In this document: positions 1-64,000 of the stretch, piece by piece
How positions within the stretch are numbered: position 1 is the first letter of the stretch
How the letters are laid out: each line of letters opens with the position of its first letter
Source of the DNA: a virus
Taxonomy: Duplodnaviria; Heunggongvirae; Uroviricota; Caudoviricetes
DNA length: 64,000 nucleotides
Virus record (IMG/VR): IMGVR_UViG_2737471844_000002
Location: 10,565-74,564 of that record
Direction: 5' to 3' (one strand)
The notes under the pieces: model-generated
The model's database searches: none
What the model was told of the DNA's origin: nothing
Seen by the model: the letters and a program-made list of their open reading frames with translations, nothing else
Program-made: the position numbers and the translations under genes

Positions 1-124
1 TACATGATGTTATCAAGGAAGCACTGAGAAATGACTACAACGGCGTGAATATTTTTTCTGAAAACGTTGCGCCTCGCGCACATAACACAAATTAATCTGT
101 AAATATCACTGAGGTAATTTAATT

Positions 125-769
125 ATGACGACTGAAAATAAAGTTAAGCAATACACGAAAACTCAAGCGCCTGAAGGTTACTGGGTGGATGCCCGTGGCG
201 TAATGACACCTGAAAGCCTTATCAAAGATATTGACCGCGACCGCGAGCAGCTGGTCGGTGAGCTTGTGGAGATGGTGATTGCTGCCTCCGCCTCACTGCG
301 TGAACTGAAACTGCGTGCGTTTGGTGATATTCAGGCGTTTATTGACCTGTCGGCGGAGAAATACGGCGCTGTGAAAGGCGGCAAAAAAGGCAATATCACG
401 CTTTACAGCTTTGACGGGCGTTACAAGATTCAGCGCGCCATGCAGGACCGTATCGCGCTTGATGAACGCATTCAGACCGCGAAGGCACTGATTGATGACT
501 GCCTGGCTGACTGGACGGAAGGAGCGCGCCCTGAAATTAAAGCCATCATCAGTGAGGCATTCAGCACGGACAAGGAAGGCAACATTAACACCGGGCGCGT
601 TCTGGCTCTGCGTCGTCTCGATATTACGGAGGAACGCTGGGATAACGCCATGAAACTGATTGGTGAAGCCGTCCAGGTGGTTGGCAGCAGAAGCTATATC
701 CGCGTGTATGAGCGCGTCGGTGATTCCGACGAATACCGCGCAATCCCGCTTGATATTGCAGGGGTTTAA
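125..769 (+). CDS. Mu-like phage early-region protein (DUF3164-like)
   Basis: 214-aa ORF; sequence character matches the conserved DUF3164-type proteins of Mu-like early regions (family recalled from memory, no search run). Confidence 0.5.
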   Translation: MTTENKVKQYTKTQAPEGYWVDARGVMTPESLIKDIDRDREQLVGELVEMVIAASASLRELKLRAFGDIQAFIDLSAEKYGAVKGGKKGNITLYSFDGRYKIQRAMQDRIALDERIQTAKALIDDCLADWTEGARPEIKAIISEAFSTDKEGNINTGRVLALRRLDITEERWDNAMKLIGEAVQVVGSRSYIRVYERVGDSDEYRAIPLDIAGV

Positions 770-770
770 C

Positions 771-1004
771 ATGCATCAGGATATCAAAGAGTACAGAGCC
801 GGAAATAGTTGCGCGGCGTATTCGCTGGGCGCGTCCAGAGCAGAACAACGCGGCGATTATGACGAGGCAGAAAAACTGTGGCGCAAGGCAGCGCAAAGCC
901 CGTGTAGCACCCTGCGCCGCATCTGGGCTGAACATCGTGCGGAGTTCTGCGCTAACGCTCACCTGAAAGGATGGAAGCCGCCTCATGAACGCGAAGAACT
1001 TTAA
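771..1004 (+). CDS. hypothetical protein
   Basis: 78-aa ORF from ATG 771 immediately after the previous stop; no recognisable domain. Confidence 0.3.
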   Translation: MHQDIKEYRAGNSCAAYSLGASRAEQRGDYDEAEKLWRKAAQSPCSTLRRIWAEHRAEFCANAHLKGWKPPHEREEL

Positions 1005-1176
1005 TAAGCAGTATCCGGTAGGGGCTCGCTTCATGCACACTGCACATCCTGCGTTGCGTGGTGGTCGTGTAGTGAAAACCGTTTCACCTGCCAGAGATTT
1101 TAAATGTGGTTGTGTGGTTGAAATTAATGTCGAGCCTTATTTCGTAAAAGTCGAAACACTGAAAGCACCGCATTAA
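985..1176 (+). CDS. hypothetical protein
   Basis: 63-aa ORF overlapping the previous stop by 20 nt; no recognisable domain. Confidence 0.25.
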   Translation: MNAKNFNKQYPVGARFMHTAHPALRGGRVVKTVSPARDFKCGCVVEINVEPYFVKVETLKAPH

Positions 1177-1454
1177 TTTAATTTGTTTTTAATTGTTATT
1201 TAAAACAGGCGTAAACCCGCCAGGGCTGGCTTACGCCTGAATCTGAGGAAGTTTATTTATGAATATTGCTAAGCAAAAAAAATTCGCCCACGAAATTAAT
1301 CTGACAATCGTTTGTTTTAATCGTCTTGCGACCAGTTCTCAATCGACAGCAGATGTTCATCCAGCGCCGCAGCCAGAACGAACTCCCCACGTTCCTGAAG
1401 GCCGTGCCGGAAGTTGCGTAATTCAGAATTCAGGATGCTGAGGTTCAGACGACC

Positions 1455-2165
1455 ATGAAAGATAAATACATTGCCAAAATCAAAAAACTGTTACGCCTTG
1501 CCAGAGGAACATCAAGCCCGGAAGAAGCCGCTAACGCTATTGCAAAAGCCCAGGCTTATATGCGCCAGCATGGCATCAGCGAAAACGACGCGGAATTGTT
1601 CGATATTCAGGAGGCTGCCAGCGCGGGTGCCCCCAGTAATGCTGTGATTTCGCCGCGCTATATGCATGTTCTGTGTAGTCTGGTCAGCAATGCCTTCGGG
1701 GTTGAATGTTATATCTCCTTTAAATATCTGGAATCTGGTTCACTCAAACGTTACGTGCGTTTTTATGGTCCTGACAGCCGCCCGGAAATTGCGGCCTACG
1801 CGTTTGATGTGCTTTCCCGTCAGATGATGGCAGAGCGCAAGAAATATCAGGATAAACACTGCAAACGTTGTGGTCCGTCCACGCGGGTGGCCCGTGGCGA
1901 CCAGTTCTGCGAAGGCTGGGTCTTTGGTGCCCGTGATGTCATTGCGGTGTATGACGTCTCCCCGGAAGAAAAAATCCGCCTTGAGCTTTACAGAAAGAAC
2001 CTGTACAGCACTAAGGGGCTGCGTGACGGGGATATGCGCACAGCTAAAGCGTGCCGGGGTGCAGAGTTTGCCGCTACTGCCGGTTTTATCGCCGGGAAAA
2101 ACGCCAGACTGCATCAGGGGGTTAATGGTCAGAGCAACAGACCGCTGGCACTGGGGAGGGGATAA
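1455..2165 (+). CDS. phage protein with DUF2786-like N-terminus
   Basis: 236-aa ORF; N-terminal KKLLRLARGTSSPEEAANAIAKAQ motif typical of DUF2786-family phage proteins; CKRCG cysteine pair suggests metal binding. Confidence 0.4.
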   Translation: MKDKYIAKIKKLLRLARGTSSPEEAANAIAKAQAYMRQHGISENDAELFDIQEAASAGAPSNAVISPRYMHVLCSLVSNAFGVECYISFKYLESGSLKRYVRFYGPDSRPEIAAYAFDVLSRQMMAERKKYQDKHCKRCGPSTRVARGDQFCEGWVFGARDVIAVYDVSPEEKIRLELYRKNLYSTKGLRDGDMRTAKACRGAEFAATAGFIAGKNARLHQGVNGQSNRPLALGRG

Positions 2166-2167
2166 CG

Positions 2168-2395
2168 ATGGCTTTTAAACTTCTCAGTGTTACCGAAGCA
2201 ATATACCAGCCGCCCGGAGAACGCCACGAATACAGGATGAATGACGGCAGCGCGGCGGTTGAGTTTCCCAAATATCCGGGGGCTTCCCGGTGGCGGTTCT
2301 ATGACAGTGTGGGACGCCGGATTATTAAAAGAACTGTGCACAACGCCATGAAAGCCGCCGTAGAGCGTCATAAAAGGAGGTTTAACTGTAAATGA
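2168..2395 (+). CDS. hypothetical protein
   Basis: 75-aa ORF tightly packed after upstream gene. Confidence 0.3.
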   Translation: MAFKLLSVTEAIYQPPGERHEYRMNDGSAAVEFPKYPGASRWRFYDSVGRRIIKRTVHNAMKAAVERHKRRFNCK

Positions 2396-2622
2396 ATATT
2401 GAGTTTTATGAACGCAATGGTACCGCAGTTATCACTATCTCCTGCTGGTTCTGGGAATTTCGCCGTTACTGGCGGGTTGTGGATGCGGCTTTGTTTGTGG
2501 CTCCTGACGCGATACACGAAAGCAGTGGCGGCATTTTAATGATAACCGTCATCACCGGTAAAACGGTCCCGATGTTACGGGCGTTTAAAGTGGCAAAACA
2601 GGAGGCTGGCAATGGTCATTGA
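2392..2622 (+). CDS. hypothetical protein
   Basis: 76-aa ORF, start overlaps upstream stop (translational coupling). Confidence 0.3.
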   Translation: MNIEFYERNGTAVITISCWFWEFRRYWRVVDAALFVAPDAIHESSGGILMITVITGKTVPMLRAFKVAKQEAGNGH

Positions 2623-2902
2623 TAAAACGATAACGATAGATATAGCCATGAATGCAGGCATCGCTCTTCTCGGTTGGTGTTACATCATGCTCCGCGCCGG
2701 GATGTGGCTGTCCCTTGTATTCCTGAAAACATGGAATAAGCACCGTAAACAGACGCAGCAGCAGAAGGCAATGAATGCGTTTTTTGAGGCCTTCGATATC
2801 GACAGCATAGAGCCAGGAGAACCAACCCGCGTTATCCCCGTAGGTGATGTCGTGATTTTGGTATACCGAAGTGAAAAAAATAAACAGGAGGCGGCGCAGT
2901 GA
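2612..2902 (+). CDS. hypothetical membrane protein
   Basis: 96-aa ORF with a hydrophobic N-terminal segment (GIALLGWCYIMLRAGMWLSLVFL). Confidence 0.3.
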   Translation: MVIDKTITIDIAMNAGIALLGWCYIMLRAGMWLSLVFLKTWNKHRKQTQQQKAMNAFFEAFDIDSIEPGEPTRVIPVGDVVILVYRSEKNKQEAAQ

Positions 2903-3060
2903 ACCAGCAAACCAGAATAAGCGATAAGAGCCTGACCAGACTGATTGCCGATGCGGACAAGGTGCTGGAGCGAAACACCCCCGTTGCCGATGAGGAATGG
3001 TGGCAGGATTTCCGGGCCGCAATGCTGGAACTTCAGGAACGTCGTCGGGAGGAGTTGAAG

Positions 3061-3323
3061 TGAGTGAATTAAAGTGTCGAATTAATGGCAATCAGATAGA
3101 ACCGTGTGCGGTACTGGCAAAAGCACTCGAATATGGAAATCCAGCCTTTAAGAGTAAAGGCATATTTATCCCGGAACGCGTGAATATAAACACCGGCGAG
3201 CCAGGCTTAGACATTGCTCAAATTCACTCCGGCCAATATGTCGGTCGTGGTGTTGCCATGTGTTTTTGCCCGTTCTGTGGTGAAAGTCTGAAAACATGGA
3301 AAAAGGAGGCAACCAGTGAGTGA
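3061..3323 (+). CDS. hypothetical zinc-ribbon-like protein
   Basis: In-frame GTG at 3061 within track ORF 2997-3323; CPFCG motif near C-terminus; start uncertain. Confidence 0.3.
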
Positions 3324-3942
3324 AGTTAACTATCAGGCACTGCGTGAGGTGGCAGAGGCCGCGAAGGGGGATACGACGTGGCAGAACCTACAGGCTTTTC
3401 ATGCTGCGGCTACGCCGGAGGTTGTGCAGGCGTTGCTGGATGAAAACGAAAGACTGTGTCGAGATCTGATAGCTCGTAATGGTGAGATTGAAGGGCTTCG
3501 GGAGTGGGCAGAAGAACTGGAGGCACGGGAGGTGGCTTTGCCAGTAGCGTCATGCATTGTTGAAGATGGATGCATGTGTGTTGATGGGTTCAGTGAGTAT
3601 GTAGGTCACTCGCTGCCTGATGGAATGCATGAGCTTTATGCTGCCCCGCCAGCGCCCGTAGTGCCTGCATCACTGGAATCAGAGCCGGTGGCGTGGACTG
3701 ATGAAGAGGAACTGCGCGATGTCAAGCAGTATGGTCTCGGTGAGATATTTCAGTACCCGCCAGATAAATACGCAGACTCGCGTCGTGTAATCCCGCTGTA
3801 TCGCGAGCTGCCAGTGCCGGTAGTGCCGGATGAAATGTATTGGCAGGATGCGCCAGTTGAAGGCAGCAGCAAAGCTGCTGCATACGCTACAGGTTGGAAC
3901 GCTTGCCGCGCTGCCATGTTTAAAGGAAAAGGAGGTGCGTAA
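3316..3942 (+). CDS. hypothetical phage protein
   Basis: 208-aa ORF overlapping upstream stop; no recognisable domain. Confidence 0.4.
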   Translation: MSEVNYQALREVAEAAKGDTTWQNLQAFHAAATPEVVQALLDENERLCRDLIARNGEIEGLREWAEELEAREVALPVASCIVEDGCMCVDGFSEYVGHSLPDGMHELYAAPPAPVVPASLESEPVAWTDEEELRDVKQYGLGEIFQYPPDKYADSRRVIPLYRELPVPVVPDEMYWQDAPVEGSSKAAAYATGWNACRAAMFKGKGGA

Positions 3943-4312
3943 TGCGTGTCGCGTTTATCGGTTTATTACCATACCCGACTCGTTTTTGGGCTTCTGCGTT
4001 AATGACAAAGCCGCATGTCCTGATGGCTGACAGCATCATCCCTGCACCGAAACGCCGTACAGGCATTGCGGCGGCGAGACGAGCAGCAAAGAAACGCAGG
4101 AGAACAAAACGATGAAAAACCGTAAGGCAAAAATTCTGTTAGCTCGCAGAAACGGTGTTGGGGTCTGGCGATGGTTGAGGATTAGTAACAGACGAGTGAG
4201 GTTGACGGGGTGTTGCGGGGTGATGTTGTACAGCTGTTGCAAAAAGCCCAGCGCGGCGCAAAACCGCTGGAAGAATCACACTAACGCAAAGTAATTAAAT
4301 AATAACCAATAA

Positions 4313-4359
4313 CAGACCAAAACATATGTTTTGGTCTGCCAAAAGTGATGTTTTGGTCA
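4313..4359. promoter_or_regulatory. palindrome cluster (candidate operator)
   Basis: 26-bp perfect palindrome cagaccaaaacatatgttttggtctg at 4313-4338, followed by a further ccaaaag...ttttggtc inverted pair; four TTTTGGTC-like half sites in alternating orientation. Confidence 0.35.
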
Positions 4360-4361
4360 TT

Positions 4362-4640
4362 ATGAAGATTGAACAAATCGGAATGGCAGCTTTCAGGCAA
4401 CAGGCTGAAAGCGGTGGCGTGGATGAGTTCGTCGTGCAGCGGTTCAGTGGTGTGTATCACCTCTTCGCTGTGAATCGCCGCGCCGGGGTGTCCTATTTTC
4501 TACAGGAACGCCGTGGCGATTACAAGACGTGGCTGTCTCTTGACCGTGCCGCCGCGTTCCTGTCAGGGATTGGCGTTTCACGTTTTACCGTGCGTTTTGA
4601 GGATAATAAACATGCTGAAAAAGATGATCGGGGCCATTAA
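4362..4640 (+). CDS. hypothetical protein
   Basis: Internal ATG 4362 (MKIEQIG...) of track ORF 4326-4640; lies directly downstream of the palindrome cluster. Confidence 0.3.
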   Translation: MKIEQIGMAAFRQQAESGGVDEFVVQRFSGVYHLFAVNRRAGVSYFLQERRGDYKTWLSLDRAAAFLSGIGVSRFTVRFEDNKHAEKDDRGH

Positions 4641-5010
4641 AGCCGGTCAGGCGTATCTGGGGTGGGATGATGCCCTTTATCGCCAGACGCTGGCCCGCCT
4701 GACAGGTAAAACAAGCACCACACGCTGCAACCTCGATGAACTGCGCATCATCCGGGAATACATGCACGAACAGGGATTTCCGCGCAAAGCGCCCGCCGGT
4801 AAAGGTCGCCGCCCCCGTGTTGCAATGAGCAGAAAATCAGTATTATCCAAAATTGAAGCGTTGCTGGCTGATGCCGGTCGTTCCTGGGTGTATGCGGAAG
4901 GACTGGCATCTCACATGTATAAGCAACATGTGATCGAATGGCTGACAGATGATCAGCTGTTTGGGGTGATGGTGGCGCTGGTAAAAGATTCAAGAAGGAG
5001 AAATCAATGA
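4612..5010 (+). CDS. GemA-like (Mu gp16-like) regulatory protein
   Basis: ATG 4612 with gagga SD-like sequence upstream; 132-aa product resembles the Mu GemA/DUF1018 family (from memory). Confidence 0.5.
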   Translation: MLKKMIGAIKAGQAYLGWDDALYRQTLARLTGKTSTTRCNLDELRIIREYMHEQGFPRKAPAGKGRRPRVAMSRKSVLSKIEALLADAGRSWVYAEGLASHMYKQHVIEWLTDDQLFGVMVALVKDSRRRNQ

Positions 5011-5510
5011 TGAAAAAATGGTTGTTTTGTTTAGTAGGGGTTATTTTATCTTTTCCTGCAGCGGCTGAATGGTACGCAGGTGTACAGGAAGATGCATTCA
5101 ACGAACAAAAAACAGCTATGCTGGTTGAGTTAGATAATGGTCGCTTTGGTGTTGTTTTTGATTGCAACAGTGATGGTTTATTCGTATCAGTTGTAGAAAA
5201 ATCAAAGAAAACTGAAAGTGTAACCAAAGAGCTTCCCGTTGATCTAATTTTCAGGATAGATAACCACCCAGCAGTGAAAATGACTGGGGTATTTACACGA
5301 CGAAATGAAAATTTGTACGGGTATAGATCGGATGATGCCAGTAGCATCAAGGAATTGTTATCTTACTTACGTAAAGCAAATGATCGTATTTTAGCCGGTG
5401 CTAAATTTTCTGATGAAAAAAGAGGGATATCGTTTGATATCACGCCAATCGGCTCCACATCAGGTGTTAATAAATTCATCAAAGCCTGTAACATCACGAT
5501 TCCAGAGTAA
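5007..5510 (+). CDS. secreted protein of unknown function (moron)
   Basis: 167-aa ORF with a signal-peptide-like N-terminus (MMKKWLFCLVGVILSFPAAAEW); visibly AT-rich relative to flanking genes; followed by its own terminator. Confidence 0.55.
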   Translation: MMKKWLFCLVGVILSFPAAAEWYAGVQEDAFNEQKTAMLVELDNGRFGVVFDCNSDGLFVSVVEKSKKTESVTKELPVDLIFRIDNHPAVKMTGVFTRRNENLYGYRSDDASSIKELLSYLRKANDRILAGAKFSDEKRGISFDITPIGSTSGVNKFIKACNITIPE

Positions 5511-5520
5511 CCTAATAGCC

Positions 5521-5547
5521 GCCCCTGCCATGCAGGGGCTTTTTTTG
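5521..5547 (+). terminator. rho-independent terminator
   Basis: gcccctgcc atg caggggc hairpin followed by a run of seven T. Confidence 0.6.
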
Positions 5548-5552
5548 TGGTC

Positions 5553-5580
5553 TGTACAGGCGATCATGTATGGCTATAAT
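5553..5580 (+). promoter_or_regulatory. candidate sigma-70 promoter upstream of mor-like gene
   Basis: tgtaca (5553-5558), 16-nt spacer, tataat (5575-5580); about 30 nt upstream of ATG 5610. Confidence 0.3.
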
Positions 5581-5609
5581 AACAGTAAGTTACTACCGGA
5601 GACGCCATC

Positions 5610-6077
5610 ATGCAGACCTTCAGTGAAACAGATCTTCGCGATGCACAGGCACTGCTACCCGATTCCGTGCAGCAACTGATTAGCGTGATTGGCTTCCCCG
5701 CCCTGACCCGGTTAATCCGTTCTTTTGGTGGCGTGACGTTAAGCGGTAAAACCGGCGCACACGCCGAACGCACCGGCGGTGTCCATGCCCTGTTACATGA
5801 CGTGCTGACCGAAGACGAAATCAACAAACTGATCCGCTTTCTTGGCGGTGCGCCGTTTTATATTCCCCGTTGCGATCATGCGTTACGTGCCCTGCGTAAC
5901 TCCCGTTTTATGGCTGATTTACAGCAACATATAAAAGGCGGATGCTCACACCGGCAGGCGCTGGCACTGCTTTGTCCACGTTACGGAATTTCAGACCGGT
6001 ACGCATGGCAACTGATACACCGACGACAAAAACAGACTTCGCTGAAAAGCCCCACCCAGGTGGGGCTTTTTGATTAA
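5610..6077 (+). CDS. Mor/C-family transcriptional activator
   Basis: 155-aa ORF; product resembles the Mu Mor / C late-activator family with a C-terminal HTH-like region (from memory). Confidence 0.55.
   Translation: MQTFSETDLRDAQALLPDSVQQLISVIGFPALTRLIRSFGGVTLSGKTGAHAERTGGVHALLHDVLTEDEINKLIRFLGGAPFYIPRCDHALRALRNSRFMADLQQHIKGGCSHRQALALLCPRYGISDRYAWQLIHRRQKQTSLKSPTQVGLFD
6048..6072 (+). terminator. rho-independent terminator overlapping the mor-like stop
   Basis: agccccacc cagg tggggct hairpin followed by ttttt; overlaps the last codons of the ORF. Confidence 0.45.
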
Positions 6078-6102
6078 TGGGCCTCAGAAAAAGGAGACAC
6101 TT

Positions 6103-6381
6103 ATGACCAACTATACGGCCCTTGCCGAGTATACGGCCTACTCAGAGCAGGCCCGGGATGCTGCCGGACGCCGCTTCGCTTATATGAAAAATCTGTCCAG
6201 CCAGCTAAACCGAATGGCCGAACAACCGGATATGATTGTTCATGAAGAAGCGTTGCAGTGTGCCATTGCTGATATTATCGCCAGTGAAAACGAGATGCGA
6301 GCCGCTCTGGAAAAAGCAAACGCCTCTGCTCCGCTTTGCAATAAACCTCTTATTACGCCGGATTCCCTTTCCCGCTTCTGA
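6103..6381 (+). CDS. hypothetical protein
   Basis: ATG 6103 (MTNYTALAEY...) within track ORF 6070-6381; no recognisable domain. Confidence 0.3.
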   Translation: MTNYTALAEYTAYSEQARDAAGRRFAYMKNLSSQLNRMAEQPDMIVHEEALQCAIADIIASENEMRAALEKANASAPLCNKPLITPDSLSRF

Positions 6382-6403
6382 TTTATCACCCCGCCACGGT
6401 GGG

Positions 6404-6427
6404 GTGCTGAACTCCCCCAGCAGTACC
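6404..6427 (+). promoter_or_regulatory. conserved late-operon element, copy 1 (upstream of lysis genes)
   Basis: gtgctgaactcccccagcagtacc; shares the GTGCTGAACWCCCYC core with copies at 14500 and 26443; preceded by the dyad ccccgccacggtgggg. Confidence 0.45.
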
Positions 6428-6500
6428 TGCCACTCCATACCGCCTATCCTGTCCACTCAGTCTGTAAAACACGCAGGGATAACACTCACAGGAGAATTTC

Positions 6501-6893
6501 ATGTCTGAACCCATTTCAGGCAGCGGCGCGGTGGCACTGACCATTGGCGGTGCCGGTGTGTACGGCCTTATCACCAATACCGATTTCGGTGTGGTCGTGG
6601 GCGCATTTGCCGGGGCGCTGTTTGTGGTCACCCAGCAAAAAGAAATCCCGGTCTGGCGCATGATTATCCACCTGATTATCGCGTTTGTGGTCGGCGTTCT
6701 GGGGGCCGGTGTGGCGGCGTCACTGATGCAGTGGCTGACCCACTACAACGACAAACCCCTCGACGCGTTATGTGCGGTCGGTGTCTCGGCGCTCTCAATC
6801 AAGATTCTGACGTTTATTTATAAACAGGATATTTCATCGCTGTTTGGCCTGTTTTCACGGCTGCGCGGCGGAGGGGGTGAAAATGGTAAGTAG
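6501..6893 (+). CDS. holin-like membrane protein
   Basis: 130-aa ORF with several hydrophobic helices, immediately upstream of the endolysin. Confidence 0.4.
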   Translation: MSEPISGSGAVALTIGGAGVYGLITNTDFGVVVGAFAGALFVVTQQKEIPVWRMIIHLIIAFVVGVLGAGVAASLMQWLTHYNDKPLDALCAVGVSALSIKILTFIYKQDISSLFGLFSRLRGGGGENGK

Positions 6894-7179
6894 CGTTGCC
6901 GGCATTGTTAACGTCTGGCTGTGTGTCGCCATTGTGTTCGGGTTGTTCGTGTACCGCCGTAAAGGGGCTGTTCATAAACCTGCGGTCACCTGGGCGGCGT
7001 ACTGGCTGATGCTCTGGTACGCCATCATCCCGTTCCGCTGGTTGTTTGGTACGTACACCCACTCCAGCTGGCTGGTTGTGGCGCTTAATCTGGTGTTCTG
7101 TGCGCTCATCGTGTGGGCGCACGGGAATTTGTCGAAAATCCTTTCGTTACTGAGGCATCCACATGAAATCAAAAGATGA
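6883..7179 (+). CDS. membrane protein (holin/antiholin candidate)
   Basis: ATG 6883 preceded by ggagggggtga SD; about three predicted TM segments; overlaps the endolysin start. Confidence 0.35.
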   Translation: MVSSVAGIVNVWLCVAIVFGLFVYRRKGAVHKPAVTWAAYWLMLWYAIIPFRWLFGTYTHSSWLVVALNLVFCALIVWAHGNLSKILSLLRHPHEIKR

Positions 7180-7708
7180 CATTTTTGATGAAGTCCTGGG
7201 CAAAGAAGGCGGTTACGTCAATCACCCGGATGATAAGGGCGGCCCGACCAAATGGGGCATTACGGAAAAAGTCGCCCGCGCCCACGGATACCGTGGCGAT
7301 ATGCGTGAGTTAACCCGCGAACAGGCGCTGGATATCCTTGAAGCCGATTACTGGTATGGCCCGCGATTTGACCAGGTCGCCGCATTATCCCCTGATATTG
7401 CCGCAGAGCTGTGTGATACCGGTGTGAATATGGGGCCAACCGTGGCGTCCAGAATGCTTCAGCGCTGGCTGAACGTTTTCAACCTGCGCGGCAGGCTGTA
7501 CCCGGATATGGATACAGACGGACGCATCGGACCTCGCACCATCAGTGCATTGCGCGCCTTCCTGAATAATCGCGGTCAGGACGGTGAGCGGGTGATGCTG
7601 ACGGCCCTGAACTGCACGCAGGGTGACCGCTATCTGGAACTGGCAGAGAAACGCGAGGCTAACGAATCGTTTGTTTATGGCTGGCTGAAGGAGCGCGTGG
7701 CGGTATGA
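7163..7708 (+). CDS. endolysin, GH108-like muramidase with peptidoglycan-binding domain
   Basis: N-terminal FDEVLGKEGGYVNHPDDKGGPTKWGIT matches the GH108 signature (EGGY..P.D.GG.T..GIT); C-terminal half resembles a PG-binding domain. Confidence 0.7.
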   Translation: MKSKDDIFDEVLGKEGGYVNHPDDKGGPTKWGITEKVARAHGYRGDMRELTREQALDILEADYWYGPRFDQVAALSPDIAAELCDTGVNMGPTVASRMLQRWLNVFNLRGRLYPDMDTDGRIGPRTISALRAFLNNRGQDGERVMLTALNCTQGDRYLELAEKREANESFVYGWLKERVAV

Positions 7709-7887
7709 CGCGTCAGCACTGGACACACAGAACGCCACGTAAAGCCGCGCGCTGTGTTCTGGCCCTGTTTCTGGTGATGTTGCTTCCGGTGGGATGCACA
7801 GACATTAACAGGGCGGGCCAGCTGTTTGACGCGGCGGCGCAGGTCTGCCGGATTGTTGATGGCATCCGGCAGTGTTCGCAGAACTGA
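7705..7887 (+). CDS. putative lipoprotein (spanin candidate)
   Basis: 60-aa ORF with signal-like N-terminus and LLPVGC near-lipobox; position directly after the endolysin. Confidence 0.3.
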   Translation: MTRQHWTHRTPRKAARCVLALFLVMLLPVGCTDINRAGQLFDAAAQVCRIVDGIRQCSQN

Positions 7888-7908
7888 TTTTTTTGAAGGT
7901 CTGACACA

Positions 7909-8115
7909 GTGAGCATTATCAGATTTACAGAATGCGCAGGTTCAGGGAGCACCAGCGCTGTCATGGTAGTCGCTGAACGCATCACCCATTTTTACCGTCA
8001 GTGTGGTGCATATGGTGGCACGATCATTGAGCTGGATACCGGGAAAAACGTGTATGTTCTTGAAAATCCCGACAAAGTTAAATGCCTGATTGAACAGGCT
8101 CAGAAGGTCACTTAA
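7909..8115 (+). CDS. hypothetical protein
   Basis: 68-aa ORF. Confidence 0.3.
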   Translation: MSIIRFTECAGSGSTSAVMVVAERITHFYRQCGAYGGTIIELDTGKNVYVLENPDKVKCLIEQAQKVT

Positions 8116-8615
8116 TGGCGTGGTCACAGGATATCAGGGACAAAGTCCGTAACGGGTACATCTTTGACCAGCTTCCGCTGGATATCGTCGCCATGAAGTA
8201 CGCCGTGCCGCACGACACCGCGCGGCGCTGGAAAACGCAGGCGATGAAGAACGGCGATGACTGGGACAAGCTGCGGGCCGCGCACGCGCTCGCCGGTGAC
8301 GGGCTGGAAAGTGTCGCCCGCACCGTGCTTATCAGTCTGGTGGTGAAGTGTCAGACGACGCTTGAACGGCTGAACCAGAACCCGGACATCCCGCCGCAGG
8401 AGTCCGTCGAACTGCTGGCGAGTCTGTCTGACAGCCTCAGTAAGGCGGTGGCCAGCAGTAAAAAAATCCTGCCGGAAACCGACCGGCTCGCCACGGCACT
8501 GGAAGTGGTGCAGCGGCTCGGCGCGTTCATCAGGGACCGTCACCCGGCGCAGTATGCCCCGTTTCTTGAGGTGCTCGAAAGCTTCGCTAAAGAGCTTGAG
8601 GATAATTTCAGTTAA
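8115..8615 (+). CDS. Mu gp27-like small terminase subunit (DUF1804-like)
   Basis: 166-aa ORF just upstream of the large terminase; N-terminal region resembles Mu-like gp27 proteins (from memory). Confidence 0.5.
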   Translation: MAWSQDIRDKVRNGYIFDQLPLDIVAMKYAVPHDTARRWKTQAMKNGDDWDKLRAAHALAGDGLESVARTVLISLVVKCQTTLERLNQNPDIPPQESVELLASLSDSLSKAVASSKKILPETDRLATALEVVQRLGAFIRDRHPAQYAPFLEVLESFAKELEDNFS

Positions 8616-8661
8616 CCACAGCGGCCCGGTTTTCCGGGCCGTCTGATATTCGGGATTTGTA

Positions 8662-9402
8662 ATGCAAAAACAGATTATTGGTAACGCAACGTTGTATTGC
8701 GGTGATGTTCTTGATGTGCTGCCGGCGTTATCTGAACGTTTTGATGCCGTCATTACCGACCCGCCTTACAGCAGTGGTGGCACACACAAATCAGACCGCA
8801 GTATGGCCCCTTCGGACAAGTATGTCGGTCACACCCACTATGCCGAGTTCAGCGGGGATAACCGCGACCAGCGCAGCTGGGCATACTGGAGCACCCTGTG
8901 GATGTCCGGGGCTGCCCGCCTTGTGCGCCCCGGTGGTTATTTCATGGTGTTCAGTGACTGGCGACAGCTTCCCACCATGACCGACGTTTTTCAGGCCGGT
9001 GGTGTGCTGTGGCGTGGTCTGGTTGTCTGGGATAAAACGCAGGCTTCCCGTGCGCCACACACTGGCTATTTCCGGCATCAGGCCGAGTATGTGGTCTGGG
9101 GCAGCAACGGAAAACTCGACAAATGCCCGCACGGTGGCCCGTTCCCGGGTGTGATTACGCAGCGTGTTGTCCCGTCCGCAAAACTGCACATGACCGCAAA
9201 GCCGGTTCAGCTGATGGCCGAGCTGGTTAAACCGCTGGCACCGGATGCGCACGTTCTCGATCCGTTTATGGGAAGTGGCACCACCGCCATCCCTGTACTT
9301 GCCCGTGGCGGACGGTTTACCGGCATTGAAATGACTAACCAGTATTTTGATATCGCCTGCGCACGTATCGAAAAAGCGCAGGCAGAAGCAGCGCAGGTGT
9401 GA
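8662..9402 (+). CDS. DNA methyltransferase (amino-MTase, DPPY motif)
   Basis: 246-aa ORF with catalytic DPPYS motif preceding the AdoMet-binding DPFMGSGTT motif (beta-class order); sits between the small and large terminase genes. Confidence 0.75.
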   Translation: MQKQIIGNATLYCGDVLDVLPALSERFDAVITDPPYSSGGTHKSDRSMAPSDKYVGHTHYAEFSGDNRDQRSWAYWSTLWMSGAARLVRPGGYFMVFSDWRQLPTMTDVFQAGGVLWRGLVVWDKTQASRAPHTGYFRHQAEYVVWGSNGKLDKCPHGGPFPGVITQRVVPSAKLHMTAKPVQLMAELVKPLAPDAHVLDPFMGSGTTAIPVLARGGRFTGIEMTNQYFDIACARIEKAQAEAAQV

Positions 9403-9403
9403 C

Positions 9404-11044
9404 GTGGCAAAACGTAAACTTTCCATTAAAGAGTTTCAGAGAAGCCTGCAGGAGTACATCGCCAACCTCCGCCAGACCATCGAGGCTGAATGTCTGGGGT
9501 TCGATGTTAACCCGCAGGCCACACAGGCCCGCCGGGCGGCAGTCTGCGACCCGGTGACGGGCTACGATTATTTTGTCGAAAACTATTTTCCGCACTATGT
9601 CCGCAACCCGGCAAAAAGTGAGCTGCATAAATACCTGTTCAGCCGTCTGCCACAGGTTGTGGCAAGCCCGGACCCGGAGAACGACGCCATCGCCGCGCCC
9701 CGTGGTGAAGCAAAATCCACGCTGGTGACGCAGCTGTTTACCCTGTGGAACATTATCCGGGCCATTAAGCATTACCCGGTCATCATTATGGACAGTATCG
9801 ACCAGGCTTATCCGATGCTGGAAGCCATTAAGGCTGAACTGGAATTTAACCCCCGTTTAAAAAACGATTTCCCGGAAGTGTGCGGACAGGGCCGTGTCTG
9901 GCGTATGGGGACCATCGTCACGGCCAACAATATCAAGGTAACCGTTGCCGGTAGTGGTAAAAAACTGCGTGGTCTGCGCCACGGCCCGTACCGTCCTGAC
10001 CTGGTCATCCTCGACGACATCGAGAACGACGAGATGGTGCGTAACCCGGAGCAGCGCGACAAGCTGCATGACTGGCTCACCAGAACCGTGATGCCGCTGG
10101 GCGAGGCTGGCGGTAAAACCGATATTATTTATATCGGAACCATCCTGCATTACGACTCCGTGCTGTCGCGCACACTCAATAACCCGATGTGGAAAACGGC
10201 CCGCTTTAAGGCGGTCATTCAGTGGCCTGCCAACATGAAGCTGTGGGACGAGTGGGAAGAACTCATCCGCAACAAACAGCCAGAAGCGGCGGAGGCACTT
10301 TATCAGCAGAACGAAGCCGACATGCTCGCCGGGTCGGTGGTGTCATGGGCGGCGCGCCCACTGCTGGCGCTGATGAAAATCCGTGTCCGTGACGGTCACG
10401 ACACCTTTGATTCTGAATACCAGAACGACCCGGTCAGCGGTGAAGATGCGCTGTTTGCGGGCTGCATTAAGTTCTGGGTTAACCGTCTTGATGAATGGGT
10501 GTTTTATGGTGCTGTTGACCCCAGTCTCGGGAAGAAGAATAAAAACCGCGACCCGTCGGCCATTCTCGTGGGGGGCTTTAACCGTTTTACCGGCATTCTG
10601 GATGTGGTTGAAGCCGATATCCGCCGACGTCTGCCAAACAAACTTATCGAAGACGTGATTAAGTATCAGCGGGAATACCACTGTCTGTGCTGGTCGTTTG
10701 AGTCCGTCCAGTTTCAGGAGTTTCTGCGTACCGTGCTGGTTGAGCGTTCGGCGGCGCTGGGCGTGCCGGTTCCGGCGCTGCCGGTCATCCCGCTGGAGGA
10801 TAAGGCGCTGCGCATTGAGTCCCTTCAGCCGCATATGGCCAACGGCCTGATTCGTATCAGCCACACACATCAGACGCTGATTGACCAGCTGCGCCACTAC
10901 CCCAAAGCCGACCACGATGATGGCCCGGACTGTCTGCACATGCTGTGGACGCTGGCGGTATCGCGCAGCGCAAAATTTCAGATTCACACCCCACGCAGCA
11001 CCGGGCGTGACCGTGGCGGGCGTTTTGGTTCAGGAGGATGGTAA
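9404..11044 (+). CDS. terminase large subunit (Mu gp28-like)
   Basis: Large ORF; GTG 9404 chosen because it follows the MTase stop (the track ATG at 9347 overlaps the MTase); Mu-type terminase sequence character. Confidence 0.8.
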   Translation: MAKRKLSIKEFQRSLQEYIANLRQTIEAECLGFDVNPQATQARRAAVCDPVTGYDYFVENYFPHYVRNPAKSELHKYLFSRLPQVVASPDPENDAIAAPRGEAKSTLVTQLFTLWNIIRAIKHYPVIIMDSIDQAYPMLEAIKAELEFNPRLKNDFPEVCGQGRVWRMGTIVTANNIKVTVAGSGKKLRGLRHGPYRPDLVILDDIENDEMVRNPEQRDKLHDWLTRTVMPLGEAGGKTDIIYIGTILHYDSVLSRTLNNPMWKTARFKAVIQWPANMKLWDEWEELIRNKQPEAAEALYQQNEADMLAGSVVSWAARPLLALMKIRVRDGHDTFDSEYQNDPVSGEDALFAGCIKFWVNRLDEWVFYGAVDPSLGKKNKNRDPSAILVGGFNRFTGILDVVEADIRRRLPNKLIEDVIKYQREYHCLCWSFESVQFQEFLRTVLVERSAALGVPVPALPVIPLEDKALRIESLQPHMANGLIRISHTHQTLIDQLRHYPKADHDDGPDCLHMLWTLAVSRSAKFQIHTPRSTGRDRGGRFGSGGW

Positions 11045-11047
11045 TTA

Positions 11048-12643
11048 ATGGCACAGCTTGTTGATATTTACGGACGCCCGCTGAAACGTGAGGCACTCAA
11101 AACCACGCAGACGGTCAGAGTGGCGGAACGGCTGCGCATTTATCCAGACCACCCGTCGCGTGGTCTGAACATCAGAAAACTGCCGCGCATTCTGGAAGCC
11201 GCCGAGCGTGGTTATCTTCCTGCGCAGGCGATGCTGTTTGCGGATATGGAAGAGCGTGACGGGCACCTGTTCGCCGAGATGGAAAAGCGCAAAAAAGCGT
11301 TGCTGACGCTGGACTGGTCGGTGGAGCCGCCCCGCAATACCTCGAAGGCAGAAAAGGAGCTGGCCGCCGCCGTGGATGAATGGCTGCACGGCATCCCGGA
11401 CATGGAGGACATCATCCTCAACGGGATGACCAGTGTCGGTTACGGCTTCAGCTGTCAGGAAATCAGCTGGGCGTTCGTGGATAAAACGTGGTTACCGGAT
11501 GCGGTGACGCTGCGCCCGCATAACTGGTTCATTACCCTGCCGGAACACAATGACGAACTCCGGCTGGATGACGGCGGTCGCGGGGAAGACGGTAAGGACG
11601 GTTCCGCGCTGTGGCCGTTCGGCTGGCTGGTTCACCGTTACAACGCCCGGTCGGGATTTCTGGGTTCATCCGGTCTGTTCCGCGTACTGGTCTGGCCGTA
11701 TCTGTTCAAAAACTTTGCGCTGCGTGATATGGCGGAATTCCTGGAGATTTACGGCCTTCCGGCGCGTATTGCGTACTATGCACAGGGCACCAGTGACGAA
11801 GACCGGGACAACATTCTCGAAGCCCTGGTCAATCTGGGCCATGAAGCGGTGGCAGCCCTGCCGCAGGGTAACGAGATTGAGTTCAAGGAGGCCGCGTCCG
11901 GCGGACCGGAGGCGTTCATGTCGATGGTGGAATGGGCAGAGCGCACCACCTCAAAAGCAATTCTGGGCAGTACGCTGACCAGCCAGGCTGACGGTAAAAC
12001 CTCCACCAACGCGCTGGGTAATGTGCATAACGAGGTCCGGCACGACATTCTGGCCGCCGATGCGCGCCAGCTGTCCGGCATGTTCAGCAGCCTGATACAG
12101 ATGATGGCCAGCCTGAACGGCTGGCAGGATATCCCGCCACGCCGTCTGCCGCGTCTGGTGTTTGATGTGCAGCAGGAAGCCGACATTAAGGGCGTGGCGG
12201 AAGCCGTCAGTGTGCTGGTCAACAGTGTGGGGATGAAGGATATCCCGGCGTCGTGGGTGCGCAAAAAAACCGGTATCCCCACCCCGAAAGACGGCGAAGA
12301 GGTGCTGGTGCCGGTGGCACAGCGTCTCCCTGTGCAGGCGGGCCTCAGCCAGCTGCGTGAGCGGATGAATGTTGCCGCACTCAGTCAGCAGGACAACGGG
12401 GAGGACGACCTGGCACAGAACGCCATCGACCGGGCAGAGCTTCCGGCAGAGGCCATCGCGCAGGGGATGAACGAACTGGTGGCCCCACTGGTGCAGGCCA
12501 TACAGGAAGGCCGGGATGCAGACGAGGCCATGAACATACTGGCGGAAGCCTGGCCGGAACTGCCGGATGACACGCTGCGGCAGTTGCTGACGCAGGCATT
12601 CTTTGTGGCGGATATCTGGGGGCGACTGAATGCCGACAGCTGA
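11048..12643 (+). CDS. portal protein (Mu gp29-like, DUF935)
   Basis: 531-aa ORF immediately after the terminase; Mu-type portal sequence character. Confidence 0.8.
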   Translation: MAQLVDIYGRPLKREALKTTQTVRVAERLRIYPDHPSRGLNIRKLPRILEAAERGYLPAQAMLFADMEERDGHLFAEMEKRKKALLTLDWSVEPPRNTSKAEKELAAAVDEWLHGIPDMEDIILNGMTSVGYGFSCQEISWAFVDKTWLPDAVTLRPHNWFITLPEHNDELRLDDGGRGEDGKDGSALWPFGWLVHRYNARSGFLGSSGLFRVLVWPYLFKNFALRDMAEFLEIYGLPARIAYYAQGTSDEDRDNILEALVNLGHEAVAALPQGNEIEFKEAASGGPEAFMSMVEWAERTTSKAILGSTLTSQADGKTSTNALGNVHNEVRHDILAADARQLSGMFSSLIQMMASLNGWQDIPPRRLPRLVFDVQQEADIKGVAEAVSVLVNSVGMKDIPASWVRKKTGIPTPKDGEEVLVPVAQRLPVQAGLSQLRERMNVAALSQQDNGEDDLAQNAIDRAELPAEAIAQGMNELVAPLVQAIQEGRDADEAMNILAEAWPELPDDTLRQLLTQAFFVADIWGRLNADS

Positions 12644-13796
12644 CGATGTTGACCTGGGTTATGCGTATACCCTGAAACCGGAAGAAGCGATTACGTATTT
12701 CGAAAGCAAGGGATACGTTATCGGCTTCCGCTGGCACGATGTGAGGGACATCGCCAGTGCCCGGGCGTTCACGGTGGCAGGCGTGCTGAAACTGGATGTT
12801 CTGAAGGATATCCGTGATGGCCTGACGACGACACTGGCTGATGGCGGGACGTTCCGGGAGTTTGCAGCACAACTGGAACCACTGCTGGAATCAAAAGGCT
12901 GGCTGGGTAAAAAGCTGATTGTGGACGAGGACACCGGCGAACTGCACGGCAGACAGCTGACGCCGCGCCGGTTGCGCACGATATTTGATACCAACATTCA
13001 GTCCGCCTATAACGCCGGGCGTTATCAGCAACAGATGGCGAACGTGGCTGACCGGCCTTATTTTGAGCGCGTGGCGGTGATGGACCTTCACACCCGCCCG
13101 AAACACGCCGCCCTGAACGGTTTTACCGCCCGGGCGGATGACCCGGTCTGGGAGTATTTCTACGCGCCGGACGGATACGGATGCCGCTGCCGTATCCGGG
13201 CGCGTTCAGCGTCTGATGTGGAGAAATACGGCCTGACGGTGCAGAGCAGCGAGGGGCGGCTGGTTGAGGTTGAACAGGAATATGGTCAGCCGGGCCAGAC
13301 CATCAGAACGATGGGGCTGAAGATGCCGGACGGCTCCGTGTATACCGCCGACCCGGGCTTCGGATTTAATCCCGGTCGGGTGGCATGGCAGCCGGAACCG
13401 GAAAAATACGATTACCGCAGCGCCCGCCAGTATGTCACCGGCACTCTGACCGGGCCGGATTTTGCCCGGGGACTGGCGAACGTCAGCGAACTGGATGCGC
13501 GCCAGCGATATCCGCTGGCCATCCGTTCACCGGAACAGGTCGCCGCCACGGGCGCTGCACGGCAGACGGTAAACCTTACGGCTGATGTCATGAAGCGCCT
13601 CAGTGCAGCAGACACGCCCCCGACCGCCGCCGACTATGTGCTGATGCAGCAGACCATCGAACGGGCGGAGCATGTCACACAGGACGGCAACGCGTGGCGG
13701 TATGCGTTACAGTCGGGCGACCGCTGGTCGGTGGTGACGGTGGAGGATGACGCGCTGACAGACTGGGTTATGCAGGATACCCCGGAGGCATCATGA
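12630..13796 (+). CDS. head morphogenesis protein (Mu F-like)
   Basis: 388-aa ORF overlapping the portal stop; resembles the Mu F / minor head family. Confidence 0.7.
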   Translation: MPTADDVDLGYAYTLKPEEAITYFESKGYVIGFRWHDVRDIASARAFTVAGVLKLDVLKDIRDGLTTTLADGGTFREFAAQLEPLLESKGWLGKKLIVDEDTGELHGRQLTPRRLRTIFDTNIQSAYNAGRYQQQMANVADRPYFERVAVMDLHTRPKHAALNGFTARADDPVWEYFYAPDGYGCRCRIRARSASDVEKYGLTVQSSEGRLVEVEQEYGQPGQTIRTMGLKMPDGSVYTADPGFGFNPGRVAWQPEPEKYDYRSARQYVTGTLTGPDFARGLANVSELDARQRYPLAIRSPEQVAATGAARQTVNLTADVMKRLSAADTPPTAADYVLMQQTIERAEHVTQDGNAWRYALQSGDRWSVVTVEDDALTDWVMQDTPEAS

Positions 13797-14344
13797 GCAA
13801 CGGTAAACTGGATATTAAGATTGATTTAAGCGCGTATAACACCACGCTGGGGAAACTGATTCGTTCCGTGAAGGACCGGCGCGACCTGATGACTGCGCTT
13901 GCGGGTTCCATGCTGGATGCGGTTGAGACTAACCTGGAACAACAGGGTCGCCCGAAATGGATGGGCTGGAGTCCGGCTTATGCGAAGCGGCGCGGCCCCG
14001 GGCAAATCCTTCAGAAGTCCGGGCGACTGGCCGCCAGTATCCGCTCTGCGGTTAACAATAACGAGGCCACGGTCGGGACAAACGTCCGTTATGCCCGTAT
14101 CCACAACGAAGGCGGCGAAATCCGCCATCAGGCACGGACGCAGAACCTGTATTTTAAGCAGTATAAAAACGGCAGCGTCAGCACCCGCTTTGTGAAAAAG
14201 CGCAACAGTAATTTTGTACAGAGCGCAACGGTCGGAGCGTATACGGTCAACATGCCCGCGCGCCCCTTTCTTCAGCTTGTACAGGACGACATCGACGAGC
14301 TGGAGAACACCGCAAACCGCTATTTTGCGCGTGTGATTGACTGA
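13793..14344 (+). CDS. virion morphogenesis protein (Mu G-like)
   Basis: 183-aa ORF, ATGA overlap with upstream gene. Confidence 0.65.
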   Translation: MSNGKLDIKIDLSAYNTTLGKLIRSVKDRRDLMTALAGSMLDAVETNLEQQGRPKWMGWSPAYAKRRGPGQILQKSGRLAASIRSAVNNNEATVGTNVRYARIHNEGGEIRHQARTQNLYFKQYKNGSVSTRFVKKRNSNFVQSATVGAYTVNMPARPFLQLVQDDIDELENTANRYFARVID

Positions 14345-14499
14345 ATGGCCAGAAACGCGCTGTAATCGCCTTTGACGACATAAACGCCTCACGGATGAGG
14401 CATTACAGCACCGCACCCCATAAATGCCGTCAGAATCGTTTTTAAAAGGGTTTTAAAAACGGTTTTATTTCCCCTTTTATCCTTTCGCGTTATGGCAGG

Positions 14500-14523
14500 G
14501 TGCTGAACACCCTCCACAGTACC
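14500..14523 (+). promoter_or_regulatory. conserved late-operon element, copy 2 (upstream of head protease gene)
   Basis: gtgctgaacaccctccacagtacc in the 200-bp intergenic region after G. Confidence 0.45.
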
Positions 14524-14544
14524 CCGTGTTCCCCTTCCGTCATC

Positions 14545-15669
14545 ATGTCGCGTATGAAGATGAACATTGCGGCGTTAAGCCTCGAAATTACTAAAGCAAC
14601 CCACAGCGAAATCCAGCTGTTTCCGGCGGGCGAGTTCAGCGCGGTGGATGGTCGCCCGTATACCGATGAAATCGAAAGCGGTAAATGGGTGCTGACTGCT
14701 GAACTGGCCGCGCAGCTTGTCGCGCAGGTGGCCGCCCGTACCACGCCTTTTGTCATTGATTACGAACATCAGACGCTGCGCGCCGTAAACAACGGCAAGC
14801 CCGCCCCGGCGGCGGGCTGGTTCAGCCAGGTGGAATGGCGAGAAGGTGCGGGCCTGTATGCCATCGGTGTGGAGTGGACGGATAACGCGGCGGCCATGAT
14901 TGCCGCCGGTGAGTACAAGTTTATTTCCCCTGTTTTTGCCTACAACAAGCGCGGCGAAGTGCTGGAGCTGTTACACGCTGCGCTGACCAATACCCCTGCG
15001 CTCGACGGTATGGACGCGGTCATGCTGGCTGCGGCCAGCCGTCTGGCGAGTCTGTCAACTGAAACGGAGACCACAACGGTGGATGAAGAACTGTTAAACG
15101 ATTTGCTGTCCAGTCTGCGCTGGATGCTTAACCTCCCGGTTACCTCAACGGCGGAAGATATTAAAAGCGAGCTGCAAAAGGTCGTTGACATGATTTCGAA
15201 CGGTCAGGGAACGGCGGCGGCATCCGTCAGCCTGCTGACCCTGCTGAATCAGAAAGACGAGCAAATCGCCAGTCTGTCAGCAAATGCCTATGACCCGACG
15301 AAGCATATCCCTCTGACGGCATATGAAGAACTTCAGGGACGTTATGCCGTACTGGCGCAACAGTCCGGTGAGGCCGAAGCCGGGGCACTGATTCAGGCGG
15401 CGCTGTCTGACGGGCGACTGCTTCCGGCCCAGGAAGACTGGGCAAAAGATTACGCCAGCCGCGATATCAACGGCTTTAAGTCCTGGCTGGATAACGCACC
15501 GAAACTTGTTGCGCTCAGTCAGACCCAGACCGGCGGCAAACCACCCAAAACGCCGTCACCGGCCCCGGCGCAGATTAAAACCGGCGATGACGTCGATGTC
15601 GATATCGCCATTTGTTCCATGATGGGCGTTGATCCAGAGGATGTCGCCCGTTACGCAGGAGATGAGTAA
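14545..15669 (+). CDS. head protease / scaffold (Mu I-like)
   Basis: ATG 14545 within track ORF 14500-15669; resembles Mu I protease-scaffold; start may be 14554 or 14560. Confidence 0.7.
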   Translation: MSRMKMNIAALSLEITKATHSEIQLFPAGEFSAVDGRPYTDEIESGKWVLTAELAAQLVAQVAARTTPFVIDYEHQTLRAVNNGKPAPAAGWFSQVEWREGAGLYAIGVEWTDNAAAMIAAGEYKFISPVFAYNKRGEVLELLHAALTNTPALDGMDAVMLAAASRLASLSTETETTTVDEELLNDLLSSLRWMLNLPVTSTAEDIKSELQKVVDMISNGQGTAAASVSLLTLLNQKDEQIASLSANAYDPTKHIPLTAYEELQGRYAVLAQQSGEAEAGALIQAALSDGRLLPAQEDWAKDYASRDINGFKSWLDNAPKLVALSQTQTGGKPPKTPSPAPAQIKTGDDVDVDIAICSMMGVDPEDVARYAGDE

Positions 15670-16065
15670 ATGGATCGCAATACCCCCTACCGTGACGGCG
15701 AACTGAACCCGGTGCCGGTTGCCGCTGCGACCGAAATTTTTGGCGGTCATATGGTGGCCGTTAACGCCTCCGGTTATGCCGTTCCGGCCAGTGCCACGGC
15801 CTCACAGATTACGCTGGGCGTGTCTGATGGCTGGGTGGATAACAGCAAGGGCAGCGATGGCGACGCCACCGTTCTGGTGCGTTGCGGCAAAGCCTTTCTG
15901 ATGGCGAACAGCACCTCAGATCCGGTCACGCAATCGCAGGTCGGCAAGCTGTGCTACGTGGAAGACAGCGTGACCGTGGCAAAAACCGACAACAGCAGCG
16001 CCCGTCCTGTCGCCGGGAAAGTGATCGGCATCGGTGACGATGGCGTCTGGGTTCATTTCAGTTAA
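15670..16065 (+). CDS. hypothetical head-associated protein
   Basis: 131-aa ORF between protease and major head genes. Confidence 0.35.
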   Translation: MDRNTPYRDGELNPVPVAAATEIFGGHMVAVNASGYAVPASATASQITLGVSDGWVDNSKGSDGDATVLVRCGKAFLMANSTSDPVTQSQVGKLCYVEDSVTVAKTDNSSARPVAGKVIGIGDDGVWVHFS

Positions 16066-16075
16066 GGAGCGAAAC

Positions 16076-16984
16076 GTGATAGTCAACGTTAAAAACGTCA
16101 AACAGATTTTTATCAATCTGAAGGCCACCTTCCAGAAAGCCTTCGACCAGTCGCCAACTGACTGGCAGAAGGTGGCAATGGAAGTGCCATCAAACGGCAA
16201 GGAAAACGACTACAGCTGGTTAAGTCGTTTCCCGAAAATGCGCGAGTGGATTGGTGACAAGGTCGTCAAATCACTGGCGGCATTTAACTACACCATCCGT
16301 AACAAGGACTGGGAAGCCACGGTTGAAGTCGATCGTAACGACATCGAGGACGACCAGATTATGGGCTATGCCCTTCAGGCGAAAGGGGCCGGACAGTCGG
16401 CAGCAGAGCTACCGGCAGATATTGTGGCGTCCCTTATCAGTAACGGTTTTACCAATCCCTGTTACGACGGTCAGATGTTCTTTGATACCGACCACCTGGT
16501 CGCCGGTAAATCGGTGTCCAACAAAGGCACCAGAAAACTCAAAGTTGGCTCGCTTGCCGAGGCGAAAGCCTCCTACGGTACCGCCCGTACGGCCATGCGT
16601 AGTCTGAAAGATGACGAAGGCGCATCCCTCAAAATTCGCCCGAATCTGCTGGTTGTGCCACCGGCGCTGGAGGATGACGCGAACTACCTGATGACCGCCG
16701 AGAAGTTCCCGGACGGCACGCCGAACCCGTACCGCAATACCGCCGAAGTGCTGGTGATGCCGGAGCTGGCGTCGGATTCTGCGTGGTTCCTGTTTGACAC
16801 CACCAAACCGGTGAAACCGCTGATTTATCAGCTGCGTAAAAAGCCTGTTTTTGTGGAGCAGACGGACTACAACAGCGACAACGTGTTCAAGCGTAAGAAG
16901 TTCCTGTTTGGTGCCGAAGCGCGCTGTAACGGCGGTTACGGCTTCTGGCAGATGGCATTTGGTTCTGATGGTACGACGGAGTAA
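16076..16984 (+). CDS. major head subunit (Mu T-like)
   Basis: GTG 16076 preceded by aaggagcg SD; 302-aa product resembles Mu gpT. Confidence 0.75.
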   Translation: MIVNVKNVKQIFINLKATFQKAFDQSPTDWQKVAMEVPSNGKENDYSWLSRFPKMREWIGDKVVKSLAAFNYTIRNKDWEATVEVDRNDIEDDQIMGYALQAKGAGQSAAELPADIVASLISNGFTNPCYDGQMFFDTDHLVAGKSVSNKGTRKLKVGSLAEAKASYGTARTAMRSLKDDEGASLKIRPNLLVVPPALEDDANYLMTAEKFPDGTPNPYRNTAEVLVMPELASDSAWFLFDTTKPVKPLIYQLRKKPVFVEQTDYNSDNVFKRKKFLFGAEARCNGGYGFWQMAFGSDGTTE

Positions 16985-16987
16985 TGC

Positions 16988-17329
16988 ATGGAAAAGGTGA
17001 TTGAAATTACCGCCCGCCGTGAGGGTTTTCGCCGCTGCGGTGTGGCACACAGTGCAACCACGAAGGCATGGCCTGTGGATGCGTTCACCCCGGAACAGCT
17101 GGCGGTGCTGAAGGCTGACCCCATGCTGATTGTGGTGGAGCGCGATAAAGCGTCCGGCCAGAACGACGCGGCCCAAAGTGATGAACTGGCCGCACAGCTG
17201 GATGCCGAGCGTCAGAAAGTCAGCGAACTGACGGCGCAACTGGAAGAAGAACGCCAGAAAGTCAGTGAACTGACCGCACAGCTGAACGCCGCACAGAAAA
17301 CACAAAAAGCGGACAAAAAGGAGAAGTAA
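16988..17329 (+). CDS. hypothetical protein with tandem coiled-coil repeat
   Basis: 113-aa ORF; ERQKVSELTAQL is encoded twice in tandem. Confidence 0.35.
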   Translation: MEKVIEITARREGFRRCGVAHSATTKAWPVDAFTPEQLAVLKADPMLIVVERDKASGQNDAAQSDELAAQLDAERQKVSELTAQLEEERQKVSELTAQLNAAQKTQKADKKEK

Positions 17330-17332
17330 CCC

Positions 17333-17764
17333 ATGTCTTACGCCACACCGGAACAGTTCATCAGGGCGTTCAGTGAACGCGAGGCGCGCACACTGACAGA
17401 TGAAGACATGACGGGATTCATCGACGAAGAAAAGCTGGCCTCCGCGCTTGCGCGTGCCAGTGCCCAGATTGATGGCTATCTGGTGGGGCGTTACCGGACC
17501 CCGTGGCCTGACAGCCCGGGGATTCTGGTGGGTTACTGCTGCGATATCGCCCGCTATCACCTGGCGACCGATTACCGTATCAGCTCAGAAGAAATTCAGA
17601 TGCGCTACCGGGACGCCATCCGCTTTCTGGAGAAAGTCGCGGCAGGACAAATCAACCTCGGGCGGGATACGTCCGGCAGTGTGATCCAGTCATCGTCACA
17701 GGTGCGTATCCGCTCCGGCTCCCGTCAGTTCGGGCGTGAGTCCACGCGGGGAGGTGCATTCTGA
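17333..17764 (+). CDS. Mu gp36-like protein (DUF1320-like)
   Basis: 143-aa ORF in the conserved position after the major head gene. Confidence 0.55.
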   Translation: MSYATPEQFIRAFSEREARTLTDEDMTGFIDEEKLASALARASAQIDGYLVGRYRTPWPDSPGILVGYCCDIARYHLATDYRISSEEIQMRYRDAIRFLEKVAAGQINLGRDTSGSVIQSSSQVRIRSGSRQFGRESTRGGAF

Positions 17765-17817
17765 TTACTGAAATTGAACGGGCGCTGGTTGAGCGTCTGC
17801 GTTGTGGTCTGGGGCAT

Positions 17818-18399
17818 ATGGTGCGGGAAGTCCGCACCTATGCCGGTGAACTGGATGAAGACCCGGGCCGGATTGTTCGCAGCCTTCCGGCAGCCTGGGT
17901 GACGTTCGGTGGTATCGTGAAAACCGAACGCTATTCCACGTCACGCCGGAAATACATTGCCACCGGACGCTTTGTGGTTGTGGTGGGTGATTACAACACC
18001 CGCAGCGAACAGAGCGCCAGACAGGGAGGCACCGTCCGGGATGAGGTCGGGACAAACCAGCTGGTTGAATCCGTCCGTCGCCTGCTGACCGGTCAGGATT
18101 TGGGACTGGAGATTGATTATTTCGAACCCGGGCGGGTCAGGACGCTGTTTAACACCGGCGTGGCAGAGCGGGCAATGTCCGTGTTTGCCTGTGAGTTCGA
18201 TACCCGCTGGGTGGAGCACGCGCTGGAGAACGGCAAATGGCCGGAGCGTGGCGCAGAAGCGGACCGCCTCTTCAACCGCTACTACGGCAGGCTGTCAGAC
18301 CCTGCCCCGGATTTACTGCGAATTGGTACGCAATACGGTGCAGATATCTGTGGTCTGGATGAATTAAGAGAGCAACAGCATGAACAAAATGAAGGTTAA
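17818..18399 (+). CDS. Mu gp37-like protein (DUF1834-like)
   Basis: 193-aa ORF; the reading frame is open upstream to 17740 with no canonical start, so the N-terminus is uncertain. Confidence 0.5.
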   Translation: MVREVRTYAGELDEDPGRIVRSLPAAWVTFGGIVKTERYSTSRRKYIATGRFVVVVGDYNTRSEQSARQGGTVRDEVGTNQLVESVRRLLTGQDLGLEIDYFEPGRVRTLFNTGVAERAMSVFACEFDTRWVEHALENGKWPERGAEADRLFNRYYGRLSDPAPDLLRIGTQYGADICGLDELREQQHEQNEG

Positions 18400-18622
18400 G
18401 GCGGCTCCCGGGGTGAAGTTCCCGATGGAGGATAACGCCCGGAAATACATCACCACGGAAGCGGTGACCGTTGAGAACACCGCTTATTACCGGCGCGCCG
18501 TTCAGGACGGTGACCTGATTCTGGTGAAAGATGAGCCTGAAATCACCGTGACGGCTGAACAGGACGCCGTGCAGGTAAAAGCGAAGGCGAAGAGAGAGAA
18601 ACAGGTGGATTCCGATGAGTGA
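18380..18622 (+). CDS. Mu gp38-like protein (DUF2635-like)
   Basis: 80-aa ORF immediately before the sheath gene. Confidence 0.45.
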   Translation: MNKMKVKAAPGVKFPMEDNARKYITTEAVTVENTAYYRRAVQDGDLILVKDEPEITVTAEQDAVQVKAKAKREKQVDSDE

Positions 18623-20036
18623 AATTCAGTTTGACACCATTTCGGGCGGTATCCGTAAGCCCGGTGTGCATTTTGAGTTTAATACCCGGCTGGCCGTTAA
18701 CACGCTGCCGGGTAATGAACAGCGTGTTCTGGTGATTGGCCCGATGCTGTCAGGCGGCACCGCCACGCCCCTGAATGCCGTTTCCGTGTATTCCGAAGAC
18801 GAAGCGGATTTGTATTTCGGGGCCGGTTCGCTGGCCGCTGCAATGGCGCGCGCGGCCATTAATGCCAACAGCTATCTGCAACTGGATGTTATCGGTATTG
18901 CAGACAGTGGCGCAGGAAAGGCAGCAACCGGCGCGGTTACCGTCAACGGTACGGCAATCAGCAGCGGAACACTGTCGGTATGGGTTGCCGGTGAGCAGGT
19001 TTCGGTGGATGTGGAAACCGGTGATGGACCGTCGAAAATCATTCCGGCACTGGTGGAAGCAATGACGCATACGCCCTCGCTTCTGGTGACGGGGGAATAC
19101 AAATCGGAAGCCTCTCAGCTGACGGTGACCACCCGGACCAAAGGAGCCTGGGGGAATGACATCACCCTGTCAGCATCCACCACGGCAGGTGGTCTGACCG
19201 TGAGCGCCACGCCGATGGCGAACGGTGAAATGGACCCGGATATTCAGCCCGCACTGGATGCGGTCTTTGCCGCCGGTCACAACATTCTGATTTGTCCGTT
19301 CAGTACCACGCCAGCCCTTGCCGCCCTGAAGCAGCATCTGGAGAAAACCGGGAACGCGATGGAACAGCGCGGCGCGATTGGCTGTGTGGGCTGGACGGGC
19401 AGTCTCGGAAACGGGATCACCCTGGCAGCAGGTGTGAACAGCGGGCGCGTGTCCGTCCCCTGGTATCGCGGCTCCGTGAAGCTGCCAGCGGTGCTGGCCG
19501 CCATCTACGGCGCTGTGATGGCGGGCGAGGAAGACCCGGCGCGTCCGCTGAACTCGCTGGCACTGTCCGGACTGGATGTGGTCGCCATGTCACAGCGTGA
19601 AAGCCGTAACGAGCAGGAAAACGCCCTGCATAACGGCCTGACGCCGGTTGAGGTTGGCCCGGGTAACACGGTGCAGATTGTGCGTGCGGTCAGTACATAC
19701 ACGGTTAACGCACAGGGCGTGACTGACGTCTCGTTACTGGATATCACGTCCATCAGAACGCTGGACTACACCCGCAAGGCGTGTCGCGAGCGCATCAGCC
19801 TTCGCTTCCCGCGCGAAAAACTCAGCACCCGCACTATCGCCAAAGTGGAAAGCGAACTGTATGACGTGCTGATCAAGCTGGAGGAAGCGGAGATTCTGGA
19901 GAACGTGGAAGCGAACAAGGCAAAGCTGCGCGTTCAGCGAAACGGGAAAGATGCAAACCGTCTCGACTGCGTGGTTCCGGCGGATGTGGTTAACGGCCTG
20001 CATGTGTTTGCCGGCCGCATCGACATGATTTTGTAA
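18615..20036 (+). CDS. tail sheath protein (Mu L-like)
   Basis: 473-aa ORF; contractile-tail sheath sequence character. Confidence 0.8.
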   Translation: MSEIQFDTISGGIRKPGVHFEFNTRLAVNTLPGNEQRVLVIGPMLSGGTATPLNAVSVYSEDEADLYFGAGSLAAAMARAAINANSYLQLDVIGIADSGAGKAATGAVTVNGTAISSGTLSVWVAGEQVSVDVETGDGPSKIIPALVEAMTHTPSLLVTGEYKSEASQLTVTTRTKGAWGNDITLSASTTAGGLTVSATPMANGEMDPDIQPALDAVFAAGHNILICPFSTTPALAALKQHLEKTGNAMEQRGAIGCVGWTGSLGNGITLAAGVNSGRVSVPWYRGSVKLPAVLAAIYGAVMAGEEDPARPLNSLALSGLDVVAMSQRESRNEQENALHNGLTPVEVGPGNTVQIVRAVSTYTVNAQGVTDVSLLDITSIRTLDYTRKACRERISLRFPREKLSTRTIAKVESELYDVLIKLEEAEILENVEANKAKLRVQRNGKDANRLDCVVPADVVNGLHVFAGRIDMIL

Positions 20037-20048
20037 GGAGCGCGGTAA

Positions 20049-20423
20049 ATGTCCATTAAAGAATATGTCGGCTCGATTGTGCTGGAGGTGGACAGCCAGG
20101 AAATCGAGATCACCGACTTTGATGTTCAGATCAACACCGGGCGAAAGCTGGTCAAGACCATGAACAAAACCGGCAGGGCCAAAGGCTTTGCCCGTGGCAT
20201 TGCCACTTACGATATTTCTGTTTCGGCGGTTATCCCTGATACCAACGAGCCGGACTGGGAAAATCTGGAAGGTGTGAAAATCTCAATTTATCCGCTCAGT
20301 AACAGCGGTAAGCGCACCTCCTATCTGGACTGCTTTACTGTTGAAGTGGGTGAGAAATACACCGTCGACAGTGAAGCGAAAATTGATATCAAAATGGCTG
20401 CACTCAGGAAGGTGACGGGATGA
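20049..20423 (+). CDS. tail tube protein (Mu M-like)
   Basis: 124-aa ORF after the sheath gene. Confidence 0.7.
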   Translation: MSIKEYVGSIVLEVDSQEIEITDFDVQINTGRKLVKTMNKTGRAKGFARGIATYDISVSAVIPDTNEPDWENLEGVKISIYPLSNSGKRTSYLDCFTVEVGEKYTVDSEAKIDIKMAALRKVTG

Positions 20424-20803
20424 CTTTGATTAATACACAGACCGGCGAGCTGTCTGATGGCGTGGTGTTTAACGGCACCGTTCATAAAAACTTTGAGCTG
20501 CGTCTGCCGGTCATGCGTGATAACGGGCAGGCACTGGAAGAAACTGAAGAACGCTTTCAGACGGTGGATGGCTTCGCGGCGGATTATTACTACCGCTGTG
20601 CGGTGATGGCGGCAACGCTGGTCCGTCTGGGGGATATTCCGCAGGAAGAACTGACGGCGGAGCTGTTACACGACAACATGACGCCGGACGATTTTAATAT
20701 TCTGCTGGCATCACGCAACGTCCTGAAGGTAAAGCGGAACGGCGGGAATCCCGGCTCGCCGGACTCCGGCTCGCAGTCCTCATCCTCGGGCGCTACGGAA
20801 TAA
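20420..20803 (+). CDS. tail assembly chaperone (Mu gp41-like)
   Basis: 127-aa ORF between tube and tape measure; acidic, Ser-rich C-terminus. Confidence 0.5.
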   Translation: MTLINTQTGELSDGVVFNGTVHKNFELRLPVMRDNGQALEETEERFQTVDGFAADYYYRCAVMAATLVRLGDIPQEELTAELLHDNMTPDDFNILLASRNVLKVKRNGGNPGSPDSGSQSSSSGATE

Positions 20804-20817
20804 CCGAAGAGCAAATC

Positions 20818-20976
20818 ATGACCATGAGCCGTCCCGAGTTGGACGGCTGGCTTGCCGCCGTTGACAGGCTGAACGGCGGCGGCTCAGGAAGGAAGGACAC
20901 CTCACAGACCACCCGCCAGTCATTTAAATCCCTCAGAAAGAAACGCAGAAAAGGTAAGCAGAAAAATGGCCGGTAA
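20818..20976 (+). CDS. small basic ORF before tape measure (possible chaperone frameshift extension)
   Basis: 52-aa ORF; its frame is open back to 20698, overlapping the 3-prime end of the chaperone gene in the -1 frame; no canonical slippery heptamer found. Confidence 0.25.
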   Translation: MTMSRPELDGWLAAVDRLNGGGSGRKDTSQTTRQSFKSLRKKRRKGKQKNGR

Positions 20977-23248
20977 TTTCAAAGTTGGCATGACCCTGAC
21001 TGCGAAGGACGAAGCCTCGCAGGTTCTGGAAAAGGGACAAAAACAGGTTATCAAAGCCACCGAAGGTGTAACAAAGGCAACCCGGAAGGCAGGCGCAGAG
21101 CAGAAGCGTACCGAGCAGGAAAGCATTAACAGCACGAAAAAGGCCGCAAAAGAGATACAGCGTGCCGCCCGTGCCCGGGAAACGCTCGGTATTCGTGCAG
21201 AGCGTGAGATCCGGCGTGAAATTTATCTGACGGTTGCCAGTTATAACCGTCTGGCCCGCGCCGGTTTTGAATCTGCGCAGGAGCAGGAGCGCGCCATGCA
21301 GGCCACCCGGGAAAAAGCCCGGGCACTCAAGCGCGAACTGGATGGCGTTACTCAGGCTCAGATGAAGATGGCGAAAACGCCTGTTATCCCTGAACAGGGA
21401 CGTTTTGCCCGTGCGGCTGCATTTGGCGGGAATGCCGTGACAATAGGCGGAGGTATCGCGGCAGGTGCTGCCATTATGGCGCAGCCAGTCAAAAAGCAGA
21501 TGAGCTACGAACGCCAGCTGGCAATGATGGCCAATACCGCCTTCAGTGATGGCGGTCTGGAGGGGCGCAGGGCTGGTCTTGAGCAGATGAAAAGCAGCAT
21601 CCGTAACGCAGTGACCTATGGTGGCGGCACGAAAGAGGATGCGGCCGAAACGCTGGATGCCCTGCTGAAAGATGGCGGTATTTCATTTGAAACAGCCAGT
21701 AAGTGGCTGCCTGAACTGATGAAATACGCCACGGCTTCTGGTGCATCAGCGACAGACCTGGCTAATGTGATGCTTAAGGGCAAAAAGACGTTTGGATTCA
21801 GGGATGAAGATATTTCCACCGTTCTGAATATGGCAATTGCAGCGGGCAAAGAAGGCAGCTTTGAGCTGAGCGACATGGCCCGATGGTTATCTTCGCAGCT
21901 GGGGTCAGCGTCAGCTGCGGGGATGAGAGGCAAGGATGATTTTGTCAAGATTCTGGCACTGAATGAAGCTGCCGCCATCACGGCGGGAAGCAGTGATGAG
22001 GCCGGAAATAACGTGTTTAACCTGCTGGCTAAACTGACCAGCCACGATATTGAAACAGCGGCAAAGAGCATTGATTACAACGGTAAAGGAATTGATTTTT
22101 CCGGCACGCTGGTTCAGGCGCGTGAACATGGACTTGATCCGATAGATGCGCTGTCCAGCCTGATAGACAAAATCGTTGCCAGCGATAAACGCTTTCAGGA
22201 GTTGCAAAAGAAACTGGCCTCCGCCCGGGATAAGGGCGAGCAGACAGCTGTTTATGATTCGATGGCAAAACTCCTTGAAGGCTTTGGTGTCGGGAAACTG
22301 GTTGCAGACCAACAGGCGTTAAAAGCGTTGCTGGCTTACCGTAACAACCCGGAATACCGGAAAAAGGTTGAAGACGCGATTAATCAGCAGCGCACCCTGC
22401 CGGAAGGCCAGCGCGCGGGTGATGTGGATTTTAACTTCATATCCGGCCTCAATGACTTTAAAACCGAACAAGCTAAAAACACGTTTGAATTTTCACAAAT
22501 GGACAGCGTGAAAAAGCTGGCTGATGCGTCCGGTACTGTGGCCGATGCCATAAGCTGGGCGGGTGAAAAATTTCCGGGGCTGACCACAGCAGTGGTGGGT
22601 GCCACGACCGCCATTGAAGCGATGACCGCAGCGGCTCTGACATGGGCCGGGATCAAAATCCTGACCGGGGGTAAACCTGGTGGCAAGGCTGGCGAGGTTG
22701 TCGGTGATGTCATTGAAAACACGGTCAAAAAAGGCAAAGGATTTAAAATCCCCGGCATTGCCGGTAGCCTGCTTTCTTTCGGTGGCACCGTTACGGCACT
22801 GGCCACCGCAACCAGCCCGGAAGAAGACGCCGCCGTCGAAGGAAGCGAGGAGCGCTGGAAAAATATACGGGCTAAATATCCTCAGTGGCTGATTGATGCT
22901 GCCCGTGAAAAATATCAGCCGTGGTGGCAGTTTGGCGAAGGTTACTCAACAGAAAACGAGAAATGGATCCAGCAGTATCTTGACGAACTGAAAAAAACCG
23001 GGGTTATCGCCGGTGATTCTCTGCCGACACCAGAACAAGTCCGACAGCAAGCCGGAATGGCAGCGTCTGAAACGGCATCAAAGCAACCCAGACGCATCAC
23101 CCAGCCGGAATACCTCACGCACTGGGGACCACCTGCCAGCCCCATTAATTTCACCACACAACTGGTGCTCGATGGTCAGGTCATAGCGGAGGCAGTGAAC
23201 AAATACAACCTTCAGGACGGCAACAGAGGCACGGGAGGAACTTACTGA
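20966..23248 (+). CDS. tail tape measure protein
   Basis: 760-aa Ala/Gly-rich ORF in tape-measure position. Confidence 0.75.
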   Translation: MAGNFKVGMTLTAKDEASQVLEKGQKQVIKATEGVTKATRKAGAEQKRTEQESINSTKKAAKEIQRAARARETLGIRAEREIRREIYLTVASYNRLARAGFESAQEQERAMQATREKARALKRELDGVTQAQMKMAKTPVIPEQGRFARAAAFGGNAVTIGGGIAAGAAIMAQPVKKQMSYERQLAMMANTAFSDGGLEGRRAGLEQMKSSIRNAVTYGGGTKEDAAETLDALLKDGGISFETASKWLPELMKYATASGASATDLANVMLKGKKTFGFRDEDISTVLNMAIAAGKEGSFELSDMARWLSSQLGSASAAGMRGKDDFVKILALNEAAAITAGSSDEAGNNVFNLLAKLTSHDIETAAKSIDYNGKGIDFSGTLVQAREHGLDPIDALSSLIDKIVASDKRFQELQKKLASARDKGEQTAVYDSMAKLLEGFGVGKLVADQQALKALLAYRNNPEYRKKVEDAINQQRTLPEGQRAGDVDFNFISGLNDFKTEQAKNTFEFSQMDSVKKLADASGTVADAISWAGEKFPGLTTAVVGATTAIEAMTAAALTWAGIKILTGGKPGGKAGEVVGDVIENTVKKGKGFKIPGIAGSLLSFGGTVTALATATSPEEDAAVEGSEERWKNIRAKYPQWLIDAAREKYQPWWQFGEGYSTENEKWIQQYLDELKKTGVIAGDSLPTPEQVRQQAGMAASETASKQPRRITQPEYLTHWGPPASPINFTTQLVLDGQVIAEAVNKYNLQDGNRGTGGTY

Positions 23249-24597
23249 TGGGCTGGGCTGAAAACCTGCAAAACGCCTCCTTTCGTGGCGTGCAGTTTGA
23301 TGTGCTGAACACGGATGAACAAATCAGCCGCGACCATGCGGTCTATGAATACCCGTTTGTTGACGGGGCGGATTTGCACGACCTCGGACGCAAGGCGCGA
23401 CCGTTCCGCATGACGGCGTTCCTGTGGGGAGAGTATTACGAATATAAACTTGAAAAGCTGATCGCCGCCCTGGACGAAGGCGGTGCTGGTGAGCTGATTC
23501 ACCCGGTTTATGGCTCCGTACCATCGGTGATTGTGACCGGCTACAGTATTCGCCATGACGCAGAAAGCCCGGACAGCTGCACCATCGACATGAGTTTTCT
23601 GGAGAACCGCACCGGCAGCGCGTTGTTCAGCACCCCGTTACCGGAGCTGTTTGCACAGCAGTTATTTGAAGAACTGGATAAGTTACTGGCACAGTTAAGC
23701 GAATTATTTGACGCTGTTACGGCCCCATTAAAGACCATTAACAGCGTGATTAAAAAAATCCAGACGGTACGCGCCACGCTGGTGAATACCCTGCTGACGT
23801 TCAAAAGCGATTTTCTCTCATCCATCGACAATATGATGTCGCTGGCCAGCGAACCAGGAAAGTTCATCGGCGGGCTGGCAGAGGTGCTGGAAATCCACAC
23901 GTCAGATGTCGGGCACGCGGTGCCGGTGCTGGAGCGTACTGATTCCGCCACCACGACCGGACTGACCGGGGAAGACAGCGTCGCCAGTTCTGCGACAGTG
24001 ATGACCTGCTGGAATGAGGTGATGGCAGATATGGATGAGCTGGTCGCGCTGCCGGTCGCACTGGTCAGCGGTGATAAAACGCCGTCTGTGGCACTTCCGC
24101 CGGATGCGTCCGTGGAAGACGTGCAGGACGTGAAAGCGGCTTATGCGGTTTTGGCAGCCTCAGAGCTGGCCAGCGTGGCGACGGCGATACTGTCAGATGA
24201 GGCCCAGTCAGAGCCGCTTATACCGGCGGATATCGGGCGACTGGTCGGGGATGTGCGCACCCGCTTACAAGCAGCCATCACGCTGTTCCGTGAACGCTAT
24301 GAAGGCGAACGCGAACGGATAACCGAAACCGCATCACCGCTGGGGCTGATGTACCCGGAAATCATTCAGAGCATGAAGAACGTGGCGGCATCCGTGCAGG
24401 ATGTCGGCCTGCTGGTTCTGTCTCGCCGCCCACCACTGACGCAGAAACAGGTGCAGGCGGACAGTTGCCTGCTGTTGCTGGCGTGGCAGTGGTACGGTGA
24501 TTACAGCCGTGCGGCAGAGCTGCAACGTCTGAACCCGCAGCTGCGTGACCCGAACAACATAACTGCCGGGATGGTGATTAATGCCTATGCAAAATAA
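23248..24597 (+). CDS. DNA circularization protein (Mu N-like)
   Basis: 449-aa ORF; resembles Mu gpN. Confidence 0.7.
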   Translation: MGWAENLQNASFRGVQFDVLNTDEQISRDHAVYEYPFVDGADLHDLGRKARPFRMTAFLWGEYYEYKLEKLIAALDEGGAGELIHPVYGSVPSVIVTGYSIRHDAESPDSCTIDMSFLENRTGSALFSTPLPELFAQQLFEELDKLLAQLSELFDAVTAPLKTINSVIKKIQTVRATLVNTLLTFKSDFLSSIDNMMSLASEPGKFIGGLAEVLEIHTSDVGHAVPVLERTDSATTTGLTGEDSVASSATVMTCWNEVMADMDELVALPVALVSGDKTPSVALPPDASVEDVQDVKAAYAVLAASELASVATAILSDEAQSEPLIPADIGRLVGDVRTRLQAAITLFRERYEGERERITETASPLGLMYPEIIQSMKNVAASVQDVGLLVLSRRPPLTQKQVQADSCLLLLAWQWYGDYSRAAELQRLNPQLRDPNNITAGMVINAYAK

Positions 24598-25792
24598 CGA
24601 TGACAAAATCAGCCTGGTCATTGCCGGAAGGTCGCATTCTGACTGGAGCAGTTATCGTATTGACAGCGATTTCCTGAAAGCCGCCGACGGCTGGCAGCTT
24701 CAGCTGGGACTGCCTGAAAAGGTGTTCCCGGCGGATATCGTCCGGGGTGCGCCGGTCCGTTTGCAGGTGGGAGACGAGACGGTCCTCAGTGGTCGCGTGG
24801 ACAGCGTGCGCCGCAGTGTATCCCGTCAGAGCTGCACGCTGACCCTGTCCGGGCGTGATGATGCCGCCATCCTGGTGGACTGTGCCGCACCGGTGTTCAG
24901 CGCCAATCAGCTGACGCTGGACGAGGTCATCGACAGGATTGTCAGACCGCTGGGGATACAGCGCATCCGTATTCAGGCGTCCGGTGTGTCACGTAATGAC
25001 AAGGTCGTTATAGAGCCGGGGATGCGTGCGTGGGATGCACTGGCTAAAGCTGCCGCCGGTCGCGGCTTATGGCCGTGGTTTGAGCCTGACGGTACGCTGG
25101 TTGTGGGTGGCCCTGACTACACCACCACGCCGGTGGATACACTGATTATGAAGCTGGACGGCACCGGGAACAACTTGATGGAGCTGGACGATACCCGGTC
25201 CATTAACGGCTGTTTCTCCGAGCTGACGGTGCTGGCCCAGAGCCACGCCCGCCGCGCAGACAGCAAGAAACAGGTGGCCGTGGTGCCGCTGGATATCTGG
25301 AACGAGGACGGCAGCGTGCGCACATTATCCGGGCAGGACAGCGGTAATACAGGCAGTGGTCAGACAGGCATTCATAACATGAAAGCCGTGGCCACCGACC
25401 CCACCGTGGATTATTACCGCCCGCAGATAATCACCCAGGGCGACACCAGTAACATGGAGCAGGTGAACTGGCGCGCAAAAAAAATGATGAGTGATGCCCG
25501 CCTGTCGGGGCTGGATATCGTCGCACTGGTTGCAGGCCATCGCACGGCGGATGGTGTCCTGTGGCAGCCCGGCCAGCGTGTGCGGATTGTCAGCGAACCC
25601 CACGGCATCGATGCCATTTTTTTTCTGATGGGCCGCGAGTTCAGCGGAGGCCGGAGCGGGCAGACAACCCGGCTCCGCTTTAAGGAGGATGGCGTGTGGA
25701 TACCTGATGCCTTCCCGCGCGAGAAGAAACGCCATCACCGCAGGGGCAAAAAGAAAAAAGAGGTCGCCATTGTTAAGGTCTGGGAGAAATGA
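24581..25792 (+). CDS. tail protein (Mu P-like)
   Basis: 403-aa ORF overlapping the N stop. Confidence 0.7.
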   Translation: MPMQNNDDKISLVIAGRSHSDWSSYRIDSDFLKAADGWQLQLGLPEKVFPADIVRGAPVRLQVGDETVLSGRVDSVRRSVSRQSCTLTLSGRDDAAILVDCAAPVFSANQLTLDEVIDRIVRPLGIQRIRIQASGVSRNDKVVIEPGMRAWDALAKAAAGRGLWPWFEPDGTLVVGGPDYTTTPVDTLIMKLDGTGNNLMELDDTRSINGCFSELTVLAQSHARRADSKKQVAVVPLDIWNEDGSVRTLSGQDSGNTGSGQTGIHNMKAVATDPTVDYYRPQIITQGDTSNMEQVNWRAKKMMSDARLSGLDIVALVAGHRTADGVLWQPGQRVRIVSEPHGIDAIFFLMGREFSGGRSGQTTRLRFKEDGVWIPDAFPREKKRHHRRGKKKKEVAIVKVWEK

Positions 25793-26442
25793 TGTGGGAC
25801 AAGGTTAATCAGCGCATACAGCAGGCACTGGCCGCCGTTCGCCAGGCATTCAGGGTGGTGACCGGTACGGTGGACAGTTCGACCAAAGTACAGCTACTTC
25901 AGCTGAACGGGCTGGCAGGCGAACAGCTGGACGGTGCGGAGTATTTTCAGCATTACGGCCTCACCACATCCCCGCCGCCCGGCTCGATGGGTATTGCCGT
26001 TCCGCTGAATGGTAATACCTCCCATACCGTCGTCGTGGCCACAGAGCACGGCGCATATCGCCTGACGGAACTGAAACCCGGCGAGGTGGCGCTGTATACC
26101 GACGAAGGCGCGAAAATCGTACTGAAGCGCGGGCGGGTTATTGAGCATGAATGTGATGTTTATCGCGTGAAATGCAAACGCTATGAGGTTGAGGCAGAGG
26201 AGAACGCCGCATTCACGACACCGTTACTGACAGTCAGCGATAAGCTGACTGTGGAAGGTAAAATCACCGGCAACGGTGGCATGGCCATCCGTGGAGGCAA
26301 GAAATACGCTGCCACCTTTGAAGGCAATATCAACCATGTGGGCGGTGTGATTACCTCCGTTGACGTCACCATTAATGGCGTTAAAATCGGAACACACAAA
26401 CACGATACCCCTCACGGCATATCCGGCCTGCCGCATAATTAA
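25789..26442 (+). CDS. baseplate hub/spike protein (Mu gp45-like, gpV family)
   Basis: 217-aa ORF with ATGA coupling to upstream gene. Confidence 0.6.
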   Translation: MMWDKVNQRIQQALAAVRQAFRVVTGTVDSSTKVQLLQLNGLAGEQLDGAEYFQHYGLTTSPPPGSMGIAVPLNGNTSHTVVVATEHGAYRLTELKPGEVALYTDEGAKIVLKRGRVIEHECDVYRVKCKRYEVEAEENAAFTTPLLTVSDKLTVEGKITGNGGMAIRGGKKYAATFEGNINHVGGVITSVDVTINGVKIGTHKHDTPHGISGLPHN

Positions 26443-26466
26443 GTGCTGAACACCCTCACCTGATTC
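26443..26466 (+). promoter_or_regulatory. conserved late-operon element, copy 3 (upstream of baseplate genes)
   Basis: gtgctgaacaccctcacctgattc starting immediately after the gp45-like stop. Confidence 0.4.
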
Positions 26467-26495
26467 TGACCTGTCCATGCTGCCAGACTGGCGGC

Positions 26496-26846
26496 ATGGA
26501 CCAGACGATTTCACCTGCAACCGGCGACTACGAACGCCGCCGGATTTACACACTCCATAACGCGGTTTATCTGCGACTGGCGACACCGCTTGGCAGTTAC
26601 TGGGCGGATGCGTCGCTGGGGTCACGCCTGCACGAGCTGAAGCGGGAAAAAGACGTTCCCCGTGTTCACAGACTGGCGGCGCAGTATGCCAGCCAGGCAC
26701 TTCAGCCACTGCTCGATGACGGGCGGGCAAAATCCATTACCGTTGACACGAAAGCGGGCCAGCGCGGCTGGCTGTTGCTGTTAATCACCGTCACGGATAA
26801 CGCGGGCACACCGCAGACGTTTGAACACCCTGTGAGGATTATGTAA
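26496..26846 (+). CDS. baseplate protein (Mu gp46-like, gpW/gp25 family)
   Basis: 116-aa ORF. Confidence 0.55.
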   Translation: MDQTISPATGDYERRRIYTLHNAVYLRLATPLGSYWADASLGSRLHELKREKDVPRVHRLAAQYASQALQPLLDDGRAKSITVDTKAGQRGWLLLLITVTDNAGTPQTFEHPVRIM

Positions 26847-27925
26847 TGCCGTTTCCTGTTCCGGGCGTTGCTGAAAACACAGAACGCCAGCTACGTGATA
26901 TCGCTAACGCCCTGCCGGGAGAAACCATAGACACCGGCGCTGACAGCGATTACCGCATTCGTGCAAATGCTGTATCCGGCGTGGCGGAGGGGCTTTTTAT
27001 GCATCAGGGATGGATCCTCCGTCAGGTGTTTCCTGACACGGCAGACCCTGAATATCTGGAGCTGCACTGTCGCACGCGCAATGTTTTTCGTAAAAAAGCA
27101 ACGGCCTCATCCGGTCCGGTGGTGATTACCGGCACACCCGGTAAGACGCTGCCAGCCGGTGCGGAAATTCGTGGTGAAGGTGTCAGCGTGGCCACCACAG
27201 CAGACTGCACCATCGGTGATGAAGGCAGCGCAGAGGTGACGGTAAAAAGCACCGCTACGGGGGCACAGACGAACGCATCCGCGACGCAGACGGCAACGCT
27301 GGTCAGTCCGCCGGAAGGCATCAACAGCACGGTGACGATTAAATCCCTGACCGGCGGAACGGACAGGGAAAGCGACGCTGACCTGCTGGCGCGTTATCTG
27401 GATATTCTGCGCAGGCCGCCCGCTGGCGGTAATAAATATGATTACAAACGCTGGGCGCTGGAGGTGGATGGCGTTACGTCTGCATATGTGGAGCCATTGC
27501 GCAGAGGGAAAGGTACTGTTGATGTGGCCATTACGTCAGCCAATGACATCCCCTCGCAGGAACTGATTAATGCCGTGCTGGCACATATTGAGGAAGTCCG
27601 CCCGGTGACAGCGAAGGACACGATGGTACTGGCTCCGACGAAAAAAGCCGTTGATTTCGTTGTCCGGGTAAAAACCAGCGGCCTGACCGTTGAGCAGATA
27701 AAACCGCAGATAACTGGCGTTATCACGGATTTCATGAACCGACTGGCGCCGGGGCAGGAATTAATTATTTCACAACTGGAAACCCAGATTTCACTCATTT
27801 CCGGTGTGAGTGACAGAAAAATAATCACGCCTGACGGGAATGTAAAAGCCGTGATTAATGCGTCAACGTGGGAATGGTTGCGTCCGGGGGATATTGATAT
27901 TCAGCCATTTCCCCGGGAGGGTTAA
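26846..27925 (+). CDS. baseplate protein (Mu gp47-like, gpJ family)
   Basis: 359-aa ORF. Confidence 0.7.
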   Translation: MPFPVPGVAENTERQLRDIANALPGETIDTGADSDYRIRANAVSGVAEGLFMHQGWILRQVFPDTADPEYLELHCRTRNVFRKKATASSGPVVITGTPGKTLPAGAEIRGEGVSVATTADCTIGDEGSAEVTVKSTATGAQTNASATQTATLVSPPEGINSTVTIKSLTGGTDRESDADLLARYLDILRRPPAGGNKYDYKRWALEVDGVTSAYVEPLRRGKGTVDVAITSANDIPSQELINAVLAHIEEVRPVTAKDTMVLAPTKKAVDFVVRVKTSGLTVEQIKPQITGVITDFMNRLAPGQELIISQLETQISLISGVSDRKIITPDGNVKAVINASTWEWLRPGDIDIQPFPREG

Positions 27926-27928
27926 TTC

Positions 27929-28501
27929 GTGAATACAGTCGATTTATTCCGCGCCATGCTGCCGCCGGTCAGTTATGACCTGAACGGGAAATATATTTCC
28001 GCGGAGCTGACAGCCGAGGCTAACGTCATGGAGGCCGTGAAGGCCTCAGCGGCGCGCGTTCTGGCACAAATCACCCCGTTGCAGGCATCGATGACGCTGT
28101 CCGACTGGGAGCGCGTGTACGGTGTTGTCCCCCGTGAAGGGGCAACCCAACAGGAGCGGCGGCAGAACATCCTGGTAAAAATGGCGGCAACGGGCGGGCT
28201 GTCCATTCCCTATTTTAAAAATCTGGCCGCAAGCCTGGGATACACCATAACGATAACCGAACCACGAGCCTTTCGCACCGGGGTAAATCGTTGCGGTGAC
28301 CGTCTGTTTATCCCTGAAATGCGCTGGGTATGGCAGGTCAATGTTATTGGTGCAAAAACGCCGGTATACCGTTTCAGAACGGGCGCATCTGCAACAGGTG
28401 AGCCGCTGACGGCCTTTGGTGAATCCATTTTAGAAAATACCTTTAAAGACCTTAAACCGGCTTTTACAGACTGTTATTTCACGTATGAGGATAAGCAGTA
28501 A
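27929..28501 (+). CDS. tail protein (Mu gp48-like, gpI family)
   Basis: 190-aa ORF, GTG start. Confidence 0.55.
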
Positions 28502-29430
28502 TGCAGAATTTAATTCCTCCGGTGAATACGCCGGATCAATTGTTTCACGATGGTGACCCCACTCAGGGCATTGAGGGCACTATTGTTTATGCTGAACACA
28601 TGAATAATCAGCAGGGAGCCATTCGTGACCTGCAACAGGAAATTATTAATGTGCTCCGTGCGGCTGATATATCACCGGACCCGAAGAAACAAAATCAACT
28701 GCTTGATGCTATATCGCAATATGTCGGGAAAAAAGTTCCTGACGCATCATTAACGAAGAAGGGCATCGTTCAGCTCAGTAGCGCAACAGACAGTGATTCA
28801 GAAACGGAAGCAGCCACACCAAAGGCAGTAAAATCACTGGCGGAAAAAATAACAGAATTGCAGGGAGTGGCTTTACCGGTAGGTACCCCAATACCGTGGC
28901 CGTCTGATTCAGTGCCACCCGGCTATGCCTTAATGCAGGGGCAGAGCTTTGATAAAGGCTCTTACCCTAAACTTGCAGCTGCCTACCCATCCGGGATTAT
29001 CCCGGATATGCGGGGCTGGACAATTAAGGGTAAGCCTGCCAGTGGTCGTGCTGTATTGTCTCAGGAGCAGGACGGCATTAAATCACACGCCCACAGTGCC
29101 AGTGCATCCAGTACGGATTTGGGGACGAAAACCACATCGTCGTTTGACTACGGAACTAAATCAACAAATAACACAGGTGGTCATAATCACGGTGTTGGTG
29201 AAAATGTTTCTGTCAGTGCCGGCAGTGGCAAAACAGTAAATATGAGTACCGGCACCGTAAATCTTTACACCAAATCTGCTGGCGCTCATGCGCACACTGT
29301 CGGCATTGGTGCTCATGTGCACACTGTTGCTATTGGTTCACACGGACACACCGTCACTGTTAACGCTACTGGTAACGCAGAAAACACCGTCAAAAACATC
29401 GCATTTAACTATATTGTGAGGCTTGCATAA
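28501..29430 (+). CDS. tail fibre protein
   Basis: 309-aa ORF; C-terminal half is near-identical to the C-terminus of the P2-like H protein at 51456-53588, including His-x-His repeats and the [18 protein letters not shown] end. Confidence 0.7.
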
Positions 29431-30005
29431 TGACTTTTAAAATGAGCGATAAAGCACGGACCATGCGTGTATTTAATTTTCTTGAAGATACAAAAGAATT
29501 TATCGGCAGTGGTGACGCTTATATACCGCCTCATACCGGATTACCCGCAAACTGTACGGATATTGTACCGCCGGAAATTCCCGAAGGTTTTACGGCAATG
29601 TTTGATACTGCTGACAATTCATGGCGTCTGGTAGAAGACCATCGGGGGGAAACAGTTTATTCAACGGAAACCGGAAATGCAGTCCCGATATCTGAACTGG
29701 GGGAACTTCCTGAAAATGTCACATTTATTGCACCAGACGGAGAATACCAGCGCTGGGATGGCAGTCAGTGGGTGACGGATGAAGAGGCGAAGCGTGATGC
29801 GCTGATTAATCAGGCGGCAGAAAAGAAAACCAGCCTGCTGAAACAGACTGGAGAACAAATCGCAATCTTACAGGATGCTGTTGATTTTGGTGAAGCAACA
29901 CCAGAGGAACAGGAGCAACTGACAGCCCTCAGAAAATTACGAATAAAGTTAAATCGTATTCAACCGGAAAATGCACCAGATATCGACTGGTCAGACTTTG
30001 AATAA
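29430..30005 (+). CDS. tail fibre assembly protein
   Basis: 191-aa ORF; homologous to the P2-like G product at 53588-54187 (shared [14 protein letters not shown] motif). Confidence 0.7.
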   Translation: MTFKMSDKARTMRVFNFLEDTKEFIGSGDAYIPPHTGLPANCTDIVPPEIPEGFTAMFDTADNSWRLVEDHRGETVYSTETGNAVPISELGELPENVTFIAPDGEYQRWDGSQWVTDEEAKRDALINQAAEKKTSLLKQTGEQIAILQDAVDFGEATPEEQEQLTALRKLRIKLNRIQPENAPDIDWSDFE

Positions 30006-30050
30006 ATTCCACAGCCGCCAGCAGGCGGCTTTTTATCATTCAGAGGCTCT

Positions 30051-31475
30051 ATGTCTGTATTAATTTCAGGGGCGCTGATTAATGGCGCTGGCGTTCCGAT
30101 GGCGGAATGCAAAATTTATTTAGATGCACTGGTTAATACCAGTGAAGTGGTCACTGAGTCATTTGCGGTTATTGAAACCGATGCGGCGGGACAGTATGCC
30201 TTTGAAGCACAAAAAGGCAAATACACCGTACACATCAAGCAAAAGAACGGCCCCAAGTGCTGCGTGGGTGACATTTCGGTTTACGACGACTCAAAGCCCG
30301 GCACGCTGAACGACTTTCTGACTGCCCTTGATGAAAGCGATTTAAAGCCGGATGTAGTGAAACGCTTTGAGGAACTGGCGCAACAGGCACAGCAGAGCGC
30401 GGAAGCCGCCGCTGGCAGCGAACAACAGGCAGGACAACACGCCACTGATGCACAGCAGATTAAGGCCGACTGTCAGGCGCTGGCGAAAGACGTACAGCAG
30501 AACGCCGACGCGGTTGCGGAGGGTAAACAACAGGTCGAAAATCTGGTCTCACAGGTTGAGAATGCCGCCGAGGAGGTAAAAAAGGACGCTGAAGCTGCTA
30601 AACAGGCCGCATCTGATGCAGAGCATGTCAGGGAGGATATTGACACCGCGTTATCTGCGACACTGAAAACGGCGAATCGTTTATCAGAGCTGGCTGATGA
30701 AGGTGAAGAGGCTCAGCAGGAATCCCGTGATAATCTTGGACTGAAAAGCGCTGCCACAATGACGCCACAGAGCGACATTCGTGACCGGACTGAAGGTCGT
30801 CTGGCGACACCTGGCGCATTTGGTTTTGGGCATATTTTTTTGCCCGCAGAGCGGATCCGTTTTAACACAGAGGATGATTTTCTGTCCTGGGTAAGGAATG
30901 CGACGCCGGGTGAATATTTTGTTGAGGGTGGCAGTAAAATCATATCCGGAGGTGTGTTGTTTAACGGGGTGGTCAGCATCCGGTGGGTTGAGGCACGCAA
31001 TAATCCACCGGAACCGCGATATACATCAAAGGCCATTATTTTCTACGGTATCAATGGCGATGTTTATTACAGCCGCTACTGGACAACAGGTAATGGTTAT
31101 CTGACTGGCTGGGAAAATCTGAAAATTACCTCACAGGACATTATCTCTCTTCTGTCCGGTATTGCTCCCGGTACCACGGACGGCTGGTACGGTGCAGGCA
31201 GTCTTGTACTGGCGGCTTATAACGGTAAGGGAGACGCAGACACCGACCGCCGGATAAAACGCGGTTACAGCTATCCGGGGTCACGCCTGAGCGCGGTTGA
31301 ATTTATGTGTCACGGCACGACCGGTAGCGGGGTTGGATATAACGGCAGCGTTTCCGTATATGTGCGGAGTTCTGGTGGTGGTATGCCGGGGTCATATCGG
31401 GCACTGTCAGGTGATGGGCTCGGGTCTGCCGGGTCAGCCAGTGTCATGATTGGTTTGTTCATACGTATTGCGTAG
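30051..31475 (+). CDS. side tail fibre protein (Phage_fiber_N / Stf-like)
   Basis: 474-aa ORF; N-terminus resembles lambdoid side-tail-fibre N domains, followed by an Ala/Gln-rich coiled segment. Confidence 0.65.
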   Translation: MSVLISGALINGAGVPMAECKIYLDALVNTSEVVTESFAVIETDAAGQYAFEAQKGKYTVHIKQKNGPKCCVGDISVYDDSKPGTLNDFLTALDESDLKPDVVKRFEELAQQAQQSAEAAAGSEQQAGQHATDAQQIKADCQALAKDVQQNADAVAEGKQQVENLVSQVENAAEEVKKDAEAAKQAASDAEHVREDIDTALSATLKTANRLSELADEGEEAQQESRDNLGLKSAATMTPQSDIRDRTEGRLATPGAFGFGHIFLPAERIRFNTEDDFLSWVRNATPGEYFVEGGSKIISGGVLFNGVVSIRWVEARNNPPEPRYTSKAIIFYGINGDVYYSRYWTTGNGYLTGWENLKITSQDIISLLSGIAPGTTDGWYGAGSLVLAAYNGKGDADTDRRIKRGYSYPGSRLSAVEFMCHGTTGSGVGYNGSVSVYVRSSGGGMPGSYRALSGDGLGSAGSASVMIGLFIRIA

Positions 31476-31482
31476 GTGTTTT

Positions 31483-32049
31483 ATGGAAATAAAACGCATC
31501 GAAAATGCGCGTTATCTTGAAAATGGCGCGATTGACTGCGGGGTGTTGTTTGATGGCATGGATGAACCGGTTCCGTATACGGCAACTGCCACGGATACAG
31601 CAGAGACAGGGCAGCGAGTCTGGCAGGAGCTGCAAAGTGGGAGATGGGGAGAAATAACGCCGTTCACCGTCACGCCAGAGATGCTGGAAGCAGCAAAAGC
31701 AGCCAAACGCCGGGAAATTGAAGCATGGCGCACAGAACAGGAGGCGCAGCCATTCATTTTTGAATGGAACGGCCATAGCTGGAACGGGGGACCGGATTCT
31801 ATGGCCCGTCTTTACCCGGTGGTGATGTCAGCAAAATCAGTCACGGCACGGAAATCTATGGTATGGGGTGATGCGGAAAATCAGCAGGTAAAGTTGTCAA
31901 TGCAACAACTGGATGAACTGCTTACTGCAATGGTTCAGGCGCAGGTCGATCGCAATGACGAGATTTATCGCCGTCAGCGGGAGATGAAGGAAACACTGGC
32001 GGGGCTGGATGACCTGAACACCATCAGAAGTCTGCCCATCAGTGAATAA
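31483..32049 (+). CDS. tail fibre assembly protein (Tfa-like)
   Basis: ATG 31483 within track ORF 31450-32049; Tfa-like sequence character. Confidence 0.6.
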   Translation: MEIKRIENARYLENGAIDCGVLFDGMDEPVPYTATATDTAETGQRVWQELQSGRWGEITPFTVTPEMLEAAKAAKRREIEAWRTEQEAQPFIFEWNGHSWNGGPDSMARLYPVVMSAKSVTARKSMVWGDAENQQVKLSMQQLDELLTAMVQAQVDRNDEIYRRQREMKETLAGLDDLNTIRSLPISE

Positions 32050-32062
32050 AAACGTAAGTGGT

Positions 32063-32142
32063 CAAATAAAGTGCTGTATCACCTTATTTTGCGCTTTATT
32101 CTGGATTTTTTTTATTATGTCAACCGTTCAAAATAAAGCGCT
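32063..32142. repeat. three AAATAAAGYGC motifs in alternating orientation at the Mu-like / P2-like junction
   Basis: caaataaagtgc (32063), gcgctttatt on the complementary strand (about 32091), caaaataaagcgc (32128); AT-rich 130-bp intergenic region. Confidence 0.3.
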
Positions 32143-32183
32143 AAATAGTCCAGAAAAAATCGCGAAGTTACACACGCGGCGCG

Positions 32184-34727
32184 GTGGATGAAGCCATGGC
32201 CTCGCTGCGCCTGCTGCCGTCCTATCTGCGCGATCCGCTTATTCGCCACCTCTCCTTCCTTCGCAAAAAACAGGAAGCCGATCGCCGGAAAGGCAAAAAG
32301 AGCTGGCAGGCGGAACGCTATGCACGCGGAACCCTGCGCAAAATATTCGAACGTCTGGATCGCACTGACGGACGCTGGCTGACACCGGGTTATCGCTCCC
32401 TTGCCGGACGCGAACGCCTGGACGATTTGCTTTACCTGCCGCAGCTCAACAAACACCAGATACAGACGTTGGCCACCATGACGGCGGCGATGTTCAGCAG
32501 CACCTTCGAAAAGCTCTGCGATGGCTTTGGCGCCAGAGATGGCGAGCTGACCATGGATGTAATGTTGAAGGCTTACCGGATGCTGGCTCGTATCGCATTA
32601 CGCCTGCACATCATGCCGCCACATTACGAAGCCCTGAACAAGAGCGAACCGGATACGGAACTGCTGCCGGGCGCAATCCTTCGCCTGACCTGTGCGGACT
32701 GGTGGAAACGCAAACTGTGGCTGTTACGTTGCGAGTGGAGAGAAGAACAACTCCGCGCCGCCTGTCTGGTTTCCAGAAAAACATCGCCTTATCTGAGCCA
32801 GGACGCGTTAAGCGAGTTTCGCGCACAGCGCGAGAAAACACGCGATTTCCTGAAAAGTTTCATGCTGGAAAACGAAGACGGGTTCACGATTGATCTCGAG
32901 ACAGTGTATTACGCGGGAGTAAGTAACCCGGTTCACCGTAAGGCAGAAATGATGGCCACCATGAAGGGGCTGGAACTTCTGGCCGAAGCCCGTGGTGACA
33001 AAGCGGTGTTTCTGACTGTCACCTGCCCGTCAAAATACCACGCAACAACGGAGAACGGTCATCCGAATCCCAAATGGAACGGGGCCACCATGCGCGACTC
33101 CAGCGATTACCTGGTTAACACGTTTTTTGCGGCGGTCCGCAAGAAACTGAACCGCGACGGCCTGCGCTGGTATGGCATCCGCACGGTGGAGCCTCACCAT
33201 GACGGCACCGTGCACTGGCATATGATGGTCTTTGCCCATCCGGAAGAAATCGACACCATTGTGTCCCACACCCGCGATATTGCCATTCAGGAAGATCGTC
33301 ACGAGCTGGGCGATGATATTACTCCGCGCTTTAAGGCGGAGTATGTCGACGGCTCAAAAGGCACGCCAACCAGCTACATCGCCACCTACATCGGAAAAAA
33401 CCTGGACAGCCGCGCCGTGGATGGCATCGCCCCGAAAACAGGCAAACCACGCGTTGACCACGAAACCGGAAAATCAATGGCCGAGAGCGTGGAGCGCGCC
33501 ATCGGCTGGGCGCGCCTTCACCGGGTCCGCCAGTTCCAGTTCTTTGGCATCCCCTCCCGTCAGGTGTGGCGTGAACTGCGCCGCCTTGCCAGCCAGATGG
33601 CACGCAACCCGGAAGGCCCGCAACGGCTGAAGGACGACGCAATGGATGCGGTACTCGCTGCCGCTGATGCCGGGTGTTTTGCCTCCTACATTGAAAAACA
33701 GGGTGGCGTACTTGTTCCACGCAAGGACTACCTGATTCGCACCGCCTACGACCTCGCAGATGAGCTGAACGATTACGGCGAACAGAGCGTACAGATTTAC
33801 GGGATCTGGTCACCACTCATCGGGGAATCCTCCCGTGTGTGCACGCACCCGGATAACTGGAAGCTGGTAAGACGTAAACCGGAAGCGGAAGACAGCGCCC
33901 GCGAAAATTGTTTTGACCTTCAGGGCGGCCCTGCCGCCCCTTGGACTCGTGGCAATAACTGTCCCCGTGTACAGGAAACGGACAACAACGGGACAGAACA
34001 GCCGGAAGAACGGCCAGCACCGTGGCCGCAGCTTCCTGACGGCGTTGATGTGGATGAATGGATGCGCTCACTGAAACGGCACGAACGCCGGGCGCTGATG
34101 CGTTCGCTGCGTGACAAACAGGCCAAAAACAGCAGTGATGAAATGCAGAACTGGACACAGAGCCGCAAACAGCCACAGCCTTTGCCTGATAAACACGAAT
34201 TACTCGCTAAAGAATGGCGGGAGTCTGCCGAATCTCTCGGCCTGCATATCGGTGAACAGCAGATGCAGCACCTGTTACGGGGCGGCAGCCTGTACGTTGA
34301 CGGCAGCATCATTGCACCGCAGGGATTTGAAATTGTACGCAAACCGGATACCCGCCCGGACAGCCGAATCACGCAGCTCTGGCAGCGCCTGAGCCGTAAT
34401 CACGGCGTAAGCAGCACGGAGATCCGCCATAACCCGGTCGCCAGCTATCTGGCACAGCTCGGGGCATCAGACCCCGAAGCCGCCGCACGCCTGGCATCCA
34501 CACTTCAGCAGGACCAGAACACCATGAAAACACCCGTTACCGTGCTTTCTGACATGCTGCGCGCCATTCGTGACGCAGAGCACGCACAGAGAATCAGTGA
34601 AACCACTGAACACGCCCGCCGCAAAGCAGACCTGCTGCGGGGTAGCCTGACCAGTGGCAACAAAAAACAGACAGAAACGGGATTCACAAATCCCGCAAAT
34701 GAGCAAAAAACGCGCCGCGATATATGA
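32184..34727 (+). CDS. A: P2-type replication initiation endonuclease gpA
   Basis: 847-aa ORF (GTG 32184 or ATG 32196); contains the rolling-circle initiator signatures VEPHHDGTVHWHMM and YIATYIGKNLD (paired Tyr). Confidence 0.8.
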   Translation: MDEAMASLRLLPSYLRDPLIRHLSFLRKKQEADRRKGKKSWQAERYARGTLRKIFERLDRTDGRWLTPGYRSLAGRERLDDLLYLPQLNKHQIQTLATMTAAMFSSTFEKLCDGFGARDGELTMDVMLKAYRMLARIALRLHIMPPHYEALNKSEPDTELLPGAILRLTCADWWKRKLWLLRCEWREEQLRAACLVSRKTSPYLSQDALSEFRAQREKTRDFLKSFMLENEDGFTIDLETVYYAGVSNPVHRKAEMMATMKGLELLAEARGDKAVFLTVTCPSKYHATTENGHPNPKWNGATMRDSSDYLVNTFFAAVRKKLNRDGLRWYGIRTVEPHHDGTVHWHMMVFAHPEEIDTIVSHTRDIAIQEDRHELGDDITPRFKAEYVDGSKGTPTSYIATYIGKNLDSRAVDGIAPKTGKPRVDHETGKSMAESVERAIGWARLHRVRQFQFFGIPSRQVWRELRRLASQMARNPEGPQRLKDDAMDAVLAAADAGCFASYIEKQGGVLVPRKDYLIRTAYDLADELNDYGEQSVQIYGIWSPLIGESSRVCTHPDNWKLVRRKPEAEDSARENCFDLQGGPAAPWTRGNNCPRVQETDNNGTEQPEERPAPWPQLPDGVDVDEWMRSLKRHERRALMRSLRDKQAKNSSDEMQNWTQSRKQPQPLPDKHELLAKEWRESAESLGLHIGEQQMQHLLRGGSLYVDGSIIAPQGFEIVRKPDTRPDSRITQLWQRLSRNHGVSSTEIRHNPVASYLAQLGASDPEAAARLASTLQQDQNTMKTPVTVLSDMLRAIRDAEHAQRISETTEHARRKADLLRGSLTSGNKKQTETGFTNPANEQKTRRDI

Positions 34728-34768
34728 AGCGCGCACAAAACAGGCGAAAGCGGGATTTAAAAATCCCG
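34677..34768. promoter_or_regulatory. two CGGGATT-N4-AATCCCG palindromes (candidate ParR centromere/operator)
   Basis: cgggattcacaaatcccg at 34677-34694 and cgggatttaaaaatcccg at 34751-34768, just upstream of parM. Confidence 0.35.
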
Positions 34769-34803
34769 TAAACGGTTAATTAACCAACATAAGGAAAATC
34801 GAC

Positions 34804-35763
34804 ATGAAAATTTGTATCGACGACGGCTCCACCAACATCAAGCTGGCATGGACTGAAAACGGCGAACGCCGCAACGCCATCAGCCCGAACAGCTTCAAGT
34901 CGGAATGGTCTGCGCCGTTCGGTGGCTCGCAGCCTGCGAACTACATGCTTGATGGCGTGCGCTATGGTTTTGATCCGGTCAGCGATCGCTTTGTCCAGAC
35001 GACCGACACGCAATACCAGTACAGCGATGTGAATGTCATTGCCATTCATCACGCGCTGGTCAAATCAGGCATCACGCCACAGGAAGTGGATGTTGTTGTC
35101 ACCCTGCCACTGAGCGAATATTTCGACACTAACGCCCAGCCGGACATGGCCAACATCAACCGCAAAAAAGCGAACGTTATGCGCCCGGTGGAGTACCAGA
35201 ACGGTGAGGCATTCACTATCCGTAACGTGCGGGTTATGCCTGAATCCATTCCGGCTGGCTTTAAGGCACTGGCTGACATGAGTCCGTTTGAATCCCTGCT
35301 GATTGTGGATTTGGGCGGAACCACGCTGGATGTGGCAAAGGTTCAGGGGCAACTGGCAGGTATCAGCCAGGTGTTTTGCGATCCACACGTAGGCGTTTCT
35401 CTGATGGCCGATGCCGTACTGTCGGTGATGGCCACTAACGGTATGCGCACCAGTCACCACATAGCCAATACCATTATCGAACATCGCCATGATGAAGCCT
35501 GGCTGCGCCAGCACATCCACAATGACGCGCATTACGCCAGCCTGATGGCGGTTATTCGTGAAAAGGAAGAAACACTGAAACAACGTGTTATCCGCGCGCT
35601 GGCGGTTTTTTCGGGTTACGGGCGGGTGATGGTTGTCGGTGGAGGGGCGGAGATTGTGGCACCCGCTATCCGCGAAGCCTGCGGAGTTAATGCGACTTTC
35701 ATCGCGGACGGGGTGCCACAGTTTGCTCTGGTTAATGGGCTGTACGCAATGGACAAGGAGTAA
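34804..35763 (+). CDS. parM: ParM/StbA actin-like segregation ATPase
   Basis: 319-aa ORF; strong resemblance to plasmid R1 ParM (MKICIDDGSTNIKL, YSDVNVIAIHHAL, LLIVDLGGTTLD). Confidence 0.8.
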   Translation: MKICIDDGSTNIKLAWTENGERRNAISPNSFKSEWSAPFGGSQPANYMLDGVRYGFDPVSDRFVQTTDTQYQYSDVNVIAIHHALVKSGITPQEVDVVVTLPLSEYFDTNAQPDMANINRKKANVMRPVEYQNGEAFTIRNVRVMPESIPAGFKALADMSPFESLLIVDLGGTTLDVAKVQGQLAGISQVFCDPHVGVSLMADAVLSVMATNGMRTSHHIANTIIEHRHDEAWLRQHIHNDAHYASLMAVIREKEETLKQRVIRALAVFSGYGRVMVVGGGAEIVAPAIREACGVNATFIADGVPQFALVNGLYAMDKE

Positions 35764-35767
35764 ACCA

Positions 35768-36079
35768 ATGACGACTCCAACCAGACGGATAAGTTTCTAT
35801 CTGAAGCCCACCGCCGTCAAGAACGAAGGAGAAGCATGCGCCTGGCTGGACAGCCTTACACCAGAAGCCCGCAAAAGCGGCCAACGCGTGGCTTTTCTGG
35901 CCGGGCTGGCACTTCTGAAAATGAATCCGGCAGAGGCTTACCGACTGGCTGCATGGGCTGATGATGAGGTGTTATCAGTGACACAAACCAAGACAGAACG
36001 CCCCGCGTCACAGCCAGTATCAACCGCACAGATAACCAGTCAGATGGCCGGAAATATCCGGGCGTTATTTCCTGAATAA
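35768..36079 (+). CDS. parR: ParR/StbB-like partition adaptor
   Basis: ATG 35768 five nt after the parM stop; 103-aa product with N-terminal RISFYLKP...LDSLTPEARKSGQ pattern resembling R1 ParR. Confidence 0.5.
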   Translation: MTTPTRRISFYLKPTAVKNEGEACAWLDSLTPEARKSGQRVAFLAGLALLKMNPAEAYRLAAWADDEVLSVTQTKTERPASQPVSTAQITSQMAGNIRALFPE

Positions 36080-36122
36080 CATCAGGGCGTATTCGCCCTG
36101 CCACCAATCCCATAACATAAAG

Positions 36123-36152
36123 AACGGGGTGCAAATCACTATGCACCCCGTT
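36123..36152. promoter_or_regulatory. 11-bp perfect inverted repeat
   Basis: aacggggtgca, 8-nt loop, tgcaccccgtt; in the AT-rich gap between parR and the ATPase gene; no T-run follows on the plus strand. Confidence 0.3.
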
Positions 36153-36457
36153 CCAATACAAACCATCAGAAGATCTACACATCTTTCTCAAATGGCCAAG
36201 TAATCGAGCTGGTTCAGGAATAAGCAGGCTGCCAACACAAGTGAAGGAGATAAAACTGTAGAACTGATCAATCGTTGGAAACAAGTATTGACAGTATGTT
36301 CGAGTAACCCAACTGGATAGATTTTATGCTGATTATCCATACAGTAAAAAAGTGAGGATACTCTTTGAATTACGCCAGCAAGAGTGGTAACATTAGTCAA
36401 TGATTTTCATTAATGTAGTTACCAGCTTACACAAGCTGATGTTTTATTGGGGGTTTT

Positions 36458-37540
36458 ATGGTAAACGTGAGGGAGGATGAACTTTTCAAACTCATCGAGC
36501 AAGGCATCAAAGGCAACGCAAATGCATTTACACTCCTATGCAGAAAGATGATTAACAACATCCGTAAAAATGATGAGGCTTTAGCTTCTAAGCTGGCTTC
36601 GTTAGTTGCTGAGGGAACAGTATTACGTGGGGCATCTAGTAAGGCTCCTATGCCTGTGGATGGAGACTCCAGACGAAACCTTTTGCAGGAAACATCTGTC
36701 AACGCAATTGTTGAAGAACCTGTATGGAATACGGATATCTCAAAGAAGCTGGAGTCAATTGTTAACGAAAGAGAGAATGCGGTTTCTTTGTTCAAAGCTG
36801 GTCTTGAACCTGTGAAGACGGTTTTACTTTCTGGCCCGCCAGGCGTAGGCAAAACAATGTCCGCACATTGGCTTGCTGCAAAGTTAAATTTACCTCTTTT
36901 AACATTGGATCTCTCATCTGTAATGAGTTCTCTTTTGGGAAAAACAGGTAATAATATTAAATCCGTTATGGATTATGCCAAAGAGAAACCATGTGTCCTT
37001 TTGCTTGATGAATTTGATGCTGTTGCAAAAAGACGTGATGATGACAGGGACGTTGGAGAATTAAAACGTTTAGTTACTGTACTCCTACAGACCATAGATG
37101 AGTGGCCAGCGACCTCGCTTCTTGTTGCTGCGACTAATCACCCTGATATCTTAGATCCGGCTGTTTGGCGTCGATTTGAGCACATCCTTAAATTTAATAT
37201 GCCATCAGTAGAACTGATAGATAGATATTTAGTCAATCATAATATTGAACCTGAACTATCTAAAAAACTTGCACCATTATTAGATGGCATGTCCTTTGCC
37301 ATCATTAACCGTATTTTGAATTTCTCCAAAAAGAATGAGGTACTTAGAAATATTCCATTTGAAAGCTCATTAATAGAAGCCGTAATTACGGAGAGGGTTT
37401 CATTGGATGAGTTTAGCGATAATGATCTCAATATAATTAAATATCATTTTGACGGTTTTTCAAATAGGAAGATAGCTGAATTAGTTGGTGTTTCACATCC
37501 AACAATCGCGAATAAATTACAAAAGTGGGGGATTAAATGA
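36458..37540 (+). CDS. AAA+ ATPase with C-terminal HTH domain
   Basis: 360-aa ORF; Walker A GPPGVGKT, Walker B LLLDEFD, sensor/Arg-finger region ATNHPDILDPAVWRRFE; C-terminal GFSNRKIAELVGVSHPTIANKLQKWG helix-turn-helix; AT-rich. Confidence 0.8.
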   Translation: MVNVREDELFKLIEQGIKGNANAFTLLCRKMINNIRKNDEALASKLASLVAEGTVLRGASSKAPMPVDGDSRRNLLQETSVNAIVEEPVWNTDISKKLESIVNERENAVSLFKAGLEPVKTVLLSGPPGVGKTMSAHWLAAKLNLPLLTLDLSSVMSSLLGKTGNNIKSVMDYAKEKPCVLLLDEFDAVAKRRDDDRDVGELKRLVTVLLQTIDEWPATSLLVAATNHPDILDPAVWRRFEHILKFNMPSVELIDRYLVNHNIEPELSKKLAPLLDGMSFAIINRILNFSKKNEVLRNIPFESSLIEAVITERVSLDEFSDNDLNIIKYHFDGFSNRKIAELVGVSHPTIANKLQKWGIK

Positions 37541-39741
37541 TGGAAAGGAACTTACTTTTAGGTAACGGTCATGTTCTGACAAAAAAGGAACCTTTGCCTA
37601 AAGGAAGGGATGGTAAGCGCTATCCCTATACTCTTGAAGAAGTAAGGGAGCATTTAAACCCAGAGATTGATACTTTACTCTCACGCTTTCGCAGTTTGGA
37701 TGATGCGGCTAAGCCAAGGGGGGAGAGTGTATTCAATTTAACTTTACACCCAGCGTTTTTGGGTAAAAGCTACTTTCCGGAAGGATTGCTTAGAGCGACA
37801 GGTTTACGGGATGTCGGTAGCCGTCAGGTAATCATTCGCCCACGGAAAGCGGCACGTCAGTGCGATCAGAATAAGGACTTAGTAACGGCGCAACTGTTTG
37901 TTAGCGGTGATGATGATGCCGTTATAAGATTTAAGGAAATTTTAAATTCCCCTACAGCTCCGAAGGGCGTACAAAAGGATTTGATCGAAATTGAAAGTGT
38001 TAGCTTTTTTGAAGGAAAAGAGAGAGCACGCAATTTTGAGCATGCGAAAAGTGATTTGATAAAATTTGAAGTGGTTCTTCATGCTGGGGTTGAAGACGAT
38101 GATATCGTTAAAGCCTATATTAGCTATGCGGCACAATATGATGTCTCTGTTGATTACAAAAGTAGAATCCAAGTTGGTGGGCTGACTTTCATCGTTGCAC
38201 ACGCGCGACCTGAAGATATGAAAAAAACACTCGATTTTTCATTAATCCGCGTTGTGCGGCCGATGCCGTCTCTCAGGTGTACTCAGCCGAACATTGTCAG
38301 AAAGTTATCTAATATAGTTACACCGGAGCTCCCTAATTCTAAAGCTGTTCTTGAATCCGAACGTATTGCCATTTTTGATGGTGGCTTGGGGACAGCTGAC
38401 TTGAGTAATTGGGTTACGGAATACGTGTATCCAGACACCAAAGAAACAAGCGGATTATTATTGCAGCACGGTAATGAAGTGACATCCACTTTCTTATTCG
38501 GACGTGTCGAGGAAAATGCACCTTCTTTTAAAAGACCGTTTATGAATGTAGATCATTATAGAGTTCTTTCACCGACATCAGGTGACAATGGCAATTGGGA
38601 TTTATTTGATGTCCTTAAGAAAATACAGTCCGTTCTTGATAGTGGTGACTATAAGTTCGCTAATCTAAGTATTGGTCCTCATCTTCCAATTGGTGATGAT
38701 GAGGTTCATGTATGGACTGCTGTTTTAGACCAAATCTGTGCTAAGCATGGGATATTACTTACTGTTGCTGTTGGGAATGATGGCAATGAGGACGGTGATG
38801 CAGCGAGAATACAACCTCCTTCCGATATGGTAAACGCGCTAGCGATTGGTGCTGCTGATCGTAGCGGTGAAAAATGGGGGCGGGCACCATATAGCTGTAT
38901 TGGGCCAGGCAGAAGCCCCGGATTCGTTAAACCTGATGGTGTTATTTTTGGTGGAAGCGACGACGAGCCTTTTTACACTTACAACCCTCTGCTTGGTTCT
39001 ATAGTTGGAGTTCAAGGAACCAGTTATGCCTCTCCATTAGCATTGAGAACGGCCGCTGGAGTTGCGGCTCTATCAGGAACTCCATTGAACACCATTGCAT
39101 TGAAAGCGTTGCTTGTTCATCATGCTGAAACATCAAGAAAATATTCGCGTGAACATATCGGTTGGGGACGGTTTAGTGAGGATCCTAACGTTTTAATCGA
39201 TTGTCCAAATGATACTGCTACAGTAATTTACTATGGTTCATTAGCAAAAAATAAATATTTAAGGGCACCGATCCCATTCCCTGATGTTCCCTTTGACGAA
39301 GCATTTGAGCTTACCGCTACTTTATGCATTCAAACCCCAGTAGATCCTGAACATTCAGTAAACTATACAAGGGCCGGTATGCAGGTAACTTTCCGCCCAA
39401 GATTCGGCCTTGACGATACCGATACAGATGATTTCTTTGGTCAAAAAAGCCAGTATAAGACTGAAAGGGAGTGTAGGAGTGAAGGTCATAAATGGGAAAC
39501 TTGTTTGCACAGAAGCAAAAAGTTCAGTGCTGATACATTATTAAGCGATCCAGTTTTTGATATACGGTATCATGCCCGAGATTCTTCGCGCCATGTTAAG
39601 GGAGTTTCAGCCCCTGATATGCAATATGCGATGGTAATAAGCGTAAGGGTAAAAGACTTTGATTTATATAATGTTATTCGCCAGCGATATACAATTCTGA
39701 ATCCTATTCAACTGCGCACACAAATTTCTCTCGACACGTAA
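37537..39741 (+). CDS. S8 subtilisin-like serine protease with N- and C-terminal extensions
   Basis: 734-aa ORF with ATGA overlap to the ATPase gene; catalytic triad motifs IAIFDGGLG (Asp codon 38377-38379), LQHGNEV (His codon 38467-38469), GTSYASP (Ser codon 39022-39024) in canonical D-H-S order and spacing. Confidence 0.8.
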   Translation: MMERNLLLGNGHVLTKKEPLPKGRDGKRYPYTLEEVREHLNPEIDTLLSRFRSLDDAAKPRGESVFNLTLHPAFLGKSYFPEGLLRATGLRDVGSRQVIIRPRKAARQCDQNKDLVTAQLFVSGDDDAVIRFKEILNSPTAPKGVQKDLIEIESVSFFEGKERARNFEHAKSDLIKFEVVLHAGVEDDDIVKAYISYAAQYDVSVDYKSRIQVGGLTFIVAHARPEDMKKTLDFSLIRVVRPMPSLRCTQPNIVRKLSNIVTPELPNSKAVLESERIAIFDGGLGTADLSNWVTEYVYPDTKETSGLLLQHGNEVTSTFLFGRVEENAPSFKRPFMNVDHYRVLSPTSGDNGNWDLFDVLKKIQSVLDSGDYKFANLSIGPHLPIGDDEVHVWTAVLDQICAKHGILLTVAVGNDGNEDGDAARIQPPSDMVNALAIGAADRSGEKWGRAPYSCIGPGRSPGFVKPDGVIFGGSDDEPFYTYNPLLGSIVGVQGTSYASPLALRTAAGVAALSGTPLNTIALKALLVHHAETSRKYSREHIGWGRFSEDPNVLIDCPNDTATVIYYGSLAKNKYLRAPIPFPDVPFDEAFELTATLCIQTPVDPEHSVNYTRAGMQVTFRPRFGLDDTDTDDFFGQKSQYKTERECRSEGHKWETCLHRSKKFSADTLLSDPVFDIRYHARDSSRHVKGVSAPDMQYAMVISVRVKDFDLYNVIRQRYTILNPIQLRTQISLDT

Positions 39742-39748
39742 TTTTTAT

Positions 39749-39771
39749 GGCCGCGAAAGCGGCCTTTTTTC
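39749..39771 (+). terminator. rho-independent terminator
   Basis: ggccgc gaaa gcggcc hairpin followed by tttttt, 8 nt after the protease stop. Confidence 0.6.
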
Positions 39772-40077
39772 TGTAATTTTTTTATGAATTTACATGCACG
39801 ATAGTGCACAAATTTGCACAATTTTTTTGAACGAATTTTTGCCCTTCTGGCCCGCGTGGCGGCTGGATCCGTCAGGGATCCGTGCGTGCACAAAAAAACG
39901 CGCTTTTTCTGCGCGCAGGTGACGGGGGAACAGCCCGCGTTTCAGGGGGTAAATAGCATTCCCTGAACGATGTCGCAGCGACACAACAGAATGGCTGTAT
40001 TTCTCACGCTGAACGTGAAAAAGGCGTGAGGGATTCTGATTTGATGGGGTGAAAGGTAAGGCCGTCAAAATCGCACT

Positions 40078-40096
40078 GAGGCGGCGAAGAACATGC
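40078..40096. other. candidate P2-type cos site
   Basis: gaggcggcgaagaacatgc resembles the recalled P2 cohesive-end sequence and lies in the expected position upstream of Q. Confidence 0.3.
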
Positions 40097-40193
40097 AGTC
40101 AACGCGGTGGGATTGCGTAAAAGTCTGACCGCCGATGATGGCAATAAGCAGAAAAGCGTCGTGAAATTATCTGATTGATACAGGAGCTGGAGA

Positions 40194-40222
40194 GCCGGGG
40201 CATAAATTTTTTATGCCCCGGC
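40194..40222 (-). terminator. hairpin downstream of Q (possible terminator)
   Basis: gccggggcata aatttttt atgccccggc inverted repeat about 25 nt beyond the Q stop. Confidence 0.35.
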
Positions 40223-40246
40223 GAAGCAGCAGACAAGCGAAGCGCG

Positions 40247-41293
40247 TCAGGATGTGGGCTGGGTATCTAACAGTGCGTAAGGGTTAAAGCGGATCACCTC
40301 TTCGCCAAGCCAGTCATTGATGTGCTTCATGGCCTCCATGACGGGCATCAGCTCGTTAATTGCGTAAACCCGCGCGGCCTTCTCCACATCACCAAACGCA
40401 CTTTTTTCACCCGGCATCGCCCCCATCAGTTGCGGCGGAACGCGGTGCGCAGCCAGCACATCATCACGGGATGCCGCCTTAACATTCATGAACTCATCCT
40501 TTGCGGTGATCTGCTGGAACGGCAAAATTTGCACACCTTCTTTGCCACCGTTGGGCGCATGAATGAGCACGTTTTTAAATGCACCACCACCACGCGCACC
40601 CTGTAACGTTTCTTTCAGGGAGTCCATGCTTTCGCGGTTTACCTGCGCTGCACCGATGTAGATGATGCACCCGGCGTGGGATCCGTTGTCGTAATACAGT
40701 TTTCTGAACATGTCCGCCGAATGAGACAGGCTGGCCGAGAGTAATGCGCCGAGATATTCCGGCATGCCGTAGATTTCCTGGTTAATGTCAGGATTCATCA
40801 GGTGGCACACTTTGCCAGGGCGAAACTGAAACGCATCCTTGCCATCCTGCACATACCACCATGATTCAAGATCGCTTCCGCGTCGCATGTATTTCGCCAG
40901 GGCGTGCCGTAATTTAAGCGGTTCGCCGAGCATATTGCTTCGAAGCTCAAGGAATGCGTTACCGAACACAAACCAGTCCAGCGCCAGCGCCGAGAAATCC
41001 TGCCGGGAAAGCAGCGGGTGCGGAATATAGCAGCCGAGCAATACATTGCGCTTAAAGTAAAGCGCAGACTGATGCCAGGACGTTTGCCGGGCAGCTCTTG
41101 CCAGACCGTACCAGTCCACCGGGGTTTCATACCACCGCCCGTTATCAGCACAGTACATATTGTCCAGCAGGTCATGCCCGGTCAGGCGATAAGGACCATC
41201 AAATGTGAATGCACTGAGCGATGATTCTTTCCTGAGCGCATCAGCGAGATCAATGCGTGAACTCATGCGCACTTTTTTATTTTTTCTGCTCAT
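40247..41293 (-). CDS. Q: P2-type portal protein gpQ
   Basis: 348-aa ORF; start codon overlaps the P stop (ATGA); P2 Q-like sequence and position. Confidence 0.8.
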   Translation of the reverse strand: MSRKNKKVRMSSRIDLADALRKESSLSAFTFDGPYRLTGHDLLDNMYCADNGRWYETPVDWYGLARAARQTSWHQSALYFKRNVLLGCYIPHPLLSRQDFSALALDWFVFGNAFLELRSNMLGEPLKLRHALAKYMRRGSDLESWWYVQDGKDAFQFRPGKVCHLMNPDINQEIYGMPEYLGALLSASLSHSADMFRKLYYDNGSHAGCIIYIGAAQVNRESMDSLKETLQGARGGGAFKNVLIHAPNGGKEGVQILPFQQITAKDEFMNVKAASRDDVLAAHRVPPQLMGAMPGEKSAFGDVEKAARVYAINELMPVMEAMKHINDWLGEEVIRFNPYALLDTQPTS

Positions 41294-43044
41294 CAGAACT
41301 CCATAACCGTGAAACGCTCGTTTTCTCCTTCGCCGCCAATCGGTTCGTTAATGACAGCAAGCATGGTTGCCCACGCAAGGTCGCCGTGGCTGATCCCCCT
41401 CGCGCGGTCCGTTTCGTAAGTGATAAAGCCGCCCGGTGTTTTCACCTTACGCACGGCGTTAAAGGCCGCGACCAGCTCGCGTTCGGCGCGATCGTATTCC
41501 CAGCGCCCGGCACGCATTATTTGCAGCATTTTCAGTACCAGCGACCGTTTTGATGACAGCGTGAAGGTGTACGGAATAGCAGCAGGGAAAAACCGTTTCA
41601 CTATCTGATAAACAGCCTCCCCGTTCCCGCCCGTCACATCAATGCCGATGTGTTCCACGTTGTAGCGACACGTGAACTCTTCAATGACTCTGGCCTGTTC
41701 TTCAAACTCCAGCCCCTGAACGCGTCGCGTCTCCACCGTTCGAAAACGGCCACCAGGAACAGCCGGAGGAACCACCACGGACAAAGCGCCGCTGTCGCCG
41801 TTGCCACTGCTGCCGTTTGCGTCATACCCAATCCATACCGGACGATTCCCCATCGGGCGGGGAGCAAAAGGTTTCCAGTCTTTCCAGTCGTCGTATCCGT
41901 CAACACCGCAGCCAATCAGGATATTCAGGTTAAATGCCGATTCCCCTTCGCGGACAAACTCACACATATAGAGATTGAGGAACTCGTCTTCGGTGTTTTC
42001 ATCACGAATTTCGTCGATATCGGTGTGTTTCCAGCCGTGATTAACCACATCTTCCAGCGTGACAATTTGCCGCCATGTCCGGTCAGGGCAGATAAGCCCG
42101 TTATGCAGCGTTTTCCAGTCCACAAAAAAACGCTGGCGTTTATGCGAGGCCTTTTTCTCGTTCCAGCGGTCGCCATTCCAGTAGGCGTATGCCTCGTGCG
42201 TTTCGGTGGATGGCGTGGAGAAGTAGGTGCGCCGCAGTCCGCTGAGGGTTGCCATAGCGCCAGCCACCTTGCGCAGTTCAGCAAAGCGACTGACCCAGAA
42301 AAATTCATCAAAATAAAAATTGCCCGTATAGGACTGTGCCGACGCAGCAGAAGTGCCGAGAAAATGCAGCTCTGCGCCGTTGGAGAGGATGATTTTATCG
42401 CCCCCTTTCAGCTCCACATCAACTTCAGCCGCGGCCTTCTGAATAATGCTTTTAAACTGGAACGCCTGACGACGCGACGCAGACAAAAAAATCTGGTTAC
42501 GCTGGTAAGGTTGCGCCACATCGTCACGCAGCGCCATCAGCAGCGCTTCCTGTGCAAAATACCAGGTCGCCCCAATCTGTCGGGATTTCAGGATCATCCT
42601 GTTACGTATCCCGGCTTCCCTGCAAAGGGTCAGGGAGTCAAACCAGCCCCGCTGATGCCACTCCAGCCTGCTGATGATTTTTTCCCGCAGTGCGGCAATC
42701 TGTTCCGGCGTGAAATGATTTTTGAGTTTTTTCGCCCGGCCTTTCTTTCCTGCGGCCATCACATCCGGCTGGCCATCATGCAGCTTTTTAAGCTGCCGGG
42801 TCAGCAGGTCTATTTCCTTAAAGTCACCGCCTGTTTTATTCTGTTTTTCAGTAAGCTGGATGAGGCGCGCATCGATGGACTGCGTGACACGCTGCACGGG
42901 TGGCGTTTCATCCCACTGGTCGCGTTTTTTCCACGCATAAATCGTGTTCGGGTTTATTCCCATCAGACGTGATATTTCTGCGGGCGGATAACCCTGCCAG
43001 TAAAGTTGCCGCGCACGCTGGCGCACAAAAGCGTCCTGAATCAT
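41293..43044 (-). CDS. P: P2-type terminase ATPase subunit gpP
   Basis: 583-aa ORF; divergent from O as in P2. Confidence 0.85.
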   Translation of the reverse strand: MIQDAFVRQRARQLYWQGYPPAEISRLMGINPNTIYAWKKRDQWDETPPVQRVTQSIDARLIQLTEKQNKTGGDFKEIDLLTRQLKKLHDGQPDVMAAGKKGRAKKLKNHFTPEQIAALREKIISRLEWHQRGWFDSLTLCREAGIRNRMILKSRQIGATWYFAQEALLMALRDDVAQPYQRNQIFLSASRRQAFQFKSIIQKAAAEVDVELKGGDKIILSNGAELHFLGTSAASAQSYTGNFYFDEFFWVSRFAELRKVAGAMATLSGLRRTYFSTPSTETHEAYAYWNGDRWNEKKASHKRQRFFVDWKTLHNGLICPDRTWRQIVTLEDVVNHGWKHTDIDEIRDENTEDEFLNLYMCEFVREGESAFNLNILIGCGVDGYDDWKDWKPFAPRPMGNRPVWIGYDANGSSGNGDSGALSVVVPPAVPGGRFRTVETRRVQGLEFEEQARVIEEFTCRYNVEHIGIDVTGGNGEAVYQIVKRFFPAAIPYTFTLSSKRSLVLKMLQIMRAGRWEYDRAERELVAAFNAVRKVKTPGGFITYETDRARGISHGDLAWATMLAVINEPIGGEGENERFTVMEF

Positions 43045-43198
43045 TGCTCCCCCTGAGTCATTACAGGAAGATTACCCGCGCGCGAAACCGTTCTCCTTAA
43101 CCCCCTGTTCTGGCCGTTTTCTTACAACAAAAGCCCTTTGTATCAGCCTGTTACGCTTTGCCATCATGACTGAAGAACCAGTCAGAGGGGCAAAAACT

Positions 43199-44035
43199 AT
43201 GGCTAATGAAAAAAAGACATCCCGCAAAAAGTTTCGCGTGGCTGTCTCCGGATCAACTGTTGATGGCCGCGAAATCAGCCCGGTACATCTGCGTGAAGCC
43301 GCCGAGAACTTCAACCCGGATGTTTACGCTGCCCGCGTGAACGTTGAGCACTATCTCTCGCCATGCCCGTCAAGCGAATTTTCCGCAATGGGCGATGTCA
43401 CCGCGCTGAGTACGGAAGATATTACGGAAGGCCCGCTGGCCGGACGTACTGCGCTGTATGCAGAAATCGAACCGACCGAGCGCATGAAGCAGCTTGTCGC
43501 TGACGGCAAGAAAATCTATTCCAGTATCGAACTGCACCCGCAGTTCTCCGTTAACGGGCGCGCCTATCTGGTCGGGCTGGCGATGACCGACACCCCGGCA
43601 AGCCTGGGCACTGAGCGCCTGAAATTTACGGCACAGCAACGTCAGGCGGTGATGACGTTCAACAGTGTCCAGGGTGAAGCACCGCTTATCTCCGAAGCCA
43701 TCGAGTCTGAAATCATCGAAATGGCAGAACAACGCCAGGAAGAAGGCACCCAGTGGTTTAACCGCGTAATGGGGATTATTGGTCGTGGCCGCAAAGCGGA
43801 TGGCGCCAGTTTCTCCCGTATTCAGGAAGCGGTGGAAGGTGTCGCAACGTCACAGGCCGACATTATCGACCGTTTTAATGTGCTGGAAACCCGCCATCAG
43901 CAGGACAGCCAGAAAATCACTTTACTGACCACAGAGCTGGCAGCACTGAAGGAAAAACTGCGCACGCAGGACGGCGATCCGCAGAACCGGTTCACCGCAA
44001 CAGGTGCAGCCTCCGACCAGCTGGCTGACTTCTGA
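43199..44035 (+). CDS. O: capsid scaffolding protein gpO
   Basis: ATG 43199 with gagggg SD upstream (track ATG 43166 is an alternative); 278-aa product close to P2 gpO length. Confidence 0.75.
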   Translation: MANEKKTSRKKFRVAVSGSTVDGREISPVHLREAAENFNPDVYAARVNVEHYLSPCPSSEFSAMGDVTALSTEDITEGPLAGRTALYAEIEPTERMKQLVADGKKIYSSIELHPQFSVNGRAYLVGLAMTDTPASLGTERLKFTAQQRQAVMTFNSVQGEAPLISEAIESEIIEMAEQRQEEGTQWFNRVMGIIGRGRKADGASFSRIQEAVEGVATSQADIIDRFNVLETRHQQDSQKITLLTTELAALKEKLRTQDGDPQNRFTATGAASDQLADF

Positions 44036-44058
44036 TAAGACAAAGGAGCAAATTTTTT

Positions 44059-45111
44059 ATGAATCTGGTGATGTCAGATATTACCCGCAACAAGCTGGGT
44101 TGCTATATGGCGCAGCAGGCGTCGCTTAATAATATCCCGGTTTCCGCACTGGTATCGCGATTTACCGTAGAACCCTCGGTGCAGCAGCGTTTTGAAAACG
44201 CCTCAAAGGAAAGTACCGAATTTACGAAAAGAATTAACGTGATCGGCGTGACCGACCAGAAAGGCGAAAAAATCCTCCCGGATACCACAGGACCGATTGC
44301 GCGCACGAATACCAGTTATGACGGCACAAAACGCCGTAACCCGAATAACGTGGTTGATCTGAAAAACCGCAAATACCAGTGCGAACAGGTGAACTACGAC
44401 ACGTTTATTTCGTATCCGCAGCTTGATGCCTGGTCGGCACACCCTGATTTTCAGTCCCGCATCAGCGCACAGATTGCCCGACAGGTGGCACTTGACCGCA
44501 TCATGATCGGTTTCAACGGCACGTCTCACGCGGATGAGTCCAACTTCAGCACCAACAAGTTGCTTCAGGACGTTAACGTGGGGTGGCTGGAGCACATCAG
44601 AACCGACGCCAGCGAACGCGTTATGAATGACGTGACGCTGACCTCCCGTAACATGGACAACACCGTGGCGCACGCGGGTAAGTATGCGAACGCTGATGCA
44701 CTGGTACAGGACGCGCGCTCATCCCTGCTGGATGAATGGCACAAGGAAGCTGACGACCTCGTGGTGATTATGGGGCGCAACCTGTTTAACTCGCTGCGTC
44801 TGCCCGTGCTGAACAGCATCAGCGGCCAGAATCCCAATGCGGAATTACTTGCCGGGCAGCTCATTCTGTCATCGCGCACCATTGGCGGTCTGGGCGTGTT
44901 CCTTGCGCCGTTCTTCCCGGATTCAACGATGCTGATCACCTCGTTCAACAACCTGTCGATTTACTGGCAGAAAGGTTCAATGCGTCGTCTGATGAAAGAT
45001 GAACCGGAATACAACCGCATCGCCACCTACCAGTCCATCAATGACGCTTATGTCGTTGAAGACTATGGCAAGTGCGCGATGGTCACTGGCCTGAAGTTCG
45101 CCGACAGCTAA
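44059..45111 (+). CDS. N: major capsid protein gpN
   Basis: 350-aa ORF with aaaggag SD; strong resemblance to P2 gpN (FTVEPS..., FNGT..., LQDV.VGWL...). Confidence 0.8.
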   Translation: MNLVMSDITRNKLGCYMAQQASLNNIPVSALVSRFTVEPSVQQRFENASKESTEFTKRINVIGVTDQKGEKILPDTTGPIARTNTSYDGTKRRNPNNVVDLKNRKYQCEQVNYDTFISYPQLDAWSAHPDFQSRISAQIARQVALDRIMIGFNGTSHADESNFSTNKLLQDVNVGWLEHIRTDASERVMNDVTLTSRNMDNTVAHAGKYANADALVQDARSSLLDEWHKEADDLVVIMGRNLFNSLRLPVLNSISGQNPNAELLAGQLILSSRTIGGLGVFLAPFFPDSTMLITSFNNLSIYWQKGSMRRLMKDEPEYNRIATYQSINDAYVVEDYGKCAMVTGLKFADS

Positions 45112-45156
45112 TCAACTCACGGCGGGCATCATGCCCGCCTGTAACGGAGAGAAAAA

Positions 45157-45957
45157 ATGATTACTCCTGCACAGCAACACTGGCAGAACGTGATGGCACA
45201 GCGCGCAGGCCGGGCGAATGAAGGCGTGGACCACGCCGCGCGTACCGCGCATGAAGAGGTGCTGTATCGTCTGCGTCTGGCACAGGCCCGGCTTAAGGGC
45301 GTACAGGCCAGAAGCGCCAAAGCCGCCATCAAAAAAGAGTTGTTGCCGGACTTTTCCGGCTGGATTGAGGGAACACTGGAGGCTGACGGCGGGCAGCAGG
45401 ATGAAGTGATTGCCACGCTGATGGTGTGGGCGATTGACTGCGGCGATCTTCCGCTGGCGCTGCGTATTGGTGCATATGTGGTCCGTCACAACCTCATCAT
45501 GCCGGATAACTTTGGACGTACTGCTGCTACGGTACTGACCGAAGAAATCTGCAACCCGGTACTGACGCAGGCCGGGACGGATGCCGACGCGGATTTGTCC
45601 GCCTTTATCGAACCACTGGATACCCTCCGGGAGATTGTCGCCGACCAGGACATGCCGGACGAAGTGCGCGCCAAATTATGCAAGGCGTGCGCCTTTGCCC
45701 GCCGTGGCCTGACCGATGCGGACAGCATGGCCTCATCACTGAAGCTGCTGCGCGAAGCGATGCACCTGAACCCGAACGCAGGTGTGAAACGCGAGATTGC
45801 AACCCTTTCCCGCGCTCTGAAAAAAGCCGATTCCGCAGCCGCACCAGAAGATGCCAGCACACCGCAGGCGCAGGACGAAAGCAGCAAAAGTAAAAAGACA
45901 ACGCGGAAGCCTGCAACACGAAAAACCACCGCGACGCAGAAGGCGAAGCGCGGTTAA
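45157..45957 (+). CDS. M: terminase endonuclease (small) subunit gpM
   Basis: 266-aa ORF; shares MPDEVRAKL... and AGVK.EI... blocks with P2 gpM. Confidence 0.75.
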   Translation: MITPAQQHWQNVMAQRAGRANEGVDHAARTAHEEVLYRLRLAQARLKGVQARSAKAAIKKELLPDFSGWIEGTLEADGGQQDEVIATLMVWAIDCGDLPLALRIGAYVVRHNLIMPDNFGRTAATVLTEEICNPVLTQAGTDADADLSAFIEPLDTLREIVADQDMPDEVRAKLCKACAFARRGLTDADSMASSLKLLREAMHLNPNAGVKREIATLSRALKKADSAAAPEDASTPQAQDESSKSKKTTRKPATRKTTATQKAKRG

Positions 45958-46049
45958 CGACTGACCCCGTCAGCGGGCGGCGTGCGCGGTGTTCCGGTTT
46001 GACTCCGTGACCGTTTACACCGCGCACCCACCGCCCGATTTTTTCAGGA

Positions 46050-46553
46050 GTGAACCCCATGAGTATGGTTGCCAGAACCAACCCCGGACCCGCAGAGGAC
46101 GACATCACCGATACCGATGATGGTGATACCAGTATTTCAGCGGGTGCATTCTGGCCGGATATTGTGCTGCGTGAGCTGCGTCTGGCGGTACGACTGCCGG
46201 GGCGCGTGACCACCTCCCGCCTGCTGCATACCGCCACCGGAGCTGTGGCACACGTTACCCGCGAGCTGGAAGCATGGCAGCAGGAACAGCAGGCGGCTGG
46301 CCATCAGACGCTGGCCGATGTTCCGGCACCCGTAATTAACGGAGAAAGCGTCAATCTCTGGCACTGGCGCAATGCTGTTTATACCGCCACGCGCGCCCTG
46401 ATTCTGGAGCGTTATCGTGATGCAGACACAACGGACAAGGGCGACCGCCGGGCGGACGCACTGGATATACAGACATCGGATTTGTGGCGTGATGTGAGCT
46501 GGGCCATCTCTGACATTCTGTGCCGCCCGCGAATCTTTGCGGAGTTGTGCTGA
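46050..46553 (+). CDS. L: head completion/stabilization protein gpL
   Basis: 167-aa ORF; P2 gpL-like size and position. Confidence 0.75.
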   Translation: MNPMSMVARTNPGPAEDDITDTDDGDTSISAGAFWPDIVLRELRLAVRLPGRVTTSRLLHTATGAVAHVTRELEAWQQEQQAAGHQTLADVPAPVINGESVNLWHWRNAVYTATRALILERYRDADTTDKGDRRADALDIQTSDLWRDVSWAISDILCRPRIFAELC

Positions 46554-46753
46554 TGAAAGTGAAGGCACTGGAAGGCGACACCGTGGATTCGCTCTGTTTC
46601 CGGTACTACGGCACGACGCAGGGCGTCACCGAAAAGGTGCTGGATGCTAACCCCGGACTCTGTCAGCAGGTATTTCTGGACGCCGGGCAGGACGTGGAGA
46701 TGCCGGAGCCGGAGAAGAAGAAACGAGAAATGATTCAGTTGTGGGGGGAGTAG
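46553..46753 (+). CDS. X: tail protein gpX
   Basis: ATG 46553 overlapping the L stop (tgATGa); 66-aa product. Confidence 0.65.
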   Translation: MKVKALEGDTVDSLCFRYYGTTQGVTEKVLDANPGLCQQVFLDAGQDVEMPEPEKKKREMIQLWGE

Positions 46754-47079
46754 CAGTGAGCACCATTCAAACAGGGATCACAGAGCAGGTTATTGCGTGG
46801 CTCTTTGACCACCTGCCAACGGTGTATGCAGTAGGCGCGGCAGTCAGCATTTCCGCGCTGATGAGTCTTTATGACGGACGAACACTGGTTCAGACCGTAA
46901 CGGGATCGCTGGCGTGCGGCGTTCTTGCCATGGCCGTGGCCGGGTCGTTGCGCTTCTTCGGGTTTCCTGAAGATGCTGTGACGTTTATCGGCGCATCAAT
47001 CGGTTTTATGGGGGCAGAGAAAGCACGCGACAAGGTTATTGCGGCCTTTAATCGCAGGGTGAAGGAGAAGGACGAATGA
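46741..47079 (+). CDS. Y: holin (gpY-like)
   Basis: GTG 46741 or 46756; product has two hydrophobic helices and a charged C-terminus; directly upstream of the endolysin. Confidence 0.6.
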   Translation: MGGVAVSTIQTGITEQVIAWLFDHLPTVYAVGAAVSISALMSLYDGRTLVQTVTGSLACGVLAMAVAGSLRFFGFPEDAVTFIGASIGFMGAEKARDKVIAAFNRRVKEKDE

Positions 47080-47468
47080 GCAACACATTTAAATTCAGCA
47101 GCCGGAGCGAAAATAATTTGCAGGGCGTAAATCCTGATCTGGTGAAAGTGACCCGGCGGGCACTGGAAATCTCGGAAGTGGATTTTGGTATCACCGAAGG
47201 GTTGCGCAGCCGTTACCGCCAGAAGCAACTGGTGGCCACGGGTAAGAGCCAGACCATGAACAGCCGCCACCTTACGGGTCATGCCGTGGATGTTGTGGCT
47301 TATATCGGCAGCCAGGTGTCATGGGAATGGCCGCTGTACGAAAAAATCGCAACCGCATTCAGACAGGCCAGCCGGGAACTGAATATTCCGGTGGAATGGG
47401 GCGGCGACTGGAAGACCCTGAAAGACGGACCGCATTTTCAGTTACCACACGGAGCCTATCCGGCATGA
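47076..47468 (+). CDS. endolysin, M15-family peptidoglycan peptidase
   Basis: 130-aa ORF; zinc-peptidase motifs SRHLTGHAVD and EWGGDW...DGPHFQ typical of M15 L-alanyl-D-glutamate peptidases (not the P2 lysozyme type). Confidence 0.6.
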   Translation: MSNTFKFSSRSENNLQGVNPDLVKVTRRALEISEVDFGITEGLRSRYRQKQLVATGKSQTMNSRHLTGHAVDVVAYIGSQVSWEWPLYEKIATAFRQASRELNIPVEWGGDWKTLKDGPHFQLPHGAYPA

Positions 47469-47872
47469 AGCTCTGGCCCACGCTTGGCGTCGCTTTCCTT
47501 CTGATTGCCGCATGGGGAACATCCATGCGTCTGTCGTGGTCGCTGGGCCGGGAGAACGCCAGAAACGAAGCGCAGGCCAGCACCCTGAAAAGTACCGTCG
47601 ACACCCTGAATATCATCAGCACCGGGGTACAGGATATGCAGCAGGTGCTGGCGCAACTCCGCGTGGAAAATCAGCAACGCAATCAGGACGGAGAAGCCAG
47701 ACGTGAACAGCTACGCAACGATATTGCAAAAGATGAATGCGCCCACGCTTTGCCTGACGCTCGTTTTACTGACAGGTTGCGCAGGCACGCAGAACGCGCC
47801 ACGGCCAGCGCCGTCAGTCCGGCTTATACCGCAGACGCTGACCATACCGGTAACGCCTCCCCCCTTCCCTGA
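47465..47872 (+). CDS. lysB: i-spanin (Rz / LysB-like)
   Basis: ATG 47465 overlapping the endolysin stop; N-terminal TM helix then coiled-coil periplasmic domain. Confidence 0.55.
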   Translation: MKLWPTLGVAFLLIAAWGTSMRLSWSLGRENARNEAQASTLKSTVDTLNIISTGVQDMQQVLAQLRVENQQRNQDGEARREQLRNDIAKDECAHALPDARFTDRLRRHAERATASAVSPAYTADADHTGNASPLP

Positions 47873-48023
47873 TACTCCCACATGGGGAAATCTCGGTATA
47901 TGGGGCGACCGCCTTCTGGATGCACTGGAAACCTGTAACGCGGATAAACGGGCCATTGAATTACTGGAACAGCGCAGGCTGCAACGACTGAACAACGAGG
48001 ATAACAACCATGCTGAAAACTGA
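47733..48023 (+). CDS. lysC: o-spanin lipoprotein (Rz1 / LysC-like)
   Basis: Begins inside lysB in the +1 frame; canonical lipobox LLTGC followed by a Pro-rich mature region. Confidence 0.5.
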   Translation: MNAPTLCLTLVLLTGCAGTQNAPRPAPSVRLIPQTLTIPVTPPPFPDTPTWGNLGIWGDRLLDALETCNADKRAIELLEQRRLQRLNNEDNNHAEN

Positions 48024-48477
48024 TTCCCTGCGTGAAGCCATGACCCGTTCATGCCGATGGTGTCAGGCCAACCCGGAAAAATTCACCATTTTCGTGGAGA
48101 GCGGCAATATTGAAACGACCGGAGAAACTCCCTCGTTTGTTTACCACTATCAGATGGTGATGTTTGTCATGGATTACGCCGGAGAGCTGGACGACCTCAC
48201 GCTGCCGCTGCTGGCGTGGTTATCCGAAAATCAGCCACAGTTGTTGCTCAATCCGGAGCGTAATCAGGACATCAAATTTTCTGCCGTTATCAATGACGAT
48301 GACAGCGCCGATCTCCTGTTTACGCTCCCCCTGCGGGAACGCGTTCGCATCACGCGCAGCAGTCAGGGTACACCGCAGGCAGAACACCTGCCGGAGCCAG
48401 AACCCCGCCTGCCCTCTTCCGCAGGCGACTGGTCGTATGTATTCCAGGATGTGACGTGGGGTGAAAGCGATGGATAA
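48010..48477 (+). CDS. R: tail completion protein gpR
   Basis: 155-aa ORF, identical length to P2 gpR, conserved position. Confidence 0.7.
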   Translation: MLKTDSLREAMTRSCRWCQANPEKFTIFVESGNIETTGETPSFVYHYQMVMFVMDYAGELDDLTLPLLAWLSENQPQLLLNPERNQDIKFSAVINDDDSADLLFTLPLRERVRITRSSQGTPQAEHLPEPEPRLPSSAGDWSYVFQDVTWGESDG

Positions 48478-49105
48478 GGCATTCATCCGCGTGGATGAAA
48501 CCTTTGAGGCCATCCGCGACAGCCTGAATCAGCAGGCCATCAATAACATCGCCAGAAAGCTGGCACAGGATTTACGCCGCGCCCAGCAGGCGCGCATCCG
48601 GTCACAGAAAGCGCCGGACGGGACCGCATGGACACCACGCAGACGCCGCGTAACCCGGATACAGGAGCGCATTCGCTTTATCTGGAATAACGAAGCACGC
48701 ACGCTGAAAAACTGGCATTACGACACGGGGAAATACGGGCGAACCATCACCGGGTGGGATGAGGATAAAAACAGCATCCGCACGTTTTACCGGGATGACA
48801 TCGACCGCTTTCTGAAAATACGCACCCGGCGCATCAACCAGGACAGCACAAAGCGCGTTCCCATGTTCGTAAAACTGCGCACCGCCCGCTACCTGAAAGC
48901 CCGTGCAGATGCTTCCGGTGTGACGGTGGGTTACAGCGGCGTGGCCGCACGTATTGCACGCGTTCATCAGTTCGGTGAGCGCGATCAGGTTGCGCCGGGC
49001 ATTTTCACCGATTACCCGGTACGTGAGCTGCTGGGTATCAGCCAGGCAGATGAGCGCCTGATTTATAACACGGTGCTGGGCCGGATTGCGGAGGCTGTAC
49101 GGTGA
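48461..49105 (+). CDS. S: tail completion / virion morphogenesis protein gpS
   Basis: ORF overlapping the R stop; start may be ATG 48470. Confidence 0.65.
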   Translation: MKAMDKAFIRVDETFEAIRDSLNQQAINNIARKLAQDLRRAQQARIRSQKAPDGTAWTPRRRRVTRIQERIRFIWNNEARTLKNWHYDTGKYGRTITGWDEDKNSIRTFYRDDIDRFLKIRTRRINQDSTKRVPMFVKLRTARYLKARADASGVTVGYSGVAARIARVHQFGERDQVAPGIFTDYPVRELLGISQADERLIYNTVLGRIAEAVR

Positions 49106-49683
49106 GCGCAGAACTCATGCGACTGCTGAGCAACATCATCCGCACCGGGATCATCTCTGAAGTTGATGAGAAGTCCTGGCGCGTGCGCGTTCGCAGCGGC
49201 GAACTGGAAACAGGCTGGTTGCGCTGGAATACCACGCGCGCGGGAGCCTTCAATGTGTGGCTGCCGCCATCACCCGGCGAACAGGTGGTAATTGCCTGCA
49301 TTGGCGGCAACCCGGAAACCGCCATGATAATTGGCAGCCTATGGAGTGATGCCAGTCCGGCACCCGGCAAAAGCCTGAAAGAAATCGTGGTCAGCGCGCC
49401 GGATGGCGCGGTGTTCCGCTACGACGCGGACGCAGGCGCACTGAGTGCCAGCGGCATGAAAACGGCCACTTTGCAGGCATCCGTCAGCGTGAAACTGGAT
49501 ACGCCCGTCGTGGAATGCACAAACCTTCTGAGAACAGCGACGCTTGACGTCACAAAAGGAGGAAAGATGAGCGGCAATATCACGCACAGCGGCGGCAACT
49601 TCACCTCAAACGGCATTACCGTGCATACGCATAAACACGGTGGCGTGAAAGGCGGCAGCGATTCGACAGGAGGCCCGCAGTGA
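49102..49683 (+). CDS. V: baseplate spike protein gpV
   Basis: 193-aa ORF; P2 gpV-like. Confidence 0.75.
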   Translation: MSAELMRLLSNIIRTGIISEVDEKSWRVRVRSGELETGWLRWNTTRAGAFNVWLPPSPGEQVVIACIGGNPETAMIIGSLWSDASPAPGKSLKEIVVSAPDGAVFRYDADAGALSASGMKTATLQASVSVKLDTPVVECTNLLRTATLDVTKGGKMSGNITHSGGNFTSNGITVHTHKHGGVKGGSDSTGGPQ

Positions 49684-50030
49684 CAACCCGCTACACAGGA
49701 ATGAATCCGGACGGGACGGGAAACCTGAACGATACGGAGCACCTGAAACAGTCAGTCAGGGACATCCTGACCACCCCGCTGGCAAGCCGGGTTATGCGAC
49801 GGGAATATGGCAGCCTTGTGCCTGATTTGATTGACGAACCCATGAATAACACCACGCGTCTGCAATGCATGAGTGCTGCCGTGATTGCGCTGACACGATG
49901 GGAACCCCGCATTGCCCTGGACGCCATCGACGTTGTCTGGAAAGCGGGAGGCCGCGCCGGGGTGACGCTGTCGGGCACTGTCATGCAGACCATGCAGAAT
50001 GTTGAATTAACCATCACGCTGAGGGAGTAA
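49680..50030 (+). CDS. W: baseplate wedge protein gpW
   Basis: 116-aa ORF, ATGA coupling; P2 gpW-like size. Confidence 0.75.
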   Translation: MTTRYTGMNPDGTGNLNDTEHLKQSVRDILTTPLASRVMRREYGSLVPDLIDEPMNNTTRLQCMSAAVIALTRWEPRIALDAIDVVWKAGGRAGVTLSGTVMQTMQNVELTITLRE

Positions 50031-50033
50031 ATC

Positions 50034-50930
50034 ATGCCCGCCGTTGACCTTTCCCAGTTACCGGAACCCGCCATCATCGCGGAGCCTGACTTTGAAGCAA
50101 TTCTGGCTGACACAAAGGCCATGATGATTGCGGCTTATCCCGCCGAACAGCGTGAAGCCGTTTCCGCCGCGCTGGAGCTGGAATCGGAACCCCTTAACGT
50201 TATCGCTCAAACCATGTCGTTTCGTGAAATGCTGTTACGCCAGCGGGTTAACGAGGGTGCACGCGCCTGCATGTTAAGCCACAGCGCCGGGACAGACCTG
50301 GACAACCTCGCGGGCAATATGAACACAAAGCGCCTGGTTATCACTCCGGCAACGGATACCACCGACGCGGTGATGGAGAGCGACACCTCGCTGAGACTGC
50401 GGGCGCAGCGGGCGTACGACGGCCTGAGTGTTGCTGGCCCGTCAGGTGCATACGAGTATTTTGCCCGCAGCGCCAGCGGTCTGGTGCGTGATGCGCGGGC
50501 TATCAGTCCGTCTCCGGCAAATGTGACGGTTTCCATCCTGTCCACTGAAGGCGACGGCACGGCAACGGAGGCGTTGCTTAATACCGTTCGCGCCGTTCTG
50601 AATGCAGAGGATACCCGCCCGGTGGCCGACCGCCTGACCGTACAGAGCGCCAGCATCGTGACATGGCGGCTGAATGCAAAACTGTACTTTTACCCCGGTC
50701 CGGAATCCGAACCTATTCTGGCCGCGGCGGAATCGTCGTTCAGGAAGTGGCTGTCTGAGCAGGGGCTTATCGGTCAGGACGTGGCGTTGTCAGCCATTGC
50801 TGCCGCACTGCATGTGCACGGTGTGCAACGCGTGGAGATAATCGAACCCACACAAAATATGGCCATCAGCGACATACAGGCGGCGCGCTGTGAGTCATTC
50901 ACCATCAGCGAAGGTGGGCGTAATGAGTAA
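50034..50930 (+). CDS. J: baseplate protein gpJ
   Basis: 298-aa ORF. Confidence 0.8.
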   Translation: MPAVDLSQLPEPAIIAEPDFEAILADTKAMMIAAYPAEQREAVSAALELESEPLNVIAQTMSFREMLLRQRVNEGARACMLSHSAGTDLDNLAGNMNTKRLVITPATDTTDAVMESDTSLRLRAQRAYDGLSVAGPSGAYEYFARSASGLVRDARAISPSPANVTVSILSTEGDGTATEALLNTVRAVLNAEDTRPVADRLTVQSASIVTWRLNAKLYFYPGPESEPILAAAESSFRKWLSEQGLIGQDVALSAIAAALHVHGVQRVEIIEPTQNMAISDIQAARCESFTISEGGRNE

Positions 50931-51453
50931 TTCACTGTTACCGCCATCAGCCAGCAATTTCATGCATTGTGCCGAAGCTGTCGGAACGCGCATTACAGAC
51001 ATTCCGGTAGACCTCAACACGCTGTGGTCGCCGGACACCTGCCCGGTGCATCTGCTGCCTTATCTCGCCTGGGCATTTTCCGTTGACCGCTGGGATCGCA
51101 ACTGGCCGGAAGAGACAAAGCGACAGGTGATTCGTGATGCATGGCTGATACACCGACACAAAGGGACCATCAGCGCACTGCGCCGGGCCATTGAGCCGCT
51201 GGGATACCTCATTCGCGTGTCTGAGTGGTGGGAGTTCGGCGGAGAACCGGGAACATTTACTGTTGAAGTCGGCACGCTGGACAGTGGCGTGACGGAGGAA
51301 ATGTATCTGGAAATGGAGCGGTTGATTGCTGATGCCCGCCCGGTCAGCCGCCACATGACAGGGCTGAATATCATTCAGGAGATTCAGGGAGATATTTTCG
51401 CGGCGGCAGCAACTTACGACGGCGAAGTCATTACCATTTATCCGGACGATTAA
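50923..51453 (+). CDS. I: baseplate protein gpI
   Basis: ATG 50923 overlapping the J stop; 176 aa, same length as P2 gpI. Confidence 0.75.
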
Positions 51454-51455
51454 GC

Positions 51456-53588
51456 ATGAGTACCACAACACGTAAATTTAAAACCGTTATCACCGATACG
51501 GGTGCCAAAAAATTAGCTCAGGCAGCCGCGCCAGATGGTAAGCCTGTCCGCCTGACTCATATGGCCGTGGGCGACGGTGGCGGTACATTGCCCACACCAG
51601 ACAGTAAGCAGACCCGTCTGGTGCATGAGGTGTGGCGACATACTGTTAATCGCGTCATCCTGGACGCAACACATCAGAACCGCATTATTGCAGAGCTGGT
51701 TATTCCTCCAGAAACGGGCGGATTCTGGATCCGGGAAATTGGTGTGTTTGATGAGCACGGCGATTTAATCGCGGTGGGCAATACTGCCGAAAGTTACAAG
51801 CCAGCCGTTGCCGAAGGGTCCGGTCGTGCACAAACATTTCGCACCATTCTGACCGTATCCAGCACTGCCACTGTGGCGCTTACCGTGGATAACACCATGG
51901 TGATGGCCACAGTGGATTACGTGGATAACAAACTGAAAGAGCATGAACAGTCACGACGTCACCCGGATGCCTCGCTGACCGCAAAAGGCTTTGTTCAACT
52001 CAGTAGCGCCACTAACAGCGATTCTGAAACGCTGGCTGCAACGCCGAAAGCGGTTAAGGTCGCGTATGATCTTGCTAACGGAAAATATACAGCGCAGGAT
52101 GCCACAACAGCGCGAAAAGGCCTTGTCCAGCTTAGTAGTGCAACCAACAGTACATCTGAAACGCTGGCGGCAACATCAAATGCAGTAAAAGCTGCCTATG
52201 ACAATGCTGAAAAACGTCTGCAGAAAGCTAAGAATGGTGAGGATATCTCTGACAAAGACACCTTTACGAAAAATATCGGTGCCTGCCGTGCATATAGTGC
52301 AGAGCTGAATATTGGTGGAGATAGTGAAGCATGGACAACTGCGCAGTTGATTTTTTGGCTAGAGAGTCAGGGGGCATTTAACCATCCTTACTGGATGTGC
52401 AAAGGCTCATGGGCTTATGCAAGTAATAAGGTCATTACAGATACAGGTTGCGGAAATATTTGTCTTGCAGGTGCTGTTGTGGAAGTTATTGGCACCCGCG
52501 GCGCAATGACCATACGCATTACCACACCGAGTACATCCAGCGGTGAAGGCATCCCTAATGCTCAATTTACTTATATTAATCATGGTGATGCTTATGCTCC
52601 TGGCTGGCGAAGGGACTATAACTCCAGGAATAAGCCAACAGCATCAGAGATCGGGGCGTTACCGTCAGATGGGACAGCAGTATCGTCAGTTAATCTGGCT
52701 TCAAAAGGTCGGCTGACCGCCCTGACAGATAATATGCAGGGGGCCACAGGTCTGGAGTTATACGAGGCGTATAACAACGGATATCCAACAGCGTATGGAA
52801 ATATCATTCACCTGAAAGGGATGACAGCCGTTGGCGAAGGCGAATTACTCATCGGCTGGAGTGGTATAAGCGGTGCTCATGCTCCGGCATTTATTCGTTC
52901 ACGACGGGATACGACCGACGCAAACTGGTCGCCGTGGGCGCAGCTTTACACCTCGGCTCATCCTCCTGAAGAGTTTTATCCAGTCGGTGCACCGATTCCG
53001 TGGCCATCAGATACCGTTCCGTCTGGTTATGCCCTGATGCAGGGGCAGACTTTTGACAAATCTGCATACCCGAAACTTGCAGTCGCTTATCCGTCAGGCG
53101 TGATCCCTGATATGCGTGGCTGGACTATCAAGGGCAAACCTGCCAGTGGTCGTGCCGTATTGTCTCAGGAACAGGACGGCATTAAATCGCACACCCACAG
53201 CGCCAGCGCATCCAGTACTGATTTGGGGACGAAAACCACATCGTCGTTTGATTACGGTACTAAAACGACCAGTTCATTTGATTACGGCACAAAAACCACA
53301 AATAGCGCAGGAGCTCATTCACACAATATACCTGTTGGTCACACTGGCGCGGGGAATGGTGTATCAGCCGGTTATAACGCTGCGTTAGGTACTGGTACCA
53401 CGTCGAGCGCAGGAGGGCATGCTCACAATGTATATATCGGTGCCCATAACCACACTATCGGCATTGGTGCTCATGCCCATTCTGTCATTATTGGTCCCCA
53501 CGGACACACCATCACCGTTAATGCTACGGGGAACGCAGAAAACACCGTAAAAAACATCGCATTTAACTATATTGTGAGGCTTGCATAA
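51456..53588 (+). CDS. H: tail fibre protein gpH
   Basis: 710-aa ORF; P2 gpH-like N-terminus ([21 protein letters not shown]...); internal tandem repeats; C-terminal tip shared with the Mu-like fibre at 28501-29430. Confidence 0.85.
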
Positions 53589-54187
53589 TGACATTCAGAA
53601 TGAGTGAACAATCACGGACCATAAAAATTTATAATCTGCTGGTCGGAACCAATGAATTTATTGGTGAAGGTGATGCATACATTCCACCTCATACAGGTCT
53701 GCCTGCAAATAGTACTGATATTGCTCCGCCAGATATTCCAGCTGGCTTCGTGGCTGTTTTCAACAGTGATGGGGCGTCCTGGCATCTCGTTGAAGATCAT
53801 CGTGGTAAAACGGTTTATGACGTGGCTTCCGGCGACGCGTTATTTATTTCTGAACTCGGTCCGTTACCGGAAAATGTCACCTGGTTGTCGCCGGAAGGGG
53901 AATATCAGAAGTGGAACGGCATAGCCTGGGTGAAGGATACGGAAGCAGAAAAAGTGTTCCGGATACGGGAGGCGGAAGAAACAAAAAACAGCCTCATGCA
54001 GGTAGCCAGTGAGCATATTTCGCCACTTCAAGATGCCGTAGATTTGAATATTGCAACAGAGGAAGAAACATCGTTACTGGTGGCATGGAAGAAGTATCGA
54101 GTGCTGCTGAACCGTGTTGATACATCAAGAGCACCGGATATTGAGTGGCCAGCTTCCCCAGTGGAATCAAGGAGTAAACAAGCATAA
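53588..54187 (+). CDS. G: tail fibre assembly protein gpG
   Basis: 199-aa ORF; ATGA coupling to H. Confidence 0.8.
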
Positions 54188-54251
54188 AGGCTTTCATTTC
54201 AAACCATTGTAGTCCAGTTTTTTGTATAGTACCCTGCTCATTACGGATGAC

Positions 54252-55460
54252 ATGTGTGATTTGGAATTTCAGGGTACCATTATGAATGTTATTTCATCGT
54301 TAAAACAGCTTAACAGACAGCGAAATATTAAAACAAAAAAGATAAAGACGAAGGCCAGACTGGCATTTCTAAAAATGCGATACAGAAGGAAAACATCATT
54401 ACAGCCGGATAGTTATAAAACAGTGTGCATTTTCATGCACATGCAAGCCATTGGTGACGGCATCGTTACCTCAGGGTTTATTAAACAACTTCAAAAATCC
54501 GGTATGGTGGTATATGTGATAGCACCTTCAAGAGTATCATTCCTCTTTACTGACATTGTTGGCGTGGATGCCTTTATATCTTACGAGAAAAATAAATTTA
54601 ACGAACTAAAAGCAAAGATAAAAAAACTGAATGTAGATCTTGTTGTTGACTTCTCAAATTTTGATAACACAGCGATAACCAGATTGCAAACACTACATTT
54701 ACTTAGACCTAAACACTCTATCTGTTTTAATCATCCTGCCGTAACTATTTTTGATACAAATATAATCGATAATCGTTCCATTCACACATCTGAAAGAATG
54801 AAAAAAGTTTTATCTTTACTAAAGATAAAAAATAATAATTATGCTGCAGCGCTTAATTTTGACAACAAAATATATGAACCAGCAAATATTGTTGCAAATG
54901 AATTCAGGAAAAAAAACAAAAAATTAGTTATATTTAACCCTTATGGCTCTCAGAATAGCAGAACCTTATCTGATGAACAGATAAAAAAAGTACTAGCTTA
55001 CCTTAATAACCTTAAGGGATATCACACAATAGTTTTTAATATGGGAAAACAGATTAATCACAATGGATTGGATAATGTGTCTCTATCTCCATTTTCTGAT
55101 GCCGGATGTTCATTTGCATTGGTTCGCCATGCTGATTTTGTTATAACTGTAGATACTGCCATTGTACATTTAGCCAGTGCATTAAACATTAGACAATACT
55201 GTATATATAATAACAGAATGCATGAAGGAAAATTCGAAAATAATATTGTGTGGGGGCCAAACAGCAAATTAGCGACTCAACTCACCACATCCGAACATCT
55301 AAGGTCTGAAGGGGGCGACGATATGCATAAATTCGACATAATGATCTTAATTAATGCTATCAAACAAGATTTGACAAACGATATACCGAATTACCACTCG
55401 GATTTAGGTTGTAAAAATAGTTCCAGAAACCCAGAATTAGAAAGTAGCAATTCTTTATAA
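54252..55460 (+). CDS. GT9-like glycosyltransferase (heptosyltransferase fold), moron
   Basis: Track ORF begins at TTG 54222; ATG 54252 or 54282 more likely; strongly AT-rich; C-terminal VDTAIVHLASALN and central FNPYGSQNSRTL motifs resemble WaaC/WaaF-type LPS heptosyltransferases. Confidence 0.55.
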   Translation: MCDLEFQGTIMNVISSLKQLNRQRNIKTKKIKTKARLAFLKMRYRRKTSLQPDSYKTVCIFMHMQAIGDGIVTSGFIKQLQKSGMVVYVIAPSRVSFLFTDIVGVDAFISYEKNKFNELKAKIKKLNVDLVVDFSNFDNTAITRLQTLHLLRPKHSICFNHPAVTIFDTNIIDNRSIHTSERMKKVLSLLKIKNNNYAAALNFDNKIYEPANIVANEFRKKNKKLVIFNPYGSQNSRTLSDEQIKKVLAYLNNLKGYHTIVFNMGKQINHNGLDNVSLSPFSDAGCSFALVRHADFVITVDTAIVHLASALNIRQYCIYNNRMHEGKFENNIVWGPNSKLATQLTTSEHLRSEGGDDMHKFDIMILINAIKQDLTNDIPNYHSDLGCKNSSRNPELESSNSL

Positions 55461-55556
55461 AGTAGAAACCTCAACAGTTTTATCAGGACCTACGATATAT
55501 TATATAACAACAAGCCGCCCATTACCCAATATGAAGGTATTGGCGGCAATGTAAAA

Positions 55557-56051
55557 TCAGAACAGTCCTTTAACTGAACTGGCCGCGCTGTTAAGAGATG
55601 ATGTCACCTTATCTTTGAAGCCGGACAGCATATCGCTGAACGATGAGGATTGCAGGCGCTCCCGCAAATCCTCATCACAGCGTTCAAGGGTCAGTGAAAA
55701 TTCTATCTTTTTCGCCTTACCGTAGCGATCAAACTCGGAACGGGTCGTATTCGTTCCGGTCAGGACATACATGCCGTAAATCAGCCCGACACCATCAATC
55801 AAAGGCCAGGGTCGTCCTGTATACGCCTGCGTGGTCAGCAGCGACAGCGACACTTCGCCACCTGTAATTTCAGGATAAAGCACACCAGAAAGCACGATGC
55901 GATCATCACCTGCACCGATATACTGCCAGCTTGCTGAACGGTTAACGCGTTCATTTTTCACATGCCGCCAGCTTTTGTTTTGCTGTAACTGCTGATGCGG
56001 CAGCGTGCGCAGCTCAAAAACAAACATGCCGTAGATCATCATCATGGCCAT
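55557..56051 (-). CDS. U: tail protein gpU
   Basis: 164-aa ORF on the minus strand; P2 gpU-like size. Confidence 0.75.
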   Translation of the reverse strand: MAMMMIYGMFVFELRTLPHQQLQQNKSWRHVKNERVNRSASWQYIGAGDDRIVLSGVLYPEITGGEVSLSLLTTQAYTGRPWPLIDGVGLIYGMYVLTGTNTTRSEFDRYGKAKKIEFSLTLERCDEDLRERLQSSSFSDMLSGFKDKVTSSLNSAASSVKGLF

Positions 56052-56057
56052 GACTCC

Positions 56058-58901
56058 TCAATCTTTATCGTAAAAACTTCCACGCCCGGCACGGGCGCGC
56101 CGTTCCATTTCTGCCCTGACCATTTCACCGACCAGTTTCGCCAGTTCGCGGGGATTCTGCGTAACAACGTTATGCAGATGAACATGAATTTCACCGCCAA
56201 ATCCGGAGGCAACAGGCTCCCGGTTACGGGAAGTTGCAGGAACTGATGCCACTGGCGATCGTATGGCCTCTGCCACCGGGCGGGAGCTGGCCGCAACAAC
56301 AGGGACCAGCGCCGGAGGCAGCGGAGCCGGAACCACAGGTGTGATATTAATTGCGGGGGCAGGCTTACTGACCTGCGCAATCTTCCGCTCCTGCCACTCC
56401 CCACGAACAGCAAGTGCTCGGGGCAGGTTCTTAAAGACAATATCGCCGGGGCCAATGCGTTTTTTCGTCTCATCAACCAGCTTACCTGTGTTATCAGCAA
56501 TTTTGCTGAGTCTGCGTAGCGTCCCGGTATTGCTGTCTGTGAGCGGTTTGTTGTCTTTGGGTTTATCACCTCCGGTGCCATTGCCATTTTCCACAGGCTT
56601 CGGCGGATTGATTTTCGCCAGGTCCCCCTGAAGCAAGGCAACCTTGTCCTGAAGAATGGCCGCACGCTGTGCGTCTTCGATTTTCTTGCGCGCCCTTTCC
56701 GCTTCATCCGGAAGGACGCCAAGTTTTTCAAGTATCCACGCCAGCGTATCCAGTAGCATTTTTGCAGGTGTCAGAACAAGTTGTAACGCACCGCCAAGAA
56801 CGTTACCGAATATCTCGCCAGCACTGGTACATTTATCCAGCGTTTCCTTGCTGGACTCCATCGGTGACAGCAGCGATTTAAACCAGTTAAACACCTGGCT
56901 GATCCCGCTTCCGATTGCGTCAAAAACAGGACCAAACCGTTCAAAGGTTTCGCGCAACGGGGTCAGCCTTTCCATAATCCCGCTGAACACCCCGGCAAAA
57001 AATGCCCTGATGGGATCCCAGTATTTCCAGATAAGAACGGCAGCTCCGGCAAGCGCAGCCACGATAAGACCAACCGGACTGAACAACGCCCCGATAGCGC
57101 CTCCCAGTAAAGAAACGGAACCCGTCACCATTCCCCATAGTGCTGGCAGGACCCTGACAGCATTCATTGATCCGGTCAGGAGAGAAAAACCAAGACGCAG
57201 TTTTGCCAGCGGGCCAGCAAGCACACCAATAGCCAGCGACAACGAGCCAACCGTTGCAGTCATTGCCAGCAGCGCACCGCCTGCTATCAGTAGCTGGCGC
57301 GTCAGTGCCGGATGGGCCTGCGCCAGCGCCGTCACCCTTGATACCACCCGCGTGAGCCACTGCGTGACAGAACGCAGCGGACCGTCAATCAGATCTGCAA
57401 TGCGGATGCGCAACCCTTCCCATGCACTGCCGAGTGATTTCAGATCGCCGTCAAGGTTGTTGGCCATAACCTTTGCTGTGCGTTCAGCCTCACCGCGCGC
57501 GCCTTCAAGTTCTTTTCTCAGTTTGGGTAAGGAACCGTCACCCGCTGCATCAACGAGCGCCATAAACGATGTGAAAGCCTCTTCTCCGGCAATGTCCTTA
57601 AAGAACGATACCCGGTCAACTTCCCCGTATTTGCGGGTGGCTTTATAAAGGTCGGCCAGCACATCTTCCATCGGGCGCATTTTGCCGTTCGCGTCAGAGA
57701 CTGCCACACCGAGCTCTTTCAGCGCCTCTGCTGCTGCCTTTGGCGGTGATGCCAGACGAGCCAGGCTGGCACGCATTGCCGTCCCGGCATCACTCCCTCT
57801 GATACCCATATTCGCCAGCACGCCCGCCATCGCTGCGGCCTGCTCCAGCGATATTCCCAGCTTACCCGCCGCCGGACCTGCATATTTCATGGTTTCGCCC
57901 AGTGCGCGAAGGTCAGTGTTGGTACGGGTAAACGCTGCGGTGAGCGTGTCGCCAACCCGGTCCATCTGGTCAGCAGAAAGGCCGAACTGCGTCAGGATAT
58001 TTGAGCCAATATCCGCCGTCTCGCCGAGATCCATGCCGCCAGCCGTTGCCATGCTCAGCACGCCCGGAAGCGCAGCCTGAATGGCCTGCGGTGTGAAGCC
58101 CGCCATTGCAAGAAATGCCTGCCCACTGGCGGCATCGCCTGCGGTGAACTGCGTTTCAGAGCCAAGTTTTAACGTCTGCTCACGCAGCGCCTTAAACTGC
58201 GGGCTGTTTTTGTCGATTCGCGTCAGAGCCTGAACGCGGGACATCTCTTTCCCGAACCCAATCGCGGGCTGCAAAAAACGCCCGGCAGCATAGCCGCCCG
58301 CCGCTGCCGCACCTGTTGCCAGTGCACCACCTGTTTTCAGTTTTCCCGCGGTTTCCTGCGCGCGCGAATACCGCTCACGCGCCCGCGTTACACGCGCAAG
58401 CGCCTGCCGTTCGCGTTCAAGCTGGTTGTTGTACTGTTCGGTGCGTCTGATGGCCTGCTGGATGGTGTTATCGCTGCCTGTCAGGGAAATGCCGTGGCGT
58501 TTCAGCTCTCCGCCAAGCTCCCGCATTTTCTGAATTTCCCGTGTGCGCGATTCATTCAGGCGTTCAAGCCGGGTGCTTAACTGCTGCATCAGCTTTTGTT
58601 GTTTTTCGCTGAGCACTGTACCCGTGCGTTGTAACTGATTAAGGGCGTTAAGCTGGCGTCGTGCTTTCACGATACCCGCATCCGCTTTACTGACAGCGTC
58701 GCGGGCGCGCTCAAATGATCGCGCCTGACGCTCGAGATTTTTGATCGCCCCCTGCGTTCGCTGGATGGAGTCACCAAACTGCCCCATCAGGCGGCGTGCG
58801 TTTTCGGCAGGTCGGGTCAGCCTGTCAACGGCGCTGAAAGCGACCCGGATATCAAGAGTCTTCATTGTCTGCATTCCCGCTGCGAAGTGCCGCCCGCTCA
58901 C
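56058..58901 (-). CDS. T: tail tape measure protein gpT
   Basis: 947-aa ORF on the minus strand; Ala-rich, coiled-coil N-terminus. Confidence 0.8.
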   Translation of the reverse strand: MSGRHFAAGMQTMKTLDIRVAFSAVDRLTRPAENARRLMGQFGDSIQRTQGAIKNLERQARSFERARDAVSKADAGIVKARRQLNALNQLQRTGTVLSEKQQKLMQQLSTRLERLNESRTREIQKMRELGGELKRHGISLTGSDNTIQQAIRRTEQYNNQLERERQALARVTRARERYSRAQETAGKLKTGGALATGAAAAGGYAAGRFLQPAIGFGKEMSRVQALTRIDKNSPQFKALREQTLKLGSETQFTAGDAASGQAFLAMAGFTPQAIQAALPGVLSMATAGGMDLGETADIGSNILTQFGLSADQMDRVGDTLTAAFTRTNTDLRALGETMKYAGPAAGKLGISLEQAAAMAGVLANMGIRGSDAGTAMRASLARLASPPKAAAEALKELGVAVSDANGKMRPMEDVLADLYKATRKYGEVDRVSFFKDIAGEEAFTSFMALVDAAGDGSLPKLRKELEGARGEAERTAKVMANNLDGDLKSLGSAWEGLRIRIADLIDGPLRSVTQWLTRVVSRVTALAQAHPALTRQLLIAGGALLAMTATVGSLSLAIGVLAGPLAKLRLGFSLLTGSMNAVRVLPALWGMVTGSVSLLGGAIGALFSPVGLIVAALAGAAVLIWKYWDPIRAFFAGVFSGIMERLTPLRETFERFGPVFDAIGSGISQVFNWFKSLLSPMESSKETLDKCTSAGEIFGNVLGGALQLVLTPAKMLLDTLAWILEKLGVLPDEAERARKKIEDAQRAAILQDKVALLQGDLAKINPPKPVENGNGTGGDKPKDNKPLTDSNTGTLRRLSKIADNTGKLVDETKKRIGPGDIVFKNLPRALAVRGEWQERKIAQVSKPAPAINITPVVPAPLPPALVPVVAASSRPVAEAIRSPVASVPATSRNREPVASGFGGEIHVHLHNVVTQNPRELAKLVGEMVRAEMERRARAGRGSFYDKD

Positions 58902-59088
58902 GCCAGCTAACCACTTCGCCGGGCGTCATCATGAAGATTTCGGCGGGCGACCAGTTAAAAATAACGGCAATATCTGCCACAAAGTCTTCTATGTGCTCAA
59001 AGCACACAACCGTGATCAGGCTTCCGTCGCCTGTTCGTTCTTCCCGCCAGAGTCCGCACCGCTCAAAAAATTTACGGCAACCACACAT
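58852..59088 (-). CDS. E-prime frame of tail chaperone (expressed as E+E-prime by -1 frameshift)
   Basis: ORF in the -1 frame relative to E, overlapping the E 3-prime end and the T start; a slippery heptamer lies in the overlap. Confidence 0.55.
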   Translation of the reverse strand: MCGCRKFFERCGLWREERTGDGSLITVVCFEHIEDFVADIAVIFNWSPAEIFMMTPGEVVSWRERAALRSGNADNEDS

Positions 59089-59381
59089 AACTGAATAAAG
59101 TCACTGGATGCCATTTTTTTGATCGTCACTTCATCCAGTCGCGGTGATGTCACGCGTGACAGCAGAGTAAACATGGATTCCGCTTTCAGATTCAGCACAT
59201 CAGACAGCGACAAATCTCGCAGAGATCCAGCCTGCTCAATAGCCCCGGTAATCTCCACATACGTGATTTTTTCGCCGCCTCGCTCAATTGGTTGGGTAAG
59301 TTTTACACCACGTTCACTGGTTTCTTTCACAGTGTCAGCAACTACCGTGTTTTCGGTATCGATGTTTTTCGTCTCTTTCAT
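59016..59381 (-). CDS. E: tail assembly chaperone gpE
   Basis: 121-aa ORF between FII and T on the minus strand. Confidence 0.6.
   Translation of the reverse strand: MKETKNIDTENTVVADTVKETSERGVKLTQPIERGGEKITYVEITGAIEQAGSLRDLSLSDVLNLKAESMFTLLSRVTSPRLDEVTIKKMASSDFIQLCVVAVNFLSGADSGGKNEQATEA
59034..59040 (-). other. programmed -1 frameshift slippery heptamer T_TTT_TTG
   Basis: On the coding (minus) strand the E frame reads aaT TTT TTG agc (N F L S); shifting -1 gives TTT TTT GAG (F F E), which matches the KFFE start of the E-prime frame. Confidence 0.55.
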
Positions 59382-59435
59382 CAGGAAATTCCTTTCAGTC
59401 AGAGGCGACGCACTGCGCCGCCTGCATATTACTTA

Positions 59436-59948
59436 TCAGCCAAGCCCGAGCGCGGAACGGATGCGATCGGGCACAATGTCCTTGCCGTCCTTCCGGTAAA
59501 TGAAGTTCAGCAGGTCAATCTCCCACAACGGGCGATCGTTAACACTCAGCTTGTAGTAGGTGTTTTTAATGGCGTAAGTGTGTGATGTGGCTTCGCCCTG
59601 TTTGGCTTCCCCCATATCAATTTCCGTCACACGTCCGCGCATTTCGACTTCATACAGGTCGCTTTCTGCATCGGTGTAGTATTCACCCGCAAAACGCAGC
59701 AGCGTGCCGTCAATCGTGCCGCCATACTTAAGGAACAGCTCACGAACTGCGCCCCCCATGACAAAGCTCGCATCAAGCGCGGAGTCGTCCAGACCGAGAT
59801 CAATACTTACCGCACCCATCATGCCACCACCCCGGTAGCTGTCGGTTTTGCGCGTCAGCTTAGGCAGAGTGACGGACGTCACCTTACCCACTTCGTTTTC
59901 ACCATCCACAAACAGCGTAAAAAAGCGAAGATGTTTTGGTACAGCCAT
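59436..59948 (-). CDS. FII: tail tube protein gpFII
   Basis: 170-aa ORF; P2 FII-like. Confidence 0.8.
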   Translation of the reverse strand: MAVPKHLRFFTLFVDGENEVGKVTSVTLPKLTRKTDSYRGGGMMGAVSIDLGLDDSALDASFVMGGAVRELFLKYGGTIDGTLLRFAGEYYTDAESDLYEVEMRGRVTEIDMGEAKQGEATSHTYAIKNTYYKLSVNDRPLWEIDLLNFIYRKDGKDIVPDRIRSALGLG

Positions 59949-61132
59949 CAGGCACCTCCCAGCACCGCAAATGCGGGACCAAAGAATTCATCAGTAAACG
60001 ACTGGTAAAGCTCCATGTCTTCCAGCGGGGGAACAGGCGTATATTTGTAGCGAATACGCACGCGCCCCTGACGTAAATTCGTGGTGCCGTTATCCACCAC
60101 GTCATACCAGCACGACGCCCCAATCAGTTTCCCGGCAGTAACCAGTGAATCCAGTTTTGCCCTGATGGCACTGATAACATCTTTCACGTTCGCAGGCGTC
60201 AGTGGACTGTCGATGGTTTCAAACTGCGCTTCCGCAATTGAATCAGCCAGCACCTGTGCGGTTCGGGTATACACCTCAAAGATGTAGGCGTTCGTTTCCG
60301 GTGTGCGGTTGCCCCAGAAGCGGAACCCGTTGCGACGAATAATGGTCGTGATTTCTTTGTTGTTGAGGCTGTTGGCATCACTGTCTTCGGCCTGCAACGA
60401 CCAGAACACATGCCTGGACATCCCCAGCACATTTTTAACCGGAACGTTGGACAGCGATTTGTGCCAGCCCTGCTCATGGTCAATGTACGCACGAAGGCCG
60501 CACGCATAGGCAGGCGCGGGGAACGTTTCGTTTTTGCCACTTTTCGGGTTGTAGGCGATGAAGTCCGGCCATAAGAGCATCACCTCACGTTCGTTGAATT
60601 TCTGGCGGTAGGTAATCGCCTCAGCCATCGTGTTACAGCCGTGACATGAGGCATACACAAACGCGCGCAGTTTACCCGCAATCACGCACAGGGATTTTGT
60701 TACCGCCTCCGTGTCCAGCTCCGGCGCGGCCAGAATACGCGGACGGTATCCGATGCTTTCATCCTGCTCTGCAACAAGCAGCGCATACATCCCCGTATAG
60801 CTGCCGTCAGATTCAGAACCACCGATAACCAGTTGATCCTGCGTTTTTCCGTCTTCTTCTTTGTGTTCAGCCACGCGAACGACGATCACCTTTGTGCTCA
60901 CCTGGTCTGCGATGGCCTTAAGCGCACGATAAAGCGTCCCCGTTGTTCCGCATTTTCCCAGCACGTCATTGACGCGGGTCAGCAGTGTGGGCTTGTTCAG
61001 CGGGAACAGCTCCGCATCCGCATCATCCGCCGTTGCCACGATACCGATAACACTGGAATCAACATCATTAATCGCTGTTACCAGGTCGGTACTTTCCGTA
61101 ACACGGGCACCATGAAAACGAGTTTCACTCAT
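59948..61132 (-). CDS. FI: tail sheath protein gpFI
   Basis: 394-aa ORF; strong resemblance to P2 FI (KLRAF.Y.S..GC.T..E...YRQ.F..RE.M..WPDF, GWHK.LSNV, LIRR.GFRFWGNRT). Confidence 0.85.
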   Translation of the reverse strand: MSETRFHGARVTESTDLVTAINDVDSSVIGIVATADDADAELFPLNKPTLLTRVNDVLGKCGTTGTLYRALKAIADQVSTKVIVVRVAEHKEEDGKTQDQLVIGGSESDGSYTGMYALLVAEQDESIGYRPRILAAPELDTEAVTKSLCVIAGKLRAFVYASCHGCNTMAEAITYRQKFNEREVMLLWPDFIAYNPKSGKNETFPAPAYACGLRAYIDHEQGWHKSLSNVPVKNVLGMSRHVFWSLQAEDSDANSLNNKEITTIIRRNGFRFWGNRTPETNAYIFEVYTRTAQVLADSIAEAQFETIDSPLTPANVKDVISAIRAKLDSLVTAGKLIGASCWYDVVDNGTTNLRQGRVRIRYKYTPVPPLEDMELYQSFTDEFFGPAFAVLGGA

Positions 61133-61289
61133 AGCTTCAGCCCCTTGTATCCGTTAAATGATTCGGCAACAATCATCACCCACCACGCGCGTAATCTCAC
61201 CCCTGCGCCATTCTCCCGCCACGGCGACAACAAAAAGCAGTAACCCCCTCCGCACGCACATGCGACCATGCCGCACAGGGAGGGAACAG

Positions 61290-62399
61290 ATGACCGACAC
61301 CACCATGCAATTGCTCAGTCAGGGCACAGACCCCGTGAAAATGCCGGATTTTGATATTCTCGCGGAGGGTAAAACGCTGTCAGGCGTGGCAGAGCGCCTG
61401 ATGAGCCTGTCACTGACCGACAACCGGGGATTTGAGGCGGACCAGCTCACCATCACGCTGGATGATGCGGATGGTCAGTTGCAGCTACCGCCACGGGGCG
61501 CGCGCCTGACGGTTCTCATTGGCTGGAAGGGAGAACCGCTGACAGAAAAAGGCACTTACATTGTTGATGAAATCGCTCACGAAGGACCGCCGGACAGGCT
61601 GACTGTTTCAGCCAGAAGCGCAGATTTTCGGGATGAATTTAACGTTAAACGTGAGGTGTCCTGGCATGATGTGACCGTTGAGAGTGTGGTATCCGCCATC
61701 GCTCATCGGTATGGTCTGAAACCGCAAATCAGCGAAATGCTGATGGATATCGAAATCGACCACGCCGACCAGACCGAAGAAAGCGACATGTCCTTTCTTA
61801 CGCGCATGGCGGAAATGCTGGGCGCAATCACCACCGTAAAAAGCGGCAATCTGTTATTCATCATGCCAGGTGGTGGCGTGAACGCACAGGGCCAGCCGTT
61901 GCCCTCGTTCGCCATTACACGCAGCAGCGGCGATCGCCATCAGTTCCGTATTGCTGACCGCGAGGCGTATACGGGGGTACGCGCCTACTGGCTTGATCTT
62001 AATTACGGGAAAAAGAAAAAAGTCAGCGTGAAACGCCGCAAACCGCCAAAACCCAAAAAGGAGAAAAGCAGCAGCCGTGAAGGTGATTATATGGAAGGCG
62101 CGGAAGGCAATGTGTTTGTGTTACGCAAGACTTATCAGAACGAGCAGGCAGCAAGACGCGCAGCGGCGGCAAAGTGGCAGCAACTACAACGCGGAGCCGC
62201 ATCATTCTCCATCACGCTGGCACGTGGACGAGCAGAACTCTACCCCGAAATGCATGGCACGGTAACAGGATTTAAAAGCGAGATTGATAATCAGGACTGG
62301 ATTATTGCAAAAGCCGAGCACACCATTGATAACAGTGGCTTTACCACGCAGCTTGAGCTTGAAGCCAAAATCCCGGAATGGATAGCAGAAACAGAGTAA
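61290..62399 (+). CDS. D: tail protein gpD
   Basis: ATG 61290 preceded by cagggaggg SD (track start 61158 is probably too far upstream); P2 gpD-like; on the opposite strand to FI-U. Confidence 0.75.
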   Translation: MTDTTMQLLSQGTDPVKMPDFDILAEGKTLSGVAERLMSLSLTDNRGFEADQLTITLDDADGQLQLPPRGARLTVLIGWKGEPLTEKGTYIVDEIAHEGPPDRLTVSARSADFRDEFNVKREVSWHDVTVESVVSAIAHRYGLKPQISEMLMDIEIDHADQTEESDMSFLTRMAEMLGAITTVKSGNLLFIMPGGGVNAQGQPLPSFAITRSSGDRHQFRIADREAYTGVRAYWLDLNYGKKKKVSVKRRKPPKPKKEKSSSREGDYMEGAEGNVFVLRKTYQNEQAARRAAAAKWQQLQRGAASFSITLARGRAELYPEMHGTVTGFKSEIDNQDWIIAKAEHTIDNSGFTTQLELEAKIPEWIAETE

Positions 62400-62513
62400 A
62401 CAACTTAGATGCATTAGCCCTGACATTTGCTAACGCGCTTACAGCAAGAATCATAACCAATCTGACAGCCTACCCGGTGTCAAAATCAGAAGAGCCTTAC
62501 ATTAGAATATGTT

Positions 62514-62532
62514 AATTTGTAGCAAACAAATT
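62514..62532. promoter_or_regulatory. inverted repeat (candidate operator) upstream of moron gene
   Basis: aatttgt agcaa acaaatt, 7-bp arms, within an AT-rich promoter-like region. Confidence 0.3.
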
Positions 62533-62593
62533 TACACACAAATGATTACTGCTGAAATAGCCCCCATAAATACCATGTCAAAGGATCCATGTT

Positions 62594-63259
62594 ATGAATA
62601 TGCAAATTTTTATCGCACCAGCAGCCACAGTTGCTGCAGTCTGCCTTGCTGCATATTTTGCTTTACGAAATGAACGTAAAAAGAAAGCACTTGAGATTAG
62701 AACAACTCAACTAGATCGAATATCAGAGCTAGTAAACCGAGCATCTACCAATTTGATGCAATATACAGGTACTCTTGCCTCTATACTGGAAGCGCACGCC
62801 AAAGATAATTATCTACCGAACAAAAAATTTGACATTAATGTAATTAGCAAATGGAAAGATTGCCTCGATGAGAGTGAGGTCTGGGCGATTGATAGACAGC
62901 AACTAAGAACATGTCAGCACAGTCTGGAGTTTCATCGTGAAAAAGAATGGGCTGAATGGAAAAAAATAATTCCACCATTACTTGATAAAATTGACCAATT
63001 TTTTCTCATATCTAAGCCAGGGCAACCTGTTACGTTTATAAATGGCCAAAACAAAACAGCTGATGAACTACTTGTTTTCTCAAGATATTTGAGAAAACAA
63101 ACAGCAGAAATTGAATCAGTACGTCAGCTGTTACTTTCTCAAATGAGAGAGGAATTCATCGAGTTAACTAGCTTTGAACCTGTCACAATGTTTAGCTTAT
63201 TTAAATCAATAAAGAAAAATGTCATGCAATTTTTCTGTATCAGTGCTCTTAAAAATTGA
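62594..63259 (+). CDS. membrane-anchored protein of unknown function (moron between D and ogr)
   Basis: 221-aa ORF; single N-terminal TM helix (IFIAPAATVAAVCLAAYFAL); strongly AT-rich; own terminator downstream. Confidence 0.5.
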   Translation: MNMQIFIAPAATVAAVCLAAYFALRNERKKKALEIRTTQLDRISELVNRASTNLMQYTGTLASILEAHAKDNYLPNKKFDINVISKWKDCLDESEVWAIDRQQLRTCQHSLEFHREKEWAEWKKIIPPLLDKIDQFFLISKPGQPVTFINGQNKTADELLVFSRYLRKQTAEIESVRQLLLSQMREEFIELTSFEPVTMFSLFKSIKKNVMQFFCISALKN

Positions 63260-63274
63260 CGCTCTGTTGCAAGC

Positions 63275-63297
63275 AACCCCAGTGTTAAACTGGGGTT
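63275..63297 (+). terminator. terminator-like hairpin
   Basis: aaccccagt gttaa actggggtt (9-bp stem) followed by attcttgc; flanked by an extra gcaag/cttgc pair. Confidence 0.5.
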
Positions 63298-63408
63298 ATT
63301 CTTGCTAAGAGACCTTTCTACGGCATCAGTAAACAAAACGAACTATCAGTTGGAGTCTGAGCAAGTTCAGCCTAAACTAGCGACAGCACTACGTTAAGGG
63401 AGGTCGCT

Positions 63409-63669
63409 ATGTTCCGTTGTCCGCTTTGTGGCGCATCTGCCCGTATCCGCACCAGTCGTCCGGAAAATGATTCAAACACCGTGCGGCAAAAGTATTACCA
63501 GTGTAACAACCTGGAATGCGGCGTATGCTTCTCAACACTGGAAGCTTTCCATAAATTCACATCGAAACACGCCTCCGGCATCCACTCTTCAGAAGATATC
63601 CCGTGGCATGAGCTGCCAGCTTCACACAGGGGAAACAATCAGATGAGCTTGCCTTTACCTCAGAATTAA
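63409..63669 (+). CDS. ogr: Ogr/Delta-family zinc-finger late transcription activator
   Basis: 86-aa ORF starting MFRCPLCG...RTSR...YYQCNNLECG; matches the Ogr C-x2-C ... C-x4-C zinc finger. Confidence 0.75.
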   Translation: MFRCPLCGASARIRTSRPENDSNTVRQKYYQCNNLECGVCFSTLEAFHKFTSKHASGIHSSEDIPWHELPASHRGNNQMSLPLPQN

Positions 63670-63859
63670 CAGGCAGAATTGCCGGAGTAACAAAAAAGCG
63701 ATAGATTACGCGCGGGTGCCTTTCGGCTGATGGTCGGAGGGAATACCCGAAGGCCAGATGTGGAAAGGCCCCGGAAAACATCTCTGTTTAACCGAGGCCC
63801 TAACCGCATTACCTTGACAAGTGAAAGGTTAGCGCCTCTCCGGAAAAGGAGCAAGTGCT

Positions 63860-64000
63860 ATGTCGCAAAAATCGCTTACGGCCATCACGTTCTGCGTGAC
63901 GGCAATCCTCATCATCTGGATGTTGCACGGTTCGCTGTGTGAAATACGGATGAGCTTCTGGGGAGCGGAGTTTGCGGCGTTCTTACAGTGTAAGCAGTAA
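63860..64000 (+). CDS. Hok/Gef-family type I toxin-like small membrane protein
   Basis: 46-codon ORF (below the ORF-track cutoff) with aaaaggag SD; hydrophobic helix then SLCEIR...EFAAFLQCKQ, resembling the Hok family (cf. HokA SLCELH...ELAAFLACK); overlapped by track ORF 63730-63942 in another frame (mok-like). Confidence 0.5.
   Translation: MSQKSLTAITFCVTAILIIWMLHGSLCEIRMSFWGAEFAAFLQCKQ

What the first reader, a model, noticed from the sequence alone, without database searches (positions are those of the whole stretch)
8662..9402. Orphan DNA methyltransferase inserted between the small and large terminase genes of the Mu-like phage
A DPPY-motif amino-methyltransferase with no adjacent restriction endonuclease sits between the gp27-like and large terminase genes. 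In that position it would be expressed with the packaging genes and could methylate phage DNA before or during packaging. This would be an anti-restriction function, analogous in purpose to Mu mom though mechanistically different. The large terminase start appears coupled to its stop.
Basis: partly seen in the sequence, partly recalled or inferred. Interest (0 to 1): 0.5.

Follow-up and report, generated by a model that had tools for sequence, protein, structure and literature searches.

The report
Solitary phage DNA methyltransferase before terminase
A transposable (Mu-like) prophage carries a stand-alone DNA adenine methyltransferase gene slotted immediately in front of its large terminase gene, most likely to pre-methylate phage DNA against host restriction; this is a real but ordinary kind of phage cargo gene whose target sequence is still unknown.

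Summary
ORF 8662-9402 (+) encodes a 246-aa beta-class amino-methyltransferase (DPPY first, FxGxG last; Pfam PF01555). It has no nuclease partner. It lies between a small DNA-binding gene (8115-8615) and the large terminase, whose GTG (9404) follows the MTase TGA by one base.

It is a discrete cassette. Among 55 E. coli genomes with this prophage, 35 (plus one partial) carry it and 19 have an empty site where 7 nt replace 743 nt. The gene is under purifying selection. Its divergence between genera is in the same range as that of the backbone genes.

The junction is a cargo hotspot in related phages. The same MTase family sits at other late-operon junctions of Mu-like phages. In P2-like phages it sits directly behind a Com translational regulator, the place mom holds in Mu. 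This prophage has no com or mom.

One correction: the upstream gene is DUF1804 (D3112 orf24 type), not a Mu gp27 homologue.

The anti-restriction role is the best-supported inference but is untested, and the specificity is unknown. RefSeq already annotates the gene as a DNA methyltransferase, and methyltransferases beside terminase genes are a described theme. Verdict: new member of a known kind, modest interest.

The parts
5610..6077 (+). Mor/C-family transcription activator, presumed activator of the late operon that contains the MTase
   Evidence: Pfam PF08765 Mor, E 1.1e-06. It is preceded by a terminator-like hairpin at 5521-5539 and a promoter-like site at 5553-5580.
6501..7708 (+). Lysis genes (two holin-like ORFs and a GH108 endolysin) at the head of the same-strand gene run
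   Evidence: GH108 plus PG_binding_3 for 7163-7708. The holin annotation comes from the E2348/69 copy.
8115..8615 (+). DUF1804 protein (D3112 orf24 type, predicted DNA-binding), in the small-terminase position
   Evidence: PF08822, E 1.4e-52, and PHROG 756 'DNA binding protein'. It is not in the Mu gp27 family.
8619..8645 (+). G+C-rich hairpin (GGCCCGG-TTTT-CCGGGCC) just after the DUF1804 stop, with no T-tract
   Evidence: The 76-nt stretch folds at -26 kcal/mol, z = -3.9. The hairpin is present in both filled and empty sites, including Trabulsiella, Intestinirhabdus and Buttiauxella.
8651..9393 (+). The 743-nt segment present only in MTase-bearing copies. Empty sites have TGTATAC in its place.
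   Evidence: Alignment of the filled junctions with the UMNF18 empty site. The span difference 1889 against 1153 is 736, which equals 743 minus 7.
8662..9402 (+). Solitary beta-class DNA (probably N6-adenine) methyltransferase, 246 aa
   Evidence: Family matches. AF2 model pLDDT 85.6. The nearest solved folds are CcrM, M.BceJIV and M1.HpyAVI. dN/dS is 0.04-0.32.
8758..8769 (+). Catalytic motif IV, DPPY (residues 33-36)
   Evidence: Invariant in 30 homologues.
9265..9279 (+). AdoMet-binding motif I, F-M-G-S-G (residues 202-206)
   Evidence: D200-P-F-M-G-S205 is invariant in 30 homologues.
9394..9403 (+). CAGGTGTGAC: the last two sense codons and the stop of the MTase, which are at the same time the resident TerL leader with its SD-like AGGTG
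   Evidence: The same 10 nt precede the TerL GTG in empty sites.
9404..11044 (+). Large terminase (GTG start), 546 aa
   Evidence: PHROG 38, E 3.2e-143; TIGR01630. The start is as annotated in E2348/69 and UMNF18.
11048..13796 (+). Mu-type portal and Mu F head-morphogenesis genes (context)
   Evidence: PF06074, E 7.4e-96; PF04233, E 8.9e-23.
32161..32174 (+). Right end of the Mu-like prophage (...CGCGAAGTTACACA). No com or mom lies before it.
   Evidence: The same terminal sequence is found at the prophage/eutC junction in E2348/69. tblastn with Com and a CxxC scan were negative.

Best explanation
What it is. The gene encodes a solitary Type II beta-class DNA methyltransferase, most likely forming N6-methyladenine. 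It is carried as a cargo cassette in the leader of the large-terminase gene of a transposable Mu-like prophage.

How it most likely works.
1. In the lysogen the gene is silent, like the rest of the late genes.
2. After induction it is transcribed as part of the long same-strand lysis-packaging-head operon driven by the Mor/C-family activator.
3. It is translated from its own SD-like GGGA.
4. Ribosomes that finish it at TGA 9400-9402 can restart 1 nt downstream at the TerL GTG. This keeps TerL expression intact despite the insertion.
5. The enzyme methylates the replicated phage copies, and the host DNA around them, late in the cycle.
6. Headful-packaged DNA therefore enters the next host already methylated and escapes restriction systems whose sites include the modified adenine.

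It fills the role that com-mom fills in Mu, which this phage lineage lacks.

Shown here: the gene, its family, motifs and fold; its solitary state; the filled/empty polymorphism and exact junctions; purifying selection; the absence of com and mom; and the link between Com and other members of the family.

Inferred: late co-transcription, translational coupling, adenine as the target base, and the anti-restriction benefit.

Unknown: the recognition sequence.
For: Identity
- PF01555 at 83 bits, PHROG 67 at 3.5e-55, PADLOC Type II MTase at 1.8e-64.
- Motif order is DPPY first and FxGxG last, both invariant in the family.
- AF2 model has pTM 0.85. Its top solved neighbours are N6-adenine MTases: CcrM, M.BceJIV and M1.HpyAVI, at E about 1e-15.
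- The best PDB sequence match is M1.HpyAVI, 1.2e-14.

Likely functional
- dN/dS is 0.04-0.32 against nine variants.
- The protein is full length relative to hundreds of homologues.

Cassette
- 35 filled (plus one partial) against 19 empty sites, in prophages whose flanks are 96-98% identical.
- The exact junctions are defined.
- The TerL SD and start are preserved.

Late context
- The same-strand gene run extends from 5610 to beyond 14344.
- The scan found no strong intrinsic terminator on that strand between the lysis genes and TerL, only one weak match at 7832-7850.

Mom-like role
- The prophage ends at 32174 with no com or mom.
- 29 of 103 loci holding family members have Com immediately upstream. 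Examples are Escherichia phage Chuche, Stenotrophomonas phage Smp131 and P2-like viral contigs.
- In other Mu-like phages the family is found at portal|F, TerL|portal, after F, and holin|lysozyme. These look like repeated independent placements in late operons.

Precedent
- Unrelated Dam-type MTases replace mom in FluMu, Pnme1 and the H. influenzae biotype aegyptius prophage, and make DNA resistant to many restriction enzymes (PMC3299994).
- Prophage MTases such as M.EcoGII are silent in lysogens (PMC5778455).
Against: - No expression, methylation or plating data exist for this protein, or for any close relative, in the literature I could search.
- No late promoter was mapped.
- The hairpin at 8619-8645 just upstream could attenuate transcription or affect translation.
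- 19 of 55 otherwise near-identical E. coli prophages lack the gene, so it is dispensable.
- A single specificity protects only against restriction systems that share that site, so the benefit may be narrow.
- Family members in other phages sit in early operons (BPP-1 bpm follows cro), so late timing is not a family rule.
Confidence: 0.6

Rival explanations
1. Regulatory or packaging role. The methyltransferase marks phage or host DNA to control gene expression, transposition or packaging, as Dam methylation controls P1 pac cleavage and the Mu mom promoter. On this view it does not act mainly against restriction.
For: The position directly between the DNA-binding gene and TerL. DNA-modification genes cluster next to terminase genes in many phages, and a link with packaging has been proposed (PMC6536676, citing Iyer et al. 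2013). Several roles of phage Dam homologues are listed in PMC5005818.
Against: Near-identical prophages lack the gene, so packaging does not depend on it. In other phages the same family sits behind Com, next to an invertase, or after cro, which does not fit a terminase-specific job. The junction also holds unrelated cargo in relatives.
Confidence: 0.12
2. Lysogenic-conversion role. The gene is expressed from the prophage and methylates the host chromosome. This would change host gene expression or protect the lysogen's DNA, for example against a methylation-sensitive nuclease of another element.
For: Orphan MTases can act as epigenetic regulators, as discussed in PMC6602927. Accessory genes in phage late regions often have their own expression. 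The family also occurs as an oppositely oriented insert in Burkholderia P2-like phages.
Against: No promoter-like site was found between 5580 and the gene, and it is embedded in the late operon on the same strand. Comparable prophage MTases are silent in lysogens (PMC5778455, PMC6602927). Com control of relatives points to tightly restricted, late expression.
Confidence: 0.1
3. N4-cytosine rather than N6-adenine methyltransferase. The rest of the logic stays the same but the modified base differs.
For: PF01555 covers both activities. N4-cytosine enzymes (the bdelloid N4CMT 8s9m-o, M.PvuII) are among the structural neighbours.
Against: Motif IV is DPPY, not the SPPY/SPPF typical of N4C enzymes (established knowledge of the family). 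The best sequence and fold matches are all adenine enzymes. The 52%-identical BPP-1 Bpm is recorded as an adenine methylase.
Confidence: 0.08
4. Inactive relic: a decaying cargo gene with no present function.
For: Absent from 19 of 55 related E. coli prophages. No methylated motif has been attributed to it in the literature I could search.
Against: The ORF is intact and all catalytic motifs are invariant. dN/dS is well below 1. The gene is conserved at the same slot in Intestinirhabdus, Buttiauxella and other enterobacterial contigs at 76-82% identity.
Confidence: 0.05

Closest known systems
Com-linked methyltransferases of P2-like phages (Escherichia phage Chuche PP925824, Stenotrophomonas phage Smp131)
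   Same: Same protein family: 55% identity over 237 residues to Chuche and 46% to Smp131. Same size and the same invariant motifs. All are solitary cargo of temperate phages.
   Different: In those phages the gene follows a Com zinc-ribbon translational regulator (PF10122, E 1.1e-11) near the prophage end or after the portal gene. Here there is no Com, and the gene is spliced into the terminase leader of a Mu-like phage. As far as I could find, none of these enzymes has been characterised.
Hia5 / Hin1523 / Nma1821, non-specific m6A methyltransferases of Mu-like prophages (Drozdz et al. 2012, PMC3299994)
   Same: A solitary adenine MTase carried by a Mu-like prophage that lacks mom. The proposed job is the same: broad protection of phage DNA from restriction.
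   Different: Those enzymes are Dam-related, with FxGxG before DPPY. [quoted passage not shown] The enzyme here is beta class, with DPPY at residue 33, and sits in front of TerL. Whether it is non-specific is unknown.
Mu com-mom
   Same: A late-expressed modification of adenine in phage DNA that defeats restriction. The function is analogous.
   Different: Mom is not a methyltransferase: it makes N6-(1-acetamido)adenine and belongs to the acyltransferase superfamily (PMC3299994). There is no homology, the position differs, and there is no Com here.
M.EcoGII (non-specific beta-class adenine MTase of E. coli lambdoid prophages, PMC5778455)
   Same: Beta class, prophage-borne and solitary. It is silent in the lysogen and toxic when expressed.
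   Different: Similarity is at motif level only: 30% over 63 residues to its homologue in phage 1720a-02. It is 349-352 aa against 246 aa here, and it lies downstream of Q in lambdoid phages.
ParB-Tls locus methyltransferases (Iyer et al. 2013, as described in PMC6536676)
   Same: DNA-modification genes placed immediately upstream of the large terminase gene, after a DNA-binding protein gene.
   Different: The upstream gene here is DUF1804, not ParB, and the MTase has no ParB domain.
Bordetella phage BPP-1 Bpm
   Same: 52% identical and recorded as an adenine methylase. Same family.
   Different: It is the second gene of the early rightward operon, between cro and the primase gene, in a short-tailed phage.
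M1.HpyAVI, CcrM, M.BceJIV (solved beta-class N6-adenine MTases)
   Same: Same fold and the same motif order. M1.HpyAVI is similarly small (232 aa).
   Different: Only 20-24% identity. Those are chromosomal enzymes with known sites. The 117-147 segment that is strongly conserved in this family is specific to the family.

Membership tests
Beta-class (Type II, subtype beta) N6/N4 amino-methyltransferases, Pfam PF01555 | Score above the curated Pfam threshold | tested here: met
   83 bits against a cut-off of 26.7.
Beta-class (Type II, subtype beta) N6/N4 amino-methyltransferases, Pfam PF01555 | Motif order: catalytic (D/S)PP(Y/F) at the N-terminal end, then the recognition region, then FxGxG at the C-terminal end | tested here: met
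   DPPY at 33-36 and FMGSG at 202-206.
Beta-class (Type II, subtype beta) N6/N4 amino-methyltransferases, Pfam PF01555 | Rossmann-type MTase fold like the solved beta-class enzymes | tested here: met
   AF2 model pTM 0.85. Foldseek top hits are CcrM, M.BceJIV, M1.HpyAVI, M.MboIIA, M.RsrI and M.PvuII.
Beta-class (Type II, subtype beta) N6/N4 amino-methyltransferases, Pfam PF01555 | AdoMet-dependent methyl transfer to DNA | not testable with these tools
   Needs expression and methylome or biochemical assays.
Solitary (orphan) phage methyltransferase | No cognate restriction endonuclease next to it or elsewhere in the element | tested here: met
   The neighbours are DUF1804 and TerL. Pfam scans of the larger prophage ORFs found no nuclease of restriction type. 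Not every ORF was scanned.
com-mom type modification module | Com zinc-ribbon translational activator immediately upstream | tested here: not met
   tblastn with Chuche Com and a CxxC...CxxC scan of the prophage were negative. Only 46 nt separate the DUF1804 stop from the MTase start.
com-mom type modification module | [quoted passage not shown] | tested here: not met
   The gene is at 8.7 kb. The right end is at 32174.
Hia5/Hin1523 family of non-specific MTases | Dam-related sequence with FxGxG before DPPY | tested here: not met
   The motif order here is the opposite. The family is described as Dam-related in PMC3299994. Hia5 itself was not available for direct alignment.
Hia5/Hin1523 family of non-specific MTases | Methylation of adenine in nearly any sequence context | not testable with these tools
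   Needs a methylome of DNA exposed to the enzyme.
M.EcoGII family | Close sequence relationship to M.EcoGII/M.EcoGI | tested here: not met
   Only 30% identity over 63 residues around motif I to the phage 1720a-02 homologue.
ParB-Tls modification locus | Modification gene directly upstream of the large terminase gene | tested here: met
   The MTase stop is 1 nt from the TerL start.
ParB-Tls modification locus | ParB-like gene or domain on the upstream side | tested here: not met
   The upstream gene is DUF1804 only. The MTase has no extra domain.
Plasmid PRK13699 methylase (NF010253), CcrM (NF050803), YhdJ-type PRK11524 (NF008572) | Score above the curated NCBIfam cut-off | tested here: not met
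   74 against 244, 54 against 830, and 40 against 292 bits.
Mu gp27 small terminase family (PF11985), for the upstream gene | Match to Phage_Mu_Gp27 | tested here: not met
   The window protein hits only DUF1804. Mu gp27 hits PF11985 at 1.3e-52. BLASTP between the two gives E 0.49.

The most novel reading that the evidence does not exclude
This small and very conserved beta-class family may be a third, independent lineage of mom-substitute enzymes. That would mean methyltransferases with a very short or nearly absent sequence requirement, toxic enough that phages keep them either behind a Com translational switch or buried in the late packaging operon.

Hints, none decisive:
- 29 of 103 family loci have Com immediately upstream.
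- The presumed DNA-contact segment, residues 117-147, is almost invariant across distantly related proteobacterial hosts. This argues for one shared recognition mode rather than many specificities.
- The protein is minimal in size, with no separate recognition domain.
Probability: 0.2. Interest if true: 0.5.

Novelty: new member of a known kind. Interest (0 to 1): 0.25.

Why it matters
If the enzyme is active, it determines which restriction barriers this widespread E. coli prophage can cross. The prophage is present in 55 of the 5426 complete E. coli genomes searched, including EPEC E2348/69. The natural filled and empty variants offer a ready-made isogenic pair for testing that.

The family is common in temperate phages: 397 clusters at 50% identity match at E <= 1e-30. 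I found no characterised member. One methylome experiment would therefore annotate many genes. If the specificity proved very relaxed, the enzyme would also be a compact (246 aa) tool of the M.EcoGII/Hia5 kind.

As it stands, the finding adds an example to well-described themes: solitary phage methyltransferases, modification genes beside terminase genes, and cargo hotspots in Mu-like phages.

Tried and rejected
- **Mu gp27 homology of the upstream gene.** Rejected. The TerL is also not BLASTP-similar to Mu gp28. The packaging pair is of the D3112 type.
- **Com or Mom in the window.** None found.
- **Relationship to Pseudomonas phage B3 ORF48, the known Com-linked MTase of a Mu-like phage.** None. 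B3 ORF48 has DPPY at residue 178 and is Dam-like.
- **Close relationship to M.EcoGII.** Rejected.
- **Membership of the curated NCBIfam MTase families** (PRK13699, CcrM, PRK11524). All scores are far below the cut-offs.
- **Nucleotide match to sequenced phages.** None.
- **Scan of genome contigs with the DUF1804 protein.** It gave only five loci. These were still informative: two filled, two empty, one with other cargo.
- **Direction of the filled/empty polymorphism.** Not resolvable. The empty allele (…GATATT-TGTATAC-CAGGTG…) is not a simple deletion of the present filled allele.
- **Literature.** I found no characterisation of BPP-1 Bpm, no E2348/69 methylome, and no methylated motif assigned to a Mu-like prophage MTase in E. 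coli. Two papers, PMC344406 and PMC3763556, are not held.
- **The variable patch at MTase residues 75-89 between E. coli alleles.** It lies in a helix before the conserved PGG motif, not in the presumed DNA-contact loop. I did not treat it as evidence of a specificity switch.

Full report
**1. The observation**

- It matches Pfam PF01555 (N6_N4_Mtase) at 83 bits against a curated cut-off of 26.7.
- It matches PHROG 67 'DNA methyltransferase' at 3.5e-55.
- It matches a PADLOC Type II methyltransferase model end to end at 1.8e-64.
- DPPY lies at residues 33-36 and F-M-G-S-G at 202-206. That is the motif order of the beta class.

The upstream ORF 8115-8615 is DUF1804 (1.4e-52). The downstream ORF is the large terminase (PHROG 38, 3.2e-143; TIGR01630). 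The Mu-type portal and Mu F follow it.

The MTase TGA (9400-9402) is separated by a single C from the GTG (9404) that NCBI's pipeline uses as the terL start in E. coli E2348/69 and UMNF18. An SD-like AGGTG sits inside the last MTase codons.

Neither neighbour is a nuclease. Pfam scans of the larger ORFs of the prophage found no restriction-type nuclease.

**2. What element this is**

The window starts inside a transposable prophage.
- Nearly the same prophage (87-95% nucleotide identity along its length) is present in EPEC E2348/69. That copy has a MuA-type transposase, a MuB-like ATPase, GemA, a Mor-family activator, lysis genes and Mu-type head and tail genes, and it is inserted in eutC.
- In the window the prophage ends at about 32174 with the same terminal sequence as in E2348/69.
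- There is no com and no mom. The last genes are tail-fibre genes, and a tblastn search with a bona fide Com plus a zinc-ribbon pattern scan were negative.

- It is not gp27-like by sequence. Mu gp27 belongs to PF11985.
- The window protein hits only DUF1804, and the two are not significantly similar.
- Its relatives are D3112 orf24 and its kin in Pseudomonas, Ralstonia, Klebsiella and other transposable phages.
- It occupies the small-terminase position and is annotated as a DNA-binding protein. That role is positional inference.

**3. A discrete cassette in a cargo hotspot**

A query made of the DUF1804 gene joined directly to the start of terL finds 55 E. coli complete genomes.
- In 35 of them (plus one partial copy) the two halves are 742 nt apart and a 'DNA-methyltransferase' is annotated between them.
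- In 19 the query aligns in one piece, with no methyltransferase.

Alignment of a filled site with an empty site (UMNF18) shows that window 8651-9393 (743 nt) is replaced by TGTATAC.
- On the left, both alleles share the G+C-rich hairpin that follows the DUF1804 stop.
- On the right, both share CAGGTGTGAC-GTG.
- The last two sense codons and the stop codon of the MTase are therefore the resident terL leader and SD. The cassette supplies its own SD-like GGGA and an ATG.

The same tidy arrangement (SD, stop, one base, GTG) is seen in Intestinirhabdus and Buttiauxella copies. A Trabulsiella prophage has the empty arrangement, with the hairpin directly before terL.

I could not tell whether the empty E. 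coli allele is ancestral or a loss. Three points argue for long residence in this phage lineage rather than recent capture.
- The MTase diverges between genera in the same range as the backbone genes: 79-82% identity, against 75-78% for DUF1804 and 88-91% for TerL.
- Its G+C (0.571) matches its flanks.
- It is under purifying selection, with dN/dS 0.04-0.32.

The junction holds other cargo in relatives:
- a reverse-oriented orf25 in D3112;
- three small ORFs in a Klebsiella phage;
- three ORFs in Salmonella prophages;
- a Cys-rich 144-aa ORF overlapping the terL start in Morganella.

**4. The protein and its family**

Sequence and fold:
- The closest solved sequence is H. pylori M1.HpyAVI, 1.2e-14.
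- An AlphaFold model built on 30 homologues has pLDDT 85.6 and pTM 0.85.
- Its nearest solved folds are CcrM, M.BceJIV and M1.HpyAVI, all N6-adenine enzymes of the beta class.
- DPPY (rather than SPPY/F), these neighbours, and the 'adenine methylase' label of the 52%-identical Bordetella phage BPP-1 Bpm make N6-adenine the likely product. This is an inference.

Family size and conservation:
- The family is large: 397 clusters at 50% identity match at E <= 1e-30.
- Beyond the catalytic motifs, the stretch W117-G147 (WRG..W.K...R.PH.GYFRHQ.EY..WG) is almost invariant across distantly related proteobacterial hosts.
- Part of that stretch (residues 129-136) is the only very-low-confidence loop of the model. 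That fits a DNA-contact loop that orders on binding (inference).
- The enzyme is not close to M.EcoGII.
- It is not related to B3 ORF48.
- It has the opposite motif order to the Dam-related Hia5 family.

**5. Where the family sits in other phages**

I classified the genes flanking the family member in 103 loci. These came from IMG/VR contigs, sequenced phages and genomes, and the neighbour clusters were checked against Pfam.

| Context of the MTase | Loci |
|---|---|
| Com zinc-ribbon gene immediately upstream (P2-like phages of the Chuche and Smp131 types) | 29 |
| DUF1804, MTase, Mu-type TerL, as in this window | 16, plus 5 with extra small ORFs |
| Between a DNA invertase and the P2 tail sheath gene | 12, plus 4 with sheath only |
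| Between Mu portal and Mu F | 4 |
| Between TerL and Mu portal | 1 |
| After Mu F | 1 |
| Between cro and primase (BPP-1 type) | 4 |
| Between holin and lysozyme (Salmonella Mu-like prophages) | 2 |

The remaining loci had other or unclassified neighbours.

Two things follow.
- In Mu-like phages the gene has been placed at several different junctions of the late lysis/packaging/head operon. That fits selection for late expression.
- In P2-like phages the same family takes the place that mom has behind com in Mu. Chuche's Com scores 1.1e-11 against PF10122, and its MTase is 55% identical to the window's.

**6. Mechanism and rivals**

The best-supported model is the conventional one. The gene is a late-expressed solitary adenine methyltransferase that pre-methylates replicated phage DNA before headful packaging, so that it survives restriction in the next host. 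This stands in for the missing com-mom module.

Support for late co-expression is structural.
- The genes form an unbroken same-strand run from the Mor-family activator gene through lysis, MTase, terminase, portal and head genes.
- No promoter-like site lies in front of the MTase.
- The scan found no strong intrinsic terminator on that strand, only one weak match at 7832-7850.

Precedents:
- Unrelated methyltransferases replace mom in other Mu-like prophages and confer resistance to many restriction enzymes (PMC3299994).
- Prophage methyltransferases such as M.EcoGII are silent in lysogens and harmful when expressed constitutively (PMC5778455).
- Modification genes placed just upstream of the large terminase gene are a described theme, the 'ParB-Tls locus' (PMC6536676).

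Rivals:
- A packaging or regulatory role is weakened by the 19 natural prophages without the gene and by the family's many other positions.
- A lysogen-expressed epigenetic role has no promoter support.
- N4-cytosine specificity is made unlikely by the motif and the nearest neighbours.
- An inactive relic is contradicted by conservation and purifying selection.

**7. Novelty and verdict**

RefSeq already annotates this gene as 'DNA-methyltransferase' in dozens of genomes. The class, the solitary state, the placement next to the terminase and the mom-substitute idea all have precedents.

What this analysis adds:
- the exact cassette boundaries and the filled/empty polymorphism;
- the correction about gp27;
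- the recognition that the junction is a cargo hotspot;
- the link between this particular family and Com in P2-like phages.

The recognition sequence and the biological effect remain unknown. I found no experimental work on any close relative. I rate it a new member of a known kind, with modest interest. The most novel reading still open is that the family has very relaxed specificity like Hia5 or M.EcoGII. I give that about one chance in five.

Noticed in passing
window 32161-32230, 32223-36079, 55551-64000: The Mu-like prophage ends at about 32174. It abuts a P2-family prophage that is 95-97% identical to Escherichia phage Chuche. The homology resumes at Chuche position 14487, about 320 nt inside Chuche's replication gene A (which starts at 14166). 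The transposable prophage therefore appears to have inserted into, and disrupted, the replication gene of a resident P2-like prophage.
   Followed up: partly
just beyond window 64000 (window 63378-64000 = Chuche 7945-8567): In Chuche the com-methyltransferase cassette starts about 230 nt after the point where the window ends. The P2-like prophage here may therefore carry a Com-controlled paralogue (55% identical) of the MTase under study. This is not visible in the window.
   Followed up: no
window 36458-37540 and 37537-39741: An AAA ATPase plus an S8 subtilase pair matches the IetA/IetS anti-phage defence system (PADLOC 3.6e-89 and 6.6e-41). It lies inside the P2-like prophage, next to a ParM-like gene (34804-35763).
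   Followed up: partly
window 8619-8645; L009, L010, L011, L045 at the equivalent place: A perfect G+C-rich hairpin (GGCCCGG-loop-CCGGGCC) without a T-tract follows the DUF1804 stop codon. It is there in every enterobacterial copy examined, whether or not the MTase is present. Its function is unknown; it could be an attenuator, an RNA-stability element or a recombination site.
   Followed up: partly
L012 5494-5928 (Morganella morganii CYJ1); L116 4003-4539 (D3112 orf25); L117 3994-4899; L005 8529-9592: The DUF1804|terL junction holds unrelated cargo in other transposable phages. One example is a Cys-rich 144-aa ORF with four CxxC pairs and no Pfam match, whose stop overlaps the terL start (ATGACTAA). 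The junction behaves as an accessory-gene hotspot.
   Followed up: partly
window 8884-8928 and 8974-8988 (MTase residues 75-89 and 105-109): E. coli alleles of the MTase fall into two types that differ by a dense patch of substitutions (W75F, STL77-79CSM, ARLVR84-88LHRLN, TM105-106AL, V109A). The flanking genes stay 97-99% identical. This looks like a short recombination tract.
   Followed up: partly
window 5521-5580: A strong terminator-like hairpin with a T-run (5521-5539) is followed at once by a promoter-like site (5553-5580, 10 of 12 matches). Both lie in front of the Mor/C-family activator gene, so this gene probably has its own middle-type transcription unit.
   Followed up: no
window 1-32172: GATC occurs only 32 times in the 32-kb prophage, against roughly 125 expected for a random sequence of that length. 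CTGCAG occurs twice.
   Followed up: no
window 5007-5510: A 167-aa ORF with a hydrophobic N-terminus lies between GemA and the activator gene. It has no match in Pfam or PADLOC.
   Followed up: no
L015 10461-10553 (E2348/69): The E2348/69 copy of the prophage keeps a truncated Gin/Hin-type invertase start next to inverted tail-fibre genes at its right end. The window's copy has different tail-fibre genes (30051-32049) and no invertase remnant.
   Followed up: no

What the first reader, a model, noticed from the sequence alone, without database searches (positions are those of the whole stretch)
28501..30005. Mu-like and P2-like phages share a near-identical tail-fibre tip and assembly-protein module
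The C-terminal roughly 190 residues of the Mu-like fibre (28501-29430) and of P2-like H (51456-53588) are almost the same sequence ([83 protein letters not shown] ... [18 protein letters not shown]). The DNA is near-identical over the last ~90 nt through the fibre stop and the assembly-gene start (compare 29341-29432 with 53491-53590) and similar across several hundred nt upstream. The downstream assembly genes are homologous but more diverged. Two unrelated co-resident phages thus appear to have exchanged a receptor-binding module and probably target the same receptor. The repeats are also substrates for recombination between the prophages. The His-x-His repeats ([16 protein letters not shown]...) resemble the metal-coordinating motifs of T4-type fibre tips. 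The [10 protein letters not shown] unit is present three times in H and twice in the Mu-like fibre.
Basis: seen in the sequence. Interest (0 to 1): 0.6.

Follow-up and report, generated by a model that had tools for sequence, protein, structure and literature searches.

The report
Shared T4/lambda-type tail-fibre tip module
Two different prophages in this E. coli stretch each carry a version of the widespread tail-fibre tip and helper-protein cassette known from phages T4 and lambda; this is ordinary phage mosaicism, not a recent swap between the two neighbours.

Summary
The similarity is real, contiguous and far beyond chance, but it is not near-identical. The fibre tips share 65% of residues over 205 aa (E 2e-83). 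The assembly proteins share 57%. The DNA is 70.6% identical over 844 nt. Only the last ~90 nt of the fibre genes approach identity, with a 43-nt exact run.

Both tips are homologues of the T4 gp37 receptor-binding tip (PDB 2XGF, E 1e-74), followed by a lambda-Tfa-type chaperone gene. Canonical P2 H and Mu S lack this tip.

The two copies are not each other's closest relatives. The P2-like tip is 95-97% identical to fibres of P1-like phages, and its Tfa is 92% identical to lambda Tfa. The Mu-like tip is about equally distant (64-69%) from every family member compared. Synonymous divergence in the conserved knob is near saturation (dS ~1.1).

The segment that aligns with gp37's receptor-contacting tip subdomain is unrelated between the copies (2/11). 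It also differs between sister Mu-like prophages. A shared receptor is therefore unsupported.

This RBP family (>200 phages) and fibre-gene transfer among unrelated phages are already published. Matches to the module occur in ~3,900-4,400 of 5,426 complete E. coli genomes. Verdict: ordinary and already known.

The parts
28501..29430 (+). Tail fibre of the Mu-like prophage (309 aa). It has an N-terminal Mu S-like anchor, one Phage_fiber_2 repeat, and a T4 gp37-type knob and needle tip.
   Evidence: ORF. Pfam Phage_fiber_2 (aa 83-114) and Collar (aa 128-175). N-terminus 40% identical to Mu S aa 47-141. PDB 2XGF gp37 tip E 1e-74.
28876..29190 (+). Conserved knob (gp37 D10 equivalent) and descending stem of the Mu-like fibre, with HxH motifs SHAHS and GHNHG.
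   Evidence: 61/72 identical to the P2-like knob. 82% nt identity to 52980-53269. dS 1.09 and dN 0.05.
29191..29283 (+). Variable tip cassette of the Mu-like fibre (aa 231-261, between the second and third HxH). It is the positional equivalent of the gp37 tip subdomain.
   Evidence: 2/11 identity to the P2-like equivalent. Replaced by unrelated, longer sequence in sister Mu-like prophages STEC316 and STEC346; homology to STEC316 breaks at 29190 and resumes at 29287.
29284..29430 (+). Ascending stem (AHAHT, AHVHT, SHGHT) and invariant C-terminus ...[18 protein letters not shown].
   Evidence: Alignment. Last 17 aa identical in both copies and in lambda.
29392..29434 (+). 43-nt run identical to 53550-53592. 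It spans the fibre 3' end, a GAGG Shine-Dalgarno-like motif, and the TAATG stop/start overlap with tfa.
   Evidence: The same junction is conserved in lambda, JL22, Ro157c2YLVW and PhiR30_1.
29430..30005 (+). Tail-fibre assembly chaperone (Tfa) of the Mu-like prophage, 191 aa.
   Evidence: Pfam Caudo_TAP 5.5e-33. phrog_105 7e-83. 54-57% identical to all the other Tfa proteins compared and 28% to T4 gp38.
51456..53588 (+). P2-like fibre H (710 aa). The N-terminal 254 aa are P2 H-like, followed by a distinct shaft and a T4 gp37-type tip (aa 509-710).
   Evidence: Pfam Phage_tail_fib, Phage_fiber_2 x2 and Collar. 72% identical to P2 H aa 4-251, with no similarity beyond that. Tip 95-97% identical to JL22 and Ro157c2YLVW.
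53232..53301 (+). 30-nt tandem repeat (2.3 copies) encoding the (G)[10 protein letters not shown] units of the descending stem.
   Evidence: Lambda also has the extra unit; T4, the Mu-like fibre, SEN5 and Fels-1 do not.
53325..53414 (+). Variable tip cassette of H (aa 624-653, between AHSHN and GHAHN).
   Evidence: Unrelated to the Mu-like cassette. The aligned tip-equivalent columns are identical (11/11) to JL22 and 10/11 to Ro157c2YLVW.
53588..54187 (+). Tail-fibre assembly chaperone of the P2-like prophage (199 aa), lambda Tfa type.
   Evidence: Caudo_TAP 2.4e-44. 91.7% identical to lambda Tfa and 57% to the Mu-like Tfa.

Best explanation
Both loci are independent members of the widely disseminated T4-gp37/lambda-Stf receptor-binding tip plus Tfa chaperone cassette. 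Each is grafted onto a chassis-specific N-terminal anchor: Mu S-like in one and P2 H-like in the other.

Mechanism, inferred from homology to the solved gp37 tip:
- The fibre trimerises.
- The collar/knob is followed by a six-stranded needle.
- The descending and ascending strands of the needle each carry HxH motifs that coordinate metal ions along the axis. Five sites are predicted in the Mu-like fibre and six in H, against seven in T4.
- The short segment at the hairpin turn forms the distal pole that touches the receptor, either an LPS core sugar or a porin such as OmpC.
- The downstream tfa gene is translationally coupled through a TAATG overlap and supplies the trimerisation chaperone.

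The conserved flanks, especially the 3' junction, are shared across the whole family. They allow cassette replacement by recombination within the phage gene pool. The two copies here descend from different lineages of that pool and have different tip cassettes, so they probably have different specificities.
For: Shown here:
- Homology to PDB 2XGF at E 1e-74.
- HxH motifs in register with gp37's seven.
- Caudo_TAP chaperone genes immediately downstream.
- P2 H and Mu S themselves end in a different C-terminal domain.
- The N-termini match their own chassis.
- The P2-like tip is 95-97% identical to Punavirus fibres and its Tfa is 91.7% identical to lambda Tfa.
- The Mu-like tip is equidistant from all relatives, with bit scores of 245-257.
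- Knob dS is 1.09 and dN is 0.05.
- The identical Mu-like fibre is found in 7 other E. coli assemblies at different insertion sites.
- The tip cassette alone is replaced in sister prophages STEC316 and STEC346.
- Junction conservation is family-wide.

From the literature:
- gp37 residues 932-959 bind LPS and OmpC (PMC6957217).
- A family of more than 200 phages with divergence centred on that segment, and PhiNP ORF6 shown to be the RBP (PMC9659904).
- Lambda Stf shares the gp37 tip and binds OmpC (PMC12617516).
Against: - Metal binding, trimer formation and chaperone dependence are inferred from homology and were not measured.
- The tip cassettes here (about 30 aa) are much shorter than the region between the corresponding HxH motifs in gp37. 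The gp37 tip subdomain may therefore be largely absent, and receptor contacts could lie elsewhere on the needle.
- Lower dS in the last 43 codons (0.35) could reflect some more recent homogenisation at the 3' end. That has not been separated from nucleotide-level selection.
Confidence: 0.88

Rival explanations
1. The two co-resident prophages directly exchanged the tip and tfa module, or gene-converted each other, in this host lineage.
For: There is a 43-nt exact run across the fibre/tfa junction and 93% identity over the last 90 nt. dS falls to 0.26-0.35 at the 3' end. The copies are physically close, 24.1 kb apart in direct orientation.
Against: - Overall DNA identity is 70.6% and knob dS is 1.09.
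- Each copy has equal or much closer relatives elsewhere.
- The Mu-like prophage carries the identical fibre at seven other insertion sites.
- The junction run is as long or longer against PhiR30_1 (53 nt) and JL22 (50 nt).
Confidence: 0.03
2. Despite their divergence, both fibres recognise the same receptor, for example OmpC or the same LPS core sugar, which would make the two phages functionally redundant in host range.
For: The family's characterised members use a narrow receptor set: OmpC and LPS glucose for T4, OmpC for lambda Stf, and LPS Glc-II for PhiNP. The knob and stems are conserved.
Against: The segment at the gp37 receptor-contact position is unrelated in sequence (2/11). The same segment is the part exchanged among sister Mu-like prophages. 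It is also where published family alignments diverge.
Confidence: 0.15
3. The similarity is an artefact of low-complexity Gly/His/Thr-rich repeats rather than common ancestry.
For: The stem is repeat-rich, with HxH motifs and [10 protein letters not shown] units.
Against: The best-conserved block is the non-repetitive knob at 61/72. E-values are 2e-83 for protein and 8e-119 for DNA. The non-repetitive Tfa proteins are also homologous, at 57% and E 5e-82.
Confidence: 0.01

Closest known systems
T4 gp37 distal receptor-binding tip (PDB 2XGF) with chaperone gp38
   Same: The last ~190-200 aa are homologous (E 1e-74; 64-66% identity). They share the knob, HxH motifs on both stem strands, the invariant C-terminus and a chaperone gene immediately downstream.
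   Different: There are 5 or 6 HxH motifs instead of 7. The central cassette is much shorter and unrelated to gp37 932-959. The chaperone is lambda Tfa type, only 26-28% identical to gp38. The N-terminal anchors are Mu- or P2-type, and there is no 1026-aa shaft.
Lambda (Ur-lambda) side tail fibre Stf (orf-314) and Tfa
   Same: The tip architecture is the same. The P2-like Tfa is 91.7% identical to lambda Tfa. The junction DNA is nearly identical, and lambda also has the extra [10 protein letters not shown] unit.
   Different: Lambda has 8 HxH motifs and a larger central insert. Stf attaches to a siphovirus tail through a different N-terminus. The Mu-like Tfa is only 56% identical to lambda Tfa.
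Citrobacter phage PhiNP ORF6/ORF5 and the 'T4- and lambda-based RBP family' (Magaziner & Salmond 2022, PMC9659904)
   Same: A short fibre (282 aa) sits on a Mu-type tail module (DNA-circularisation protein, gp48 homologue) and is followed by tfa. It aligns over nearly its whole length with the 309-aa Mu-like fibre at 52% identity, E 1e-99. The published family has more than 200 phages, with divergence centred on the gp37 specificity segment.
   Different: PhiNP lacks the Phage_fiber_2 repeat and has a different tip cassette. Its receptor (LPS Glc-II) cannot be transferred to the window fibres.
Punavirus (P1-like) fibres of phages JL22 and vB_EcoM-Ro157c2YLVW
   Same: Their tips are 95-97% identical to the P2-like H tip over about 207-214 aa, with identical or near-identical tip-equivalent residues. 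Their Tfa proteins are 89-90% identical.
   Different: The N-terminal and shaft regions and the phage chassis are entirely different.
P2 H/G and Mu S/U mosaicism (Haggard-Ljungquist, Halling & Calendar 1992, J Bacteriol 174:1462; reference seen, content from my own knowledge)
   Same: This is the classic demonstration that unrelated phages share fibre C-termini and assembly genes through horizontal transfer. The N-terminal anchors here match P2 H (72%) and Mu S (40%).
   Different: Canonical P2 H and Mu S end in a different C-terminal domain (...NGTWYNV). The Mu-like prophage here has no invertible G segment.

Membership tests
T4 gp37 / lambda Stf-type receptor-binding tip | Sequence homology across the distal ~200 aa to gp37 811-1026 | tested here: met
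   phmmer against the PDB: 2XGF E 1e-74 for the Mu-like fibre. BLASTP 64% and 66% identity over 215-216 aa for the two fibres.
T4 gp37 / lambda Stf-type receptor-binding tip | HxH motifs on both descending and ascending stem strands, in register with gp37 | tested here: met
   There are 5 motifs (2 descending, 3 ascending) in the Mu-like fibre and 6 in H. T4 has 7 and lambda has 8 in the same alignment.
T4 gp37 / lambda Stf-type receptor-binding tip | Hypervariable insert at the position of the gp37 tip subdomain, flanked by conserved stems | tested here: met
   Tip-equivalent identity is 2/11 between the copies, while the flanks are conserved. The cassette alone is replaced in sister prophages.
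T4 gp37 / lambda Stf-type receptor-binding tip | Trimeric needle with octahedrally coordinated iron | not testable with these tools
   Inferred only from homology to 2XGF. No structure or metal analysis was done.
T4 gp37 / lambda Stf-type receptor-binding tip | Binds OmpC and/or LPS core | not testable with these tools
   Needs adsorption assays. The cassettes differ from every characterised member compared.
Lambda Tfa / Caudo_TAP tail-fibre assembly chaperone | PF02413 match above the gathering score, and a gene immediately downstream of the fibre gene | tested here: met
   114.3 and 151.1 bits against a cut-off of 22.1. The start codon overlaps the fibre stop codon as TAATG.
P2 gpH fibre (Peduoviridae) | N-terminal tail-collar fibre domain (PF12571) homologous to P2 H | tested here: met
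   PF12571 6e-54. 72% identity to P2 H aa 4-251.
P2 gpH fibre (Peduoviridae) | P2 H-type C-terminal receptor-binding domain | tested here: not met
   No significant similarity beyond aa 254. P2 H ends in ...NGTWYNVAQV, not the HxH needle.
Mu gpS/gpU with invertible G segment | Mu S-type constant N-terminus | tested here: met
   40% identity over aa 44-111 against Mu S 47-141, E 3e-14. The fibre follows a gp48 homologue.
Mu gpS/gpU with invertible G segment | Alternative S'/U' genes on the opposite strand, flanked by inverted repeats and a Gin invertase | tested here: not met
   No inverted repeats of at least 25 nt in 28000-62000. The region from 30051 to 32049 encodes a second fibre and a DUF4376 protein on the same strand. 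The prophage ends at 32172.

The most novel reading that the evidence does not exclude
The least ordinary reading that the evidence still allows has two parts.

First, the ~60-90 nt fibre 3' end plus tfa start may be kept near-identical at the nucleotide level across Mu-like, P2-like, P1-like and lambdoid phages. Its dS is 0.26-0.35, against ~1.1 in the knob. That would fit a dedicated recombination linker that lets co-resident prophages reshuffle fibre and chaperone genes.

Second, the Mu-like fibre, together with Fels-1 and SEN5, may represent a minimal 'headless needle' subclass. These have five metal sites and no globular tip subdomain, so their mode of receptor contact would differ from T4's.
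Probability: 0.2. Interest if true: 0.35.

Novelty: already known. Interest (0 to 1): 0.12.

Why it matters
It matters little beyond annotation. The result assigns both fibres to a structurally characterised RBP family and predicts which ~30-residue cassette sets specificity. That is useful for host-range prediction or fibre engineering, and P2 H-gp37 chimeras have already been built on purpose (PMC9594776). It also cautions against reading shared fibre tips in one genome as evidence of local exchange or a shared receptor. Matches to these modules occur in 3,866-4,431 of 5,426 complete E. coli genomes, usually at one or two places and at up to nine.

Tried and rejected
- Low-complexity artefact. 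Rejected because the best-conserved block is the non-repetitive knob and the Tfa proteins are also homologous.
- Recent exchange or gene conversion between the two neighbours. Rejected on nearest-neighbour comparisons, dS, and the invariance of the Mu-like fibre across seven other insertion sites.
- A solved structure for the Tfa. The sequence search of the PDB found nothing at E <= 1.
- Reading the 1992 P2 tail-fibre paper (PMC206541). It is not held, so it is cited only from a reference list and from my own knowledge.
- Two paper searches failed on term format.
- The alternate-frame ORFs 28949-29239 and 53116-53388 resemble each other only because the underlying DNA is homologous. They are not treated as genes.
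- Structure prediction was not run. A monomer model of an intertwined trimer would add little to an E 1e-74 match to a solved structure.
- The apparent inversion of the P2-like FI-U block was considered as a possible rearrangement. It matches the normal Senquatrovirus (SEN5) gene order.

Full report
**Context**

The window holds two prophages.
- Positions 1-32172 are the late region of a Mu-like transposable phage. The evidence is Portal_Mu, Mu F, gpT major head, sheath, DNA-circularisation protein, gpP-like hub, and gp45-48 homologues.
- From 32173 onward lies a P2-like (Peduoviridae) prophage. The evidence is replication protein GPA, portal, terminase, P2-family capsid, baseplate J, gpU, sheath and gpD.
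- Window 18501-39430 is 100% identical to contig JUDM01000010.1 of assembly GCA_000798595.1.
- Where the same Mu-like prophage sits next to chromosomal DNA in another assembly, those flanks are 100% identical to E. coli.

**Checking the observation**

- The fibre C-termini align contiguously, Mu-like aa 126-309 against H aa 509-710. Identity is 134/205 (65%) with 24 gap columns, E 2e-83.
- The downstream assembly proteins are 57% identical over 187 aa, E 5e-82.
- At the DNA level one alignment covers 28872-29660 against 52975-53818 at 70.6% identity over 844 nt, E 8e-119.

The similarity is therefore real, contiguous and far beyond chance. It is not 'near-identical'. A 30-column scan shows three zones:
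- 75-97% identity in 28872-29137;
- an indel-ridden zone from about 29138 to 29281;
- 84/90 identity in the last 90 nt, falling to 55-75% inside tfa.

The longest exact runs are 43 nt (29392-29434 = 53550-53592) and 32 nt (29116-29147 = 53220-53251).

The exact [10 protein letters not shown] unit occurs twice in H and once in the Mu-like fibre, each followed by a degenerate copy. The extra unit in H is a 30-nt tandem repeat at 53232-53301.

**What the module is**

A sequence search of the PDB with the Mu-like fibre gives the T4 gp37 receptor-binding tip (2XGF) at E 1e-74. It gives only weak N-terminal matches to Mu S.

Both downstream genes are Caudo_TAP (lambda Tfa) family chaperones.

Canonical P2 H and Mu S do not carry this tip; they end in a different domain. 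Each window fibre is therefore a mosaic:
- The N-terminus of H is 72% identical to P2 H aa 4-251, with nothing shared beyond that.
- The N-terminus of the Mu-like fibre is 40% identical to Mu S aa 47-141.
- Both C-termini are of the T4/lambda type.

I aligned nine tips (the two window copies, T4, lambda orf-314, JL22, Ro157c2YLVW, PhiR30_1, SEN5 and Fels-1). I mapped them onto the gp37 subdomains given in PMC6957217: stem 882-931 and 960-1009, and tip 932-959, which binds LPS and OmpC. Identity between the two window copies by block is as follows.

| Block | Identical / aligned |
|---|---|
| Knob | 61/72 |
| Descending stem | 31/60 |
| Tip-equivalent | 2/11 |
| Ascending stem | 25/50 |
| C-terminus | 17/17 |

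HxH motifs number 5 in the Mu-like fibre, 6 in H, 7 in T4 and 8 in lambda. T4's seven motifs equal the number of iron ions I recall being reported for the 2XGF structure.

**Were they exchanged between these two prophages? The evidence says no.**
1. The P2-like tip is 95-97% identical to the fibres of the P1-like phages JL22 and Ro157c2YLVW. Its Tfa is 91.7% identical to lambda Tfa.
2. The Mu-like tip scores alike against Fels-1 (257 bits), lambda (254), the co-resident H (254), SEN5 (253) and T4 (245). Its Tfa is 54-57% identical to the lambda, P2-like, P1-like, PhiR30_1, SEN5 and Fels-1 Tfa proteins.
3. In the 95-codon knob and descending-stem block, dS is 1.09 and dN is 0.05. This is long divergence under purifying selection.
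4. The same Mu-like prophage occurs in seven other E. coli assemblies, at least 99.66% identical over 13.7 kb and with the identical 309-aa fibre. It ends at window 32172 in all of them and then runs into different chromosomal loci. The module travels with the Mu-like phage.
5. The near-identical junction is a property of the whole family. The Mu-like copy shares exact runs of 53 nt with PhiR30_1, 50 nt with JL22 and 37 nt with lambda, against 43 nt with its neighbour. The lower dS at the 3' end (0.26-0.35) is therefore a family-wide feature. It could come from nucleotide-level constraint, since the GAGG motif and the TAATG overlap imply translational coupling, or from recurrent recombination. 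It is not evidence for a local event.

**Same receptor?**

The segment aligned with the gp37 receptor-contacting subdomain is unrelated between the two fibres.

Sister Mu-like prophages show what varies. In E. coli STEC316 and STEC346 the N-terminus, knob and descending stem are kept (97% and 85% nt identity), and so are the ascending stem and tfa (96% and 90%). The cassette between the second and third HxH motifs is different and longer.

Published alignments of this family also diverge at that segment (PMC9659904). A shared receptor is unsupported, though it is not excluded. Characterised members use OmpC and/or LPS glucose.

**Recombination substrate**

The repeats are direct and 24.1 kb apart. 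Their only exact runs are 43 and 32 nt, within 70-82% identical DNA. From general knowledge, this is barely above the minimal length that RecA-dependent recombination can use efficiently, and it is opposed by mismatch repair. A chromosomal crossover would delete the Mu-like right end and the P2-like replication and head genes. That is a route to decay, not a productive exchange.

**How it most likely works** (inferred from homology to gp37 and lambda Stf/Tfa)
- Each fibre trimerises with the help of its translationally coupled Tfa.
- It anchors by its chassis-specific N-terminus.
- It presents a metal-stapled needle whose hairpin cassette contacts an outer-membrane receptor.

**Comparison with what is known**

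This is the RBP family described by Magaziner & Salmond 2022 (PMC9659904). It covers more than 200 phages, including T4, lambda, SEN5 and PhiNP, each with a conserved chaperone gene next to the RBP gene.

PhiNP ORF6 was shown there to be the RBP. It is a 282-aa fibre on a Mu-type tail module and is 52% identical over nearly its whole length to the window's Mu-like fibre.

Horizontal transfer of fibre genes among P2, Mu, P1, lambda and T-even phages has been textbook material since Haggard-Ljungquist et al. 1992 (reference seen; content from my own knowledge).

Megablast matches to these modules occur in 3,866-4,431 of 5,426 complete E. coli genomes. The median is one to two places per genome and the maximum is nine. 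Finding two in one genome is expected.

**Verdict**

The finding is a real homology that has been over-read. The feature is ordinary and already known.

Noticed in passing
window 32150-32200 (junction at 32172/32173): The Mu-like prophage ends in ...CGCGAAGTTACA at 32172 and is inserted 254 nt inside the P2-like replication gene A. An uninterrupted relative in E. coli PEC148 has the full 2859-nt gene, and homology to the window starts at its nucleotide 254. So this is a nested prophage, and the P2-like element has probably lost replication competence. The left end and the target duplication lie outside the window.
   Followed up: yes
window 30051-32049: The Mu-like prophage encodes a second complete fibre (474 aa, with a lambda Stf/StfR-type 'prophage tail fibre N-terminal' domain PF08400) and a DUF4376 protein. 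Both are on the same strand, directly after the first fibre and tfa. There is no invertase or inverted repeats, so it may carry two fibre sets rather than a Mu-style G-segment switch. The arrangement is conserved in STEC316 and STEC346.
   Followed up: partly
window 36458-39741: An AAA ATPase (360 aa) and an S8 subtilase (734 aa) match the IetA/IetS anti-phage defence pair (PADLOC 3.6e-89 and 6.6e-41). They sit in a low-GC (0.36-0.44) island between the P2-like A/ParM genes and the portal gene.
   Followed up: partly
window 54222-55460: A low-GC (0.30-0.40) ORF of 412 aa with a weak glycosyltransferase family 9 (heptosyltransferase) match lies between the P2-like tfa and gpU, at the position of P2 fun(Z). 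It could be an LPS-modifying lysogenic-conversion moron, which would be relevant to receptors of LPS-binding fibres.
   Followed up: no
window 55557-62399: The P2-like tail genes U, T, E, FII and FI lie on the minus strand, and D lies on the plus strand divergent from FI. This differs from P2 itself, but the part seen in Salmonella phage SEN5 (Senquatrovirus), with U and the tape-measure gene on the minus strand after G, matches it.
   Followed up: partly
L020 2501-3537 and L021 2501-3489 (E. coli STEC316 and STEC346): RefSeq annotates the Mu-like fibre genes in these genomes as incomplete pseudogene fragments. Frame 0 nevertheless reads through as uninterrupted ORFs of about 345 and 329 aa, so this is probably an annotation artefact caused by the mosaic tip cassette.
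   Followed up: partly
L013 13685-20930 (GCA_021749545.1): In another E. coli assembly the same Mu-like prophage abuts the lysis and packaging genes of a P22-like prophage. This is a second case of the transposable phage landing in or next to another prophage.
   Followed up: no

Follow-up and report, generated by a model that had tools for sequence, protein, structure and literature searches.

Two tandem tail fibre and chaperone pairs at the right end of a Mu-like E. coli prophage, with possible display of both fibres

The right end of the prophage and the first fibre pair

The window is the whole stretch of DNA that was analyzed (64,000 nucleotides). Both fibre pairs in it belong to a Mu-like transposable prophage of E. 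coli (Table 1). The preliminary description had placed two fibre/assembly pairs in tandem on one strand, at 28501-30005 and 30051-32049, and all four open reading frames (ORFs) are at these positions on the + strand. It had also called the phage Mu-like. This holds, as homologues of gp47 and gp48, DUF3164, GemA and Mor-type early genes lie inside the window. The gp47 and gp48 homologues were found by profile match 5' of the fibre pairs. The Mu-type structural and regulatory genes of the prophage comprise gp46-48, N/DNA circularization, the gpT head gene, Mor, GemA and DUF3164. The prophage of STEC316 is 98% identical, and its RefSeq annotation agrees with this gene content. MuA (HTH_Tnp_Mu_1, Mu-transpos_C) and MuB are encoded by all relatives that have an identical DUF3164 protein; the left ~5 kb of this prophage lies outside the window. 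A 24-kb megablast query matched nothing but fibre fragments in 50,697 phage records, so no isolated phage of the family was found there.

Table 1. Features at the right end of the Mu-like prophage (positions in the window)
Feature	Position	Strand	Evidence or remark
Mu gp48-type baseplate wedge protein (YmfQ family)	27929..28501	+	PF10076 Phage_Mu_Gp48, E 4.8e-31
Fibre 1, short baseplate fibre, 309 aa	28501-29430	+	Phage_fiber_2 and Collar domains (Pfam)
Chaperone 1, lambda Tfa/T4 gp38-type tail fibre assembly protein, 191 aa	29430-30005	+	
Terminator-like hairpin	30013..30040	+	Terminator scan; stem AGCCGCC…GGCGGCT, then TTTTTATCATT
Fibre 2, 474 aa	30051-31475	+	PF08400 "prophage tail fibre N-terminal"
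Fibre 2 residues 1-93, Stf-N "collar" (Ig-like) anchor	30051..30329	+	Mu-like-specific subtype
Fibre 2 residues 94-235, linker and Ala/Gln/Glu-rich shaft	30330..30755	+	
Fibre 2 residues 236-474, distal head	30756..31475	+	Presumed receptor-binding domain
Chaperone 2, DUF4376 fibre chaperone, 188 aa	31483..32049	+	PF14301, phrog_1141
Right end (attR) of the Mu-like prophage	32050..32172	+	Ends …CGCGAAGTTACA
Replication endonuclease (gpA) gene, 5'-truncated	32184..34727	+	P88-like P2-type prophage; context only

The right end contains repeated GCGCTTTAT / TTCTGG motifs. An inverted repeat within it (32085-32103 / 32129-32147) resembles motifs of the family's left end. The terminal sequence is identical in STEC316, where it adjoins a different host gene, agaE. 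Similarity to phage P88 starts at 32173 and continues at 96% DNA identity. The gpA gene matches Phage_GPA (E 6e-131), and its alignment to phrog_91 begins at profile position 73. Judged from the sequence, the Mu-like phage inserted into this replication gene of the P88-like prophage. As marks of Mu-type insertion we took integration at unrelated sites, ends of the form 5'-TG…CA-3' and duplication of a 5-bp target. Seven copies of the family sit in seven distinct host contexts and have a common left end, TGTGGGGTAG, and a common right end, …GTTACA. A search with the DUF3164 protein brought up six insertions other than the one here. The exact repeat at the target in STEC316 is 4 bp only (CCCT), and the window is without its own left end.

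Both fibres carry the expected fibre domains, and each chaperone carries its family domain. The first pair follows a wedge protein with 29% identity to Mu gp48 (E 4e-15). In Mu itself, each wedge has one gp48 loop, on which the S-type fibre N-terminus docks (PMC11915804). The wedge protein here is presumed to be the docking platform for fibre 1. Fibre 1 begins with ~66 aa that are constant in the family, continues with a fibre repeat and a collar domain, and ends in a His-rich tip of the T4 gp37/lambda Stf type. Its residues 44-111 resemble residues 47-141 of Mu S, and the C-terminus is homologous to the T4 gp37 tip (PDB 2xgf, E 1.3e-74). The first ~200 nt of the gene are conserved across the Mu-like family, and the remainder is divergent. 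The gp37-like needle tip is followed by a Caudo_TAP gene, which encodes chaperone 1 (Caudo_TAP E 5.5e-33, 114 bits; phrog_105 "tail fiber assembly" E 7e-83). Chaperone 1 also has ~80% DNA identity to lambda stf-tfa. Fibre 1 is a pseudogene in STEC316, so at least one family member cannot display both fibres. The chance that one of the two genes was a nonfunctional remnant had been raised for this prophage, and both fibre genes proved to be intact.

The gap between the pairs is 45 bp and contains a hairpin with a fold energy of -13.9 kcal/mol, plus a T-run. The stem is short (7 bp), with five consecutive T only. It sits 10 nt 5' of the fibre 2 start codon, and the ribosome-binding site of fibre 2 (AGAGG) is directly 3' of it. 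All Mu-like family loci have a hairpin and T-run at this position, as two different sequences. A scan restricted to sigma-70-like sites found none 3' of the hairpin from which pair 2 could have its own promoter. With the hairpin and no such promoter after it, fibre 2 may be made at a low level.

The second fibre pair and its relatives

The preliminary description had read the N-terminus of fibre 2 as lambdoid side-tail-fibre (Stf) type. PF08400 and homology to the solved lambda Stf N-domain bear this out. Residues 1-134 match profile positions 1-134 of 134 (161.2 bits; cut-off 26.6). The collar, residues 1-93, matches the lambda domain 9e7m at E 2.9e-16 with a single sequence and E 8.4e-26 with a profile. 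Fibre 2 also matches XM1 gp40 (7kjk; E 2.9e-7 single sequence, 2.1e-11 profile). Over residues 1-92, Mu-like family members are 97% identical to one another and 59-63% identical to other chassis; P2-like, P27-like and "X" phages each have an Stf-N subtype of their own (92-95% identity). The collar is ~44% identical to primary lambdoid Stf proteins. Its dN/dS of 0.00-0.12, at a synonymous divergence (pS) of up to 0.41, indicates that it is under strong purifying selection in the Mu-like prophage family.

In the alignment, the shaft falls on the 100-residue coiled-coil helix of XM1 gp40, and its counterpart in lambda Stf is the proximal coiled coil (PMC12617516). We infer that it is a trimeric coiled coil. 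The head is 97-98% identical to heads of lambdoid and "X"-chassis prophages and 89-91% identical to heads joined to P2-H-type N-termini (loci P0049-53). An AF2 monomer model of residues 236-474 had a pLDDT of 76.5. It gave no significant fold match in the PDB; the best was to the C-terminal domains of phage K gp144 (E 0.12). Because a monomer model says little about a trimeric head, we name no receptor.

Chaperone 2 matches DUF4376 (PF14301) with 56.6 bits (cut-off 25, E 4e-15). The mechanical ORF begins at TTG 31450, and homologues and the RefSeq annotation of relatives begin at ATG 31483. This ATG (MEIKRIENARY…) is 8 nt 3' of the fibre 2 stop and has an AGGTG ribosome-binding site. We assign the true start to 31483. 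The DUF4376 domain covers residues 81-185 of the 199-aa ORF translation, or 70-174 of the 188-aa protein. The domain thus falls in the C-terminal half of the protein, whose gene comes directly after the fibre gene and is cognate with the distal head. No similarity to Mu U or Caudo_TAP was found, in sequence or fold. The dN/dS of chaperone 2 is 0.07-0.19. The DUF4376 family is experimentally needed for fibre function in Alteromonas phage V22 (gp27) and in the Campylobacter CJIE1 prophage. Chaperone 2 is the predicted chaperone of fibre 2.

The cassette of Stf-N fibre and DUF4376 gene was found in 25 of the 59 Mu-like family members in 5426 complete E. coli genomes. It is dispensable, since the other 34 lack it. 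Candidate lysogens with an intact copy are STEC346, UMNF18 and the E. coli strain encoding PU08_09025 (P0001), the 100% match. In this family the slot 5' of attR is space for variable cargo. Across ~95 related loci the Stf-N fibre is always extra, beside a primary fibre/chaperone pair. These add-on fibres occur in Mu-like, phiP27-like and P2-like phages, in a fourth myovirus ("X") and in lambdoid phages. The order gp48, fibre, Tfa, Stf-N fibre, DUF4376, attR was also found in C5, STEC316, phiP27 and ~10 IMG/VR loci. The layout is thus not peculiar to this phage; the published phiP27 and many prophages have the same one.

Fibre 2 is a mosaic. The 10 complete Mu-like copies are all open reading frames of 467-760 aa, and their length classes recur in other chassis. 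Synonymous divergence from a lambdoid copy drops along the gene from 0.71 to 0.40 to 0.03. The head and the DUF4376 gene travel together. Loci with heads at least 95% identical have DUF4376 proteins that are 83-98% identical, and loci with heads 30-50% identical have DUF4376 proteins that are 53-74% identical. These patterns point to horizontal swapping of the head and chaperone and to a chassis-specific collar. In P2-like prophages the Stf-N gene lies after gpD, ~6 kb from H-G. A comparison of docking partners over 10 kb of flank showed that a single Stf-N subtype (93%) is common to the P27-like and "X" chassis, whose baseplate J proteins have no detectable similarity. A shared subtype despite unlike J proteins argues that the docking partner is not simply the wedge. 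The adaptor and tail-terminator proteins of the family are encoded between ~16988 and ~18399, among the head-completion ORFs.

Search for inversion machinery and comparison with known systems

The preliminary description had seen no invertase and no inverted fibre copy, and the searches agree. In a tblastn search with Gin, the best match in the window had an E of 2.4, and 85 related loci gave none. The query is 99.5% identical to Mu gin. No invertase is annotated in the whole STEC316 prophage. The crossover-site core AAACCNNGGTTT is absent from 27791-32300 with up to 1 mismatch; as a positive control, it was found in sister prophages that have an invertible segment. No long inverted repeats were found in 27500-32300, where there are short, chance-level ones only. 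The ORF list contains no minus-strand fibre ORF.

The Mu G segment (S/U, S'/U', gin) occupies the same slot, after gp48 and before the right end, and likewise provides two receptor specificities. Unlike the G segment, this locus has no shared constant fibre N-terminus, inverted copy, gix site or invertase. With two complete fibre genes on one strand, one specificity does not exclude the other as it does in Mu. The same slot holds a G-like invertible segment in sister prophages of the family and a second pair here. In CFS3292 and tcmA_3 an inverted Tfa'/fibre-C' cassette is bounded by gix-like sites, and the two prophages are in opposite states.

The closest layout is that of phiP27. Genes L53-L57 (NC_003356) have the identical right-end order: gp48-like wedge, short fibre, Tfa, Stf-N fibre (490 aa), DUF4376 and attR. 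Its tail module is likewise of Mu type, with a DNA-circularization protein and gp46-48-like wedges. It differs in being an integrase-type Stx2e phage, whereas the phage here is transposable. Its baseplate proteins are ~26% identical to those here. Its Stf-N subtype is different (63% identical), as is its head (30%), and no hairpin lies between its pairs. No functional study of phiP27 L56/L57 or of the Stf-N cassette was found in the literature searched, including that on dual-fibre Mu-like phages and PF08400.

Two solved structures contain a related N-terminal domain. Ur-lambda Stf (PDB 9e7m) has a homologous N-terminal beta-sandwich collar followed by a linker and coiled coil, as in fibre 2 (PMC12617516). 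In lambda, 12 collar copies ring the gpV/gpM junction and bear four trimeric accessory fibres, which speed adsorption next to the main adhesin gpJ (PMC12617516). The phage here differs from lambda in its contractile Mu-like tail, in which the gpV/gpM junction is not exposed. The chaperone of the Stf-N fibre is also DUF4376 and not Tfa. The lambda Stf-type tip and Tfa-type chaperone are on pair 1 here and the Stf N-terminus is on fibre 2, in separate proteins. The contractile-tailed Vibrio myophage XM1 combines a simple baseplate of Mu-like type with gp40, an additional trimeric adhesin (PDB 7kjk; PMC10457771). Six gp40 trimers encircle the neck, where they sit on the head-completion and tail-terminator proteins (PMC10457771). 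The Ig-like N-domain and 100-residue coiled coil of gp40 align with fibre 2 residues 2-206, and the similarity is remote. Unlike fibre 2, gp40 has a tailspike-like C-terminus, and its gene is away from the tail genes.

Display of the two fibres

The phage probably displays two kinds of fibre together instead of switching between them. Our main reading, with a probability of roughly 0.6, is that pair 2 works as an add-on fibre cassette with a separate docking site, giving a virion with both fibres at once. The sequence shows the gene content, the homologies, the place of the cassette inside the transposable unit, the lack of inversion machinery, the chassis-linked conservation and the mosaicism; from these we infer expression, assembly into the virion, docking site and stoichiometry. 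Fibre 1 would attach by its Mu-S-like N-terminus to six gp48 wedge sites, with its tip folded by the Tfa-type chaperone. Fibre 2 would be a separate trimeric fibre with a collar tuned to the Mu-like chassis, and it would dock elsewhere. Its Ig-like collar domains would probably encircle a six-fold ring of the tail or neck, by analogy with Ur-lambda and XM1. An assembly of this kind would comprise 12 or 18 domains, and its indirect support here is the chassis-specific conservation of the collar. Its head and cognate DUF4376 chaperone would be exchanged horizontally with other prophages. Both fibres would come from the late tail transcript, and fibre 2 would require read-through of the hairpin. 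One virion would then have two receptor specificities, whereas Mu and some sister prophages show one at a time with an invertible segment.

Several observations strengthen co-display. Both fibre genes are intact. Their N-terminal anchors are unrelated, Mu-S-like in fibre 1 and an Stf collar in fibre 2. The collar is chassis-specific and under purifying selection, and the distal part is shuffled. The solved lambda and XM1 rings sit apart from the main adhesin. A chassis-specific collar with a swapped head and chaperone also argues for a functional fibre at its own site. On the other side stand the hairpin with no sigma-70-like promoter after it, the collar subtype common to P27-like and "X" phages with unlike J proteins, the family members that lack the cassette and the fibre 1 pseudogene of STEC316.

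Fibre 2 could instead be functional without a separate ring site, which we consider unlikely. Its collar may sit on the fibre 1 N-terminus or on the gp47/gp48 rim, giving a branched or mixed adhesin, or fibre 2 may compete with fibre 1 for the baseplate. In the Mu-like, P27-like and "X" chassis the genes of the pairs lie side by side in one orientation, and fibre 1 has a constant N-terminus that is likewise chassis-specific and could be the co-varying partner. A 474-aa fibre whose shaft has ~140 residues would not span the distance between neck and cell in a phage with a long tail. Against this stands the distance of the Stf-N gene from H-G in P2-like prophages, and the lambda and XM1 rings surround six-fold tail or neck rings, not another fibre. 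The lack of similarity between the fibre N-termini also makes direct competition for the gp48 loop unlikely. Less probable still is that fibre 2 is conditional or weakly expressed cargo. The hairpin would stop most late transcripts, and only a minority of virions, or those made under particular conditions, would carry fibre 2. This would be bet-hedging by transcription, not by DNA inversion. The retention of the hairpin and T-run structure in two sequences across the family is in keeping with it, as are the lack of a promoter-like site 3' of the hairpin and the cargo nature of the pre-attR slot. The shortness of the hairpin and its T-run tells against it, as do phiP27-like and "X" loci, which have the cassette and lack a hairpin. 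The strong purifying selection seen in the collar also implies regular use.

The least probable account, which we regard as very unlikely, is that the pair is a passenger from a lambdoid or P27-like prophage that does not assemble on a contractile tail and is a decaying or neutral remnant. In its favour, a lambdoid prophage has a head 97-98% and a chaperone 87% identical to these, siphoviruses were the first known source of Stf, and most family members are without the cassette. However, every complete Mu-like copy is open, and the collar is a family-specific subtype with ~60% identity to others, not a recent lambdoid import. The collar dN/dS is low, only the distal part was recently exchanged, and the selection data already largely refute the remnant account. 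The main reading remains that of a functional second fibre at its own site.

The layout itself is not new. Its parts are known, the gene order was sequenced in phiP27 in 2002, and nothing is overturned. As a tentative extension, Stf-N and DUF4376 may be a portable "second-adhesin kit" in at least four kinds of contractile-tailed temperate phage and in lambdoids. Such a kit would have a chassis-specific collar adaptor and, on myoviruses, whose sheath covers the tube, a non-wedge dock (e.g., the neck, as in XM1). It would give constitutive dual specificity and, inside the Mu-like family, would be interchangeable with a G-type segment in one slot. The host range of a temperate phage decides which strains are lysogenised or transduced, and which are killed by engineered tailocin-like particles. 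A chassis-specific collar with a swappable head and chaperone is a design rule for phage retargeting, and the position of the Stf-N ring on a sheathed tail is a concrete cryo-EM target. If co-display is confirmed, a simple Mu-type contractile tail can bear a second set of fibres by means of a lambda-type collar adaptor. Closely related prophages would then choose between constitutive dual display and phase-variable inversion in one slot.

The Mu-like prophage and its fiber genes

Four co-oriented ORFs in the window's ORF list occupy 28501-32049, and they carry the domains expected of two fiber/assembly pairs. The tandem arrangement was thus placed correctly in the preliminary description. Fiber 1 and chaperone 1 form pair 1; fiber 2 and chaperone 2 form pair 2. 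The start of chaperone 2 follows its homologues and the RefSeq annotation of relatives; the mechanical ORF list gave TTG 31450.

Features of the window and of compared loci (E. coli prophages and IMG/VR loci in their own coordinates)
Feature	Locus	Positions	Length	Assignment
Fiber 1	window	28501-29430	309 aa	phage fiber repeat and Collar domain
Chaperone 1	window	29430-30005		Caudo_TAP/Tfa protein
Fiber 2	window	30051-31475	474 aa	PF08400 'prophage tail fibre N-terminal', whole profile length, 161 bits
Chaperone 2	window	31483 (ATG)-32049		DUF4376 domain
ORF between DUF1804 and terminase genes	window	8662-9402	246 aa	
P88-like prophage	window	32173-64000		Xuanwuvirus, P2-type
Replication endonuclease gene	window	32184-34727		lacks ~70 N-terminal codons
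Partition genes	window	34804-36079		ParM (StbA_N/ParM, E 2e-82) and Plasmid_stab_B protein
IetAS gene pair	window	36458-39741		IetA AAA ATPase (PADLOC E 3.6e-89) and IetS subtilase (E 6.6e-41)
ORF after H and G fiber genes	window	54222-55460	412 aa	weak family-9 glycosyltransferase (heptosyltransferase) match, E 2.6e-6
Fiber 1 copy	STEC316 (L003)	37930-38865		annotated as two pseudogene fragments
Inverted cassette	CFS3292 (L086)	8943-10801		Tfa'/fiber-C'
Inverted cassette	tcmA_3 (L095)	6943-8871		Tfa'/fiber-C'
Third slot variant	RIVM_C036569 (L087)	10481-11536	351 aa	no Pfam match
Methyltransferase gene	family member (L088)	18538-19278		N6/N4 DNA methyltransferase, PF01555
Stf-N fiber and DUF4376 genes	P2-like prophage (L018)	10001-12744		directly after gpD

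Homologues of Mu gp47 and gp48 lie upstream of the fiber genes. A sheath gene and early genes (DUF3164, DUF2786 and GemA) lie farther upstream. A 98% identical prophage in STEC316 runs from genes for a CI-like repressor, a Ner-like protein, MuA and MuB to Mor and the lysis genes, then continues with head and tail genes of Mu type and with the four fiber genes seen in the window. The STEC316 prophage lies between agaF and agaE and contains neither mom nor an invertase gene. It is the closest complete relative; fiber 2 and both chaperones are intact, but with its fiber 1 so annotated this copy could at most display the Stf-N fiber. No isolated member of the family was found in the phage collection searched. 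The 246-aa ORF matches the position of the methyltransferase gene of several family members, and it might provide mom-like protection where mom is missing.

An identical DUF3164 protein led to six more copies, each in a different host context and all with the left end TGTGGGGTAG. The right end, …CGCGAAGTTACA, is common to the window (last base 32172) and STEC316. From 32173 on, the window matches P2-like phage P88 at 96% identity, beginning within the replication endonuclease gene. On this sequence, the Mu-like prophage is one that transposed into a P88-like prophage. The transposable unit includes pair 2, which is separated from pair 1 by 45 bp and from the terminal CA by 123 bp.

The junction at 32172/32173 leaves one prophage nested in another. 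The endonuclease codons were lost because the Mu-like prophage transposed into the gene, which probably disables P88-like phage replication. The partition genes beside it are of plasmid type, in a P2-like phage, and are likewise annotated in P88. After these stability genes, the P88-like prophage carries as cargo a low-GC (40 to 43%) gene pair matching the IetAS anti-phage defense system. The 412-aa ORF lies in a 35% GC island immediately after the P88-like H and G fiber genes. It may be an LPS-modifying moron adjoining the fiber genes.

Inversion machinery and the second-fiber slot

The preliminary description reported neither an invertase nor an inverted fiber copy, and sequence searches bore this out. 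A Gin query (99.5% identical to Mu gin) gave no tblastn match, either in the window, where the best E was 2.4, or among 85 related loci. The crossover core AAACCNNGGTTT was absent from the fiber region at ≤1 mismatch. Inverted repeats in 27500-32300 were short and weak, apart from transposase-site repeats in attR.

The searches were able to detect an inversion system, since they recovered one in two sister prophages. CFS3292 and tcmA_3 belong to the same family (gp47/48 at ~84% DNA identity). Both contain an inverted cassette in the slot, the stretch between the first fiber pair and attR. Inverted gix-type sites of the AAACCTTGGTTTGGGAGAAG type bound this G-like segment. Divergence between the two begins exactly at these sites, and an internal stretch is in opposite orientation. 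Neither prophage has its own invertase gene. This points to a Din-family invertase of another element acting in trans. RIVM_C036569 contains a third variant, and this ORF replaces the second fiber or invertible segment in the slot of seven family members. The baseplate family is present in ~59 of 5,426 complete E. coli genomes, and an Stf-N gene follows the first pair in 25 of the 59; several of these genomes are clonal.

The second fiber across phage types

The preliminary description also assigned fiber 2 a lambdoid side-tail-fiber N-terminus. The PF08400 match confirms this, as does the homology (E 2.9e-16) between residues 1 to 93 and the N-domain of lambda Stf, whose structure was solved in Ur-lambda (9e7m). 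Residues 2 to 206 are homologous to the N-domain and coiled coil of gp40, the "collar spike" of Vibrio myophage XM1 (7kjk; E 2.9e-7). A profile search reached 8e-26 for 9e7m and 2e-11 for 7kjk and found no other solved relatives. The head (residues 236 to 474) has no recognizable solved relative.

DUF4376 proteins encoded after fiber genes are needed for fiber function in Alteromonas phage V22 and the Campylobacter CJIE1 prophage. A confident model of chaperone 2 (pLDDT 92) has no similarity to Mu U or Caudo_TAP, so the two chaperones are from different families.

A scan of IMG/VR with fiber 2 residues 1 to 240 retrieved 80 loci. Neighboring genes placed them in five groups: Mu-like, phiP27-like, "X" (our name; with a 408-aa baseplate J-like protein), P2-like (Stf-N gene after gpD) and lambdoid (Stf-N gene after stf-tfa). 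The Stf-N fiber is extra to a primary fiber/chaperone pair in all five. The gene order of phiP27 L53 to L57 is identical to that of the window. The P2-like prophages (L018 and ~22 other loci) encode an Stf-N fiber of 405 to 1,046 aa ~6 kb from the H-G fiber genes, and their collars form a separate subtype with 95% mutual identity.

Pair 2 could be a dead passenger, but the comparison argues strongly against this. The collar domain clusters by chassis (phage type), with mean within-chassis identities of 0.97 (Mu-like), 0.95 (P2-like), 0.95 (P27-like) and 0.92 ("X"). Identity of the Mu-like collar to all other chassis is 0.59 to 0.63. Collar dN/dS is 0.00 to 0.12 within the Mu-like family, with pS up to 0.41. 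The head has been exchanged. Its identity is 97 to 98% to heads of lambdoid and "X" prophages and 89 to 91% to those that carry a fused N-terminus of P2-H type. Synonymous divergence from the lambdoid copy declines from the collar (0.71) through the shaft (0.40) to the head (0.03). Stf-N fibers are 467 to 760 aa in the Mu-like family, with the same length classes in other chassis. This pattern marks a conserved virion adaptor to which a receptor-binding module, traded horizontally, is joined.

Proposed docking and display

Mu has six trimeric fibers with N-termini docked on a gp48 loop (PMC11915804). The gene before fiber 1 encodes a homologue with 29% identity to Mu gp48, fiber 1 shares the Mu S N-terminal segment, and its first ~66 residues are constant across the family. 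Fiber 1 should thus occupy the six gp48 sockets. Homology to the T4 gp37 receptor-binding needle (PDB 2xgf; E 1e-74) extends over its C-terminal 185 residues; lambda Stf also bears a tip of this type. The lambda stf-tfa region has ~80% DNA identity to the C-terminal part of fiber 1 and the chaperone 1 gene.

The anchor of fiber 2 is unrelated to that of fiber 1, so fiber 2 would dock elsewhere. In Ur-lambda, twelve Stf N-domains form a collar around the gpV/gpM ring junction and bear four trimeric side fibers (PMC12617516). In XM1, eighteen domains, seated on the head-completion and tail-terminator proteins, encircle the neck and bear six trimers (PMC10457771). By analogy, the Ig-like domains of fiber 2 would form a collar around a six-fold ring. 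The neck is a candidate site; XM1 is the only precedent for such a collar on a sheathed tail. Fiber 2 is short (shaft of roughly 140 residues). At the neck, it would be better suited to early, reversible contact than to triggering the baseplate.

The late tail transcript presumably covers both pairs. Between them is a hairpin (-13.9 kcal/mol) with TTTTTAT after it. The Mu-like family retains this hairpin in two sequence forms, of which the C5 type, named for a relative, has -16.0 kcal/mol; phiP27-like loci have none. The hairpin may set a lower dose of fiber 2 and is the main uncertainty on its expression. The earlier interpretation, that two fibers may be displayed at once, stands in part. 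The tandem pairs, Stf-type N-terminus and lack of an inversion system are confirmed, and simultaneous display is likely.

All of the parts are already known: the Stf collar domain, gp37-type tip, Tfa and DUF4376 chaperone. The tandem layout also occurs in RefSeq-annotated prophages and in a phage whose sequence dates from 2002. The literature searched contained no functional work on this cassette in either Mu-like or phiP27-like phages. New here are the chassis-specific collar subtypes, the wide range of chassis that bear the add-on cassette, and a single prophage family with both tandem and G-like invertible solutions for the same slot. Stf-N fibers may form a neck or other non-socket collar on Mu-, P2- and P27-type myoviruses and serve as a general, portable second adhesin.

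Follow-up and report, generated by a model that had tools for sequence, protein, structure and literature searches.

The question raised by this locus is how the tail-fibre module of a Mu-like phage comes to lie directly against the replication gene A of a P2-like phage. The window, that is, the whole stretch of 64,000 nucleotides that was analysed, had been read in the initial annotation as a transposable Mu-like phage inserted into a resident P2-like prophage just upstream of A, with a hybrid element or a misassembly as the alternatives. The analysis described here leads, with high confidence, to a more precise answer: the two phages are nested prophages, and the Mu-like phage transposed into gene A itself of a resident P88-like prophage.

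The sequence from 32040 to 32200 reads ...agtgaaTAA (stop at 32049), continues with 123 AT-rich bases ending ...gaaaaaatcgcgaagttaca (32172), and then proceeds with cacgcggcgcggtggatgaagcc.... The Mu-like late genes had been annotated to end at 32049, and the final Mu-like ORF, a DUF4376 member of the tail-fibre module, does stop there. A non-coding AT-rich stretch follows this ORF as described, with P2-type gene-A sequence soon after, and within the window none of int, C, cox and B is present between the Mu-like ORF and gene A. When positions 30000-35000 were compared with phage records by megablast, Escherichia phage P88 and its relatives (Xuanwuvirus, P2-like) were recovered at 93-96% identity, and the P88 match was found to start at window 32173, which corresponds to P88 nt 6210. 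This start of homology, together with the point at which related right ends diverge, places the border between the Mu-like and the P88-like sequences at 32172|32173. The border previously drawn at 32049/32050 has therefore been moved, the Mu-like right end spanning 32050-32172, and the gap of 134 bp reported before gene A is reduced to a non-P2 stretch of 123 bp. A promoter and terminator consensus scan of 31800-32500 found none, and an Rfam search gave only a chance miRNA match (E = 0.59). The features surrounding the junction are as follows.

1..32172, + strand: Mu-like transposable prophage of 36,870 bp, of which the rightmost 32.2 kb lie here (identity to a contig, L016, that carries the left end and the transposition genes)
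31483..32049, + strand: last Mu-like gene, DUF4376, tail-fibre module, 188 aa from the ATG (gene call and PF14301 match in contig L014; annotated likewise in strain C5)
32050..32172, + strand: Mu-like right end (attR), non-coding and AT-rich (contiguous with the tail-fibre module in C5 to 32120; conserved ending ...CCAGAAAAAAnCGCGAAGTTACA)
32173..32176, + strand: CACG, the right-hand copy of a 4-bp target-site duplication (overlap of the two flanks at P88 nt 6210-6213)
32173..34727, + strand: remnant of the P2-type replication-endonuclease gene A, truncated at its 5' end and retaining the codons from about 85 to the stop (P88 match from nt 6210; PF05840 Phage_GPA)
32173..64000, + strand: prophage of the P88-like type (Xuanwuvirus, P2-like), which begins here within gene A, covers the late genes and continues past the window end (blastn against P88)

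The AT-rich stretch 32050-32172 is the right end (attR) of a Mu-like transposable prophage, ending ...CGCGAAGTTACA. In Escherichia coli strain C5, the same tail-fibre genes are followed by the same sequence as far as window position 32120, at 98% identity, and this contiguity assigns 32050-32120 to the Mu-like element. A sensitive search with 32050-32180 matched 28 genomes. Many of these matches stop at 32172-32175, inside host genes such as eutC, an aldehyde dehydrogenase gene, hydrogenase 4 and ypdF, and in the annotation they lie between Mu-like tail genes and a truncated host gene. When four right ends were aligned, the ending ...CCAGAAAAAAnCGCGAAGTTACA was invariant and the sequences diverged directly after it, which sets the Mu-like right terminus at 32172; the same ending is conserved in prophages located in eutC, in puuC and beside fadR. 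The termini of the element are of the form 5'-TG...CA-3', with TGTGGGG... on the left and ...GTTACA on the right, and the base outside each end varies among insertions. Strain C5 was unusable as a reference for the terminus, ISEc12 having removed its copies of the two outermost right-end repeats (R2 and R1, described below). This strain (NZ_CP010122; L002 6650-9531) carries a near-identical tail-fibre module and attR, cut by ISEc12 after the equivalent of window 32120, and adjoins a truncated lambdoid holin gene; it represents another Mu-like copy inside a prophage, now grounded. A search of the 64-kb window for an inverted copy of the right end returned the right end itself only, and the left end therefore lies outside the window, whose first base is already within the Mu-like early region.

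On the other side of the border, the replication-endonuclease gene of P88 occupies nt 5957-8779 and encodes 940 aa, and the window homology starts 253 nt inside it. The insertion point falls at P88 nt 6210-6213, around codon 85, so that the first 84-85 codons are missing from the gene A of the window. The GTG at 32184 merely happens to be the earliest start codon in a frame that is open from 32145 and that contains A codons in frame from 32175; indeed, positions 32173-32183 are already gene-A codons, and the intact A genes of VTB97432v, PEC148 and P88 all extend upstream of the position equivalent to 32184. The supposed "gene A" of 847 codons is thus a remnant truncated at its 5' end and not an intact gene cut from its promoter. 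Beyond this remnant, the window from 32173 to 64000 is colinear with P88 nt 6210-35068 at 95-97% identity (blastn), with the cargo exchanged at 36129-39788, 52208-55550 and 62409-63378. The first of these slots, flanked by parM/partition and the portal gene and only about 0.7 kb long in P88, contains, at 36458-39741, an anti-phage defence pair made of IetA (AAA ATPase, E = 4e-89) and IetS (S8 protease, E = 7e-41). The second, absent from P88, is a replaced tail-fibre/invertible-segment region including a 412-aa ORF. The third, also absent from P88, is an insert of about 970 bp with a 221-aa ORF (62594-63259) that has no PADLOC match.

The left junction was reached through the contigs of a short-read set. 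An exact-protein look-up with the 847-aa GTG-start form of the A remnant gave no match, and the 843-aa ATG-start form retrieved one contig, SRR2239581_2. With the DUF3164 protein, which is widespread (935 blocks), only other insertion sites were retrieved; the DUF2786 protein, the rarest of the early Mu-like proteins by cluster size, is present on 12 contigs and led to SRR2239581_135. Both are Logan contigs of SRR2239581. Both match the window at 100% identity, the first (L014) over 15,323 bp and the second (L016, part of a contig of 54.7 kb) over 12,165 bp; L014 crosses the right junction and L016 the left one. The two junctions are therefore on separate short-read contigs, and the window holds the right one only. 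The L016 sequence opens with a short ORF that takes the place of P88 cox and sits just ahead of the DUF4761 gene; int and C would lie further upstream on the contig. Its P88-like part goes on with DUF4761, DUF4754, a derepression protein, a gp15 homologue and an 88-codon A' ORF; the 1,236 bp preceding the Mu-like element match P88 4978-6213 at 99.7%. At the left end the contig reads TGTGGGGTAGTG... and the element starts TGTGGGGTAGTGATCAATTCTGGAC..., TGTGGGG being the first conserved bases in six independent left ends. Then come a CI-like repressor, ner, a 680-aa transposase (PF02316, PF09299) that has the HTH and C-terminal domains of the Mu type, and a 297-aa AAA_22/TniB-like protein that corresponds to a MuB-like ATPase. 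The initial annotation had suggested looking upstream for a Mu-like left end with repressor and transposition genes and, beyond it, for P2-type early genes. Both are present in this contig, the early genes being P88-like. From end to end, the Mu-like element measures 36,870 bp, with its left end 4,697 bp upstream of window base 1. In another copy (L012 around 4376; CP148426.1), the left terminus is AGTGGGGTAGTG instead of TGTGGGG, a change of the terminal base that might disable cleavage.

The two junctions fit each other. In P88 numbering, the left flank extends to nt 6213 and the right flank resumes at nt 6210, so that CACG is found on both sides of the element; a target-site duplication of 5 bp had been expected, and the one found is of 4 bp. 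When the flanks are joined in silico minus one CACG, a 935-aa open A frame is restored, 96% identical from end to end with P88 A. Gene A is consequently in two pieces, a 5' fragment of 88 codons that still follows the P88 early operon and a 3' fragment apparently without a promoter. The combination of two reciprocal junctions, a shared CACG, a restored A frame and colinearity with P88 argues for a simple insertion and excludes both a hybrid and a misjoin. The proposal of a Mu-like phage inserted into a resident P2-like prophage is thereby borne out, both junctions being present in the independent assembly of SRR2239581. The right junction was found in none of the more than 1,500 complete E. 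coli genomes with a P88-like A gene.

The insertion point is where this account departs from the original proposal, which placed an intergenic insertion upstream of an intact A, complete and merely cut off from its early promoter. An ORF with a GTG at 32184 does follow the junction, and P2 early genes are absent from the window, as this proposal would have it. It is nevertheless very improbable: P88 A starts 253 nt before the homology begins, the bases 32173-32183 are in-frame A codons, and the 84-85 codons that it would not expect to be missing sit across the Mu-like element in L016, beyond its left end. The A frame rebuilt from the two flanks refutes this version. A genuine hybrid phage, a single mosaic genome formed by recombination of Mu-like late genes with a P2-like module for replication and late functions, agrees with the mosaic nature of phage genomes and with the adjacency of the two modules on the same strand. 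This explanation has next to no probability left, as the Mu-like part is complete at both of its ends and typical in length (36.9 kb), the breakpoints coincide exactly with transposon termini flanked by a target duplication, colinearity with P88 is kept across the insertion, and the window contains two full head/tail gene sets. An assembly artefact joining prophages of different loci at a shared repeat can likewise be given almost no credence, even if prophage regions are prone to misjoins and contig SRR2239581_2 breaks in the tail-fibre region 2.8 kb upstream of the junction, for the join involves no shared repeat, two reciprocal junctions with a matching 4-bp duplication restore the reading frame, and the independent de Bruijn assembly of SRR2239581 has the identical junction.

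In the favoured reading, a transposition into gene A, the sequence of events is as follows. A P88-like prophage, of the P2 family, was resident first, and the 36,870-bp Mu-like phage then integrated by DDE transposition about 253 nt into gene A, duplicating the 4 bp of target CACG. By analogy with Mu attR, a MuA-type transposase would bind the repeats R1-R3 at the right end, pair them with three similar left-end sites and cleave after the terminal CA.

These repeats include the motifs that had drawn attention to the junction. Three AAATAAAGYGC motifs in alternating orientation had been described there. The +/-/+ pattern is correct and two of the copies are exact; the third, on the - strand at 32092-32102, reads GAATAAAGCGC and has one mismatch. 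The exact copies occupy 32064-32074 and 32131-32141 of the + strand; no other exists in the 64 kb, where 0.12 would be expected by chance, and two copies were reached in none of 100 shuffles. The motifs proved to be the cores of longer repeats, namely R2 (32131-32141), R3 (32092-32102) and a weak fourth copy (32064-32074). The repeats were scored with a position weight matrix (PWM) built from six end sites (L1-L3 and R1-R3) and scanned over 72.5 kb; left-end positions are given below in window coordinates.

32148..32172, - strand: R1, terminal 25-mer TGTAACTTCGCGATTTTTTCTGGAC, including the terminal CA at 32171-32172 (PWM 24.6, leave-one-out 16.1; invariant in 4 family members)
32126..32150, - strand: R2, direct repeat of R1, containing the motif at 32131-32141 (PWM 23.6, leave-one-out 14.8; conserved block in the right-end alignment)
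32082..32106, + strand: R3, inverted relative to R1 and R2, containing the minus-strand motif at 32092-32102 (PWM 27.9, leave-one-out 21.9; conserved in the right-end alignment)
32060..32085, - strand: weak fourth copy, containing the motif at 32064-32074 (below the PWM threshold; only in the window and strain C5)
left terminus: L1, 25-mer TGTGGGGTAGTGATCAATTCTGGAC
-4623 to -4599: L2, left-end 25-mer
-4572 to -4548: L3, left-end 25-mer

In the 72.5 kb, scores above 20 were confined to the two ends of the element. Of the six sites, five reached 23.6-27.9, with leave-one-out scores of 15-22; L2, although a member of the training set, scored 13.7 and gave a poor leave-one-out value. R1, R2 and R3 stand out as conserved blocks in the alignment of otherwise divergent right ends, and a repeat finder paired R3 with R1 and with R2 as inverted repeats I1 and I2. 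The comparison of the junction repeats with the left end, another of the checks initially suggested, showed that R1 and L1 are of equal length and have a common 25-nt TGT...TTCTGGAC frame; the match of L2 is weak. The fourth copy at 32060..32085 is not conserved in E2348/69, TUM9812 or M8 and is probably no functional site. The suggestion that the motifs could be transposase-binding end repeats is the best reading of these data, related 25-mers being present at both ends, and the six end repeats are presumably bound by the phage transposase, as judged from their sequence.

The length of the target duplication was further investigated by comparing the paired ends of other insertions of the same lineage (L016, L018, L020, L021, L022, L023, L028/L029 and L030/L031). 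An exact 4-bp flanking repeat was found in all eight independent insertions, each with TGTGGGG...GTTACA termini:

Window/SRR2239581 (P88 gene A): CACG
E2348/69 (eutC): CACT
TUM9812 (puuC): CACG
TUM1881 (scpC): TATC
GCA_002227105: ATCT
M8 (ycgB): AATG
S13 (TonB-dependent receptor gene): CATT
Ec55 (ypdF): CGCT

In six of these eight, the next outward base on the left differs from the terminal A of the element, and a duplication of 5 bp is therefore excluded there. A 5-bp duplication in the window itself, either CACGC or, counting the terminal A, ACACG, was considered and rejected on the basis of the paired ends of the other insertions. The duplication is of 5 bp in Mu and of 6 bp in B3 (PMC8705779); a literature search found no report of a 4-bp duplication by Mu-like phages, and the SfMu paper makes no mention of target duplications.

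A single base beside the insertion deserves a comment. Directly 5' of the left CACG, at L016 3844 (P88 nt 6209), an A is present where three intact A genes have a G. This G-to-A change replaces Ala by Thr and lies 5 bp before the Mu-like left end; among 1,003 complete genomes with an intact region, the best match to the reconstructed 122-bp site is 121/122. This private change may be either a chance polymorphism or a repair scar of the junction. A general conversion to A beside the duplication was also considered and rejected, the A being native to eutC in E2348/69. It is conceivable, at slightly less than even confidence, that the MuA-type transposase of this lineage cuts its target with a 4-nt stagger, which would make it the first transposable phage of the MuA type known to leave a 4-bp duplication, the G-to-A change being perhaps the scar of the repair. 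The Mu-like lineage with the 4-bp duplication is widespread in E. coli and is also found in the EPEC strain E2348/69. Its consistent 4-bp duplication is the sole point of wider interest here, as it concerns how Mu-family DDE transposases set the target stagger.

The Mu-like element as a whole has the properties of a transposable phage. Its lineage is found at unrelated sites, with at least 14 different flanks seen, including eutC, puuC, scpC, ycgB, ypdF, ydiQ, the vicinity of mdoH, a TonB-dependent receptor gene, lambdoid prophages and P88 gene A. No integrase is present at its ends; the element instead combines a transposase with TG/CA termini and a target duplication, and Mu-type head/tail Pfam families (Portal_Mu, Mu-like_gpT, Gp36 and Gp37) are present in related copies. 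With both ends, all six predicted sites and intact transposition genes, the phage looks complete and may still be able to move. Its middle region carries an N6/N4 DNA methyltransferase at window 8662-9402, absent from TUM1881 and L012. A copy of the same lineage located directly after the antiterminator Q gene of a lambdoid prophage (L008 4011-5179) provides a third case of a prophage within a prophage.

In P2, A is the essential, cis-acting initiator of replication, and since A is split here the P88-like prophage would very probably be replication-defective. The insertion has thus most likely grounded this prophage, and its IetAS defence pair stays with the cell. For the annotation, the whole 64-kb window becomes phage DNA from two elements, the 847-codon "gene A" a pseudogene fragment, and the 123-bp AT-rich stretch a Mu-like attR. 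More generally, the event shows that transposable phages routinely nest in other prophages and inactivate them.

The inner element is like Mu in its mode of action and in most of the features that define Mu. The right end of Mu has two direct sites at its tip and an inverted third site, and the Mu end layout was reportedly described by Craigie, Mizuuchi and Mizuuchi in 1984. As in Mu, the present element has terminal 5'-TG...CA-3', three predicted transposase-type repeats per end with the innermost right site inverted, the left-end order of repressor, ner, transposase (PF02316 and PF09299) and AAA ATPase, a genome of about 37 kb, and insertions at unrelated sites that disrupt genes. It differs from Mu in its repeat consensus, TTTnGCGCTnnATTCTGGAC, which is unlike the Mu site consensus, and in the right end of the window copy, which is without gin or mom. 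The closest isolated Mu-like phages reach 67-75% DNA identity at best, over small parts of the early region. A spacer separates L1 and L2 as it does in Mu, where it measures 74 bp (PMC3820752). The target duplication, of 4 bp in eight out of eight insertions, is unlike that of both Mu (5 bp) and B3 (6 bp).

The resident prophage closely resembles P88 (NC_026014; Xuanwuvirus, Peduoviridae), with which it is colinear at 95-97% DNA identity from inside gene A through the late genes. Its early genes upstream of the insertion are 85-99.7% identical, and the portal, terminase, capsid and gene A are of the P2 type; it differs from P88 by the 36.9 kb that interrupt gene A and by the cargo of the three variable slots. 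Cases of prophages within prophages in STEC and EPEC have been described as integrase-mediated, site-specific integration into prophage-borne copies of attB (Nakamura et al. 2021, PMC8112680). The present structure is like these cases in being a prophage inside a prophage in the E. coli chromosome, with a "host" prophage that is very probably defective in the present case, and unlike them in its origin, a near-random DDE transposition into coding sequence with no attB or integrase. In this sense, the nesting of these P88-like and Mu-like phages is a further case of a familiar kind of event, such as ordinary phage biology produces.
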